Source of the DNA: Lama guanicoe
Taxonomy: Eukaryota
Direction: 5' to 3'
DNA: 64,000 nt
NCBI GenBank assembly: GCA_013239625.1
Contig: MU053574.1
Span: 1-64,000, forward strand
A program made the position numbers and the translations under genes. Below are positions 1-64,000 of this stretch, piece by piece. Position 1 is the first letter of the stretch. Each line of letters begins with the position of its first letter. The notes beneath the pieces were generated by a model. It searched no databases. It saw only the letters and a program-made list of their open reading frames with translations, and was not told where the DNA came from.

Positions 1-110
1 ATGAGGGAGGCTGTGTATCTGCGGGTTAGGGAGTCTCTGAGGAATCTCTATGCCTTCCCCTCGATTTTTGCTGTTAACTTAAAACTGCATTAAAAAATAA
101 ACTCTTAATT
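1..110 (+). mobile_element. Old L1 (L1M) 3' end
   Basis: Typical L1M 3' terminus ending in A-rich aaaaaataaa. Confidence 0.6.
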
Positions 111-1330
111 TTTTTAAAAAGCATACAATTTGGTGAATTTTAATATATTCTCAAGGTTGTGTAATCATCAATACTATTTAATTCCAGAAACCTTTTCATC
201 ATCCTGAAGACCTTCTTTGTGCCTGTTAGTAGTCACTCCCAACGCCTCCCTCCCTCAGCCCCTGGCATTCAGTCATCGATGCTCTGTCCCTGTGGATTTG
301 CCAATTCTGGACTTTTCTTATAAATGGAATCATACAAAATGTGGTACTTTGTGTCTGACTTCTTTCATTTTGCATAATGTTTCAAGGTTTACCCATTTTG
401 TAATGTGTATTAATACTTCGTTAATTTTTATGACTGAATAGTGTTCCATTATATGAATAGCCCACTTCTGTTTATCACTTCATCGACTGATGGAAATTTG
501 AGTTGTTTCCACTTCAGGCTCTCAGGAGTGATGCTGCTCTATAAACACTCGCATACCGGCTTTCGTGTGGACATGTGCTTCCATTTCTCTTGGGGAGACA
601 CGGGGAAGTGCAAACTCCCAACCTATGTTTCTAAGCAGCTGCTCTGTTTATATTCCCACCAGGAGTGAAGAGGGAGGGTTCCCGTTTCTCTGAATCCTCT
701 TCAACACTTGCCATTATCTGAATTTTAAAAAATTATTGTTAGAGCCACACTAGTGTGTGTGTGAAGTGACATCCCCCTGTGGCTTTGATTTAAGTTTCCC
801 AAATGTCCGCTGCTCCGTCGCTGTCTCCACGTGTGCTTGCTGCCACCTGCGTGTCTTCTCGGGAGGGCCGCCATCCACGTGCACTGCGCGTTTTCACCGG
901 GCTGCGTGTGTTCTCAGCGCTGAGCTGTGGGAGCTCACTGTCTGCTCTGCACAGTAGCCCCTTATCAGAGACGCAGACGTTGTAAACATGTTCTCCCGGC
1001 CTGAGGATGGTCTTTTCCCTTCTTGATAGTGTCCCTTGATGCACAGTTTCAATTTTGGTGAAGTTCAATTGATCTATTTCTCTCTGGTTGCTTGTAGGTT
1101 GCGGGGGTGGGGCATACGTAAGAAACCATTGCCTGTTCCAAAACCATGAAGACTTAATCCTATGTTTTCCTCTAAGAGTTTTACAGTTTTAGGTCTCACA
1201 TCTTTGATCCATTTGGCTTAATTTTTACATACGGTGTGAGGTAAGGATTTGACTTCCTTCTGTGGCATGTGGATATCCAGCTATCCCAGCACCCCTGGTG
1301 CCAAAGACTATTTTTCCCCATTGTCTTGGC
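111..1330 (-). mobile_element. Old L1 3'UTR/ORF2 fragment, antisense
   Basis: T-rich L1 antisense hallmarks (tataaatggaatcatacaa; cctatgttttcctctaagagttttacagttttag; cccagcacc). Confidence 0.8.
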
Positions 1331-1879
1331 AGCTCAACTAACATTTGCACTTGTGTTTGGGGGTGTGGTTTGACTTACAGTTCCTTGGAGATGCTCTCTA
1401 CCCAGAAGTTGTTTATCTTTGGCTGGAGGGGCTTCACCTGGTGCATATGTAGACTGGTTTTAGTGAGGTGCTCTGTGGGTCTCTCCGGTAATTCCTGTGC
1501 TTAACTTCTTTTTCTCTGGCTCTTTGCTCAACTCACTCTCATCATCCCAGAGCCCCAAAGCCCAGTCTTTGTCTCCTCTGCTCAGCATGGCTGCCTTGCT
1601 CTGCTGGAATTCCCTTCTCTGTGCCGCGGTGTTGAAATTCCCTCCTGACTTTCAGCTGCAGGGATAATGGCTCACCTCACTTGTTTTCCCTCAGGATCAT
1701 AGCTTCGCATTGTCTGCCGGCCAATGTCTAGAAACAATCCTTTCGTATATTTGGACCCGTTTTCTCTTTGCAGTGGGCACGTAAGTCCACCCCTGTTACT
1801 CCCGATGGCTGGGTAGACCTCGTTGCACTATCGTTCTGGCCTAGATCATGTCTGTATCTTTCTGGCTGGTTTCTCCGTC

Positions 1880-2372
1880 TTTGTATTTGCTCTGCCTCCA
1901 TCCTATCCTCAACGTGGCGACTGGGGTGACCCTTTAAAGCCATAAAGCACGCCTGGACTTTGCAAACTGTCCCTGTGGGGTCTCCATTTCTTGGAGCACA
2001 TGATAAAGTCCTCATGGGGGCCTGCCCTCCTGACACCACTGGTCACCCACCTGTCTGACTCACCTGTGGCCAGTCTTCCCTTGGTCATCTGCCCCAGGCC
2101 CTCTGCCCTCCCCTGTGTCCCTGGAACACACCCGACACTCTCGCACCTGAAGATCTGCACTGAATGTTCTTTCCACCTGGAAGCCTCTTCCACCTGCCGA
2201 TTTCATGGCTCATTTCCTCCAATGTCTTTACAGTGTGTGCAAATGTCTCCCTGGGGAGGCCGTCTCAGACCCGCCACTTACAATGTAAACGGCCCCCTTG
2301 TCCCCACACTTCCTACTCCACCCGTTCCACTTTGACTTTTCCCCTTAGCACTTATCACCTTTTAAAATAATA
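1880..2372 (+). mobile_element. L2 fragment
   Basis: Pyrimidine-rich L2 3'-region pattern ending cttagcacttatcacc. Confidence 0.55.
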
Positions 2373-3255
2373 TATAATTATATGAATCAGCCTTCAGATC
2401 AGGACACAGAAGCCATTCAATAGGCTGGGCAGGGATGGTCTGTAGAATGAACAATGAACTGTGAAGAACTACAGAGAAGAGCCCAGGGCTACAGCAGAGC
2501 GGCTAAGGAAGGGTCAGGCTGGGGAGAAGGCCCCTCCCCAGGGCTGGGTCCAGATCTTGTTGAAGAAGGGGAGACTGAAACCCGAGGGATGGTGGGCAAG
2601 CTCGCTGGGTCACGGTGGGCCAGAGCTGGTCCACGGTCAGGACAGAGGCCGGCAGGTAGGCAAGCACAGGCTGAGACTGGCAAGCAGGAGGCCTCTCTCC
2701 TCTCCCAGGGGCGGGTGCGCTGAGGCTGGGAATCCTGCAGGGCTCACCGGGAATCCACTTGTCCAGGTGCCTCTGACTCTCCGCAGGAAGCCATCCCTGG
2801 GGATTCCCTGCATCAGCGTGCTGAGTGGCGGTGGACACCCCCGACTGGTGCCGCTGTTAGTCATCCAGCAGGAGAGAGAGAAAGAATGAAACGGAAGCAC
2901 CCCGGACCCGGGAAGGAGGCCCCTTCGTCCTAAGCCTCCTACCAACAAAGCTTAACTCGCAGCAGGTGCAAAAGAGGCGTGTCTGCTGGGTCCGGCCCCA
3001 TCGCTGCAGAGCAGGCAGCGGAGGACGGTGCACTGACGCTGCATCACAGAGGCAGCCCATTGACAGCGGCTCCGTAGGCGCTTGCTGACGTTTTCTGTGC
3101 TTGTACCTCCTTCCTGCCTTTGTTGTGAGAGCTGCAGTAAGCTTTCTGAGGAGAGCACATAGTTGTATCACAGCTTTTAATCCATTCTGCCCACCCCCGG
3201 TCTGCTTTGTGTACTTCGTCCTTTACTTTTGGCAGAATTATGAACGTGTTAGGGC

Positions 3256-3363
3256 TTGTATTCATTTCCTAGAGCTGCTGTACCAAAGTGCCACATATGA
3301 CATGGGTTAAAACACAAAAATTCATTCTCTCACAGCTCTAGAAGCCAGTAGTCTGAGGTCAAG
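3256..3363. mobile_element. MaLR (MLT1) LTR fragment
   Basis: tgtattcatttcctagagctgctgtaccaaagtgccac...ttctctcacagctctagaagccag resembles MLT1 terminus. Confidence 0.65.
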
Positions 3364-6045
3364 TGAGACGGGGAGGGAGAACATGCAGTCAAATGCGTGT
3401 TCATGAGGAGGTCACCACTGTGGGCACGGGGACTCGGTCCTCCTAAGCACCTCCGAGAAGTGGGTGGGACCAGTCAGATGTCCCACTGGGGAGCAAGGAG
3501 CCCGGGACGGGTAGCCCTGAGCTCCCATCCGTTGCACTGGGTGTGTTAATTCGCCTGCACATCCGCTCTCACCCCGTGTGTCAGGGGAGACACAGAAGGA
3601 AGGATGCAGGCAGTTGAAACGGGAAGCCATGGTCCTGTCGGGGGCAGGGACTGTGTCCTCCAGCTGCAGGAGGGGCTGGAGGGGGGATCGGCGCCATCAA
3701 TCACAGTCCACCCCTCGCCCTGCTCCGATGCACCCCTGCCCCGTATTGAGTGGTTCTGGCCAGCGCTGGAGCTGAGGCTCCAGGGTAGTGATGGCCACAG
3801 CCCCTCAAGTGATGTGAATGGACGGCTAGCGGAGCAGCTGCAGTCCCGCTGAGCAGCCGTTCTTGGACCCTCTGTGTAGGCATCCTGCCTCCCCTCTCCC
3901 TTCTACACGCCCCTCAGCCCCAGCCGGCGTGCCCTCTGGTCTGGTGTTTGCTAGGTGGGGCCGTCAAAACCTTCTGATACCCAAATACCAAGGAAAGCAA
4001 GACACTGTCCACTTCAGTGAGGCACCCGGGAGGTGGCAGCACCGAGACTCGAAGGCGAGACTCAGCAGAGCGGTGACAGCCGGGGCTGTGGAGGGGGCAG
4101 CCCCCGGCAGCCACATCACGAAGGGGTGCAGAACCAGAGAAAGGTCCCGGCCATGGCACTGCGGCAGGGCTGTGTCCCCCCTCCTGCCCCCCATCTGCCA
4201 GTGGGGTCCACCCTCAGTGGCGCACATCCAGTGTCCAGAAAGCACACAGTTGGAGAACTGGGCAGCATTCAGCCCGCTGGGGCACAGGGCACGGGGGTGG
4301 AGGACGGGAGCCCTGGAAAGCTCAGCCACCCCAAGCAGAGGGTTCAGGGGCGGGGGCCCCCTTGTTCTCTCGGTGAGACCTGCGTGTTGTTCCAGTGTTT
4401 CCTCGAGGATTGAATTAAACTGGTCCCTGTCATAGACGCTGAGAGCAGTGACTCCCACATAACAGCCTGACTGCGTGCTCCCTGGGCACCATCGGGAGGC
4501 GCAGGGAGCAGAGGAAGCTCTCCCGTCGACGAGGAGACTCAGCCCGGCCGCTCACCTCCGGCCCACCACGGGGGGCGGGCGAGGCGGGGGCTTTCTGCTC
4601 AGCCGCACCTTCCAAGCTGGAGTGATTCCCGGATCATGCCAGCGCTTTCAGTGAAGCCCCAGGGGGAGAGAAAGGGCCAACTCTTATTGTTTAGCCAGTG
4701 CTTGGGGTGGACAACCTACAGCAGCATCCAACCTCGGGCCAAAGAGGCACAAAGACACCATGTGTGACCCCAGCACCTGCCCGCAGGGCCCGGGTCAGCC
4801 GTGGGTCTCAGGGAGGTGTTCGGGCTCGGGAACTGCAGGGCCGGGGACGGAGAAGCCCAGGTTCCTGCTCGGGACGTGGCCGGGGCCGAGGCCAGCAGGG
4901 CCGGGGCCCAGGGAGGCCCAGCCGCGACGGCAGCACAGACTCGCACGGGGCCGCCTTGGACTCTTCCAGCCCGTTTATCCGAAAGGAGTAAGATGCGAGG
5001 CCTGTCTTGGGTGACGTGGGGGCCAAAGCTGATGGGGGAGAAGCTCCCAGGTGGCCGGGATTCTAGAAGCATGAAGTTCAGGGGCTGGACAGGCTCCCCG
5101 GACCCACGCGCTCTGAGCCTCCTGCGGGCTGGGAAGGCCCGTCACTCGTCCTCCGGGGAGCCCGCGCCGTGGCCCAGAGCCGCGGGAGCTGAGGGGCCCC
5201 CGCTGGAGAGGAGTCCACTGAGGCTCCGGAGACGAGTCGCGGGCTTATCCCTTCAGGGCCAAATATCCAGCGACCCCCTGCCAGGTGGCGGGAGCTCCTC
5301 CCTCACCAGCCAGCAAACCGCAGGAATCAAGCCCCTGCTTTGGGGAGTTGCGGTCGGAACAGGGGTGCCAGGCCGTGGACACGCGTGCGCGGAAGCGAGC
5401 CGGCCCGCCCGGAGAGAACCGCGCGCCCTCCCGGGAACGGCCGGCGCCCGGAGCCCGAGCCAGGGGCCCCGGGGAGGCCATGGCGCTCCTCCCTGGGCCT
5501 GCGGGGAACTCCCTGAGGAGACGGCACTGAGACTGAGCCCAGGCCACGAAGTAGTGCCCCGCCCCCAGGCAGCTCTGGGGTTTGCATCCCAGGCCCAGAG
5601 CCAGGAGCGCAGAGCATCAGGGCCGGGGCGGGGGCGTGCTTGGTCCCCGGGACCCCGGGGCCCTCAGCCAAGTGCACCCCGCAGGCCTGCAGCGCTAAAG
5701 GCCAGTCCCTCTCTTCTCCCAGGTGAGCCATGCTGAAGATCCCAGCCGGGGCACTGGGAGGTCGGGGGTGGGAGGGAGGGTCAGGAATCCAAGGCCTGTG
5801 CTCTGTGCCGAGCGCACACCCGTCCGTGCTGACAGCATACCCCTGCCGATGGCGCACCTGTGGGTTTGCGCCCTTGGGCGGGGCAGCAGCGTTATGCGTC
5901 CTTCGTTGTGGGGTGGCTCTTAATGGTCACTCAGCAGAGTCCAACAATAACCACGAGCCGCCTTCCCGATGCAGAACTGGCCGGGATGCTGTGTGGGAGG
6001 GACGTGGTCTGTGCCAGGTGCTCAGGTGCCAGCAGCTCAGATGGG

Positions 6046-6051
6046 TATAAA
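6046..6051 (+). promoter_or_regulatory. OBP2B: TATA box of lipocalin gene
   Basis: TATAAA 87 bp upstream of the ATG at 6133. Confidence 0.8.
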
Positions 6052-6132
6052 CTGCAGCCTGGTGTGGAGCCGGCACAGCCTCACCCAGACCCCAGGTGAC
6101 CTGCCGGCAGCTGCGAGCGCAGAGCCCCGGAG

Positions 6133-6222
6133 ATGAAGGCCCTGTTCCTGATCGTCACTCTCAGCCTGCTTGCTGCCCTGGAGGCACAGGACCCCCTGTC
6201 CTTCCCCTTGGAGACACAGGAT
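6133..6222 (+). CDS. OBP2B: Odorant-binding protein 2b-like lipocalin, coding exon 1 (signal peptide MKALFLIVTLSLLAALEAQDPLSFPLETQD)
   Basis: Hydrophobic signal peptide; GT donor at 6223, phase 0. The six coding exons total 534 nt = 177 aa + stop with consistent phases. Confidence 0.9.
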
Positions 6223-6589
6223 GTGAGCCTGGGAGGGCGAGGCGGGCAGGTGGAGCGACAGGCGGACTGCCTGTAGGCGGCAGTCCCAGGGGCCCTGTCT
6301 TAGGAAGGGTCACTGAAGGTTGGCTATGCCTGTGCTCTCTGCAGGAAGGGGTCAGATGGAGCAGGAGAGCAGATTTGTGGGGTCACAGACACTCCCTGCC
6401 TCTGTTCGGGGCCGGGAGCCCTGGGTTCCGGGCTTGTTCTGACTGAGCGAGGGGTGTGGGCACGAGACAACCCAGACTGCCTTTAGTAGGGGCTGCAGCT
6501 GGGCGCTGGGGGGCTGGGGCGCTGGGTGAGGAGGAGAATATGGGCCACGCTGGGGTGGACTCAGGGGCTCAGGACCCCCATCTGCTCAG

Positions 6590-6723
6590 ATCACAGGGAC
6601 ATGGTATGTGAACGCCATAGTGGCCGACAATGACCTGCCTAAGGAGAGGAGGCCCAGGAAAGTGTCCCCTGTGACAGTGACAGCCCTGGACGGTGGGGAC
6701 CTGGAGATAATGTTCACTTTCCT
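6590..6723 (+). CDS. OBP2B: OBP2B-like exon 2 (ITGTWYVNAIVADNDLPKERRPRKVSPVTVTALDGGDLEIMFTF)
   Basis: Lipocalin GxW motif; close to recalled human OBP2B ITGTWYVKAMVVDKDFPEDRRPRKVSPVKVTAL; AG/GT boundaries. Confidence 0.93.
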
Positions 6724-6986
6724 GTGAGTGTCACCCACTGTGGGCCCTGCTCCCCGCTTCCCTCCCCCTGCCCTGGCCTAGGGGTGGCCTCCAGGTGCCT
6801 CCTCCCATCCCAGTTGGGTGTTGGTAAAATGCATGTCCCCTTGACCTTGAGGGGAAAGAGTCCTGGGCAGCAGGGGCAATGGTGGAATTTCTGGGGACAC
6901 TGGGTAGAGGCCCACGTGTCAGGTGAGCTCAGGTGGGCGCAGGTGTGTTTGCTGAGCATGGCTTCCTTGCTCCGCCCGTCTCCCAG

Positions 6987-7057
6987 GAAACAGGGTCAGT
7001 GCCATGAGAAGAGAGAGGTGATGCAGCCAACTGAGGAGCCCGGCAAATACAGTGCCT
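6987..7057 (+). CDS. OBP2B: OBP2B-like exon 3 (KQGQCHEKREVMQPTEEPGKYSA)
   Basis: Conserved Cys and TEEPGKYSA motif; 71 nt; AG/GT; phases fit. Confidence 0.93.
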
Positions 7058-7570
7058 GTGAGTCCCGGCCCAGCCCCCTCCAGAGCCCAGGCCTCCCCCT
7101 GGGGGTCCCTGTCCCCTCTCAGGAGATGCTCACCTCCCTTCCCAGGGGTCTCGGCCTGATGTCAGACACCAGATGGGACAGGTTTGTCCACATCAGGGAT
7201 GAAGGGACCACGCCCTCCCTCTGGGTGGTCCTGGCTGTTCCCCCCCCCCAAGGGGAGCTAAGGGGTACAGCTGCAGAAGAGGGCGGGGCAGCTCTGGAGC
7301 GTCCAGCCGCAGCCTCTAAGTCCTCCAGCCTCTCCTGACTCCACGGCTCTAGCTGAGACCTTGCCAGGAGGAGGCTCCTCCCCACGTCAGGGTCACTGCT
7401 GGGGCAGCAGCATGTCCTGGGCACAGGCCCACTTGGCACCTGGGTGACAGGGAGCTCGGTACTGCCGGGGTGGCAAGAAGCGGGAACATTCGAGTGTTCC
7501 TTAATGCGGTCTCAGATATCTTCTCTAGGAACTGAGACACAAAGGACCCATTTCTCCCTTCTGTCTGCAG

Positions 7571-7681
7571 ATGGGGGCAGGAAGCACGTGTACATCTTTG
7601 AGCTGCCAGTGGAGGACCACTACGTCTTTTACTGCGAGGCCCAGCGCCATGGCAAACAGTTCAGAGCGGGGAAACTCTTAG
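7571..7681 (+). CDS. OBP2B: OBP2B-like exon 4 (YGGRKHVYIFELPVEDHYVFYCEAQRHGKQFRAGKLL)
   Basis: DHYxFYC motif; 111 nt; AG/GT. Confidence 0.93.
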   Translation: MGAGSTCTSLSCQWRTTTSFTARPSAMANSSERGNS

Positions 7682-8316
7682 GTGAGGGGCTGCCATCCTG
7701 GGCCCTCGGAGACCCGCACCTCCTGACCCGGCCCTTCAGGCTCTGCTTCCAGAAGCCAGCGGAACCGGCATCAGCCACATCCCGGTCCAGAACATGAACA
7801 AGTGGTGGTCCTTGTGTGTCTGGCCCAGTTTACTTCCCCGGGTGGCTGGTCTGAGCTCCCTCAGTGACCTGACCACTCACGGGGTGGATTCCAGCCACTG
7901 CTGCTGCAAAGAGCCGCTTCCCGGGGTCTCGGACGCGGGGCTGGTCAGCGTGTTGCTGATGGAGGCTTTTTCCCAACAAGGACCCTCCAGGGTGAGGGTC
8001 AAGTCCAAGAATTCTCTGGTCAGAGGGCAGCACGTTCCTCTGGGTAAGGGATGTGACCCTACAGGTCAGCCTCGGAAGCCAGCCTGGGGCCCCCCGGAGC
8101 CCTCACAGACGCAGGGCGTCCCCACTGCTACCCCCCTTCCTGGGGATGTGTCAGCTGGGTGGGGGCCTGCCTCCTCTGGGCCTGCTCTGTTTCCACTCCC
8201 CGGCTGAGCGCCCCTCCTGCCCTCGGACACTCCAGGGTGAACCCTGGTGTGGGGGGGGCCCCTGCTCCCTGGATCTGCTCCCCAAGTCTGGGGCTCACCT
8301 GGTGCCCGGCCTGCAG

Positions 8317-8418
8317 GCAGGAATCCCGACGTGAACCAGGAAGCCCTGGATGCTTTTAAGAAGTTCACGCAGTGCAAGGGATTACCCCAGGAGGACATCT
8401 TCACTCCTGCACTGATGG
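8317..8418 (+). CDS. OBP2B: OBP2B-like exon 5 (GRNPDVNQEALDAFKKFTQCKGLPQEDIFTPALM)
   Basis: GR motif and C-terminal helix; 102 nt; AG/GT. Confidence 0.93.
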
Positions 8419-8588
8419 GTAAGGGGACGGCCCTGCTGTGTCCCCGTGCCCCTCCCTGTGTCCTCTCCTCTTTCTCCACGCAGCCCATGACCCTCCTGCC
8501 CCTTCCCTGGCGCCTGCGTGGGGTGGGGAGGGGCCTTGGCCCTTGTCCCGGCGTCTCCTAATCCCCGGCTCTGTCTTGGTCTCTACAG

Positions 8589-8614
8589 AAAGCTGCGATC
8601 CTGAAAGTGATTAG
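8589..8614 (+). CDS. OBP2B: OBP2B-like exon 6 (ESCDPESD*)
   Basis: Terminal disulfide Cys; TAG at 8612-8614; donor GT at 8616. Confidence 0.88.
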
Positions 8615-8967
8615 GGTGAGTGACCTTGAAGCAAACCAGAGTCCTGGGTCCAGTGGGACGTCAGGGGCCACCCCAAGCTGCAGGCAGGAGGGGCCCGGCC
8701 TGAGCCAGGAGGGACTTCTCTGCTCCGAGACCCCTCTGGAACGGGACCCTCCCTTCGATGTCTGTTCCTGAGCTTCATTCCCAGACATTTAGGCCCCCTC
8801 TCTGCTCCCCCAGTGTCTGCTGGGTTCACTGCTGTGCACTCGGGAACACAGGGTCTGTCCCCACCCACCCGTGCACCTGGGGAGCTGGATTCTGCCCCCT
8901 AGTGGCCTGAATCTGCCCTCCCCCTTCCCCTCCTGGCCTCACTGACTGCCCCCCCTTTCCACGGCAG

Positions 8968-9150
8968 GGGCACCGAGTCTCCACAGCAGCCCCGGGGCCG
9001 CCCCACCGGGACCCTCTGTCGTGGAGGACATGGAAGGGGTCCTGTCCCGGGGGCCTGGGCTGCTCCGCCCCCTCTGGCCCCCCCACTTCCTCCCCTAGCC
9101 CCCCACCCCTCTCCTGGCTTCACATAAAGAGCTTCCGCATCCTCCGTGGC
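8968..9150 (+). other. OBP2B: Probable non-coding terminal exon 7 of the lipocalin, with variant poly(A) signal CATAAA (9123-9128)
   Basis: Pyrimidine tract + CAG at 8965-8967; a donor follows the stop exon; 7-exon layout is typical of LCN1/OBP2 genes. 3' end is approximate. Confidence 0.6.
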
Positions 9151-11459
9151 TCTGCCTGTCTGTGGGGTCCCTCAGGTGGGCTGGGACCAGGAGGGGGTGT
9201 GGACGCAGTGGGGGAGGGTGGGAGGACCCCTGCTGTCCTGGGTCTCCCTGGTCCTGTCTCAGTCCAGGAGGCATGAGGGTCAGGGGAGAGGTGGGTGCCG
9301 GCAGCCCTGCCCGAGGTCCCATGGGGGCTCCTGCAGGTCTGACGCCCGTGAAGCTCAGGGTCTCCCTGGTCCTGGGGGTGGGGGGAGGGCTGTGAGGATG
9401 ACAGGGTCAGCTCCAGTCCCCAGGTGGGGTCACCTGTGCAGGTGGGAATGGCCTGGCCCCTAGCTCCCCACTGGCTGGAGGCCGAGGTAGGAGTGAGGGG
9501 AGCCCCCAGTGGAGGATGCAGGAAGGCGCCAGGCTGGTCCAGGCCCACCAGGTTGGGGACAGCAGGACACGGGGACCCCAGCTGGGGTGGGATTCCACTC
9601 CTGCCCCTTCCCCCACTCCTGGCTGGACACAGGCGCTGCCCCCGGGGAGGGAATCACTTCAGCAGTGACCTTGCCCGCATATTCTGACGCCAACACCGCA
9701 GTTTCCCAAAATCACCCTGGGGCTTGGTGATGCGTTGCCTGACAGCCAGGCAACAGCGTCCAGGGTCTCCTCTCTCGTGGTGGGAGGGTGACCCCAGACC
9801 AACCTCCCTGGAGACTGGGGACAAGGGGGCTCCCTCCACTTAGGTGCACCTTCCCAAGTCCCAGGCCCACAGCCCCCCGTCGGGGAGGCCAGCCTTCCCG
9901 GGCCCCTCCTGGGCACAGCAGGCCCCGCACGCAGATGCTGGGGCTCAGGCACTTCCCTCCCTGACAAAGAGACGCCAGATGGGGCTCCCCGGCAGTGCAA
10001 GCCCCTCACCAGTCTGGGGGTGTCTGGGGGTCCGGCCACCTCAGGCTTTGGTGGTGAGTGTCCCACTTTCTGCAATGACAACTCTCCTGGCCCCACTGTC
10101 CCTGCAATGGTGTGAGGCCATCAAACTGGGTGCCTGGTGGGGGGACCCGGTGAACAGTGCCTGGTCCACTGGCCCCTGTCCTGGGATCTGGGCCCTGGAC
10201 CATTTGTCTGCCTGGTGCTACCCTGCCCCTAAGCAGTGGGTCCCCTCTGACCTGGCTGCCCCCAAGGGGCTGTGCAGAGAAGGGGCTGGCGCCTGGCCAG
10301 GGCCAGGGCTTAACGATCAAGGGCTAAGACTCGGGCTGGGGGTGCTGGACCCGACAGGAGACAGTCCTCCTCAGATCTGCCCGGGAGGCCTCCCTCCACC
10401 TGGAGAAGCCTGGGCGGAGCTGGGGGTCTCTGCGCCCAGCGCCTGGGCTTCCAAGGAGCCTACTTTGGGGTCCATCTTCCTGGCCAAGGGCAGCAGGTTC
10501 CCCCGTGGAGACGCTCTCTTCTGTCTGGGAGCCCGAGCCCGGCAGCCCGCTCCCCAGCGCCGTCCGCACCTCCCCACCCCGGCCCGGCCTGCAGGGCGTC
10601 CAGGTGCGGGCTCCGGGCTGGGCCGTGGGCTGCAGGGAGGCCCGGACCCCGCAGGGCCCTCGTGTCCGGGGAGGACGGTCAGGGCTGAGATGAGCGGGGA
10701 AGCAGCGCGATCTGAACAGAATCCTACAGCCCGCACTTCCCAGGGGACGGGCCCCGGAGGCCCCGGAGGACCTCAGCCTCTCAGAGGCAGCTGGCGTCGT
10801 GGGGCCCACATCCTGCCATCGGGCCACTGTGCTTTGTCCCCACCCGGGCCTGGTTCTGGGGCAGAGGCCGAGGAGTGGCCCTGAAGCAAGAGCAGCCCCG
10901 TAGGCTGGACTGACCCTCACAGCTTCCCCGCCACTGTCCCTGCCCACTGCCCCTCCCCCTGACACCCCTACCCTGGTCTCAGCAGTTCCCAGGGTGAGGA
11001 GACCCAGCCCTTCCGTCCTGCACACACGCCGGGTCAGGTGGCCAGTGTGTGTCCTCGCTCGGTCACTCACATGGGAGGGAGCACCTTGCCAGTGCAGAGT
11101 TGCTGCCCGACTCCTGAGTCTGGTTAGAAGTTGTCAGGAACGATCACTGGAGCCTGGATCTCGCTGTCTCCTCCCAGGAGGGACCTGGCTCAGTGTCCAC
11201 AGCACTTACAAGGCCCTGCTGTCCACTCAGCAGACAGCGATGACCCGCAGCCGAGGGGCTGGCTCTGTGGGACTCGCTGACATTCACCCACCTCTCCTGG
11301 GGTCAACATCAAGGCGTCCCAGCCCGTAAGTGGGGGTGGCCCAGGCCACACAGTCAGCAAAGGACGGGGGTCACTGCGCCTTCGCTCCGTGTCAAGCTCA
11401 GAAACTCCAGGCAGCCCCTCCCCCCTTTCTGAGAGGCACAGCCCCAGAGTGGCCCCCTC

Positions 11460-11870
11460 CACTATCTAATTCCAGAATATTCTCATCACCCTGAAACGTT
11501 CCTCCTTCCTCTCCACAGTCCTCCCCCTTTCCTCCCTCCCTCCCCCGCACCCCTGGAAATCACTAATCTGCTCTCCATCCCTGGGGATTTACCCACTGTG
11601 CATATTTCTTATCAGCAGAATCACGCAATCCCGGGCCTTTGGCGTCTGCCTTCACCCAGCGTGACGTTTCAGGCTCATCCACGTGGCAGGTGTGTCAGGA
11701 CTGCATCCTTCTGTGGCTGAGGGATATCCCACTGCGGATGGACCACCTCTGGGATCTGTTCTCTGCTTGACGGACACTAGGGCTGTTCTCATCTTTTGGT
11801 TGCAGTGAATAAAGCCACAAAGAACATCCTTGTTCATGGACTTGCCTGAGTCCCTGGTTGCACTTCTTCT
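11460..11870 (-). mobile_element. Old L1 3'UTR fragment, antisense
   Basis: ctaattccagaatattctcatcaccc...aatcactaatctgctctc pattern. Confidence 0.65.
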
Positions 11871-13457
11871 GAGTCAGGTAAAACTCTCAGCACACCCTCC
11901 CTGGGGTTTCTCTTCTCCTTCATGAGCTTTCTATCTTTTTGTCCTTCTGTCTGACTGACCTGGTCCCAGGACACCGGGGACCTGGTTCTGCTACAGACTT
12001 CTGGGGGCAGGAGTTGCAGGGGTGAAGTTTTTCTTTATAAACATCTGGATCTGCTATTGACCTACCAAATTGGAAGAAACTCAGGCTAATTCAAGCAGAA
12101 ATTCAATTCAATGAGATGACCCCGGAGCTCGCACATTTCATAGGCATCTGGATAATCTGGCTGTAAAACTGGCAGGGACCACGGGCAGTGGTCAGTCAGG
12201 GACACCCCCAGCCCCACCCTCGGAAGAGCCCTGGGCTTCAGACCCTGGGCGGCGGCCACAGGCTCACTGGTTCAGGACATGCACTGGATCAGCATCCCAA
12301 CACCTGGATTTGAGGCACCCGCCCTCCAGACTGCGAAAGGATACACTTCTGTTATTTAACCTGCTCACACTGTGTATGCACACGGCCACACACAGCCGCA
12401 CACACAGACACAGATTCATTCTCTCACACACACACAGGCCACTCTCGTGTCCACAGGCAAATCCTTTATCACAGGCTGAATTACCCCCTTTGAAAGGCCC
12501 CCTGAGCATGGGAGAACAGGTTCTGCCTTCAGTCCTGTGAGGCCTGGACCAGGCCCTCCGTGCAGAACCACCTCCTGCCGCTCCTGAGTGGGCCAGCCCC
12601 GCCTCCTCGTCTGCCGGATGGTGCGGCGGCCTCTCCAGTGAGTGGAAGTGGTGCGGCTCAAACGTCCAGTTCACACACCAGGGGCTGTATTTCTAGTTCG
12701 TGCTGGTTGCCTTCTGAAGCCTCCGGGAAGAATCCGTTTTCTCACCTTTTTCAACATCTAGAGGCCACTGCCTTCCCAGGGCTGGTGGCCCCTTTGTCCA
12801 CCTTCATGGCCAGCAGTGTCCAGCGCAGTCACCCCACGGGCGTCACTCTGACCCTGCCCCATCCTCCCGTCCTCCCTCTCTGACCCTCCCCCTGCCCCTC
12901 CCAACAGGTGAGACTGCTCTGGGCCACCTGGCTGATCCGGGATGGTCTCCCACCTCAAGGGGAGCTGACCCGCCTCTCAGCCCATCTGCACCTGCAGGGC
13001 TCCCTGCCGTGAGTCTAACACCCCGACGGGTCTGGCCTGGACCGGCCGCGAAGGGCACCGCGCGCAGCGCTGCCAGGGACCAGCGAGACGGTGACTCCGA
13101 GCCCGCCAGCCCTGAGCCTGCAGCCCCTCTGCTCAGGGCGCGTCACCACGTGGTCACGACAAAGTCAGGCTGCCTTCCTGGGGGGGCTTCCTGCTGCTGC
13201 TGACGGGTCAGCCCTGCTGTTTGTGCCCCTTCCATGGCTCCTCACACTGCCATGTGGCAGGAAGGCATATTTGTTCCATGGAATTAGCCTTGTGTGTCCA
13301 CTGTCCAATGAAAGGCCCTCAGAATTACAGGAAGAACACTGGATTCTGCCAATACCAGTTGTAGATTTTGCCCGTAAGGAGGGTGGGAGCGATCCAATAG
13401 GGATAAACTGAAACCTGTGTAGAGGCCTTGCCGGTGGCAGAACCCCTAATGTGTCCC

Positions 13458-14027
13458 CTCTTACTGGTGATTAGAAAAAAGCTGTGGGAATAGTCTGCGG
13501 CCTCTTAGATCCTCCGTGAGTGGAGAAAGAAACCAGCCCCAGCAGTTGTGATCAGAAAAGCTAACACAGAAGCAAAGCGGGGGGCTGGGCAGACAAGCCC
13601 CCACAACCGAGACAGCAAGCCAGCCCCCGGACTCCCAGCGTCTCAAAGGTAAAGCCCAGCGCACATTCCTCAACCGTTCTGCAGAAATCAGGCTCCAGTC
13701 AGATGGAGTGGTGACTGTGGACACGCAGCCCCCAGACTGGCTGCAGCCTGAATAGTGCTCATTCCTATGGCCTCATCTGGTGACATCGTCACTGACCAAT
13801 CAGAAGATCGCGCACGAGCTGGCCGTGTTTCCCGTGCCCTCTCTCTCAGCTTGCCTTTAAAACTCCTTCCCTGAAAGAGCCATCAGGGGGTCAGGTCTTT
13901 GGAGCATTAGCACCTATACTCCTTGTGTGGTAGCTTGCAATAAACACTTCCCCTCAGCACCACCCAGTGCCCGGGGGTGGGCTTGGCTGTGCATCGGGCA
14001 AGTGGACCCAAGTTTGGTTCGGTAACA
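13458..14027 (+). mobile_element. ERV1-class solo LTR inserted into ERV internal sequence
   Basis: CCAAT (ccaatcag), TATA-like cctttaaaa, poly(A) signal caataaac, terminal ...ttcggtaaca. Start is approximate. Confidence 0.65.
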
Positions 14028-14029
14028 AA

Positions 14030-14979
14030 ATGACCAGTATTCCCAGAAGCAGCCATGGTGCCGTCAGAGACGGAGCAAATAAAAGACACTGGAGGGTCAT
14101 TTAATCCGCCTGCTGGGCTCTTTTTACTGTTATTGTCGAATCCCAGAATTATTTCCCTCTTTTTGGAAAATGAAATTCCAGCATGATACTTTTCTAAGAA
14201 GTTTCATCCTAACAAATGAATAGGGACGGAGGAACTACGGAAGAAAGGGCGGGTATCTCTCAAAGAGCCTAAAAAGGGAATGGATTCAGAGACAGGACCC
14301 TGTTGCTGTTCACTAGAGACCCCCACTAGCTGGACCATCCCGGTGCTCCGAGGCAGGCGCTGCTTCGTAGCAGTGGGGTTCGGCACTGAGAGACTCATCC
14401 CCAGTCTAGAGAGTTGTCGCTCTGAGCCGATTAAAAGCACGGGTTGGAAAGAGCCCCTGCGCTTCCCATCATTGGGAATTAGGAGAACGTAGGAAAGACT
14501 AATAGAAGGTTGAAGGCATCTGGAATGCTTAAGGTTGCGACAATCTTTTTTCCAGTGTCCCGACTTCTTACAATAGTGTCAGAAACCAGGAGGGTTTGGT
14601 ATCATTTGGGGGCCTCCCTTTGCCGGAGTTGAAAATCAAGATTTTTGGTGGTCTTCCCTTTAGTCAAAGCATCTATGGCGTTGGCAAGCTGGTTTGTCAA
14701 ATTAACTAAATCCAGAGTGGATGTAGTTTCCCATTCCACCCTAGTCCTTTTAAGAGAAAGACCTTGGTTTAGCCCATTAATAAACACAGAGCTGAAGGGC
14801 ATCCCAGTGGATTCAGCCTCCAAAGAAAAATCAGTTTTCCTTAAAGCCAATCTGGAGTCAACAGTAAGAGTCACAAGCTGGTCTGCCAGGTTTTGTGTGC
14901 AAGCCTGAATTTTGTTGTTTTTCTGAGCGAGTGCCACGTCTAAGCCCTTGTCAGCCAGCCTGGTCTCCAGACCTACCAA
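14030..14979 (-). mobile_element. Decayed ERV1-like gag(-pro) internal sequence
   Basis: Minus strand ~14540-14585 reads GF*HYCKKSGHWKKDC, a CCHC nucleocapsid zinc knuckle whose first Cys is mutated to a stop. Confidence 0.7.
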
Positions 14980-14989
14980 GCTATGACGT

Positions 14990-16205
14990 GGGACACACGT
15001 GACAACACTCCCTCATCAAATGCGAGTGGTGGATACGATATGGGCGGGCTCGGAAGGCACAAGTAAGTTGGATAAAGAAGTGGTCCAGGGGCCGATGGTC
15101 CCCACTCCTGCTACACTGCCTTCTCGCTCCCAGCCTCATCGGGAACGTCCGCACGACCAGTTGACAGAGGAAGGAAAAGCTTGGGCCGGGTTCACAGAGG
15201 GTTCTGCTTGAAATGTAGGCACCACCAGGAGTGGACAGCGCCAGCACGATAGCCCACTTTGGGGATATTGGCAAAGGACAACTGTGAAGGGCAACCCTCC
15301 CGGGGAAGAGCGCCAAGCAGTTCGCCTGGTTGTTCATTTTGCCCCAGGGTCGGGGGGAGGAGCGTGGCCACACGGGTTGTGTACCGAGTGGAGCCGTAGC
15401 CAGTGGCTTGTCCAGATGGGCAAGGACTTGGAAGTAACCAGCCTGGAAAATTAACAAGAAAGTCTGAGGCAGGGAAGTGTGGACAGACTTCTTTGAAAGG
15501 GCAGAAAATGTGAAGATAAATTTGAGTCCTATGTCAATGCCGACCACAGGGTGACCTCAGCAGAGGAGGATATCAGTAGTCAAGGGGGGTGGGTGACCCG
15601 TTTGTGGACAGCAGTCAGCGACTTTCCACAGCAACTCGTCATCACCCAACAGGCTCAGGAACAAAGTGGCCGTGGCGGCAGTGATGGAGGGTGTGCGTGG
15701 CCTCGGCCAGATGGAGTCCCACTCACCCAGGCTGACCTGCCTACAGACATTGCTGAGTCTAAGCTGCCGACCGGCTCTGAGTCCCTGATACAGCACCCAC
15801 ACCTGCTGTCAGGTTAGCTGCACTGTACCTCTTCCACCGTGGGTGGTACAGGGTGGCGCTCTCACTGGGATAGACACTCTGGATACGGATTTGCCTTCGG
15901 TACAAGCCACGCTTCTGCCAAATCTACCATCCAGGGATTTACAGAGTGCCTTATCAGCTGTCACGGTACTCCACATGCATTGCTTCTCAACAAGGAACTC
16001 GCTTCGCAGCACGTGAAGTGTGGCAATGACTCACGCACGTGGAATTCACTGATCTTACACGCCTGCCACCATTCTGAAGCAGCTGGCTTGATAAAACGGT
16101 GTGATGGCCTTTTGATAACTCAGTTACAGTGCCAGCTAGGTGGCAATACCTTGCGGGGGTGGGGCAAGGTACTCCAGGGAGTTGTGTGTTCTGAATGAGC
16201 ATCCA
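14990..16205 (+). mobile_element. Decayed ERV-L pol (RNase H and integrase)
   Basis: QLTEEGKAWAGFTEGSA (RNase H); SGYGFAF..SAKSTIQGFTECLI and HHSEAAGLIKRCDGLLITQLQCQLGGNTLRGWGKVLQ (ERV-L integrase); frameshifted. Confidence 0.85.
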
Positions 16206-16209
16206 GTAA

Positions 16210-16470
16210 AGGTTGCAGGACTTGTACCCTGAAAACCTCGATAAATTGCTGAAAGAAATTAAAGACCTGAGTGGGAAACAGTCCCATATTCATGGATCAG
16301 AAGACTTAATTCTGCTAAGACGGCACTACTCCAGAAATTCAGCACAAGGCCTCCCAAAGTCCTGGCCGCATGTTGCAGAAATTGACAAGCCAATCCTAAA
16401 ATTCATACAGAAAATGCAAAGGACTCAGGAGAGCCAACAGAATTTTTAAGAAAGCATAAAGTTGGAGTAT
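16210..16470 (+). mobile_element. L1 ORF2 fragment
   Basis: QDLYPENLDKLLKEIK...EIDKPILKFI. Confidence 0.75.
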
Positions 16471-17335
16471 GAGGATACACGTGGAACCCCAGAACTGGTA
16501 TCAAGGGCACTTTTCGATGAGGACACTTGAGATTCAGCAGATGTCGAGGGAAAAGGGGGCTTACGGGGGCCTCCCCTTTTCTGACTAAAAGCGGAAGCTT
16601 CGGAGAAACGGCGATGGCCATGAATCCCCTCTTCCGGGCGGCCTCTGCCCCAGCGGAGACGCTAAGAATAAACGCGCCGCAACGTCTTCTGCGCGATGCA
16701 ACCCGCTCACACCTGTGCAGACAAACACTGTCACAGAATTTCTTGCACCCCGTTGATTTCCTAGGAACCCGTCATTCTTTTCTGAAGAAACCTGTCTGGT
16801 CTTCCCACAGCCTCCGTTTCTTCTGCCCTGCTTTCCCCTCTTAGGTTTCTAACTCTCTTTCACCATTTGACGTGTCAGCTGCGTCCTTTGTTCGCTGTGT
16901 GCACAGAAAAAACTCTTCTCCTGGAACCCGATTTTGTCAGTTTGATTTGCAGCCTCTAGCAGCTAATCCTATGAGGGTAGAGAGAAAAAATCGCCCCTCT
17001 AAGGGAGGGCGGGGACACCACACTCACCCCGGAGGCACACTGGGAAGAACCGACAAAAGGCAAAAGTCCTGATCCAGTCGGCCCCCAGACTTCTGCTCTG
17101 AATCCAGGCAAATGAGGGCGGTAAGTCCCTCCTTGTCTTCTCCTTTCCGAAGTTAGGTTGGCGGGAGGAACCGCTTCGAGGGACTACTTTTCTGGGCTCA
17201 GTGATCTTGTAATCACAGTATGAAAGGCTGCCCTTCCTGCTCTCCCTCCCAGCTGGGCGTGACCAGCCCAAGTTCAGGCCAATTAGATGGGAGCAGCTGT
17301 GCTACACGGGGTTTGGCGGTAGGGGGCGGGGGGGG

Positions 17336-17346
17336 NNNNNNNNNNN
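17336..17346. other. Assembly gap (11 N)
   Basis: Run of N bases. Confidence 1.
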
Positions 17347-17702
17347 GGCGGTAGGGGGCGGGGGGGGGGTTGCTCTGATGGGCCTGGTGCTCCTCTGCCC
17401 TGCCTGCTTTCCTCCTGCCTGCCCTCTCAAATGCAGCCGTGGTGTCAGGACCATGCCGGCGCTCCTGCAGCCACCTCGGGCCACAGGACAGCCTTGAGAA
17501 TGGAAACGCCTACTAAGATGCTGGAGCAGAAGGACAAATGATGGCTGGTTGCCATGGCGGGCCATCCAGGGCCAGCATGGACTGTTCACATGCAAGTCCA
17601 CTTACAGGAGAAAGAAAGAATCTCTCTCTTCTCTGTGAACCTGTTATGTTGAGTTTTCTGCTATGTGTAGGGATATCGAATCCTATCTAAAGTAATAGCT
17701 TT

Positions 17703-18550
17703 AATTATGAGAGAAATAAAAATCAAAACTGTAATGGTATCACCTCACACTGGTCAGAATGGCCATCATTAGAATGTCCATAAATGATAAAAGCTGGAGA
17801 GGGTGTGGAGAAAAGGGAGCCCTCCTACACTGCTGCTGGGAATGTAGTTTGGTGCAGCCACTGTGGAAAACAGTATGGAGATTCCTTAAAAAAACTAAAA
17901 AGGGAGTTACTATAGGATCCAGAAATCCCTGGGCATATATCCAGAGAAAACTCTAAGTCAAAGAGATACATGCACCTCAATGTTCACAGCAGCGCTATTT
18001 ACAACAGCCAAGACACGGAAGCAGCCTAAATGTCCATCAACAGATGGCTGGATAAAGAAATTATGTTTTTTATACACACACACACACACACAGTGGAATA
18101 CTACTCAGCCATAGGAAAGAGTGAAATCATGCCATTTGCAGCAATACGGATGGAACTGGACATGATCATACTGAGTGAAGTCTGTCAGGCAGAGAAGGAC
18201 AAATACCACATGAGATCGCTTATATGTGGAATCTAAAAAGATGACACAAATGAACTTATTTACAAAACAGAAACAGACTCACAGACATAGAAAACCAACT
18301 CACGGTCACTAAAGGGGACAGGGAGGGAGGGAGAAGTTAAGAGTATGGGATTAGTAGACACACACTACTGTATACAAAACAGATAAACGAAAAGGTCCGA
18401 CTGTACAGCACAGGGACCTGCATTCAGTAGCTTGTAATAACCTACAATGAAAAAGAATCTGAAAAAAATGCACATGTGTAACTGAATCCCTGTGCTGTAC
18501 ACAGGAAACTAACACATTGTAAATCAACTAAACCTCAATAAAAAAAATAA
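17703..18550 (+). mobile_element. 5'-truncated L1 (ORF2 end + 3'UTR + A tail) with TSD taatagcttt
   Basis: ORF2 C-terminus ([25 protein letters not shown]); TSD at 17693-17702 and 18553-18562. Confidence 0.9.
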
Positions 18551-18829
18551 CATAATAGCTTTCCCACTGAATCACTGTGTGACTGGGGTAAGAACCATCT
18601 CTTCTCTGGGACATTCACCATCTGCCCAGTGGCAGAGGCAGTGGTGAGGGTCTTATTTGATTCTGAACATTGGTGCTTTTTCTGATCCATGTCCTCTTCT
18701 ACCAGCAGTGCCTCAGTTTCTCTTTGGCGAACCGCCCCTTCCCCACACGCAGTCCATAAAGTCAGGCTGGGCTGGCACCTCTTTCCGGCTGTAGGGTGCA
18801 GGGGCCACATAGGACTTGGCACATGTGCT

Positions 18830-19487
18830 GCCTGTGGGTGCTATGAGGCAAGGTCACGTGCTGTCCACGGGCCCCATGTGCCCAACCTAGCCTGCATCGC
18901 CTGTGGGAGGAAGGCTGGTGAGTACCCCTGGGGACGGTCCACACCCCACCCCAGCCAGGGGATGGAATCCAAGCCACATCCACTTGAGCAGGGGCCCTGC
19001 AGTTCCCTTTTCAGCCCCTCAGAAGACAACTGGGAATCTGAGACAAAGAGAGAGGCTCAGGACACTTGAGGTGGCCAGAGACCAGTGCAGGAGGTTTCAG
19101 CCTTCCTTGGAGTTTCCACTGGGAATGAGAACCCCTGAAGTCCCCAGGGAACCCTGCCCACCCCTCCTATGTAGTGCTCTTTCTTTTAGGCACCCCCCCA
19201 TGTGGACACACACACACACACACACACACAGACTGCCCTCCTGGGTGTCAGAGGGGAGTGCACAGTGGGGAGGTGACAAGGGGTGAGAAGAAAGAGGTTG
19301 GGGCAGCTCTGCCACGGGGCAGGGGCATCCAGTACCCTAGCAACATGCCCGGGCCCACAGCAAGGGGAGGGGACAGATGCCAGGCTGATGGCAGGGGGTC
19401 CCCAGGGGACTGCCTGAGTGGGGACCATCCACAGGGCACCTTGAGAGAACAAGGGGCTGGGGTCCTGTATACATCACTCTGGCTATC
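18830..19487 (+). pseudogene. CpG-decayed copy A of the RALGDS distal promoter/exon-1 donor/intron-1 start
   Basis: Aligns by eye to ~45780-46850; shared agaagaaagaggttgg..ggcagctct motif at 19286 and 46639; donor-like gtgagtacccc at 18918 vs gtgagtgcccc at 46173. Left boundary is uncertain. Confidence 0.75.
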
Positions 19488-19489
19488 TA

Positions 19490-21745
19490 AAACGTACTAT
19501 ATACTTAACCCATTGGTTATGTTTTTTGTGAAGTGCCTAGTCAAATCTTTTTTTGATGAAATTGTTCATATGAGTAAGTCCGTGTTGGTCTTTATTTGAA
19601 TGAAATCATACAGCATGTACTCTGTTTTTATGATTTAAAAAAAGTCATCACATTTAATTCACCATCTTAACCATCTAAAGTGTACAGATCAGTGGTTAAG
19701 TACATTTGCTGGGTTGTGAAACAAATCCCCCGAGCTTTTCCTCTTGCAGATCTGAAACTCTGTAGCCTAAACAACACTCCCCTCACCCCCTGCCCCTGAG
19801 CTCCAGGTAACCACCATTCTGTTTCCATTTCCGTGAATAGGCTCCTTTAGATACTTCCTAGAAGTGGATTCATCCACTGTTTATCTTTTGTGAATGGCTT
19901 ACTTCGCTTGTCATAATGTCCTCAAGATTTATGTATGATGCAGCCAGGATCTCCATCCTTTTTAAGGCTGAGTAATATTCCACTATATGGATAGACCATA
20001 TTTTGTGTATCCACTCATCCACTGGTGGACACTTGGATTGCTTCCCCAACTTGGCCATTGTGAACAGTTATGCTGTGAAACTGGGTGTGCGGAGTTTCTC
20101 TCCCAGATCCTACTTTCAATTCTTCTGGATATATCGCAGATGTGGGAATGTTGGATCATATGGTAGTTACATTTTTAATTTTGAGTCACCTCCATACTGT
20201 TTTCCAGACTGTTTGTGCCATTTCACAATCACACCAACAGTGCACAGGTGTTCCAGTTTCTCCATATCCTTGCCAATATTTTGATATTTTCTTTCTTTTT
20301 TAATTAATTAGCCATCCTAATGACTTATATCTCTTTGAGTTTCTTTGGTCTATATTTTTCTAATGGGTAGTGATTTTTTTAACATTTTTTATTGAGTTAT
20401 AGTCATTTTACAATGTTGTGTCAAATTCCAATGTAGAGCACAATTTTTCAGTTATATATGAACATACATATATTGTCACTTTTTTTTTTGCTGTGAGCTA
20501 CCACAAGATCTTGTATACATTTCCTTGTGCTATACAGTATAATCTTGTTTATCTATTCTACATTTTGAAATCCCAGTCTGTCCCTTCCCACCGCTCCTCC
20601 CCCTTGGCAACCACAAGTTTGTATTCTATGTCTATGAGTCTGTTTCTGTTTTGTATGTATGTTTTGGGGTTTTTTTTTAGATTCCACAAATGAGCGATCT
20701 CATATGGTATTTTTCTTTCTCTTTCTGGCTTACTTCACTTAGAATGACATTCTCCAGGAGCATCCATGTTGCTGCAATGGCATTATGTTGACATTTTTAT
20801 GACTGAATAGTATTCCATTGTATAAATATACTACATCTTTTTTATCCAGTCGTCTGTTGATGGACATTTAGGCTGTTTCCATGTCTTGGCTATTGTAAAT
20901 AGTGCTGCTATGAACATTGGGGTGCAGGTGTCTTTTTGAAGTAGGGTTCCTTCTGGATATATGCCCAGGAGCGGGATTCCTGGGTCATATGGTAAGTGTA
21001 TTCCTAGTCTTTTGAGGAATCTCCACACTGTTTTCCACAGTGGCTGCACCAGCCTGCATTCCCACCAGCAGTGCGGGAGGTAACGGGTAGCGATACTGAG
21101 CTTAGTTTCCTACGCTTGTTGGCCATCTGTAGATCATCTTTGGAGAAATGTCTATTCAAGCCCTTTGCCCATTTTTTAATCAGTTTATTTGCTTTTGCTA
21201 TTGCACTGTAGGAGTACTTTATTTATTCTGCATATTAACCTATCATAAGATATACAATTTGCAAACGTTTCCTCCCGTGCTATATAGGTCACCCTGTCAC
21301 CGGCTGTGTGCGCTGAGGCGTGGCCGTCTGCACTCTGACGCGGTCCTGTTGGATCATTTTGTTGTTGGTGTCGTCTTCTATCACTTTGGTGTCACGTCCA
21401 AGAAATCACTGTCCATCTAATGTCATGGAGTGTTTCCCCTCCACTTTCTTTTGGGACTGTCGCAGCTTCTGGACTTGCATGTAGGTCTTTAATCCATTGT
21501 GAGTTGACTTGCACCTGGTATAAAGGCCCAGCTTCGTTCTTCTGCACGTGGCTGTCCAGTTTTCCCAACACCATTGGTTGAAGAGACTGTCTTTCTCCAC
21601 CGTGTGCCGTGGCTCCCTTGTTGACGGTCACTCGATCATTTACACAGGGTCCTTCTGTGGGACAGCTATGCTGTTCCTCTGGTTGATTCATTTTTATGAC
21701 AGTATCAAAAGCTTTGATTAATGAAGATACGTAATATGCTTTGAG
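19490..21745 (-). mobile_element. Nested antisense L1s; younger L1 at ~20375-21080 with TSD taa(t/c)gggtag(t/c)gat
   Basis: ORF2 peptides on minus strand ([28 protein letters not shown]); TSD at 20361-20374 and 21081-21094. Confidence 0.88.
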
Positions 21746-21769
21746 GTGAGGATGTGGGCATTCGCCTAC

Positions 21770-21950
21770 GGCTTGGAACTAGACTCAGTCCTAGGACCAG
21801 CTCCGAGGCCAGCCCGCAGCCGGGCCGGCGGCATCCCCAGCGTCGGCCACAGCACCAGCGCCAGTGCCCGAGCCACCTCCTGCGTCACCTCACCACCGCA
21901 GCTGAGCTCCAGCTGGCACCCGCTCCGGCACCAGAGCAGTTTTTCACCTT
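21770..21950 (+). pseudogene. RALGDS Pro/Ala/Glu repeat exon fragment (unit 1)
   Basis: GLELDSVLGPAP and AAELQLAPAPAPEQ resemble recalled RALGDS LELEPAPEQ/APAPAPEL repeats; frameshifted. Confidence 0.55.
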
Positions 21951-22289
21951 GCCCAGGAAGGCCATCTTTCCTTTACTTTTCTCCTTTATATGAGCTTTCA
22001 TTTTTATATTTATGTGTTAAAATTTAGACACAATAAAATGTAGCCCTGGAATTATTTTAAACTGTACCATTCGGCAGCATTACTGCTTTCTCTACGTTGC
22101 GCACCATCAGCATCTAGCTCCGGGCACTTCCATCACCCCAGCAGGAGCCCTGTCCCATTAGCAGTCACGCCCCAAACTCCCTCAGCCCCTGACAGCTGCC
22201 AGTCTGCTTCCTGTCTCTACGCAGTTCCCGCCCTGGCCTACAGGCCTCTCATGAGTTCAACTTGACCTTCCAACGTCCCTCCCCCACAG

Positions 22290-22930
22290 AGGTGAAGACC
22301 CTTGGAAATGCCAACATGTTCTGTGCCACGAACTCGAACTCTACCACCGACAACGACTGTGTTCTGACCAAGACGACCTCCAGCAAAGGGGGGAAAGGCA
22401 GGCAAGGAGCCAGCTCAGCCCTCCCCCACCTGAAGCAGGAGGGACTCAGGATTCCACAGGCATCTTCTAACTGGTCCTTAGCACTGGCCAGTCACATGGC
22501 CGCCCTCCCCAGCAGCTGCCTGGCTGGGTGACTAAGCACTTACAGACTGGAGTGACAAAGGTTGGGTGAGCACTGTCCAGCCAACCTGCTGGCCCAGGTC
22601 ACCCCCAGGAAGAGTTTCACTCTGCACTTCTCCTAATGCGGGGATGACGCCTGCCAGTCAGCAGGCTGCCCTGGCCTCCCACAGACCACTTTTAGCTTCA
22701 GGTGCCTTCTGATCTCTGGAGTCCAAAGGACTAGCTGTGGCTGCAGACCCTGAGACAGAGTTTGTGGGTTCATGGTTGCCAAGGAGAACTACCCCTGGGC
22801 ATGAAGCCTTGTCCACCACCCAAGCACTGCCCTCTGTAGATCTCCCCCACACCCCCAGGAGCAGGTCACTGCCATCTGTACCCATGGGCCCCATAGAGCA
22901 CCACTCATCCTGTGGATTTAACCACTGCAA
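22290..22930 (+). pseudogene. RALGDS last coding exon + proximal 3'UTR (unit 1)
   Basis: Acceptor ccctcccccacag, then VKTLGNANMFCATNSNSTTDNDCVLTKTTSSKGGKGRQGASSALPHLKQEGLRI..GIF* (TAA 22468-22470), vs human [58 protein letters not shown]. Confidence 0.88.
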
Positions 22931-22952
22931 AGCGGCCTTTCCACCCACCAAG

Positions 22953-23567
22953 TCACTAGGTCCTCAACACAGAGTCCAGGACCAGAGACAGCTCCCACTC
23001 CAAGTCCTATGACCAGTTAGATGGGCCCAGACCTTGGCAGCAGGGACAGTGACCTTGTGCTCAGTGTGCACTTGGCCAGCTCCTCCAGCTTCAAAGTGGA
23101 GGAAATAAAATGAGCTTTGACACAAAGTCTTATGATGTCCAGTAAAACCAGGTGATGGCCCCGCCCTTTCTCCCAGACAGCCCTCCCCAGCCCCTCCATT
23201 CCTAGCATGAGAGTTCCCCACTCCACATTCACCAAAGGGGGCAGGAAGCCCCGGCTCTCAAACAGAGCTTCTAGAAGCCCAAGAGCTTGTTGCCAACCCA
23301 GGGTGCCCTGCAGAGTCCTGAGAATCTGCTGACCGTGCTGCCCACCATAGTTACAGAAATTGACCTCCCTGTGGTCCCCAAAGATCTGGCATCAGCTCAG
23401 CCCCCAGCACCATCTCCTCCTCAAGCCTCAACCACGAACCCACAAACTCTCTGTCTCAGGGTCTGCAGCCACAGCTCCTCGCTGCAGCTCTCTATCCAGC
23501 ATGGGCAACAGCACGTCTTCACATCAAGCTGCCCGTGGATAATGGCAACACGTACAAGAGCATCCTT
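22953..23567 (+). pseudogene. RALGDS Ser-rich exon (22953-23151), intron, and RA-domain-start exon (23351-23567) (unit 1)
   Basis: SSHSKSYDQL..VLSVHLASSSSFKVEEIK vs SSHSKSCDQL..ALSVHSAGSSSSDVEEIN; RTHKLSVSG..VDNGNTYKSIL|gtgag vs RTHKRSVSG..VDNGNMYKSIL; splice sites kept; stops and frameshifts present. Confidence 0.88.
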
Positions 23568-23745
23568 GTGAGTTCGGCAGGCCAGGCATCCTCTTGGTTC
23601 CTTCACTTGGACCTCTCTGGATACACACCTCTTTTGAATGGCTGCCTGGACAATGAGCCCAACCGGGTCTTCCTGGCAGCGTGCCCACCCCTGAGGCCAG
23701 GGATGCCATAGCTGTACACAGGGGGAAACTGAGGCAGGCCTCACC

Positions 23746-24535
23746 TAGAACCAGAACCCGCTCCAACAGCAAGTGCAGAGTTAGAGGCAATGCCAAGTTC
23801 AGAGGATGACCCGGCATGGGCTCCAGTGTTAGAGCCACGCCAGCTGCAGCCCTTGCACCAGCTCCAGAGGTACAAACAGACTAGCATTGCATTGGTGGTA
23901 TAGTGGCGAGCCTAGCTGCCTTCCAGACACCCTAGCATCAGCTCTGGCACCAAAACAGGAAATAGAATAATCTCTAGTACCAGTCTGAACACAAACTATA
24001 GAGGTAGAAGCGGCTTTGTTACCAACTCCTGTGAAAACTCCAGTGATCGTTCTAGCACCAGACCTGGAGTTAGAACCAGCTCAAATCAGAGCCAGGTCCT
24101 GAGCCAGCCTGAGCACGAGTTCCGAGCTAGAGCCTGCGCAAGCCCAGAGCCAGCACCAGTTGCAACAAGAACTCCAGCTCCAACACCAAAGCTATAAGTA
24201 GCTCAAGCACCACCACCTCCAGCATCCAGAGAGGAACCGCTCCATTGCCAGCTCTGCAGCTAGAAGCCGTTCCAGCACCAATTCCAGAGTCAGAACCAGT
24301 GTGAGTCTCAGGACTAGAATCAGCCCCACCTCCTGCCTTAGAGCCAGCTCTTGGAACCCACTGCAGAGCTATGGCTGGTGCAGTTGACCCAGCAAGAGTT
24401 AGCACCAGCACCAGCTCCAGCCCAGAGCCAGATCCAGTGGCCTGTCCACAGCGCGAGGAAGCTCCGACCCCACCCCGGTGGCTGCTCAGGAAACACACCA
24501 GTGTCAGCTCCAGAACCAGAGTCTTCCTGTCCTCA
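23746..24535 (+). pseudogene. Expanded RALGDS Pro/Ala/Glu repeat exon (unit 2)
   Basis: Degenerate ccagctccag repeats; SGLESAPPPALEPA (~24308-24350) vs human VGLESAPAPALELEPAP; interrupted by stops. Confidence 0.7.
23889..23925 (+). pseudogene. 5' half of tRNA-Gly(TCC), tailless retropseudogene
   Basis: GCATTGGTGGTATAGTGGCGAGCCTAGCTGCCTTCCA matches the tRNA-Gly(TCC) 5' half through the anticodon; no 3' half; flanked by a degenerate direct repeat. Confidence 0.8.
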
Positions 24536-24549
24536 CTGGGACAGCATTC

Positions 24550-26420
24550 TTCTCCTGTTTTTGTTTTCTTAAAAATCTTTTCACATACTTTCAGGTTATC
24601 TGTACTTTATGTGTTAACTTTCCTACAAAATAAAGCTTATCTTTTAAAACATATTTAACTGTACAGTTCAGTGGTATTAACTGCATTTGCTATGCTGGGC
24701 ACCATCACCACCATTTAGTTCAAGACATTTTCATTACCCCGAAAGAGAAAGTCCAGCCCATGTCCACTGAACATTCACTCCCCATCCCCCACTCCTCCTA
24801 CTTCCAGGGACCCCCTCCCCAGCAACGCATGGGAATTCCAATTTCCCCAAATTCTCTCCAACATTTGGTGTTTTCCATTTATCCAATTATAGCCATCCTA
24901 GTGGGTGGAAGTGATGGGTGACACTGGCTTGCATTTCCCTAATATCTAGTGGTGTTGCTCATCTTTTCATGCACTTAATGGGCCATTTGTATATCTTCTT
25001 TGGAGAAATGTCTATTATTTTTGTTGCTTGTGTTTATGTTCTTAAGTGCAGGAGTCCTTCATGTATTCTGTACAAGATCTTGATCAGATTGTAAACATCT
25101 TTTACCAGTATTTGGGTCTTCATACTCTCTTGAGATTGTCCTTTCATTCACAAAAGTTCTCCATTTTGATTAAGTCCAACTTATCAGGTTTTTGTCCCTT
25201 GCATGATTGATGCCATATTAAATATACCATTGCCAAATCCAAGGGCATGGGGTTTTGCCCTCATATTTCTTCTAAGATGCTTTACTTTTAGGTCTTCAAT
25301 TTAGGTCTTTGATCCATCTGGAGTCATTTTTTTTATATGGTGTGAGGTAGGGCTCCATCCTCACTCTATTGCTCGTGGACATCCAGCTTCCCAGCACCAT
25401 CTGGTAAAAAGGCTGCTTTCCTCTGTTGAATGGTCTTGACAGCTAAGTACAAAATCAATTGCCTGGGCTTATGTCTTGATTCTCAATTCTGTTTTATTGA
25501 TATATGTCTTGTCTAACTGCTCTTGCCAAACTCCCTTTACGATACTGAAATGAAAAGGCAAAAGTGGGCATCACTGACTTACTCCTGCTCCTAGGGAGAA
25601 AATTTTAATCCTTTCTCCACAGAGTGTAATGTACATGTGAGTTTTTCATAAATATCCTTTACCATGTGGAGGAAATGTTCTGTTTCCATTTTATGGAGAG
25701 AACTTACTAAAACGTTTAGATTTATTCAAATGCTTAAATGCTTTCTTTTACACCAACTGAGATGATCATGTTTTTTATTGATGTGTTGTGCGACACTGAT
25801 TAATTTATGTTGAACAGCCCTTGCATTCCTGAGATAAGTCGCATCGGACATGATGTGTAGTCCTTTAAATATGCCACAAAATTCTGTTTGCTAGTATTTT
25901 GTTTAGGATTTTTGCATCTCTATCCGTAATGGGTTTTGGCATGTAAATGTGCTTTCTTCTGGCGTCTTTGGAATCAGGTTAATGCTGGCCTCACAAAACG
26001 AGTTTAAAAGTGTTCCCTCCTCCTGTACTTTCTGAAGACTTCAGAAAGAATTGGTGTTATATCTTAAAATGTTTAAGACAAAACCCCAGTGAAAGCATCA
26101 GGTTCTGGGCTTTTCTTTGTTGGGAAGTTCCTATTACTGCTTCAGTCTATTTATTTATTATACAACTACTCAGGTTTTCCATTTCTTCTTGAGTCAGTTT
26201 TGGTTGCTTGTGTGTTTCTAGGAATTTATCCATTTCATCTAGGTTAACCAACCTGTTCTATTAAATTGTTTAACGTTTGTCATTTTGTAAATCTATCAGA
26301 GAAAGAACTGTTGGATTCATTGATTTTCTTGAATGTTCCTCTGTTCCATTTATCTCTGTTCTGATTTTCATTATTCGCCCCTTTGTCCTTCCAACTTTAG
26401 GTTTGCTTTGCTCTTCTTTG
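24550..26420 (-). mobile_element. Old L1 (3'UTR-ORF2), antisense
   Basis: T-rich L1 antisense hallmarks (tttggagaaatgtctatt; ccagcaccat; ggaatttatccatttcatctagg). Confidence 0.85.
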
Positions 26421-26425
26421 TCCAG

Positions 26426-27455
26426 CTAAGCAAGGGCATCTTCTCATCAGCCCCAGGCAACAACCAGCCACAGGGCCTCTCTCCCCAGGTCTGGGTTGTT
26501 AGGTAGATAAGTAATTACAGGCTGGAAACCAGGGCACCTTCCACCCCAACTGGCAGTCCAGGCCACCCCCAGACTGTGGTTTCACCCAGAATCTCTTCTC
26601 CTCCCAGGCTTTGATGCCTGCCCATCAACAGCCCGACCTGGTCTCTCATAGGCCACAGCCTTAGGTGTTCTCTGTGCTCTGGGAACAAAAGGACTTGCTG
26701 AATTTTACCAAGGAGCACTGCCCACGGGCACAGAGCCCTACCCACCACCACCAGGCACTGGCTGTGCACCTCCATCACACCTTCCCAGGTTTGGGTCACT
26801 GGTACCTATGCCCATGGGCATCCAAGAGCATCCATCACCCAGTAGGTCTGACAATAGCAAAGCCAGCCCAACCATCCGGCCTCCAGGCCCCAGCATGGAG
26901 CCCAGGGCCAGCAGAGTTCCTATTTCCAGTTCTGATATCAGCTAAGGAGAGGCCCTGAACTCAGCAGCTGGGACACTGCCCATGTGCTCAGTGTGCACTC
27001 CAGCTCCAAAGTGGAGTGGATCAATATGAGCTTTTCCACCTGACGGAGAAGAAGGCAGTGCCCCTCCTTCTTCCTGACAGTCCTTCCCAGTTCCAGCGTA
27101 TCTCACTCCATACACAAAGGGGCCCGAGAAGCCCCAGTTGCCAGAAGCCCCTGAAGTTGGATGCTGGCATAGGGTGTCCTGCAGGGTCTGGGCTCTGCTG
27201 ATCTCCTATTTCTCAGGTTCCTGGTGTTGACATCCTCATCATCCTCGGGGACCTCAGGCATCAGCTCGACCGCCAGCCACCCCTCCTCCTCTTCAGCCCT
27301 CACCGCATCCCTGGTAGCCCAGGCACACAAGTGCTGTGTCTCTGGGTCTGCAACCGCAGTCCTCTCTGCAGCTCTCTGTCCAGCAGGTGAGTGAGCCTGC
27401 ACCATCCGTGTCAGCCTGGACATAAGGACAGCAACAAGCACATAGTATACTCTTG
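26426..27455 (+). pseudogene. RALGDS end of last exon/3'UTR, then Ser-rich exon (~26880-27054), intron, and RA-start exon (~27217-27455) (unit 2)
   Basis: AAG GGC ATC TTC (KGIF) at 26432; UTR paralogous to 22470-22930; FLVLTSSSSSGTSGISSTASHPSSSSA..AHKCCVSG..TIRVSLD vs FWESASQSSPETSGISSASSSTSSSSA..THKRSVSG..IIRVSLD. Confidence 0.85.
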
Positions 27456-27479
27456 GTACAGCCATCCTCCTGGTACAGG

Positions 27480-29425
27480 CATCACCTGAACGGCTACTTT
27501 GACAAGAAGCCATCTCTGGCCCCTCCCTGAGAGGAGGATGCTGGCTCCCACAGCCCCGCTGTGCACAGGAGGAGACTGAGGCTGCCTCCTCATCCTGGGT
27601 CTGTTCTTTGGGATCCATGCTGGATTACATGGATAACGTATCCAACAGGATCCCTCAAAAGCTAGAATTCGACAGGCTGAAGCTCTGACAAGACAGCCTG
27701 CATCTTGTCTCCCTCAACATGCAGGGACCATGGATTCCTTGTTCAATCTTCAGACCCTGTGCTATGTGGTCCAGATGTCCTCCCTACTGTGCACCCCTCA
27801 CCCCTACTCCAGCCTCCCTGCAGCCTTCCTCCCCCAGGGACCCCACCAAACGTCTTCTCCCCTCAGAATCCCTTGCCTGCAGTGCCCCTCCCCACAGCCC
27901 CCCATCGACTCACCTGCAAGGCTGCACTCAGAGGCCACCTCTTCGGGCTCCTGTCCAAGCACAGCTCTTGGGGTCAGACTGACCGAGTTGAAAACCACAG
28001 CACGGCCACCTCACAGCCCCGTGACAGGCAAGCTCATGTGGTGGCTCTCAGAGTCTCAGTTTCCCCCACTGAAAAATGAGGTCAGTGACTCTGACCTTGG
28101 GAGGGAGTGCTGGGGATAAAAGCAGACAGATGAAGATGCCCAAAGTGCTTGGACTCAGGAGGTCACCTGGCCAGGGGAGCCCAGCACAGGACAAAGCTCT
28201 GATGGTCAGCATGGGGCTCAGTGATGGAGAAGAGCAATGATTTTGAGTCTCCAATTCACGGCTGGACTTGGTCAGCCAGAGCTGAGTGACCTTGAGAGCT
28301 GGGGCCACAGCTCACCTATAAAGTGGTGTGAAATCACTGAGTGCCCAGAGGGATCGCTAATAACAGTAACTACCCCCAACACCAACCCACAGGGGTGGCG
28401 GGACCCTCCACCCTGGGATCCCTCCGTCCCTCTTACCCGAGCCGGGGCTGCATGCGGGGGACAGGCTGGACCTGGTGTCTTGGGGCGCTGTCAGAAAGAC
28501 AAAGGGAAGGCAGGTAGAGGAGGGGATGGGGTGGCCTGACCTTCCCCCTGCCGGAATCGGTGTCCACTGCTGCCTCCACGCCCCCCTGACCCAGCATCAG
28601 CACGGAGCTGAACCCTCGGATGAGTCTGGGGCCGAGGACATAGGGGTGGGGGTTTATTCCGTGGCTATCTTATCCCCGGGTCTCCATGCTTACTCGGCCC
28701 AGCGCTCTGCGGCCAGCCAGCCAGCGGCGGGGGGGGGAGGGGGTCTTGGGGGTCAAGGGGAGGTGGGGCCCAAGCAGTTACTGGGGGCTGGGAGTACCAT
28801 CAGGACCGGTAGGGAGAGGAGCCGTCGGCACGGCGCGTGCGGGCGGTGAGACTGCTGGGGCCGCGCCGGCTCCCACGCGAGATCTGGAGGCCCCGCCCCC
28901 TTGGCGGGGTTGGCCGCCTCCCGTCACGGGGTGGATGGAGGGGCGGGGCCCGGAGCGCACCTCCCGGCCTCCCAGGAGAGCGAGCCAGCGCAGCGTCTAC
29001 GCTGAGCCTGTTAAGCAGGTCGTGAACCAAGCCCTCGTGGGACGATGAAGAAACTGAGGCCAGGAGAGAGGCAGGGAGTCGCCCCAGCCACAGGAGGTGG
29101 ACACGGTCCAGAGGACGAGGGTGCCAGCCTCCCAGACCAGGGTTCAACCGTCCCATAGGGTTTGCACTGGAAATGGAAGATCCTGAGATCCTGAGGGTCC
29201 CTGCTCACCCCCTCCCATCGGGACCCTTTCCTCTGGGCATTGACACGTGGGCACACACTCACACACAGACTCACACACTAAATGTCCTGCTGGGGGTCCC
29301 AGTGGACCCTGGGATGTGACAAGAGAGAAGAAGAAAGAGGTTGGAGGCAGCTCTGCCACGGGCAGGGGCGGCCAGTCTCCTGACACTGAGACCAGCCCCG
29401 CAGCATGGGGAGGGGACAGACGAGG
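27480..29425 (+). pseudogene. Copy B of the RALGDS distal upstream/promoter/intron-1 block; retains a CpG-rich core (~28690-29040) but lacks the MMVDCQ exon
   Basis: Colinear similarity to ~44400-46740, including a 29-nt identity gtcagtgactctgaccttgggagggagtg at 28081 and 45016. Confidence 0.9.
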
Positions 29426-29476
29426 TGAAGGCGGTTCTGTGCTGCTTGGACTCCTTCATTCCTTCTTCCCACATTT

Positions 29477-29611
29477 CTTTTCTTTTTTTTCCCTTGGGGA
29501 TAGGTCACTAGGTTTATTTATTATTTTATTTTAATGGAGGGACTAGAGAGTGAACCCAGGACCTCATGCATGCAAGTCTGCGCTCTACCACGGAACTGTA
29601 CCCACTCTCCG
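29477..29611 (-). mobile_element. Vic-1-type tRNA-derived SINE
   Basis: Antisense tRNA-like head with T-rich tail; TSD cttcccacattt at 29465 and 29613. Confidence 0.8.
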
Positions 29612-30199
29612 TCTTCCCACATTTTTTTTTTTTGCAACTTCCCACATTTCTTGAGGGTGTGCTCCATGCAGGCAGAGCTCTAAATGCTGGTGGCATAGCA
29701 ATGAACACATCGTTTGACGAGCTGACAGATGAGGTCTTCCCGCCCAGCACACGTGCCTCCAAGCAGATTTTGTGCTCAGGAGATGATGAGTCAGACAAGA
29801 AGTCTAAGCAGGGCACCTGGAGTTCCACGACAGCTGGAAGAGGACAAATTTCCTGGGAAGCTTTTAGCATCCCACCACCAGAATAGGACTGGGAGAACAC
29901 AGGGACCCCTGGGAACATGAAGCTTGGCTCTCTGCCATGGGGAGAGGTGTAAAGTCCTTTGTCTCTGACCCGGGAATCCGTGTAGTCTTAGGCATCTAGG
30001 AAATGGTGACAGGCTCAGTTAGTTTGCAAGTGGGTCAAATCTCAGCCCCTTCTTACTTCTCAATGCACCAAAACAGAAGCTGCACTCCAGGGCACAGCTC
30101 AGAGCGCTTGAGGAGGGCAGAAAAACCTAAACACAGCTCTTTTAGGAACCATGATATTGGGCAAGAATGAGTTTTGGGCTCCAGCAAGTGCTGGATCAC

Positions 30200-30385
30200 A
30201 GTGGGGCGGTTAAGAGGTTCGCCTCTGCACCAGATCATTCAGGTCCAAATCCTGGCTCTGCTGCTTGCTTTGTGCAAATCACTTCCCTTCTCTGGGCTTT
30301 GATTACCTTTTAAAGGTAGGGATCGGGTGAAGATTAATGAGTTAGTACAGAGAAAGCACTTAATAGAATGCCTGGCACACCAGTG
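30200..30385 (+). mobile_element. MIR SINE
   Basis: aatcctggctctgc...gtgaagattaatgag...agcacttaatagaatgcctggcaca. Confidence 0.6.
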
Positions 30386-30944
30386 TCCTATAAAAGGTTT
30401 AGTGCAATTGGTTCAGCAGATCGGGCCCCAGGGGCAACACAGAGGACAGACTCATTGCTGGTGGGAAGGGAATGGAAGTGAGGCCAGTTCAGAGGATGAG
30501 GAAAGCTATGGATGGGGTACCCTCCACCTGACCCCTGCCCAGCACTTTGGTTCCCCAGGAGGCTGTCAGGCATAACAGTGCTCCTAGAAAGGCGGGGGTA
30601 CTGCTAACAGGGTCAAACTCCTTGTTACCAGGTAGGCGAATCCTCTTTTCCTCAGGTTCAAGAGTCCCAGTGAACCACGTGTTGGAAGAGAGAGGCAGGC
30701 TCTCTGAGATTGGCCAGGTTGGATTTTCTGCCCCAGGGGAACTGGTCTACAGCCAGGTCATCCAAGAAGAGGGGAGATGGGAGGGGCTTGGGGAGAAGGA
30801 GAGGGTGAGGAGCTGATGGATGAGCTGGCAGTGAGAAAGGGGAGCATCTAGTGCAGGAGAGCCTCTAGGCTTCTGGGATCACTTGTGCTCCCTGTCAGCA
30901 AATGCAAGGGGGAAATGAAGTTCTGATTAAAAAGAAGGTGCCTC

Positions 30945-31715
30945 AAACAATAAATGCTGGAGAGGGTGTGGAGAAAAAGGAACCCTCCTACACTGCTGGT
31001 GGGAATGCAGTTTGGTGTCACCACTGTGGAAAACAGCATGGAGAGTCCTAAAGAAACTAAAAATAGACTTACCATATGATCCAGCAATCCCACTCCTGGG
31101 CATATATCCAGAGAAAACTTCAATTCGGAAAGGTACATGCACCCCATGTTCACAGCTGCACTATTTACAACAGCCAAGGCATGGAAACAACCTAAATGGC
31201 CATCGACAGATAATGGAATAAAGAAGTTGTGGTATATTTATACAATGGAATACTACTGAGCCATAAAAAAGAATAAAATAATGCCATTTGCAGCAATATG
31301 GATGGACCTGGAGACTGTCATTCTAAGTGAAGTAAGCCAGAAAGAGAAAGAAAAATGCCATATGATATTACTCGTATATGGAATCTAAAAAAAAAAAAAG
31401 ACAATGAACTTATTTACAAAACAGAAACAGAGTCACACACATAGAAAACAAACTTATGGTTACCAGGGGAGAAAGGGGGTGGGAAGGGATAAATTGGGAG
31501 TTTAAGATTTGCAGCTACTAACTACTATATATAAAATAGATAAACAACACAGGAAACTGTATTCAATATCTTGTAGTAAACTCTAATGAAAAAGAATATG
31601 AAAATGAATGTATGTATATATGTATATATGACTGAAACATTATGCCCTACACCAGAAATTGACACAACATTGTAAACTGACTATATTTCATTAAAAAAGA
31701 ATGAAAGAAACAAAA
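30945..31715 (+). mobile_element. 5'-truncated L1 (ORF2 end + 3'UTR)
   Basis: [31 protein letters not shown] followed by 3'UTR and A-rich tail. Confidence 0.9.
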
Positions 31716-33339
31716 GAACCTCTGAGGTAGGGACAATGGTTCCCCTATATTCTAAGTGGGAAACTGAGGTGCCAAGATCCCTCCTGGCCTGTGAGGAGCA
31801 GCACTGGGGTTAAAGCCGTGTCCCTCCAGCCCAAAGGCACAAGGCTTGGCTGGTTCGGCCTCTTCCTGGAAAATGGAGCCCTGAGCAGGGACGTCAGAGG
31901 CCCTGGGGCCTGGAATACCTCGGCTCCCTCCCCTGCACACCAGACACACTGTGGCCTGTCCCCTGGGCCTGTCCCCACCTGGAACACACGTCACATCTGA
32001 CGCAGGACCTGCACGTGCACACACGTGCACACAGAGTCCGTGAAACGCTGGCTCTTCCTGGGACGGTTGCTGTCTCATGTTTTCTGTTTTACTTGAAAGT
32101 CCCAGCTACCCCACACGCTTGGTCATGGCCCACTAAGCAGTGGTAAGGGCAGTGGGGACCTCTGCCTGAGACCCCCGGGCCCGGCCCTGGGGGTGTCCTC
32201 TGCAGGGCTCTCAGAGACAGGCAGAGATGGCCATCCATGCACATGAGCAGCTGATACATGTCTCTAGTCATTTCCTTTGGTTTCTAGAAGTAGATAAACT
32301 GAACCAAAGGGAAGGGTCTCCGGGTCCCATTGCCGAGTCACTCTCCAGGAGGAGAGTTCAGGAACCTTTTATCTTCCCTCACCCTTTTACCCCGAGGCTG
32401 CCCTGAGGCTGACTTTGTCCTCTCTCCTGGAGGGTAGGAGGCATGGGGAAAACAGAGATTGTCGGCTGGGTCAGCGGACAGCTGCTGCCCGTTGGCAGAA
32501 TGCTGGCATGTCTGCCAGGGCTACAGGGCTGGGTCTGCCCCATCCCGCCCAACTCTTTATTGTCAGGATGGGACCAGTATCCGGAAGGTACACCAGAGAA
32601 CTTTGCAAAAACACAAACTGAGTGAGAAAAACCAATCAGCTGGTCCCAGACTAGATCCTGGGAAACTAGTGCTTGCATCTAAAAATAGTCATGACCTTTC
32701 AGCCAACAGTCACCAGCTCCCCCGGCCTGTGCCAGGCCCCTGCAGACTCTGGGGAAACAAGCCAGGAACTTAGGGTCCTCAAGGGAAATCCCAAGGACAC
32801 GGGCAATGACGTCCACAAAGGACCTGGGAGGCTGTGCCCAGGCGCCAGGAAGATCTGGGTTTGTAACTTCAAGCTGCATCAATGTGACCTCAAGCAAACC
32901 TATAACCTCTCTGAGCCTTGATGGTTGTTCTGTCTTCCATACTGTTTCTCTGTCCACCGATTCCCAGACTTCCAATGGGATTACCTCCTGATAAAAGTCC
33001 CATATGGTCTGTACCAAGTTCCTCCCCAGCCCTTGTTGCTTGGCCCCTTAGTTACTATCAGGGTACCTTCTTTTTGCCCCTCTGAATGCCCCCCACCACC
33101 AAGCCTAAGCAGAGGCCTCTACCTCCAAGGCCTCCAAGCCCTGCGCTTGGTCTATGCTTGGAGACGTGTAAGAGGGTCTCCCTGGGGCTCCTGGAATCCC
33201 TGGGATGAGCCAGGGTCAATACTACCCCTACAGGCCATGGTTGGAAAGTACGGCCAACTCTTCTAAAAACAATAGTTTTTTCCCCCAAACCCTTTCTCTT
33301 ATTTCTCAGGCCCACATCCCCATCCGCAGTGGCCGGACC

Positions 33340-34780
33340 CGCACTTCTCGCCCGGAAGCCGGGCCCGCTGCTTCGGAGACCGCGGCCTAGACGCAGGATA
33401 GAGCCCAGAGGACTCCCTGCGCGTTGGGACCCGGGGGACCGGGGCGGCAGCTGGTAGGTGGGGCGTGCGGGCAGATAGGCGGGGCAGCGGTGAGTGGGCG
33501 GGGCGCACAGGCTGGTCGGTGGGGCTGCGGCCAATGGGCGGGGCGCAAGGCTCCTTTTCCCTCCCCAGAATCCCACCAGGCTCCGCCCCCGACCGGCCCT
33601 GAGTCAGGCCCTACCCAGTGGGCTACTGGAAGTGCGGCGCGGCCGCCCGATTTCTCCGGAACCCCGGCAATCCCTGATTTCCCGGCCGAGGTGCGCCGTT
33701 AGGATCCGTCCTAAGGCTGGTCTGGCCTCAGAGGGGTGAATCTGCAGCCCGCAGGGACAGTCGCGCTCCCTCCGCCGCACCTTGTCCTCGCCCCGCGCCC
33801 GGCCGGAGGAGGAGCAACGAGCAACGCGAGTCCCGGGCCCGCAGTGGTCGGCGGAAGTCCAGGTGTGCGTTCTGGATGCAGATCCCCGGCTGGGGCGGAC
33901 GGAGCTCGGGCCTGGCTCTGCGTCGGCAGAGCGGCCCCGGGAGCCTGGGCCGGGCAGGAGGCAGGATCTAGCCGACGCCCGAGGCGGGGCTTTAAGGGGC
34001 GGACGCTGCGCCCCAAGCCCGGTAGGGAAACGGGTCCGCAGACGGAGGAGAGGGACGGGCTTGCTAGAGGCTACTTGAGTGAGCAGGGGCCAAAGCCCCA
34101 AAACTCCGGTCCGGGGAGCTTTATGTGATCCCGGGCGGATACCCGCAGGGCTGCCGGGGGTCCCAGGCTCACTGTGACCCGGGCGGGACCAAGCGGCTTT
34201 ACAGCCCTTACCGCCCATCAGGGGCAGTGCGTCTTGTTCCCCTCCACCACCAAGACCCCTATAACTGAGGAGGACACTGAGGCTGTGGCGGAGCGGGAAG
34301 GAGAGTGACTTGCCCCGAGTTACCGCCGAGCTGTGAGAGCTGAGGTGCTTTCCGGCGGTCCCCTGGAAAGCGCAGGCCCCGCCTCCCGGAGGAATGCACT
34401 GCTGCCACCCCTGCCCGACCCCCCATCCCTCCTAGGGGTATCGCGGCCGCCCCTCTCTGCGCAGCGCTCCCGTCCTCAGGCCTGGTGTGTCCCCGCTGTC
34501 CCGGCTCTGGGCTTGCTTTCTGATGTCCTGTTCCCCCCGGGAATCCTCCAAGCCCGGCCTCAGCACTGTTGACCTAGTCCCTAGGATGGCCACCCTTTGC
34601 TCGCGGGGTAAGGAGGTTGGGGGAGCCGAGGCCGGGGGCCGATCGTCCGGACCCGAGTGCCTCTCCCAAGGCACAGCTGCAGGCTTCGGCTGAGCGCTGA
34701 GCCTCTGTCCCCGGGTCAACTTACCGGAACTGCCAGATCTGGGCCGGGGGCGGGGCGTCCAGCAGGACGAGGAGATACCC
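33340..34780 (+). promoter_or_regulatory. GBGT1: GBGT1 CpG-island promoter with GC boxes and CCAAT (~33531); candidate non-coding exon-1 donors at 33691 and 33863
   Basis: CpG-dense, several GGGCGG boxes, directly upstream of the exon-2 acceptor at 34872-34873. Confidence 0.75.
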
Positions 34781-34991
34781 GGAATCCACATTCCCCTGGT
34801 GGGGCTACCCAGGGGAGGGCAAGGCAGCAAGGACGGGGCCACTGTTCCCTGGATAAGGAACATTCCTTTGCAGGTGTTTCCGGACCCTGGAGACACAGGC
34901 CCAGAGCCTGAGAGCCCTGAGAGAGGTGGGCTGATTCACCAAGGCACACCCAGTCTCTGCAGGTGCCCAGGCTGAGATGCTGCACCCCAAG

Positions 34992-35062
34992 ATGCATTGC
35001 CCCAGGCTAGCCCTGGGCCTGGGATTCTGCCTGCTGGTGGGCATGGCCCTCTACTGTCTGTG
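34992..35062 (+). CDS. GBGT1: GBGT1 (Forssman glycolipid synthase) first coding exon: MHCPRLALGLGFCLLVGMALYCLW (TM anchor)
   Basis: Matches human MHRRRLALGLGFCLLAG; 71 coding nt; GT donor. Coding exons total 1044 nt = 347 aa + stop. Confidence 0.93.
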
Positions 35063-35642
35063 GTGAGCATGCCCCATGGAGCCCTCCCTCCCCACCTCAG
35101 ACACTCCCTCTGTCAGCATCTCAACCCCGCAAACCTTGACCCCTTCACAGGATTCCAGGTCCCACCCACCTCTCCTGGCACACCTGTCCCCCAGCCCCAG
35201 CCCCGGTTAAGACTGAACTAGTCTGGCTTATGGGGGTAGAGCCGGGGGGGGGGTTGCCTTGTACTGGCCTCCTAGCCTTTGCACTTGTTCTTTCCTTTTC
35301 CTGGACTATTCTTCTCGCTGTGTTAATCAGGAACTCCTGTTTGTGCCCCAAAATTCGCCCCAGGTGTTCCTTCTGCAAAGCTCCCGGGGCTGCCCCTCAC
35401 CTTCAGCCCCTTATGTGCAGGGCGTGGCATCCAGAACATTCCTGCCCCAGGAATGAATGGCTGCATGGGGGCATAATGACAGCACTGCAGAAGGCCAGGA
35501 GGCTTTGTCCTCTGAGGTCAGCCAGACCCAAGGAGTGATGGGGGATCCCCAGGTGCAGCCCTGGGAGCCTTCACTCCCACAAACAAGTGAGTTTTCAGCC
35601 TCAGGGGCAGAGTGGAGTCAAACAGGTGTTTTTCCTTCCCAG

Positions 35643-35708
35643 GGTGTATGTGGAGAGCTCGCTGCCAGTCTCCTACGTCCCCTATTATCTCCCCTGCCCA
35701 TCGATCTT
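35643..35708 (+). CDS. GBGT1: GBGT1 coding exon (VYVESSLPVSYVPYYLPCPSI)
   Basis: 66 nt; AG/GT; LPVSYVPYYLPCP motif. Confidence 0.95.
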
Positions 35709-37624
35709 GTAAGTATCTGGGTAGGAAGATTGGGGGCGCTGTGAGCTACCCAGAGTGGGGGAGTTGGGAGGGTTTTTAAGGTCACTTTGCAGGTTCTTAG
35801 GTCGTAAGCTCATGATTCTGATCAGTGTGATAAATATGTAGGTAATTTGTGAACTGCCCTAAATGTGGAGTGAAATTCTCTTGTTTCAGTCCTTGGGTGT
35901 CCCTGCAGGACCCCCTCCATGGTGTGACCTGGAGCTTGTTGCATAGCTCTGAGCCTCACTTGCTGTATCTGTAAAATGGGATGATAGAGGTGCCTTTCCC
36001 GGGCCACTTGGAGCATGGGCTGCAATGATGCCTGTACAAATCCGGTATTGCACCTGACCGACCCATTGGAAGTACTCAGTAAACGATGCTTTTAGGACTT
36101 GACCTTTTTGCTCAATTTTGTCTTCTATGTGGATTCATGGAACAAATGGATAAGGGACCCGTCTTCTCCACAAATCTGATTTTTTTGACAGTTAAGAGGG
36201 GAGAAGATGGTTTGGGACAGTCTCAAGGGTGCGTTTGGCCCCATCGTCTTTTGTTTTTTGTGAAAGCAAAAGGAACGTTTAAAATCTGAATCAGAGACTA
36301 CTAATTAACAACAAGGTGTGTTTTACTCTTATAAACATAGAATATGGAAATTAAGAAGCTGGAAAACAGAAAAGACAGAAAAAAAAAACCCTCTTATGTC
36401 CTCCTGGTCTGATCATACTCTGATTCCAAAGTTCATCATCAACTTGTTGATTGCTCCGCTTTCTAATTTGAATAGATTTGAATAGAAGCAGAAAGGCTAC
36501 TTGATACTGAAAATAGTTGCGACCATGCTGTTTTTGCAATTTTTATCCTGCTTTCCCAGAACTGGCTTTGTTTGCCAGCGTTTGGTCACCATCATTTTAT
36601 TCAACCCAGGGGCTGGGCTCTGATTCTTGAACCCCTCTCCTTTTTCCACCAACAGCTTTGGGGCATTTGGGTTGCTTCCAGTCTCCTAGCATTCTAAATT
36701 AGTTTGTAAAGCTCTGATTATAAAGCGGTTTCCATATTGAAGATCCTTTTGTTTGGTACATTTCCTTCCTGAGCCAGAGGACATGGCTGGGTTCTTCATC
36801 CATCTGGTCAGGTTGTCCCCAGAGGGACCATCTCGGTCACACACTCCCACTCCTACTCACACAACACCACTCCCACCCCCAGCAGCTGCCTGCATCTGGG
36901 CAGGTGCTGGAAGTATCAGGCATCACAACAAACAAAAACCAAACCATCTTGCTGATTTCAGAGATGGAGACGGGAAATGCCATCTGATTTAATTTTTTAT
37001 TATTTTTTTTAATTTAAATTTTTAAATTTCACTTCTTGGATTCCTACCAGGTCCTCATCTCCCCAATGCTTTCCCTTAACTGAATTTTCTCTTCTGTGAC
37101 TCGCCTGCTCAGCCACCTCCCTTCTTTGGCCTGTTTTGGGGGTTTCTGTCACCTTGGTCGCAAGTAATTGCTGCATTTTTTTTCTTTCCAGTTTGTCTGT
37201 CTTTTGGTTCTCCTGAGTAATTTTTTTAAATAGACTGAAGTTGGAGATTTTTTTGTCTGTTTCAAATGGTCACAGCTGCCCCTCTGTTCATTTGGATCTC
37301 TCCTTTACTTTTGGTTTTATTACCTTCAGAGGTTTGGAAATGTGAAGTTCCTCTTTTTGGCTATGGCTCATCCGTGGCCTTGGTATTCTTATGTTCAGCT
37401 CTTTAACGTGGCCGGAGTAGGGTGTGTTGAAGCTGATGGGGACAGGGGAGGCGCTGAAGGCCAGGGAAGTGGGGAACATGGGCCCTTCCCCTCTTCTCCC
37501 TACTGGCCATCTTCTCAGTCCCATCAGTTTCTGAGCAGGCACTTGAAATGTGCTTGTCTTTGTGAAACTAGATCAGAAGGCCAATTTGATGGATTGACTT
37601 TAAAAACATTGTTGCTTCAAGAGT

Positions 37625-37905
37625 AGAGACTGATGACAGAAGGACAAATATTACAGGGTATCATTTATATGAGCACTCTAGAATAGTCAAATTTATAGAG
37701 ACAGAAGTAGGAATAATGGTTACCAGGAGCTCAGGGAGAGGGGATGGGGAGTGAGTGTTTAATGGGGACAGAGTTTCAGGTTGGGATGATGAAAGAGTTG
37801 GAGATGGATGGTGGTGATGGTAGCACAACAATGTGAATGTACCTAATGCCCTGAACTGTTAAAATGGTTAAAATGTTAAATCCTTGTAATGTGTATCTTA
37901 CCATA
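37625..37905 (+). mobile_element. L1MB-type 3' end
   Basis: agacagaaggacaaatatt...ggagatggatggtggtgatggtagcacaacaatgtgaatgtacctaatgcc. Confidence 0.8.
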
Positions 37906-38551
37906 CACATACACGCATGCACACATGTGTGCGCGCGCACACACACACACACACACACAGCATAGCTGGAAAAAGTAGGAAAGCTCTAAGAGGCCTAGGG
38001 CATCCCATCCTATGTGACATATTGAAGGTACCCAAGCAGACGGGCACCGCATCCTCAGGTGGTCTGAGCCTTATGGCCGACCTCGGGCCTCTGCTGGAGC
38101 TGGCTCTGACCTGCTTTCTGGGCAGCCTTGGGCCAGCCTTTCCCTTCTGAAGGCCTCACTTCTGCTTGGAGAATGAATGTATTGTCCCTATTTTAAGGGT
38201 GAGGGAACTAAACCCGGAGGATTGAGATGTCTGGCCCCAGGTCTCTCCAGCCACCTAGTGGCAGAACCCGGAGTTGCATGACCTGTAGCCTCCTGTGTCT
38301 GAGCCTGCCACCGGCCACCTCCTTCCTTGGGCACCCCTCTTCTAGTTCACCCAGGTAGGCCTGGGCTGAAGCTGGTGGAGGCTGACCACACAGACTGCCT
38401 GACAAGAAGAAGCCAGGGTACTGGTCTTTCTGACCATTTGTTCCGTGCTGAGCATGGGCTGACAGCCCCTGACTTCCATGGCTCCTTTAATTTTCATGGC
38501 AGCCCTGAGGGTTAAGGATGCTTCCTCCTTTTACAGATGAGGAAAAGTGGG

Positions 38552-38935
38552 TGTATCAGTCAGGGATCCACTAAAGAAGCAGAACCAAGAGGAGGGAAGG
38601 ACACCGACAGATCGATCAATTGATTGATTGAAAGAAAGTGTCTCCCGTGACTGTGGGGGTGGCTAAGCCAGTCTGAAATCCACAGAGCAGGCCGTCGGGA
38701 AGACGAGCTGGAACTCTGGGCAGGAGCTGACACGGCTGTCCATCAACAGAATTTCTTCTTCTTCAGGGAAACCTCAGTTCTATTCTTAAGGTCTTTCAAC
38801 TGAGTGTGTTAGGCGCCCCCCAGACTGAAGAAGATGATCTTTAGGTTCAGCCGGTGTAGATGTTATTCACATCTACCAAACATGCACGCACCTTCACGGT
38901 AGCGCCTCAGCTGGTGCTTGTGTAAGTGGACACTA
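38552..38935. mobile_element. MLT2-like (ERVL) LTR
   Basis: tgtatcagtcaggg...cagaacca...gtctgaaatccacagagcaggcc...ggaactct pattern. Confidence 0.6.
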
Positions 38936-39314
38936 CAACTGCCCATCGCTGTGGACTCAGGCTAATTAACTCGCCCAAGGGTCCCAGGCTAGAAAGTGGG
39001 CTCACGGGGACCTTACAGCCTCTCAAACCTCCTGCCCAGTGCCACATCCTACAGAGCAATGAGTCTGAAAGAGCACCACTTCTTGACAAGTGGCACGAGG
39101 CTCAAATCATACAGTGCCCCTGGACAGCCGGCTTCTGTAGGAGCCCAGCCCCCGCGGAGCAGGCCGAGCAGTGGGGAAGGGCATCTGCATGGAGCCTGGG
39201 GCGGCGGGAAAGGGTGCCTGCCCCGGGGGGCTTCAGCTCAGCTTCATCCTTCCCTGCTTCCTATCTCTGCCCCCGACCCTGGCACTAATGGCTCTGCCTC
39301 ACCTCTCCCACCAG

Positions 39315-39365
39315 CAACATGAAGCTGCAGTACAAGGGTGAGGAGCCGTTCCAGCCTGTGGCACC
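39315..39365 (+). CDS. GBGT1: GBGT1 coding exon (NMKLQYKGEEPFQPVA)
   Basis: 51 nt; AG/GT; phase-consistent. Confidence 0.93.
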
Positions 39366-39445
39366 GTAAGCTGACTGTCATTCCCCATGGGTGGCCCCGG
39401 GGGTGGGGGCTGCCTCCGCTCACCACTGGCCCTTCTTGGTTGCAG

Positions 39446-39481
39446 GTCACAGTACCCTCAGCCCAAGCTGCTGGAGCAAAA
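39446..39481 (+). CDS. GBGT1: GBGT1 coding exon (SQYPQPKLLEQ)
   Basis: 36 nt; AG/GT; YPQPKLL motif of GT6 family. Confidence 0.93.
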
Positions 39482-40072
39482 GTAGGTGTGGAGCAGCGCC
39501 TGGGTGCAGAGGGAGAGACCTGGGGTGGAGGTGGCGGGGACAGAGTTCTGGTTTATAAGTTGGGGTAGTGGAGGTGTCATGTGGCCTTAGGATCCTGGTA
39601 GTCTGGGACCTGGGCCCCAGTCCAGCTCTGTCACTTGCTGTGTGACCTTGGGCAGGTTCCCCAACTGCTCTGAGCTTTTTCTGCACAGGTGGATAATAAT
39701 AATACCCCCCTCTTAGGATGTTGTAGGACCAGATGAGATGGTGTTTGTGAAACGCAGAGCACAGGGCCTGCTGTTTCGTAGCACGTGATCTGTTGGTAAT
39801 GATGATGTTAATGACCTCCATCTCTGAGGCACTTAGCAGGCTCCTGAAATGCCTGACACCCCCCTCCCCAGCACTTGGCGTGTGTTAACTCTCTCCTCTT
39901 GACTGTGCTGGGGAGTAGCTATTATGATCCCCACTTTCCCTATGAGGAGACTGTGGCCCAGAGACAGGGAGGAAGCTGCCCAGGGTCACACAGCAGGGGA
40001 GGCAGGGCCAAGAGGAGACTGAGGCTTTCATGAGGGGAGGGTCTCAGCCCCCACAGCCTCCTCTGCTGCCAG

Positions 40073-40207
40073 GCACACCAGGCTACTGACACTCACACCC
40101 TGGTTGGCGCCCATCGTCTCTGAGGGAACCTTCGACCCTGAGCTTCTGCATCACATCTACCAGCCACTGAACCTGACCATCGGGCTCACAGTGTTTGCCG
40201 TGGGGAA
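40073..40207 (+). CDS. GBGT1: GBGT1 coding exon ([44 protein letters not shown])
   Basis: 135 nt; AG/GT; GT6 [12 protein letters not shown] motif. Confidence 0.95.
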
Positions 40208-41255
40208 GTGAGTGGTGGGCTGGGCTGCGGGGAGAGGGTGGTTTCTGAGCCCCAGGGACTGATAGTCCTGGGAGAGACAGGACCCTGGCCCGGGCACCAG
40301 GGAGGCTCTGAACCAGGTGCAGGTGGGACGGTGCAGACTGTGATGGTAGGAGCGGGGCTTCCTGGAGGAAGACAGTCTGGCCCTGGCACAGAATGGGGCC
40401 GGGGGAGGCAGCCTAGGTGAGGGAGCAGCAGGAGCCTTTGTCAGGAGACATCCTTGCCCTCTCGCCCACCCACCCTGCTTCCCCTGAACGGTCCAGGCAG
40501 GTGTGAAGGAATAGAAACCCCCCAAGACCACGTCACATAAACAGGGGTCTGTAGTCAGGCCACAGGCAGGTCAAGAGACCTAGGCAAAGCTGGACCTGCC
40601 CCAGGACCTTCTCTTCACCCCAACGCCTGCCTACTCTCGGGACCACCACCCCCACTTTCCCCTCCCCTCCCTCCCCCTCCCCCCCACTGCTTTTCTTTTA
40701 GGAGCCATTACCTGGCAGCTTCCCTCTGGGTCCCTTCCTGGGGCTCCTGAGAGAGCGACCCTGATGGGGCCCCAACGCCTAAAGTGCTGCCCGCTTGGGG
40801 TCAGAGCACCTCCCACCCAATCAGCTGCGGCCGGGAAACGTGGTCCCGGCACCCAGCACCCCACACCACTCACCTGCTGCTTGGTTACTTTCCTCTCTCT
40901 GAGCCTCAGTGTCTGTGCCTGTAAAGTGGGGATTGTGGTGCTGGCCTTCTTGGGAGTTTATGAGGCCAGAAGGAAGTAAGAATCTCTTAGAACACTGCCT
41001 GTCACTTAGTAAGACTCAGTCAAAGTGAGTTCTGTCCATGACTATGAGAGTCATAAAGTATCATTATTAGGATGATCTTAGGAGGTTGGTGCTATGATTG
41101 GAGGAATCTGGCAGACGAAGACCACGAGGGTCAGACCTGAGCGACTTCTCGAGGCGGGAAGCTAGGCCCTGGCCCCACATGGTGCTGGCACATAGTGGGG
41201 ACCCAGACGGCAGCCTTGTGGCAGTGGTGGTGGATGATGAAGTCATGTCCACCAG

Positions 41256-41940
41256 GTACACCCAATTCGTCCAGCGCTTCCTGGAGTCGGCCGAACGCTT
41301 CTTCATGCAGGGTTACCGAGTGTGCTACTATGTCTTCACCGATGACCCCACGGTCCTTCCTCGGGTCCCGCTGGGCCCCGGCCGCCTCCTCAGCATCGTC
41401 CCCATCAAGAGGCACTCCCACTGGGAGGAGATCTCCACACGCCGGATGGAGACCATCAGCCAGCACATTGCAGAGAGTGCGCACCGGGAGGTGGACTACC
41501 TGTTCTGCGTCGATGTGGACATGGTATTCCGGAACCCATGGGGCCCGGAGACCTTAGGGGACCTGGTGGCTGCCATTCACCCAGGCTACTTCGCTGTACC
41601 CCGCCAGCAGTTCCCCTACGAGCGCAGGCATGTGTCCACTGCCTTTGTGGCTGATGGCGAGGGAGACTTCTATTATGGTGGGGCGGTCTTTGGGGGGCGG
41701 GTGGCCAGGGTGTACGAGTTTACCAGGGGCTGCCACATGGGCATCCTGGCGGACAAGGCCAATGGCATCATGGCGGCCTGGCAGGAGGAGAGCCACCTGA
41801 ACCGTCGCTTCATCTCACACAAGCCCTCCAAAGTGCTGTCCCCCGAGTACCTCTGGGATGACAGGAAGCCCCAGCCTCCCAGCCTGAAGCTGATCCGCTT
41901 TTCTACACTGGACAAGGACACCAACTGGCTAAGGAGCTGA
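41256..41940 (+). CDS. GBGT1: GBGT1 last coding exon (catalytic GT6 domain)
   Basis: DVD motif, FYYGGAVFGG, WQEESHLN; 685 nt to TGA. Confidence 0.97.
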
Positions 41941-42590
41941 CGGCAGAGTCCAGGCTGCTGTGGATGGGGGGACCCCAAGCCCTGCACCCAGTTCGCCCCC
42001 AGCCCCCAGTGCAGCCTACTTGCAACAGTGCCTCACTTCCCAAGCCTTAGCTGAGACCAGCCCTGTGCCGCCTGCCTCCCAGTCTGCCAGCAGAATCCAG
42101 AGGGAAAATGGGCGTGTAAAGACCTTTGCAAACTGTAAAGGGCCATGCTCACACTAGAAGAATGCAAAGATCACACAGCATGTGGCCCCAGAATGGTCGA
42201 AAGGGAGGAAGGGAGACTAGAGGTGGAAGGAGACAGGGCCCGCAGGCCTCACCCCACACACGTGCCTTGGGGGCGGGCGCTGGAGTCTCAGCCCCGCCCA
42301 GGGACTGAAGTCCCCACACCCCCCTCCTTTTGTCGCCTGTCGCCCTTAAGTTTGCACTTCCAGCACCCTGGTGTGAAAGGCATCCTGGACCCCTTTTCTC
42401 AGGCTGCAGGAGTTCTGGGTCCTGGGATGTCCCCCAGCCACACAGAGACAGTTTCTCACTCGGGACCCCAAGTGCGCCTTTGAAATGGACCAGGTTGAGG
42501 CTTTCTGGCTTAAGTCCAGCCTGCACTTGAGGTGGCCCACACTCCCTTGGCACCAGCCACCTTCTCTGTAAGAGGGTTAGGGCAGTTCTT

Positions 42591-42596
42591 AATAAA
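42591..42596 (+). terminator. GBGT1: GBGT1 poly(A) signal
   Basis: AATAAA ~650 nt after the stop, followed by GT-rich sequence. Confidence 0.75.
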
Positions 42597-45500
42597 GGTG
42601 GTGAGCGCTAGGCTCTGTTGCTTCACCCGCACGTCTGTCTGCGCTGCCAGCCCCTAGGGATTCAGTCAGCCGGAGTGGCCGATACAGTCAGCTGGTGGAG
42701 GGGTACAGTCTTCCAGGAAACCTGGGCTGAAGCTGGTCCCTTCGACAGACAGGATTTCACCCCGAGTCTCCTGGAAGACGGGTGAAGTAGAACCGTGCCA
42801 CCAGACAAGCCGCACTGGTGAGTTGGAGCAGAGCCCACCAGCTGGGTTCCCTGTGGGCTCTTAGACCCTGAGCACATAGCAAATGTGTCTGCAAGGGCCC
42901 CTGTGTCCCAGGTGAGCCTTAGCCCTGTGAGGCCCCTGGCGGGCATGGGGCCCCCAGGCCATGCATTGTGCAGGCTCAGGATTAGAGAGGCTTCAGAGCC
43001 CAGCTGTGGTCCAATCTGCCTGGTGGGACAGAGCTGTGGTGGTGGGGGCGGCCCAGTGTCCACTCTCCTGGGGGCAGCAGCGTCTTTACCACGTAAGGGA
43101 GAGGCGGGGGGCAGGGAGGGATGTAATCTGTGGTCATAACGGGAGAAGGAGGAACCCCTGACCTGGCCACCCCTGGCAAAGCTGGGCCAGCCCCATGCCC
43201 ACTCTTCCTGCAGGTTTGGCCAGCGAACAAGGACAGACTACAGGTGTGTAGGCAGGCTGACCAGTGTGAGGAGACAGCCCGGACTGGACAAGACGCATCA
43301 GGGAGGTTAGGCAGTTAGGCCTGGGTGGACCATGGCCCATGTGTCGCCAGTGGGGAGCACCTTCCTAGGATGTCTGTCCATGCCCTGGGGAGGGAGGGGT
43401 TGTGAAGCCAGTTAGGTTGAAGGAACAGGCCCTGCCTTCGAGGAGTTTCCATGTTGGAGCAGGGAGAGGGCCTGTGATGTGGAGGAGGAGGTGGCCCTGA
43501 GGCCTGGGCAGCATCAGCCTTGCAGGGGGGAAGGGGGTCCCTTCTTGCTCCCAGGCCACTCTGGGCCATTCTCAGCCTTGGCCCAAGCCCTCAGGTACTA
43601 TGGCTACCCTGGTCCCCATCCCAGGCATGGCCCTCAGAAACAAGTTGAGTGAGTGACAGTGCCCAACTCCTGGAACCAAACTGGGGTACAGTCTACTTTC
43701 CAAAAAGATGCTAAGGGCTTGGGGGCTGGAGCTCCTCCATGGTTGGGAGGAAGTAAGGGGCCTAGTAGGGGTGGGATGGGTGGTGGGGGACAGGCCTGGC
43801 CCGGCAGAAGGAGGTGAGAATGCCTGGAAATAGAAATAGACAAAATTACAGTTACAGAATGTCTGCAGTGGCCCCTGAAACGTAAGCCACCTCTCCTTTC
43901 ATGGCCAGCTACCTCCTCTCCACGCCCAACAACCCAACATCATTACCCTGTCACAGGGCCTGGCCCAGCACACCTCTGCTCACACTGCCTACCAGTCAGG
44001 CCTCCCGGTCCAATCACCTGGCCAGTTCCTGGATACTTACTCCTGACTTCACCTCCTCCAGGAAGCCTACCTTGATTTGTGTCCCCCTCCAGAGTGGGTA
44101 CTTTTCAGTGTTCCCATAAATCCTCATTCCTGTGTCATCATTTACAATGTTCTAGTCATCTCCACCCCTTCCCCCGGCTGGTAAACCCCAAGAGGGCACA
44201 GATGGTGGCCTGCCAGGTTTAGCCCAGTCCCTGAAACCCCAGAGGGATTCCATGAGTGTTTGTTGAATGACTGTGTGAATGTGAGGCAGCTGAGAACACA
44301 GGTTTGAGCATGTCCTAGCACCTGTGGGATGTTGGGCAGGTCACCTCCCTGAAGCCCTGGGGTGAGGATGAAATGGGATTATGGTGGGGACACCTGTGGG
44401 CACTGACTTCCAGGCAGGTACTTGGAGAAATAGCTAGATCTGGGCCTGCCAGGCAACATGCCCAACCCTGAGAGGGGGAGGTGACCACCAGAGCCCACAC
44501 TGTACACAGGAGGAAACAGGCAGACTGCATCGCTGGCTGCATCTCAGGGATGCACGCTTGAGTGGCGTGAATAATGCACGCACTACGCTCCTTCCAACTG
44601 AGATGCTGTGGCTCTGATTAAACCACCTGGATCATGTCCTCTGCTGCCCCCAACCTGCAGTGACCCCGTACTCCTTGCCCAACATTCAAAGTCCTGTGTG
44701 GTCTGGATGTCCTCCCAGTGTGCACCCCTCACCCCCACTCCACCTCCCCACAGCCTTCCTCCCTGCACTGACCCTTCCAAGCCCTTGCCCTGCTCAGGGC
44801 CCCCTGCCTGCAGTGCCCCTCCCCACAGCCCCCCATCCATGATGAACTCACCTTCAAGGCTGGGCCCAAAGGCCACCTCCTCGGGCTCCTGAGTAAGCAC
44901 AGCCTTTGGGGTCAGATTGACCTGAGCTCAAACCCACAGCCCTGTGACCTCACAGCCCTGTGACAGGCAAGCTCCTGAGACTCTCAGAGCCTCAGTTTCC
45001 TCCATTGAAAAGGGGGTCAGTGACTCTGACCTTGGGAGGGAGTGATGGGGATTAAAGCAGGGAGATGAAGGTGCCCTAAGTGCTTGGACTCAGGATGTTG
45101 CCTGGCAGGGGGAGCCCAGCACAGGAGGAGGCCTCTGACGGTCAGCACAGGGCTCAGTGATGGAAAAGAGCAATGATTGTGAGCCCCGCATTCACAGCAG
45201 GACTTGGTCACTCAGAGCTGAGTGACCTTGAGACCTTTTATACATGCACTGTTCATGCATAAAAAGGGGCAAAACCCCGGAGCGCCCAGGAGGTGTCCTT
45301 ACCATCACTAACTACTCCCAGCACTCGCTCATCCCGGTAGTGGGGCCCCTCCTCCCTGGGCTCCCTCCAACCCCCTTTCACCAGCCAGGGCTGCAGCGGG
45401 GGGGCAGGCTGGACCTTGTGTCCAGAGGTCCTGCCGGTAAGAGGAGGAGAGGGGATGAGGAGGAGGGGGTAGGTGCGGCTTGACTTTTTCCCTGCCTGTA

Positions 45501-45719
45501 CTCCGTGCCCACTGCTGCCTGGAGGACTACTTGTCCCAGCCACGCACTGAGCTGTCTCCAGCAGGTGGCATACGGAGACCAGGACAGGATGAGGTGTATA
45601 ATCGGTGACTCCCACAACCCCAGGTCTACACTACCACCCGGCCCAGCCCCTGCCCGTTTGGGTTTGGGGTGGCTCGGGGTCCTAGGGTGCACAGGAGGAA
45701 CAGAGCAGGCTGTGGGGAC

Positions 45720-46340
45720 GCAGGGGACCCGCCGCTAGCTGAGCCCTGGGTGCGCGGCGCGCCAGCGCAAGGCAAGGCGGGGCTCACGTGCACGCGCGGT
45801 CCGCGGACCCGCGCAGGCCCCGTGTGCGCGCCCGGCCGTGGACGCGAGGCCCGGCTGCCCCGGCCGGGTCCACCCACGTCTGCCCGCGAGTAGGAGGCCA
45901 GTGCGCGCCCCCGAGCTCGCACGGCGGGGCCCGCCCCTGACACCTGCGGCGGGCGGGGGCGGGGCCAAGCTGCTCCCCGCCCACCCGGCTGGAGCCCGGG
46001 AGCCCAGGCAAGTCCCGGGCCCGGCGGGGACGGGAGGCCGCGCCATGAGCCCCGCAGCCGGGCGCCCCCCTGCGCCGCGCGCGGGCCGAGGCGAGCGGCC
46101 TCTGCGAGCGCTGGGCCCCGCCCTGGGGCTGGCGATGTGCTGCCAGGGCTGAGGATGATGGTAGATTGCCAGGTGAGTGCCCCGCCCGGCCGCGGCCGCC
46201 CTCCCCGGCGTCGGCGGTGGAGGGAGGACCACATGCCTCCCCCGTCAACACCCCATCCATCCCGGAGGGAGCCCGGCGCCGAGTCCACGTTGAGCGCGCG
46301 CTTACGCAGTTCCGTGTCCCACCCTTCCTGGTACAACCGG
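45720..46340 (+). promoter_or_regulatory. RALGDS: RALGDS distal CpG-island promoter
   Basis: Very CpG-dense, GC boxes, E-box CACGTG at 45785; contains the first coding exon. Confidence 0.85.
46155..46172 (+). CDS. RALGDS: RALGDS alternative first coding exon (MMVDCQ)
   Basis: Identical to the recalled mammalian RALGDS isoform N-terminus MMVDCQ|SSTQEIGEE; consensus CAG|gtgagt donor; phase 0. Confidence 0.9.
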
Positions 46341-48445
46341 GAAACTGAGGCCAGGAGAGAGACAGAGACTGGCTCGGGGCCCACGAAGTGGGCAGAGTCC
46401 AGAAGAGAAGGAAGGGTCCCAGCCTCTTATGCGAGGGCTCGGCCACTCCCATGGAGTTTCCTTTGGGAATGAACGCTCCTAAAATCCTGGGGGACTCCTC
46501 CACCCCCTCCCATAAAAGGCTGTTTCCTCTCGGCATCCTGATGCGCCCACAGGTATATGCACACACATTGACGTCACAGATGGGGACCACGGCGTAGATT
46601 CAGAGGAGGAGTGGATACTGGGAGGTGACCAGAGGGAAAGAAGAAAGAGGTTGGAGGCAGCTCTACCATGGGGCAGGACCATCTAGTCTCCTGGCAACAT
46701 ACTCAGGGCCCAAAGCATGAGGGGGAAAGATGCTAGGCTGATGGACAGAGTATCCCCAAGGTGCCCAGGGGTCTGCCTGGGCAGGGACCATCCCCAGAGT
46801 AGCCTGGAGAGGACAGTTTCTGAGTCCTGCATCCACCACTCTGGGCACATAGAACTAGGATGAGATCCGCCCCCAACCCCAGTGTGGAAGGAACTACAGG
46901 ACAGAAGGCTTCAGCATATTCCACTGTAAGTGGGGTACATAGATGGGGTGATCCCAAGGGTCCTACAGCTTGTAAAAGAGTCTTTTGGCCTTGGTTCTCC
47001 ATCCATGACTCACCGTGCTCTGAGTCCTTGGAAACTGTTTTCTACTTCCTCGAGGTCCTTCTGAGCAGAGGGCAGACTGGGGACTTGGGGGACAGGGAAC
47101 CTGGGTAGTGCAGAATGAGGCAGGACCACTCGTCCAGGGACAAGGAACAAATCTATCTTTGTTGGAGCCTAGGGGTCCTCATTTGGAAGTGGGTGGAGTC
47201 ATTACCCTGGTGGGGGTCAGGAGGCCTTGTGAGTGAACTGGACACTACGACAGTGGAGGGAAACAGGGGGACAAGAAGGACTTCTGAGGATGCTCACATC
47301 GCTTCTGGAGCCAGCAGCTCTTGCTCCTTTGCCCCTCTGAGGGAGGGAGAGCCGCTGCCTTGACAACACCCAAACAAAGGTGTGTGTTTTTGTTTTCTGG
47401 TTTTCCTGCCTGGGACTGCAGTGCTGGAGCTGACCACCAGGGGGCGGGCTGTGCCTACTGTGCTCAATGGAGGAACTGAAGCGGGGAAGGGACACCAGGG
47501 AGTCATTCTGGGTGTCCCCCTGCCCCTGATCCAACAAGGGCCTTTTATTACTAGCTTCTGTGTCCACAATATAAGCTGCTCAGAGGCGGGAAGGGGCTCT
47601 GAGATCCTCTATTGATTCATTCAGCTACTGTGCCCTGGGCACTCACCCAGGAGCACACAGCCTGGAGGGCCAGATGGACAAAAGCAGGAAAGTAAATCCC
47701 TGGGAGAGAGAAGAGCACGTGCTCCAGGGAAACGAGTCAGGGTCCTGGAGGGAGAGCCGGGAGCTCCTGGGGTGGGGGAATGGTGTCTAAAGGTCTCCAG
47801 GGTGATCATGATGCTGTGACCAGAAAGACCAGAGGCACCAGCCCTGCAGACTGTGAGCAGTGAGCGGGGGAAGGTCGAAGGTGCAGAGACTCAGAGACCG
47901 AAGAGACTTTGGCCAGAGAGGTGGGCGGGAGGGAGGAGGGCAGGGCCGGACCCGGGTCTGGAAGGCCGACCCGCTGTCTGTGCGGGGTGACAGCGTTCCC
48001 CTAACTTAGCGCTTATGAAGACAACATCGACCATCTCCGTGCCTGTGACCAGGATGCAGGCTTGACTCAGCTGAGAACCTCTGCCTCCAGGTCTCCCTAG
48101 GTGCTGGGCTGTGGTCTCAACTGAGGTTCCATCAGGGTGCGTCTGTCTCTGAGATTACCCACAGGTCATTGGCAGGGTTCATTTGGGCAGCGGGTGGGTG
48201 CAGAGAGAGATTCCGGAAGGGCATGTCCTGTGGTTAGAGTTGACTGGAGACGGGAAGGTACGATGCTGAAGATGAGGAGGAGGATTGGGTCTGGTATCTA
48301 CTGAGTGCTCCTGTCTCCCATCCTCACTGCCCAGGGTCAGCTGCGCAGTCGTCAGGTTCCTGGGCTCTCGCCTGGAGCGCTGGCTCGGCTGCACTGGGCC
48401 AGGGCAGCAGAGGCGGGGCTTGGTCCCACACGGGCAGTAGGGGTG

Positions 48446-49000
48446 GTACTAGTTTCCTGTGGCTGCTATGACAAAGTACCACAAACTGTGTGGCTCAAAA
48501 CAAGCCAAATTTAGGGGGAGGGTATAGCTCAGTGGTAGAGCGCATGCTTAGCATGCACGAAGTCCTGGGTTCAAGCCCCCGTACCTCCACCGAAAAATGA
48601 AAACAAAACAACAACAAAAACACCAAGACGAATTCTTTCTCTCTCAGTTCCAGAGGTCAAAAGCCCAAAATCAAGCTGCTGGTAGCACCAGGCTCTCTGA
48701 AGGCTCTAGAAGAGGATCCTGCCTTGCCTCTTCCAGCTTCTGGTGGTTGCCAGCGATCCTTAATGTTCCTTGTCTTGTCAGTGCATCACTCCAAACTCTG
48801 CTTCCGCCTGCACGTGTCTGTGTCCAGTTTTCCCTCTGCTTGTAAGGACACTGCTCATTTGCTTAGGGCCTATCCCACCCCAGTATGACCTTATCTTAAC
48901 TTGACTACATCTGCAAAGACCCTGTTTCCAAATAAGGTCTTATTCCCAGGAGCATGAGATTAGGATTTCAGCATACCTTTTGGTGGGGAGCAAAATTTAC
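48446..49000. mobile_element. MLT1 (MaLR) LTR interrupted by a SINE
   Basis: gtactagtttcctgtggctgctatgacaaagtaccacaaact...ttacatctgcaaagaccctgtttccaaataaggtc-like MLT1 pattern. Confidence 0.75.
48514..48620 (+). mobile_element. Vic-1-type tRNA-derived SINE
   Basis: ggggagggtatagctcagtggtagagcgcatgcttagcatgcacgaagtcctgggttcaagcccc (A and B boxes) + A-rich tail. Confidence 0.85.
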
Positions 49001-49835
49001 CCCACATCAGGGGCATTGGAGTGGCCCCAAAGGCCAGGTACCCAGGTGCCCACAGAGATGGGGGGAGAAATTGGGGTCTGAGAAGGTCACCGGGGCTTGG
49101 CGCCAGCGCAGGGCTGTGGGGTGTGAATGGAGCCTGGGGTTGCGCTGCTGCCAGGAACGACGGGACTCCCCAGCTTGGCGCATCCTGGCGCAACGCCAGC
49201 AGGTGGCGCTGTGCCCTGCTTGTGGCTGCCACGAAGTTGCTCTGAGCAGCCGCCCCAAAGACAAAGGTCTCACCTTCCAGTTGCGGGGAGACAACACTCA
49301 GTTGTAAACAGACCAGGAGCACAGTCATTTCAGGAGTGACGCTCTGTGGAGGAAATTAAACAAGGCGGGGCTGTGGGGTAGTGACGGGGTGGCGACCTGG
49401 ATGTGTGGCCAGGGAGCCCGGCAGGGCCAGACCCACATGAGTTGGTTTTGTGTCTCCTGCTTCATCTGCAAGCTGAACCGGCCTTTCTCAGTCGCTTACA
49501 GGGGCCCTGCGGCTATGATTACACTGGTGGTTTCCAGACAGCTCTCCTATTACTGCAGGGGGGGCAGCCATGTGTCCCAGGGCTGGGGAGGGATCACGGA
49601 GGGCAGCCAGACAGCCACGGGGGTGTCCATGCAGGTTGAGGCTGGAGGGGTCCCTTCGCCAGAGACCCTGGGGCTGGTGCTGCCTGAGCTACCCCACTGC
49701 CGCCTGGTGGGGTTCTGCCCTGTCCTCTTACACAAAGCGGGGAGCGCCATCTGCTGAGGAGCAGGGGCCTGGGCTCCCCTGGGCATCAGGGAGAAAGAGC
49801 AAAGTGCGCACTGGCCTGGGAAGTGGAGGCCATTT

Positions 49836-50056
49836 TAAACTTAAAAAATTTTTTTCCTATTCTTTTTTTTTTCTTTTTCTTTCTTCCTTTTTAAAGCCCA
49901 GTATTTTATCCTTGGGTTTTTGGGGGGAAAGAGTTGGGGGGAGTAATTAGGTTTATTTATTTATTTTTTATTATTTTAATGGAGGTACTGGGGATTGAAC
50001 CCAGAACCTTGTGCATGCTAAGCACGCACTCTACCACTGAGCTGTACCCTCCACCT
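49836..50056 (-). mobile_element. Vic-1-type SINE with 13-bp TSD gtggaggccattt
   Basis: TSD at 49823-49835 and 50057-50069; antisense tRNA-like head. Confidence 0.85.
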
Positions 50057-52099
50057 GTGGAGGCCATTTCTTACTGTGGCCCTCGGACACCTCCGTATCT
50101 CACAAGGCCAAGGCTACTGATCGATTCGCACAGCAGATATTTATCGAGGGCCTCAGAGCTGAGCACCGGGCCTGTGTGGAGCATCTTAGCTCCTGTAGCT
50201 TCCGACCATAGAGGAAGAATGGGGCAACATGGATACAAGATAAGCAGTAGATCCTATGGGAAGGCACTGAGCTGGGAGCCGGGGACCTGGATTTGGTGGC
50301 CACTCAGCCATCAGTGTTACACTAGCCGTGGACCAAGCCCTGCAGAGTAACTCCCCAGGCCACTCCCGCACCTCCACCCCATGCTGTGGAAGTGCCTGGT
50401 AATGACTGCCAGCCCTGAGCACTTTCCCTGCTCCTGGCCTTGGGCTGCGGTGTCTTGTATCTGCAAGATGGGTACCACTGTCATCCTCCCTTCTGGATGG
50501 GGAAATTGAAGCCCTGGAAGGTGGAGGTATCCCACAGTTAAGCAGTGGCAGGGCTGGTGGGGGCATGTCCCTGTGTGCAGACAAGCCTGGGAGGGCCCAG
50601 GCATAGGGGGCCAAATTCCTTCCAATTACGGTGAGCTTCCAACGGCCAGGGCTGGGCAGGCCCCAAGGTGGTGGTTAACAGCGGGAGTGGAGACGTAAAC
50701 AGAGCTAATGAACCCCTTTCGTCCTCTCCCCGCTCTAATGAAGGCCTTGGGCTCTGTTCCCTGCATTTTTTCAGGGTTCTGGGTTTTTGAACCTCAAAGA
50801 ATCTTCTCTTAGGATCATGACTGGGTGGTCTCCCTGGGGGGTGGGGACATGAGCTTATGGGACCTGGATGTCTCCTCCCAGGGCAGCCAAGCCAGGAGGT
50901 GGAGAGGAGAGGGTATCCCCCTAAATATGATAAGCCCCAGAGAAAGGGGAGTTCTCATGGTAACCTGGAGCAGTTGCTTGGCAACTCCAGGTCCCCAAAA
51001 TACTTGCCTGCAGGAAGGCTCAGGGCCGGGGCTTTCCCATGGCCTGTGTGTAGACCTTACCTACTCTGTGTCTGATCCACCCCCACCCTCCACTTCCACC
51101 CAGCAACCCCACCCTCTGAGTCTTCCCGTGGGAAACCCTAGCCTGCTTCCCCCTGCCCATCGCCCTACCCTGCTGGCCAGCCACCCAGCATCAGGCCAGT
51201 CTCCTAGCAATGGAGGCTACTTCCTGGATATACGAGTGACAGTTGATGGTAGCAAAATGTCATAAAATGCAGGGTCAGAGGGCACAGTGGATGGAGCCAA
51301 GTACCAGCCAGAGTTGGTGGCGGTGGGGGAGGGGGGAACACACGGTACCTTGTATTTTGCATCCCCTGCATCCTGCTGCCATGAGCAACCTGGGCCTGGG
51401 GCAGGATGGCAAGGCAGGGTGTGGCTGGGGTTGCAGGGTGGGTAGAGCCTGTGGAATAGGGGATTTTGGTTCTGGGCCACTTTTGAGACTGACAGGCTGT
51501 GTGACCTTCTCATTTGCCTCAGTTTCCCCACCTGTGGCCCCGTCTACCCTTGTGCCTGTGAGTTCAGCATTCAGTGCCTTGTAAATTATGCCACCTACTG
51601 GGGCTTTGGGGTGGGAGCGTGAGGGGCTAGGACCGGGCCAGCCACCTCTTCCTCCTCTGCCTGCCTGCATCTGTCTCGGTACTCAGGGGGAGGCAGGCTG
51701 TCTTCGGGTTAAGGCCACTGGGTTTGAGATGGACACCTGTGTCTGTGTCCCCGCTCACTGCTTAGCACTGAGTGGCCCAGAACAGACACTAAACCCCTGG
51801 AGCCACGCTGCTCCCCAGTGTAAGGAGTGGAAGGCAGTCGGCCCTGTGGACCTCTTAGGGGCTATTTAGTGCCCAGCATCACAGAGGACACTGATCAGGG
51901 CTGCGTCCAGCCAGGAAGAAGCGAGGTGCCAGAGCCCCTGACCACAGAAGGGCAGTGTGTTGGAATGGAGGAGGGGGCTAGCAGGCGCCAGGCTGCCCAG
52001 TGGTTGGATTTTGGAGCTGGGCATGGGGTGAGGCCCAGTTGCCCTCAGCTGTTCCCTTTGGGAAGGGCAGTGAGGGGTGGGACTGTTGGTGACACCCCC

Positions 52100-52101
<2 letters not shown>

Positions 52102-52159
<58 letters not shown>
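52102..52159. repeat. (AC)29 microsatellite
   Basis: Perfect dinucleotide run. Confidence 0.95.
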
Positions 52160-52162
<3 letters not shown>

Positions 52163-52289
52163 TCCACCCGGTGCCCTCAAGGAGACAGGATGCTAGACTG
52201 ACCGTGACCATTCACTCTGAGTGACCTTGGGCCGGACTCATCCCCCTGAACCTCCCCGGCCCCATCTGTCAGACAGGGAGGGCTTGTGC

Positions 52290-52700
52290 CCCCCTCCGGA
52301 GTTGAGGGAGGCTCGGCGGCACCCGCTGCAACCCCTGCCCAGCGGGGCACGTGGGTTCGGTGTGCGGGGCGTGCGGGGATCTCCGCCGGGACTGCCCAGC
52401 CCCCGCACCCCCCACCACGCTGGAGCGCGGCAGGAGGAGGGGGCGGGGCGAGGGCGGCGCAGACAATGGCCCGGGCCCGGGGCCGCGGCGGCGGCAGTGC
52501 CCGGAGCGGGGCGCGGGGGCGCGGCCGGGCCAGGCCGGGCGGCGAGAGCGGGCGGCGCGCCCCTGCCGGCGTTCATGCTGGTGGTCCCGCCGCCGGGCGC
52601 GCGGGCGGACGAGGTGAGCGCCAGCCCCGCGGGGGCGCGGGGAGGAGGGGCAGGAGGCCCCCGGCGCGGGCGGGAGCTAAGGTGCAGGCGCGCTGCCCCC
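52290..52700 (+). promoter_or_regulatory. RALGDS: Intragenic CpG island, probable second RALGDS promoter
   Basis: CpG-dense, GC boxes, contains a consensus donor at 52614. Confidence 0.75.
52575..52613 (+). CDS. RALGDS: Candidate RALGDS alternative first coding exon (MLVVPPPGARADE)
   Basis: ATG to GAG|gtgagc, 39 nt, phase 0 like the other first exons, inside a CpG island. Confidence 0.55.
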
Positions 52701-55700
52701 ACCCACCCTGGGCTTTCTGCCTGGTGGGTGCCCGATGAACCGAACTGAGGCCTCTCGGCCCTTCCTTCCGCTACCCCTACCCGGTAGGGTGAGAAGGGGC
52801 GGGTCCACGCTGGGGCCAGAGAACACCCCAGATCCTACCCCCTTTCTGAACTGGGACCCAGAACTGGTTCTCTTGACACGGGATCTCTTCTCTGGCATCC
52901 CCTGAGATTCCAGGTATGCACACCTGACTGTGTGGAGCTGGGATGGGGATGGGCTGCTCCTGGACAGTTGAGAGGAAAGTACCCTTGGTCAGTGGGTGGC
53001 CCTGAGCCCAAGATCTTACCCCCTCCCACCCTCTCCTCTTTTGGGACTCCACCCTGACCACAGGCCTTTGTCCTGGGGGGCCTTTTCCCTGGACCTGTCC
53101 AGCTCAGAACTGGGAGGGCGGGAACGTGTGGGGTGGAGGATGGTGTTTATTAAGCCCTTGGGGCTGCCGCCACCTGAAATGAATCCGTTCCAACAAGATT
53201 CTTGCTCCTACACACCCACCCCTATCTGTCTGGGCTGCGGCAGAGGGAAGGAGGGAGAGTCCAGGCCTGACCATCTCCACCACCATCTCGAAGGGAAGTC
53301 CTGGCCCCTCGGGCGTGTGGGAGGTTGTCTAGAGGCCAAAGGAGAGAGAGAAGTCTGGGACGGGGCAGGAGCCCTGGCTAGGATTTGCATCACCCCAGAC
53401 AGCTTCCTTGCCTCCTCTACGCCTTGGATTCCTCACTCGAGGACTCTTGGATGTCAAGGTGTAGGAAATGTTCCTGAAGCACCTGGCACCAGCACAAGCC
53501 GGCCCTGCTCAGGTGGCCGGAAAGGTCTTTTCACCTTCAAGGAAGGCTGGCCCACCAGCTGTGACGACATGCAGTGTTGACTTCCCTTGGGGAGCTGGAG
53601 GCCAGCCCCTGGTTGAATCCACATGTATTTCCAGGGAGGGAAACTAGGGCCCAGAAACATTGAAAAAATTGCCCAGGTCATACAGGGAGCCCTACCCGAG
53701 GTCCTTCCTCCCTGAGGCCAGAGTCCCAAGCCCCTGACCACCACCCCGTACCCTCAAAGGGTGTGCTCACCCAGAAGTTGCCCTGCGACCTTCTTGTTGC
53801 TCAGAGTTGAAGTTCAAGGGTGAGGCAGTCCACCTGGCCTGAGGCCCTGGGTGTCCCGGGAGGTGACAGCTGTGGACTTTGAGGGCAGGGAGCTGGCAGC
53901 ACCACCCACCTGCCCCGTCACCGCAGACGACTGCAATTCTTCAGGATTGCAAGGGCAGTTTCCTTCACAGTCACTTGGGACCGGGAGATCCCTGCACAGA
54001 GGACTTGCCTCCTTCCCCTCTCACCAGCCCGGCCAGGAGCAGACACAGGGTGGGCAAGGAGCGTCCCTGAAGACACATGCTTGCTGAGGCTAGGGACATG
54101 GGGTGGCTGTTGTTGGTCTGGCAGACTTGCAGGGAGTTGGGGGTACATTCGAGGCTCCTGGGCTTGGGTGTGCTGTTCTGCACCTATCCACGGATATGGG
54201 CGTGGGTGTGTCTTGGGAGCATTTCCCTGCCTGTGGGTGAATAAGGGCACATTTGAGCGAATTTGTGACATGTGTCATCAGGTTCCACCAGTGTGTGCGG
54301 CAGCCCGGCGGTGGCCAAGCAAGCACACACGTGAAAGGACGTGTGCAGACTGGTGCCTGTGGGAGGGAGAGCACGTGTCATGGGAGGCCGTGTGTGTGTG
54401 TGTGTTTGTGTGTGCGCGTGTGTGTGTGTAAGCACTGACATCTTGCTTTTCCCAAGCACTGGGCCCGAGCCTTGACCCGAGGAGGCCTGAGTGTTCGTGC
54501 CTGAGCCCCTCAACCTCTCTCTTTAAGTGTGTTGATAAGTGTGCCCAGCTCACGGGGCCATAAAGTGCTTAGCCCGGGGCCTGACACACGCATGCACGCT
54601 CTTGCCTGGCGGTCATGTGGAGACCTAGACAGCTCTGGGACCGTCCCTGGGAGTGCCCAGGGGCCCCTTGCCTGAATCCCAGGTATGAGCAAGGGGAGGC
54701 AGAGAGGGGAGGCCCTGGAGCTTTGCCTCCTGTGGGAGGAACCAAGGAAGGAGCAAAGACCAGAGCTTGGCAGAGGGACAGCGAGTGGCAGAAAGGTGGG
54801 ACAAAAGCCACGAAACCATCACTCAGCCCTGGGGCCTGGAACCTAAGGCACCCTCCCGCCTCCCCAACCCCAGTCCCCACCTCTACCCGCCTCCTCCACT
54901 GCACTGGCCTGCGGGACCTTCCTTGCTGGAGAAGGACTGTGGGAAAGAGGGCAGCGGGCACCAGCCCCATCACCTCCTGGCAGCCAGCTGGACCCCCAGG
55001 TCCTTTCCTGAGGCCAGGGCAGCTCAGGAGGTCCCCCTCTGAAAGGGCAGCCCTGCTTTCCAGGCCCTGGGCTCCCACAGGCGGGCAGTGGGTGGGTGGT
55101 AGCACCCGGCACGCGGTGTCCCTGGCACGGCGGGCAGCCTCCTCACCACAAGGGCCCATTTATCCCCACTCCCCTGGCCCTGAAGTCCCGAGTGGCCAGG
55201 CGCCGCTGGACACAAGGGCCTGACTGGGGGCTCAGCTCCCTCCCCGCAGCCTCAGCCGGGCTGTCTGTGTTTTGCGAAGGGATTTCTTAGCCCAGGCCAG
55301 ACCCGTCAGAGCAACCTCTGCTTACCCGATGAGCAGAGACCCCAAGAATTACTGTTGAGCCAGGAATTCAGGAAGGAGGAAAAAAACCCAGATTGAACCA
55401 GAGCTAAGCTGTTTGCCTGCCTCCCCTGACTGACATCCCAAGACAGGCCCGCCTCAGGGACCATCCAGGCCCCTGTTTCCCAGAGAACCTGCCTGCCCCA
55501 CCTTACTCTGACTCTCTTGCCTGGACTTGCCTCCCTCCTCTGCTCCCAGCCTCACTCTCTGGCAGGTTGGCAGAGAGGGCCTTGCCCTGCCCATGCCTTT
55601 CCTCTTTGCCATCCCTCAGGCTCCTCTCCAGCCTCGCTGCCTCCTCCAGGAAGCTTTCCTGGTGATCTTCCCAGAAGGAACTCACTGGCCCTGAACTGTG

Positions 55701-58700
55701 AATATTTTTAAGTCTAGGAATCTTGAAGCTGGAGGAACCATCCTGACCACGGTGTATTGGTTGAGAGCTCCCCTCGTGTGTCAGAGGCGGATCTGGGCCA
55801 TCGATAGAATTCCCTGCTCTCAGGGAGCTTACAGTCCTAATAACTTTTAAAAGAGGAAAGAACTTTATTTATTATACTGCAGGAACAGAAGGTGACTTTT
55901 TTCTGTTTTGTTCCCTGGTGTATTCCCAGCACTTGAGCAGGGCCTGGCACCTAGTAGGTGCTCAGTAACTCGGTGTGGGCTGACTGTGATGCTGTCGCTG
56001 GGCCCCAGGGCCGCTCTGGTCCGTGGATGGTGCAGGCCACAAGCCCTATCACCAGTGCTTGGGGATAGAAATCGAAATTGTTTAGAGACTATTACGGCAG
56101 TGGGACACTGCTGCGACGTGTCAGTTGCATTTTACAAAAGGATCAGTTGGCCCTGACCTGGGAATTAAACAGGAGGACCACTGATTCTTCCCCACAGAGT
56201 GTCCGAGGCTACTTGAGGACAGGGATTTTTTTAAACATGGGGCCTGTCCCAGGCCCCATCCTAAGCGTGTGCATCCAATATCTGATTTACCCCATGTAGG
56301 CTTTGGGAAGCAGAGGTTATCCCCCGCCCCGTTTGGCGTTTGGGTCAGGATGAGGCTCAGCGGGGTAAGTCACCTATCAGCTTCCTCCAGCCAGTAAGTG
56401 GCAGACCTGGGGACTGAGCCCAGGCGCCATCTCCCCGGAGCCCCAGCTCATAGCTGCCACTCTAATCCTTACAGTTGGGCGTGGGGCTCCTTGCCAAGCT
56501 GGGAGCGGGGGTGGGGGGCAGGCAGCGGTGAGGGGGTGGGGACCTGTCCTGGGCCACCATGGGGCTTGAGGGGGCTGGCACCCTTGACAGGGCTGGATCC
56601 TGCTGGGCGGGAAGCCAGTGGGAGTGGCTGGGGCGGCCCCGGATTCTCGGATCCTTGGCTTCTTGGCAACCTGTGTGACTCAGTGGGCTGGTTAAAGGGG
56701 CCGGCGGGCGGGCAGCCAGCACAGGGGAACCCTGTGGTGGGTGAGTCAGCAGTCGGAGCAGCTGACCGCTGGGTTACTGTTCTGCCTGGGGTGGGGCCAA
56801 GCCTCCGCTGCCAAAACCAGCACAGCCCCTCTTTGCTCTTCTCTCTCCCAGTTCCCCTGACAGGTGCTTCCTGGGGCTTCGCTGATCCCAGGGGTCCCCA
56901 GGTCTCCCCAGCCTGGAGCAGGGGACAGAGCCTCCCTATTTGGGCCTGTGGCCATCCACAAGCCACTCGGAGGCTCCAGCCTGTTGGCCCTCCCATAAAG
57001 AGGGGCCCCTTGTCCATGGAAGGGCATCTCCAGGGTAGATTCACCCTCAGCTCTTATAAAAAGCCGGAAGCAGCTTGGGAACACCAGCCACAGAGGTAGA
57101 CTGCTGTGTGGCTTTGGGTGAGTTTGGTGCTGTCTCTGAGCTTCTGCCCTCAAGCTCACCTGCAAACCTGCCTCACATATTATGACAATTAAATGATAGT
57201 CACACTGGCACATCGGTGAAGAGGAAAAATAATGGGGGAGTTGTTGACTCCGGCTCAGGCCCTGAGATGAGGGAATGGTGAACAGGGACGTGAGGGGGCA
57301 GAATCTTAAGCTGGGCCTCGTACAGGGCACAGACCACTCAGCCTGCTGACAGGGACCCAGCAGCCCCACGCCTGCCTGTGCTGCTGGGAGCAAATCCACA
57401 TTAACCCAGTACAGAGTGGAGGAAAGCAAGCCGCACTGGGGGCAGGACAGGCTCAGGCATGTACCTAGGCTTGGCACTGACCCGCTGTGGGCCACAGGCC
57501 AGTTGCTTGCCCTCTCTGGGCCTCGACTGTCTTAGTTGTACAACAGATAATTACTGTGACTTCATCTGTTTCACAAACACTGCATGGAAAGGTGCTCTGT
57601 CCCACCAAGGAGCACCAAAGGCAGGGCCAGCCCGGGATCTGGGGGACGAGGGGGCATCAGGAGCTGCTTCTGCCTGTAAGCTTTCTACATGGGGGCGTTT
57701 GCCTTTGGGCTGTATGTTTGCTATGCCCTAGTCCCTGGGAGTCTCTGGCAGACCTCAAGAGGGAAGGATGCCAGATGTAAGTGCATCCCCGCCACCTCCG
57801 GACCTAGGCCCCGCTTGGGGGCCAGGTCACTTGCGTGCATGGCTGCAAGGTCACCCCTACCTAGCAAAGCCAGGCTGGAGGTGACGGTGTGTTGAGCGAC
57901 TTAATGATGGGCCTCAGGTTCCCAGAAATAAGAGGGAGAACCAGGCTGCCCCCCCACCCCCAGCAGGACCCGGGGTCAGGTCAGGAGGCTGCAGGAAAGA
58001 GGCTCGAAAGCCTGGCCCCAGGCCTCTCCTGTCTGCTTCCTGGACAGGATGTTGTGCTGAATAAACAGCTTCGAGAGGAGTCACCACTCTGGCTCTGAGT
58101 CACTGCTCCTAGCGACAGCCACGCGGTGTTTGTAAACAGTGTGCTTTGCACCCATCAGGGCCTGTCCACAGGAGCCTGAGAGGGTGAGAGGACCCTCAGT
58201 AGGGGGTGCCACGGGCCCCCGGGAACCCTTCTCACTCGAAGGGCTTGATTCCGGGCTCGTACCTGCGCATACACACATGTTCGTGAGCGGGGTTTTGCTG
58301 TGGCTGAGCTTGTGTGTAAGTGGCCAGGGTCCTTATCCCAGGGCCACCTGCATGGTGGACAGAGCGTTGTGGGACTGATTGTGGATCATATGACCTCGGT
58401 GTCCTGGGACAAGTGTGGGGGCCTGGGTAGCGTCTCAGGGCTGGTATGAATGTTCCCCGAGGCAGCACCCACCCAGAGCTCCACGCACAGTAAGGACACA
58501 AGAAAAGCAGGAAAAGGTTGTGCGCACTCCAGCCGAGAAGTGAATTTGTGGGGGGGGGGCAGGTGGAGCACCCTAACTGCTCCCAGCCCCAGAGCCCTAG
58601 CTCTCCATGGCCCGACTCCGTTCCAGGCCGTGACAGTGATGTGGTGCACCATGTGGTGACACAAGGCCGGCAGGGAACAAAGGCGCCTCTGCTCTCCCCC

Positions 58701-61700
58701 TGCGGGTGGGAGGAGAGGGATGTGCTCTGCCCCGCCCCTCCCCCTGCTCGCCCCGCCTCCTCAGGGCTCCTGCATTTCTTGCCTGCAGCTGGTCCTGTCC
58801 TGCCTCCTGGCTGTGACTCAGGCCCTCAGCCTTACTAGCAGCTCAGAGCCCACTGCTCTGGGGCAGCCCTGCCTGGGCCTGGCCCTGCTCCCAGAGGAAT
58901 GGCCCGAATGACCCTGAGGCCAGGCTGGCCTGTGCAGGCGGCTGGGGCCAAGGAAGTGCAGAGGTAACAGGCTAGGAGGCTGAGGACATTGGAGCGGAGC
59001 AGGGAGCCAGCCTGGTGCTCAGGAGTGGTGGAGGGAAGATGTGCCACCTTGCACGCCTGGGGCCTGGTGCCTGGGAAGCACTCAATAAATGCTTGTCGAA
59101 TCAAAGGCATTAACACACAGACACGCCCAACTGGGCAGCTGGGATCCCTATGGGTTTCTGTAACCACTCCCGCCCACGCTTCCTCCAGGGGCCTCTAGAA
59201 GCTCTCCCCCACCCCTAAACATGTCCACACAGTTGGGAAGGCTTTTCCAGCCCCTCGCCCACTGATTCCTGCCACAGCACTGGGCTCAAGGACAAGGAGG
59301 CCACGGCTCCGGGGAGGCCCTCTCCCGTTTCATCAAATGCCCCCAAAGGCTGGGGAGATCTCACTGGAACATGTACAGAGCAGCCAAACCACACCAGAGA
59401 TGCCCAAGGTCACAAAGCCAGTCAGCTGGCGACACCGGGGAGTTGGCCACGGGTGGCGTCAGCCCTGGCAGCCTGTGGCTGTCTCCCCCCTCAGAGCTCT
59501 AGTGCCCACTGCCTCACCCAGGTCCTGCTGGAGTCCCCACGGGCCTCCGCACTACAAGGCTGAGAGCCGGGAGGCCTCTGTGCCAGTATATCCTCAGGGG
59601 AAGTGGACCAGAGCGTGTCTGCCAGCCCTCTCAGCCTCCCCTCTCTTGGGACCAGTGCTGCCTTTCGGTGCCCAACGTATGTTTGCCGATTTTAGACAAC
59701 AGACGCTTCCAAGTTACCCACTGGGATCCAGTTGCAGGGCTGCATGCTAAGCACCAGGAAGACCTCAGACTGCCATCTGGAGCTTGCTCGTGGGGCTGGA
59801 GCAGGCCACAGTACTCCTGGCACATGGGCGACACCCGCCAACATTCCCTGAATGTTTATTACGTGCCAGGCCACCGGGCAGGCACATGACCATGAGAAAC
59901 AGTCAGAGTCTGGGTCCTCTTAGTGCCGACTGTGAACCAGGCCTGTGCTGAGTTCTTGCCGAAGCCTCCAATGCCCTTGTGCCCATTTTACAGATGAGAA
60001 AACCGAGGCCACTACATCACTGGCCCAGAGTCCCAGAGCTGGCTAGTAGAGAGCCCGGTCACTTCTGCTGTTTCTTAAAGGTCCGGATTCAGTGTCACCG
60101 TGCACAGAAGGGCTGAGGTGGCTGAGGAGAAGGAGCAGGGGGTGCCTGAGTAGTGGGGAGCATGAGGAGGTGGTGAGGGCTGAGTGAGTCGGAAGGGTCT
60201 GGGGGCCAAGGGCAGGGAGGACTTTGGATTCTCTGGTGGGTTGGACAGAAGCCTTTGGAAGGATTTCAGTGTCAGGAAGACGTGCTGTGATCTGGCTGCA
60301 GGCTCGAGGGTGGGTGCATGGAGACAGGAAGGCAGCTGCCCCATGGTCCACCTGGAACCCCCTAGACGCCCACCCACATCCCCATAGAGAACCCTCTCCC
60401 AGGGGCTCCTAACTTCTCCTGCCATGGAGGGAGGAGGAATTTGAATTTGAAAAGCTCTGTACACTGCCCCTCCACCTCCCATAACAACCAGGAAACTGAG
60501 GCTGAGAGAGAAGAGGAACCTGCAAGTCCCACAGGGAGGCAGCACCGGGGGGGGGGGCAGGAACAGTCTCGGTTCCCGAGCCCTGCGCTGCCCGCCCTGT
60601 CGGGTCCCCTGCACCCCACAAACCCACCGGAAGAGGATGTGAAACGCTCGCTCGCTCAGAGAAGCAGACCGAGGGCTGGCGGGGCTTGGTGTCAGGGTGG
60701 CACGCTGGGCCCCAGCCACCCTGCCAGGGCCTGGGGGCCTGAGGTGCCTGCAGGCCGGCTCCAGAGCCCCTACCCAGCCCTTGCTCCCCTCAGCCTCCAG
60801 GACCCTGCGCGCCCAGCCTCCTGCCCCCCAGGGTCCCAGAAGGGTGAGGAAGCAGCCCGGCCCCTTGACTTCTGGGTCACTGGCATCCCCAGGTTTTGGG
60901 ATCTGAGCTGTGAATGCTGATGGAAGGAAGGTATCTGGGCTCTGCCGAGCTGCACAGACACAGGACTTGGAGTCTCCATGTGACATCTTGGGCAAGTCCC
61001 AGCTCCCCTGGGGCCTCAGTTTTTCCATTTGTCAGGTGGGTATGTTAGACTCATCCCATGGCTTCTGGTGTCTGATCTGCAGTGAAATGAGAAAAATGGA
61101 GACAAGGTTGTGAGTTTTTCTTAAAGCCAAATGTATTCATTTAACGACAGCCCGTTCCTCCGACAGCCTGCCCCCCTAGTCACTTTTGGTGCTGTCTTTT
61201 CTGGAATGATGGTAATGATGGTGATGGGGTTTTTTGTTTTTTGGGGTTTTTTCAATCTGTTCTATCTGGCAAAATAAACAGTTCCCCACCCTAGGTGGGT
61301 CCCCAGAGTTTAAAATTAAGTCCCATGACTGGGTGCCTGGGGTGGAGGGCTGAGTGGCAGGGGGGGCTTCCAGAACCAGATGGCGGCTTAGAACGGTGGG
61401 GTCTCCTGCACTCCCGGCAGTGCCTGGCGGGGCTCACGCCTACGTGGTGGCCCCGCTGCCCGAGCCCTGTTGTAATCTCGGTAACTTGGACCTGCCACCT
61501 TTTGTGACTCTGGGTGGTGATTCCCCCCTAGGCAGGGGGGGTGGGGATGGGGCCTCAGGGTGTTGGGGGACACAGCTGGGCCCACCCCAAGAGAGCAGGT
61601 CTGAGCTGGAGCTACTGGCCCAGCTCAGGACAGAGCCCTATCCACCCGCCCTTGGCTGGCCCACAGCCGGATACAAGCGGGAATTCCTGGCTCTGTCGTC

Positions 61701-61842
61701 ACGGGAGCAGGTATGACAGCCATGCGGGTGACACCGGGCCTAGGCACTCAGGTGCCTGACTCCACTGGGGCCAGTGGACAGGCAGGCAGACTGGCAGAGG
61801 GCCTCCCTTGGAGCCCACCCTAGGCCCGGCTCCTGCCCCACC

Positions 61843-62013
61843 ATGGCCCGGGAAGCCAGGCCCGCTGAGCCCCAGGGCAGGAAGGGCGGGGTGTTCCTCG
61901 CCTTTGTCTCCGTGGTGACCGCCAGGCGGTGGGCCATCGCCCGCCGCACTGCTCTCCAGAGCCAGAGCCCCCCACCTTGGCCAACAACACCTCTGCCGGC
62001 ACCAGCCACCGAG
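61843..62013 (+). CDS. RALGDS: RALGDS alternative first coding exon (MAREARPAEPQGRKGGVFLAFVSVVTARRW...PAPATE, 57 aa)
   Basis: Strong Kozak ccaccATGG; GAG|gtgagt phase-0 donor; resembles a recalled human isoform N-terminus MAREAG..GRKGSVFFACVSVVTARRR. Confidence 0.8.
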
Positions 62014-64000
62014 GTGAGTTTCCAGGGCAACTGGTACCTCTGCCAAGGGGCTGGGTAGGTCACGGCCAGGGCCCTCGACTTCCTCCCTTCATGTCAGAAC
62101 AGGTTGAAGGAGTTTGACTGGGAGCTGCCGGCGAGGCTCCATCTCCCGTTCTGGGTGTGAGAAAGGAGGCAGGGGACATGCTGCCAGGGGTACCCACGTG
62201 TGCCCACCCGGCCGGCCTGTCTGCCTGCCCCCTGCCCGCCCAGGCGGGGTTGGGTGGCTGGGGATTGTCCTAGGGGCCCCTGTTCCTACGCTGCTTCTCA
62301 GATTACAAAACTTTTGTGCGTTGCTTTATCGTCTGCTCTCCTGAGAACGCCGAGAGCCGGATGGTGGTGGTGTTACTACTACTGTTTTTGTTATCATCAT
62401 CCCCATCTTCCTGATGGAGAAACTGAGGCTCAGGGAGGTGAAACTGAGGCTAGGAAGGTCCACAGCAGGGACTTGAGCACAAACCTAGACTCTAAATTTG
62501 AAGAGTTTCCCAAACCTGCAGGCCCCCTCCTCGGTGGTGTGTGCCAGTGTTCCACCAGTGTGGGCTCTGGGAGGGACAGGAGCCCCCCGCCCCCGTCTCC
62601 GACTGTTTCCCTTCCTAACCTTCCCCTCTTACTCTCAGGTTTCAGGCTCAGTTGCAGAGGCTTAGGCTCTATTTCCACCTGTTTGTGTCCCCTTCAGTTT
62701 CTCTTCCTCTCTCCTCCCCTGCACCCCAACCCCAGGCCCTTTGGGGATTGGTGGCCATTGGGGGTATCAGGGACCCCTCAGGGTGCTGGGCACTAAGCGC
62801 CCTGGGAGTGGAGAACAGAGTGGCCCCTGGTCTCCCTGTGGACAGTGTTTGTCATGGTGACCTTGGACTTGGGATGCAGTCCTCTGAGGGCCCCCCTCAG
62901 CATCCCCAGAGGTAAAGTCAGGGGCCGTGAGCACACCTCTCTAGGGGGGACAGGGAGGCCCCACAGCGAGCTGCCAGCATCTTACTCCTGAGCCACTTCC
63001 ACAGCTCCCAGCGTTGATTCATCTTGTTCTGGTTGCCCTGGGACAGAAACACCCCGTGAGGACATAGATTTCGGATGATGATGTCAGGTCCCTCCACCCA
63101 GGATGGTCTCCTGGCCGTTTGGAGGCTTCATTTCCCGCCTCCTGACATCTCTGAGCTTGGCCTCCAGCCGGTAGGGACTCCCCCTTCTCCCAAGGAGGAG
63201 GAGGGCCCTGGAAGTTCCCAGGACCCCAGCCGCACAGGAGGTGGGGCTAAGCCGGGCCCTCCCGCTGTGCCAAGAACTCCCACGCTCAGCCCAGGTGCCT
63301 CACCTCCTGCCAAGGTGTGTGCTCACCCGCCCACAGAGGCCACCCTGGGACCCAGGCAGCCAGGAATGGTGACGTCAGGTCAGGGAAATGCCCAAGGAAC
63401 CTGGCCAGGCCACACTCCCTCCATGAACTCCCCAGGCTCTAAATATAGACCACAAAAGACAGAGCGGGGTGACCTCCACCTGCCCAGTGAGAGATGGAAA
63501 GTGTTCCATCAAGGCCCGACCTGAGTCTGGGTACCTGACTGCTGTTTCTCACTGGGCCCCCAGCTGCCTCCATCACCTTGGTTGAGCCCAGGTTGGAGGA
63601 GGTGATGGCCGAGGCCCTTGTCACCTGGACATTGCCTTGAGCCCATTCACTCTGAGCCACTGTGTGCCTGGCAGGCCTCCCCAGAGCTGCACCCTCGGCC
63701 CAAACCCCATTCCCTGGGACCCTGTGAATCATCTATCATGTGCAGGGCAAAGAGGTGGGTGCAAAGTGGGAGGACTGGGCCAGGCAGAGAGGGGCTGGCG
63801 TGAGGCTCTGGGGATTGCAGCGGTTCTGTGTGAGCCTAGCCGGGTGTGGCAAGAGAGGACCCAGAGGTGCACGCTGAGGTCACTGTTGGTCTTTTGTCTT
63901 GGGGTCTTGCATCAGGGGGACCAATGGGATGACAGTGGGAAGGAGATGGGGCCCCAGAGGTCTGGCCTGAGCACATCTTAACCTGGAGGTGCGAGTGAGG

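Follow-up and report, generated by a model that had tools for sequence, protein, structure and literature searches.

The interval 18830–29425 of the Lama guanicoe DNA analysed here (a stretch of 64,000 nucleotides, ‘the window’) can be read, with a probability of about 0.8, as an eroded array in which RALGDS copies that still carry introns stand head to tail; it is likely non-functional and likely descended from one ancient genomic duplication that was later broken by deletions, L1 insertions and inversions. All blocks of the array (Table 1) matched the intact RALGDS gene of the same contig at ~64–74% identity, all on the + strand, and the matched parts included intron 15, 3′UTR and promoter DNA beside coding sequence. 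This parent gene runs beyond the window on contig G000:C1217, to about 91.5 kb (exons mapped with P0002). The P/R/U/E layout that an earlier note had read from the letters was real, each block having aligned to parent RALGDS; the common orientation and the match of the P copies to 44.4–46.9 kb held as well, and the three RALGDS-like peptides quoted there were found in the translations of the blocks.

Table 1. Features of the window in order of position; U, E, R and P are RALGDS-derived blocks, parent coordinates refer to contig C1217, and inserts labelled L1 are those which we take to be L1 elements.
Feature	Position	Strand	Description
P1	18823..19493	+	RALGDS distal exon-1 region and intron 1 start; parent 46135-46855, 64%; CpG-depleted
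Older L1 remnant	19494..21760	-	matches other copies; younger L1 (~20371-21085) nested inside
R1	21770..21945	+	3′ end of expanded exon-6 Pro/Ala/Glu repeat; 21832-21934 aligned to 81089-81193
L1 3′-end fragment	21946..22233	-	sits at end of R1; insertion common to unit 2 and ABO-side unit
U1	22234..22930	+	intron 17 end, exon 18 coding part, 5′ part of 3′UTR; parent 90368-91028, 69%
E1	22934..23597	+	exon 15, intron 15, exon 16; parent ~86601-87263, 68%; frameshifted
P stub	23609..23745	+	first 140 bp of duplicated segment; parent 44388-44531
R2	23746..24535	+	expanded exon-6 repeat; pieces within 24036-24533 aligned to 81079-81315
tRNA-like insert	23888..23930	+	inside R2; draws most of 39 other genomic matches
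L1 remnant	24540..26425	-	~1.9 kb; longer form of post-R insertion
U2	26431..26860	+	stop-codon region and 3′UTR; parent 90584-91028, 69%
E2	26862..27460	+	exon 15, intron 15, exon 16; parent 86606-87222, 67% (aligned 26865-27442); stops and frameshifts
P2	27465..29432	+	copy of parent ~44390-46745; lacks several hundred CpG-island bases including exon 1
CpG-rich core of P2	28800..29099	.	GC 0.72, CpG o/e 0.79, 30 CpG
GBGT1-type gene	33100..42600	+	between P2 and parent promoter; 5′ limit approximate
Parent segment P	44388..46855	+	RALGDS distal exon 1 coding bases at 46155-46172

Alignments of blocks to the parent reached E-values down to 1e-94 and below. Scores of U and E with RALGDS were 18,144–29,189 but did not exceed 2,489 with other paralogues (two intron-rich loci, compared apart from the RGL1-like 3′ exons), which places their best matches in RALGDS and not in these paralogues. 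The aligned core of E1 was 22951–23597 (parent 86619–87263), and P2 aligned in two parts, 27519–28710 to 44460–45653 (73%) and 28890–29420 to 46179–46730 (65%); even the short P stub scored 3228, against a maximum of 1952 in 100 shuffles. P2 has kept a CpG-rich core, which would not be needed in an entirely inert relic. The halves of the older L1 on either side of the young L1 aligned to adjoining parts of the 24.5–26.4 kb L1. R2 measured ~790 bp, compared with ~240 bp for the parent exon-6 repeat, with 6–14 stops per frame; used as a DNA query, it retrieved chiefly matches to its tRNA-like insert, presumably the 5′ half of a tRNA-Gly.

Tandem arrangement was evident from the junctions, as U–E, E–P and R–L1 were common to both adjacent units. 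The U–E breakpoint was identical in units 1 and 2, the E–P breakpoint was identical in both units and in C4400:461–1417, and across R–L1 the units aligned without a break (67%, 295 columns, score 6398 against a maximum of 1878 in 100 shuffles). The mutual relationship of the two U/E copies, proposed previously, was borne out by this U–E breakpoint; intron 15 was kept at 65% in both E copies. U1 and U2 paired at 15 shared sites, compared with 6 and 3 for other pairings; E-block quartets split 9/5/8 and 7/6/3, with no clear pairing. Because the units differ in P remnant (46135–46855 versus 44388–44531), L1 length (~0.3 versus 1.9 kb) and U start (90368 versus 90584), compaction was unfinished at duplication: units 1 and 2 separated before it ended. 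Of the proposal that a gene was compacted and then tandemly duplicated, the tandem copying of a rearranged unit therefore stands, on the shared junctions, but completion of compaction beforehand does not. Likewise, the supposed exon scrambling comes down to one back-jumping junction, U–E–P, the remainder being ordinary colinear deletions.

Coding capacity has been disabled, with stops or frameshifts in E1, E2 and R2, and in U1 a frame open for ~60 codons that shifts near its end; in the short R1, frames without stops exist. A processed pseudogene is ruled out by the presence of intron 15 and of the intron 17 end, and upstream DNA from 44.4–45.6 kb was retained in the copy at 73%; the unprocessed RALGDS origin claimed earlier was thus upheld by introns, 3′UTR and promoter flank. 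Exons 7–14, encoding the RasGEF (CDC25) domain, were absent from 13–33 kb, and the array is in this respect no RGL4/RALGDS-like gene. Fourteen other RALGDS exons had no real match in 13–33 kb: 12/14 did not exceed the best of eight shuffles, and exons 2 and 5 were slightly above the shuffles (maximum 1,989, compared with 9,102–10,462 for exons 15, 16 and 18). The array is an ancient one of unprocessed pseudogenes, probably inert, and the interval itself most likely lacks function. With an identity of only ~64–74%, it would escape standard tracks and gene annotation.

Related pieces lie at other boundaries. The E–P junction was found again beside FAM69B, on C4400, where exon-2 and RasGEF-intron pieces follow its P; the array therefore formerly held more of RALGDS. 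An inverted R–L1–U..P unit adjoins an ABO-like gene on C6096, with 1785497–1786007 (−) aligning unbroken to 21796–22335 across R–L1–U (66%, 489 columns, score 8825 against a maximum of 1779 in 20 shuffles). MRPS2 has a related promoter copy nearby. P (+) at 254.5 kb and P (−) at 1784 kb of C6096 flank MRPS2...SURF6–GT6, and RALGDS pieces occur at both ends of C4400, so that inverted copies sit at both ends of rearranged fragments, as breakpoint-associated duplicons do. Neighbours of these pieces by Pfam were FAM69B, SURF6 and MED22, and MRPS2 and PPP1R26, with GT6-like exons at C6096:1775805 and C4400:859230; the putative contig order C6096–C4400–C1217 rests on gene order and not on contig overlaps. 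Duplication beside the parent, as the earlier note had it, is correct in that the array neighbours RALGDS, but the sister pieces beside ABO-like, FAM69B and MRPS2 genes show that it was not purely local.

According to the available text of Yamamoto 2017 (PMC5571153), GBGT1, ABO, MRPS2, KCNT1 and FAM69B lie at boundaries of repeatedly rearranged fragments, at which LCN1/3/4 are clustered; there the ABO and GBGT1 boundaries are repeatedly rearranged with the sequence substrate unnamed, both mentions of RALGDS are as a stable single-copy neighbour, and a table places a ‘RALGDS-like LOC105068620’ between MRPS2 and LCN1 in the Bactrian camel. The available text of PMC8016878 mentions neither RALGDS nor GBGT1, and literature searches gave no paper on RALGDS relics among the matches listed. 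Since young lipocalin-flank repeats (92–98%) occupy the same boundaries, the pieces of RALGDS may have travelled with lipocalin duplications as passengers, without witnessing the inversions. The lipocalin gene in the window had a weak Pfam match (E 0.006), and OBP2B is a putative name for it.

The identities of the blocks, the junctions they share, their broken frames and the sister pieces seen at other boundaries suggest an account of origin, although the order of its events is one we infer from sequence. A copy of the segment 44.39–91.03 kb would have been attached head to tail, with a join leading from 91028 back to ~86601, through 660 bp of copied sequence (E), and then back to ~44390, compatible with replication template switching of FoSTeS/MMBIR type that left a short templated insert. 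The array's position upstream of GBGT1 would most simply reflect direct insertion there in this step. Units would then have multiplied, likely by unequal crossing-over; one would have gained an L1 at the end of expanded exon 6 and lost the RasGEF exons, and this L1-bearing unit would have been copied again, yielding the ABO-side unit along with units 1 and 2. Each copy would independently have lost more DNA, and inversions breaking in lipocalin-rich boundaries would have moved pieces beside ABO, FAM69B and MRPS2.

Misassembly or chance similarity is exceedingly improbable: the assembly is fragmented, with gaps at lipocalin boundaries, but the copies are ~30% diverged from the parent and from one another, E-values fall to 1e-94 and below, and a contig from an independent run spans U1–E1–stub–R2, three junctions, with 4 differences (one of four runs, the other three giving no cover). 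Words of 26430–29430 were present at 0.82–0.94 in 20/24 listed runs (7 studies). Misassembly had already been judged unlikely, and the divergence and the independent contig agree. A less economical route to the array, and one we consider unlikely, is through circular DNA intermediates, in which RALGDS would have given off circles (86.6–91.0 kb and 44.4–87.3 kb) that went back into the chromosome upstream of GBGT1. A circle would produce end-to-start joins, which both U–E and E–P are; the array is displaced across GBGT1, of which 13–33 kb yielded no remnant (the last exon scored below the shuffle maximum); and several dispersed RALGDS-like copies lack nearly the same 3′ segment (a jump from 86335 or 86858 to 91373–91417). 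However, two overlapping circles would be required where one template-switch junction is sufficient, and the dispersed deletion ends differ from 86601 and 91028. As these breakpoints are hundreds of bases apart, the dispersed deletions were also rejected as reciprocal products of the array. An inert relic, as we prefer to read the interval, might also have been exapted in part, with the CpG-rich core of P2 as a promoter or enhancer upstream of GBGT1 or a non-coding RNA. The GBGT1-type gene (CpG island 33.1–34.9 kb, GT6 exon frame 41098–41940, AATAAA at 42591; GT6 domain in 41098–41937, E 7e-112, as in a GBGT1-type last exon) does lie between RALGDS promoter copies, as claimed, and the core is ~4 kb upstream of its island in the same orientation. 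CpG o/e was 0.79 in this core and 0.93 in that of C4400, compared with 0.15 in P1 (range 0.07–0.15) and values of at least 0.6 in 3/87 GC-rich background tiles. Yet the signal comes from a single 300-bp tile, an R1 tile reached 0.66 and a C4400 repeat tile 0.52, local GC-biased change can yield such values, and exon 1 is deleted from P2; exaptation thus appears a poor prospect.

The head-to-tail array might, at a stretch, also have been the birthplace of a dispersed RALGDS-like (RGL4-type) family. RGL4 has a patchy mammalian distribution (available text of PMC3141262), and rat Ralgdsl entries appear in that of PMC13477028. Intron-bearing dispersed copies are many in this genome, their counts being lower bounds because genome DNA searches missed copies that other queries found (e.g. 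C1709, C2211). They begin near distal exon 1 and omit most of intron 1; C1709 shares with C4400 ~330 bp upstream of exon 2 that is absent from the parent; C2055 and C6332 have an expanded R joined to U; and, if the tree is rooted on the parent, a single group of all copies is a tentative possibility. On the other hand, at 57–65% identity they are farther from the parent than are the window blocks, mostly retain RasGEF-region exons without exons 15–18, the reverse of the window units, and their R–U join has another U start (90678) with no L1 seen. P1, P2, C4400, C6096a and C6096b grouped together (support 89/87, and 85/89 in a second tree, below the tool's starred level), whereas a grouping of P1 with C1709 and C2211b, chosen after the first P tree, was rejected (AU p 0.004). 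The first tree took in a non-homologous C6096a stretch; the second was trimmed and omitted C2055, C2211a and C2397. In the best tree P1 and P2 were not sisters (forcing them together, p 0.091). A seemingly common flank upstream of P1, C1709 and C2211a (L1 and LTR pieces) was taken as common repeats, since no alignment bridged the gap to P and C2211b lacks it; the element after P, which we take to be an LTR, appears to start within sequence also in the parent and is uninformative as a shared mark. For the suggested relation to RGL4/RALGDS-like expansions, the rejection of P1 with two dispersed copies leaves at best a deeper common origin with those copies, whose identity with RGL4 would be putative; against proteins, dispersed copies matched two unnamed ones and none named RGL4 or RALGDS-like. 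It is a similarly speculative extension that RALGDS was already a core duplicon in early placentals, that a single compacted copy seeded both the array and the dispersed RGL4/RALGDS-like genes, and that inverted array copies, with lipocalin genes, drove recurrent ABO–MRPS2 and FAM69B–KCNT1 inversions and ABO gains and losses across mammals.

As a gauge of age, K2P distances were 0.42–0.45 between units, 0.29–0.39 between parent and copy in non-coding DNA, and 0.23–0.25 among the younger L1s. RALGDS residue 642 is Cys in cetartiodactyls and Ser in both E copies; this ancestral Ser having been kept, the E copies probably predate the cetartiodactyl crown, although it counts as one observation because E1 and E2 are sister copies, and other sites conflict (in E2 the first base at residue 640 is cetartiodactyl-like and codon 742 camelid-like). 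RALGDS copies ranged from ~59% to 94% identity, the 94% copy lying beside MRPS2, and RALGDS was therefore duplicated at several times. Three or four junctions in the relics (R–L1, L1–U, U–E and E–P) are unique and datable; they are traceable across mammals and could order the inversions and test reuse of one duplicon by breaks; the array would also be a useful marker of ABO/GBGT1 breakpoints.

FoSTeS/MMBIR produces complex tandem-duplication junctions with templated inserts. In U–E–P, too, an end is joined to a start across a short insert copied from close to one breakpoint (E, 660 bp, ~3.8 kb inside the distal end), but this junction is read from a fossil whose microhomology is illegible because of ~30% divergence. 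RALGDS-like/RGL4 (Rgr) genes derive from RALGDS by genomic duplication, as do the window units, and this genome has many dispersed copies, but the window units have no open frame and their P falls in a different branch. LCN1/OBP2 duplicons are known from 9q34. These duplicons and the boundaries in the available text of PMC5571153 occupy the same places (GBGT1, ABO, FAM69B, MRPS2, GLT6D1/KCNT1), each with lipocalin copies; old RALGDS relics with shared junctions, found here, are absent from that text. The closest likeness in structure is to unprocessed pseudogenes in mosaic segmental duplications, which likewise retain introns, UTR and promoter DNA, have broken frames, and consist of blocks joined at shared breakpoints and copied again as a mosaic, although the array in the window is far older (~64–74% identity) than the duplications usually catalogued (>90%).

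All blocks that the earlier note had described between OBP2B and GBGT1 mapped to RALGDS, all in + orientation and with about 64–74% identity: P (distal promoter and exon 1), R (the exon-6 Pro/Ala/Glu repeat), U (end of intron 17, exon 18 and 3′UTR) and E (exon 15–intron 15–exon 16). U and E scored about tenfold higher on RALGDS than on two paralogue loci. Alignment to the intact parent extends through intron 15, the last part of intron 17, the 3′UTR and 1.2 kb of upstream DNA, so the blocks are genomic copies. Stops or frameshifts are present in E1, E2 and R2, and neither the other 14 RALGDS exons nor the last exon of GBGT1 had a real match within 13–33 kb. A contig from 1/4 runs bridges 22759–23843, spanning U|E, E|P and stub|R2, and most words of unit 2 were present in 20/24 listed runs (7 studies), the best of which may be the source sample. 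We conclude that this is an ancient unprocessed-pseudogene array; a literature search did not find it in papers.

Camelid RALGDS proteins were the best match of the exon-bearing frame downstream of the array, where the parent was mapped with P0002 (the window covers positions 1–64000 of contig C1217, which was examined to 144 kb; exon numbering our own). Domain scanning gave matches in 2/16 frames, one GT6 and one lipocalin. Between the lipocalin gene and P1, at about 13500–17700, lie endogenous-retrovirus-like and LTR-like remnants, presumably of those types. Two ARAGORN tRNA-Ala calls (48518–48591 and 49980–50051) overlap SINE-like repeats and are likely not tRNA genes. Throughout, the L1, LTR, SINE, tRNA-Gly and RGL1-4 labels are putative, and ABO and GLT6D1 were named by synteny.

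Features of the array and its neighbours on contig C1217
Feature	Position	Basis
Lipocalin, weak match	7357–7794	Domain scan of frames
Unit 1 (P1, R1, U1, E1)	18823–23597	
P stub	23609–23745	
Unit 2 (R2, U2, E2, P2)	23746–29432	
GT6 exon	41098–41937	Domain scan of frames
RALGDS distal exon 1	46155–46172	P0002 mapping
RALGDS exon 6	about 81081–81409	P0002 mapping
RALGDS RasGEF-region exons 7–14	82142–86329	P0002 mapping
RALGDS exons 15–16	86622–87234	P0002 mapping
RALGDS exon 18	from 90425	P0002 mapping

The earlier note's observation was confirmed, and its interpretation was supported in part. In parent coordinates each unit runs forward, P to R to U, with deletions as gaps, and then jumps back at U|E (91028 to about 86601) and at E|P (about 87263 to about 44390), at the identical place in both units. 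The block order is therefore not a shuffle of many exons, but a head-to-tail join carrying a 660-bp insert from near the distal end. Junctions of this type can arise by template switching, which may be how U|E|P was formed. An L1 3′ end also follows R at an identical position in units 1 and 2; the retained portions of P, L1 and U are unequal, so erosion continued after duplication. Unit 1 additionally contains a 48-bp inverted near-identical pair (94%; 22729–22788 and 23429–23476), younger than the divergence around it and possibly a small template switch or conversion. Inserted in R2 (23888–23930) is a tRNA-like 5′ half flanked by a short repeat, which resembles a tailless retropseudogene.

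Nothing in the sequence suggests a protein product. P2 retains a CpG-rich core (o/e 0.79, compared with 3/87 background tiles reaching 0.6), and about 4 kb separate it from the GBGT1 island downstream; the P copy on contig C4400 likewise retains such a core, but the R1 tile also reaches 0.66. As a sign of function, the P2 core may be regarded as a lead only.

The units are old. K2P distance was 0.42–0.45 between units 1 and 2 and 0.29–0.39 between copies and parent in non-coding DNA, against 0.23–0.25 between younger L1s, one of them nested in the L1 interrupting unit 1, and 0.04 for a recent RALGDS copy. Among 31 of 120 proteins matched by the exon-bearing frame, every cetartiodactyl row that covers residue 642 has Cys at this position, and every other row has Ser; the codon for it in E1 and E2 is TCC. 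At residue 661 both E copies retain the non-camelid first base, but residues 640 and 742 in E2 conflict with the dating. From such comparisons we infer that the array would predate crown Cetartiodactyla and probably dates from around the placental radiation. As regards the upper bound, Arg850 of the copies agrees with laurasiatherian rows whereas residue 820 leans the opposite way.

Genome searches divided the RALGDS relatives into a local and a dispersed set. The dispersed copies (C1709, two on C2211, C2397, C7680, C7910, C9224, C7800, C6394, C2055, C6332 and nine partial copies) are mostly more diverged (57–66%). Most retain RasGEF-region DNA without exons 15–18, and the copies in which exon peptides could be recognized appear disrupted; the name RGL4-like is putative. 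The C2211 copies lie face to face (41016–55539, +; 77525–94284, −). At least nine partial copies (C8063, C9531, C4396, C7381, C8775, C7365, C4139, C5662, C7802), most joining RALGDS exon 3 to intron 6 and about 82% identical to C7910, form another expansion, that of a compacted RALGDS-like unit. C2055:15945–18978 and C6332:174284–178241 are near-identical; in both, an exon-6 repeat expanded to great length abuts 3′UTR, and their RasGEF deletion is apparently independent of the window's.

Local relatives lie at lipocalin boundaries, as do 5/6 non-self matches to P. C4400:461–1417, adjoining FAM69B, spans the E|P junction seen in the window and continues into P, exon 2 and RasGEF-intron DNA; the end of that contig carries a GT6-like exon (by synteny, presumably GLT6D1), lipocalin flank and a further RALGDS scrap. 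A third R|L1|U..P unit (C6096:1784244–1786588, −) lies about 8 kb beyond a GT6 exon, itself after MED22 and SURF6, which we take by synteny to be ABO. Near this ABO-like gene, C6096:1794562–1796540 (+) is a RasGEF-region piece (parent 84536–86357), 72% identical to the dispersed copy C6394 and 69% identical to the parent, and represents a second lineage of copy at this boundary. A P copy at 254.5 kb of C6096, 94–96% identical to that of C4400, has lipocalins, MRPS2 and a 94% copy of RALGDS 79.0–81.0 kb in its vicinity. The 94% copy (C6096:283556–285638, −; exons 3–5, RALGDS 78998–81045), adjoining MRPS2, is probably the locus tabulated as RALGDS-like LOC105068620 for Bactrian camel. The window's lipocalin gene and flank (5966–13328) have 92–98% segments in common with C6096 and C4400, which would fit recent duplication or conversion among the lipocalins of these boundaries.

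The five local P copies formed one group in two trees (support 89/87 and 85/89, below the tool's starred level). Grouping P1 with dispersed C1709 and C2211b was rejected (p 0.004); P1 and P2 were not sisters in the best tree, without rejection of that pairing (p 0.091). U1 and U2 had 15 sites in common, versus 6 and 3 for other pairings, and E quartets resolved no pairing. The two sets may go back to one earlier origin: C4400 and C1709 each omit about 29 kb of intron 1 and have in common about 330 bp absent from the parent.

According to Yamamoto 2017 (PMC5571153), the ABO–MRPS2 and FAM69B–KCNT1 fragments underwent repeated rearrangement, and LCN1/3/4 genes lie at their boundaries; its table gives the order GLT6D1/LCN9, KCNT1 ... 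FAM69B ... in camelids, followed in Bactrian camel by MRPS2, RALGDS-like, LCN1, LCN10. That order fits the guanaco contigs, whose joins are inferred. Each lipocalin boundary examined has RALGDS-derived DNA, and inverted P copies flank the MRPS2–ABO fragment. Two points speak against the relics as drivers of inversion: that fragment also has an inverted lipocalin-flank repeat, 92% identical, on either side of it, and between relic copies about 65% alike recombination would not now be expected. What makes the array valuable is that it supplies datable markers for the rearrangements around ABO and GBGT1.
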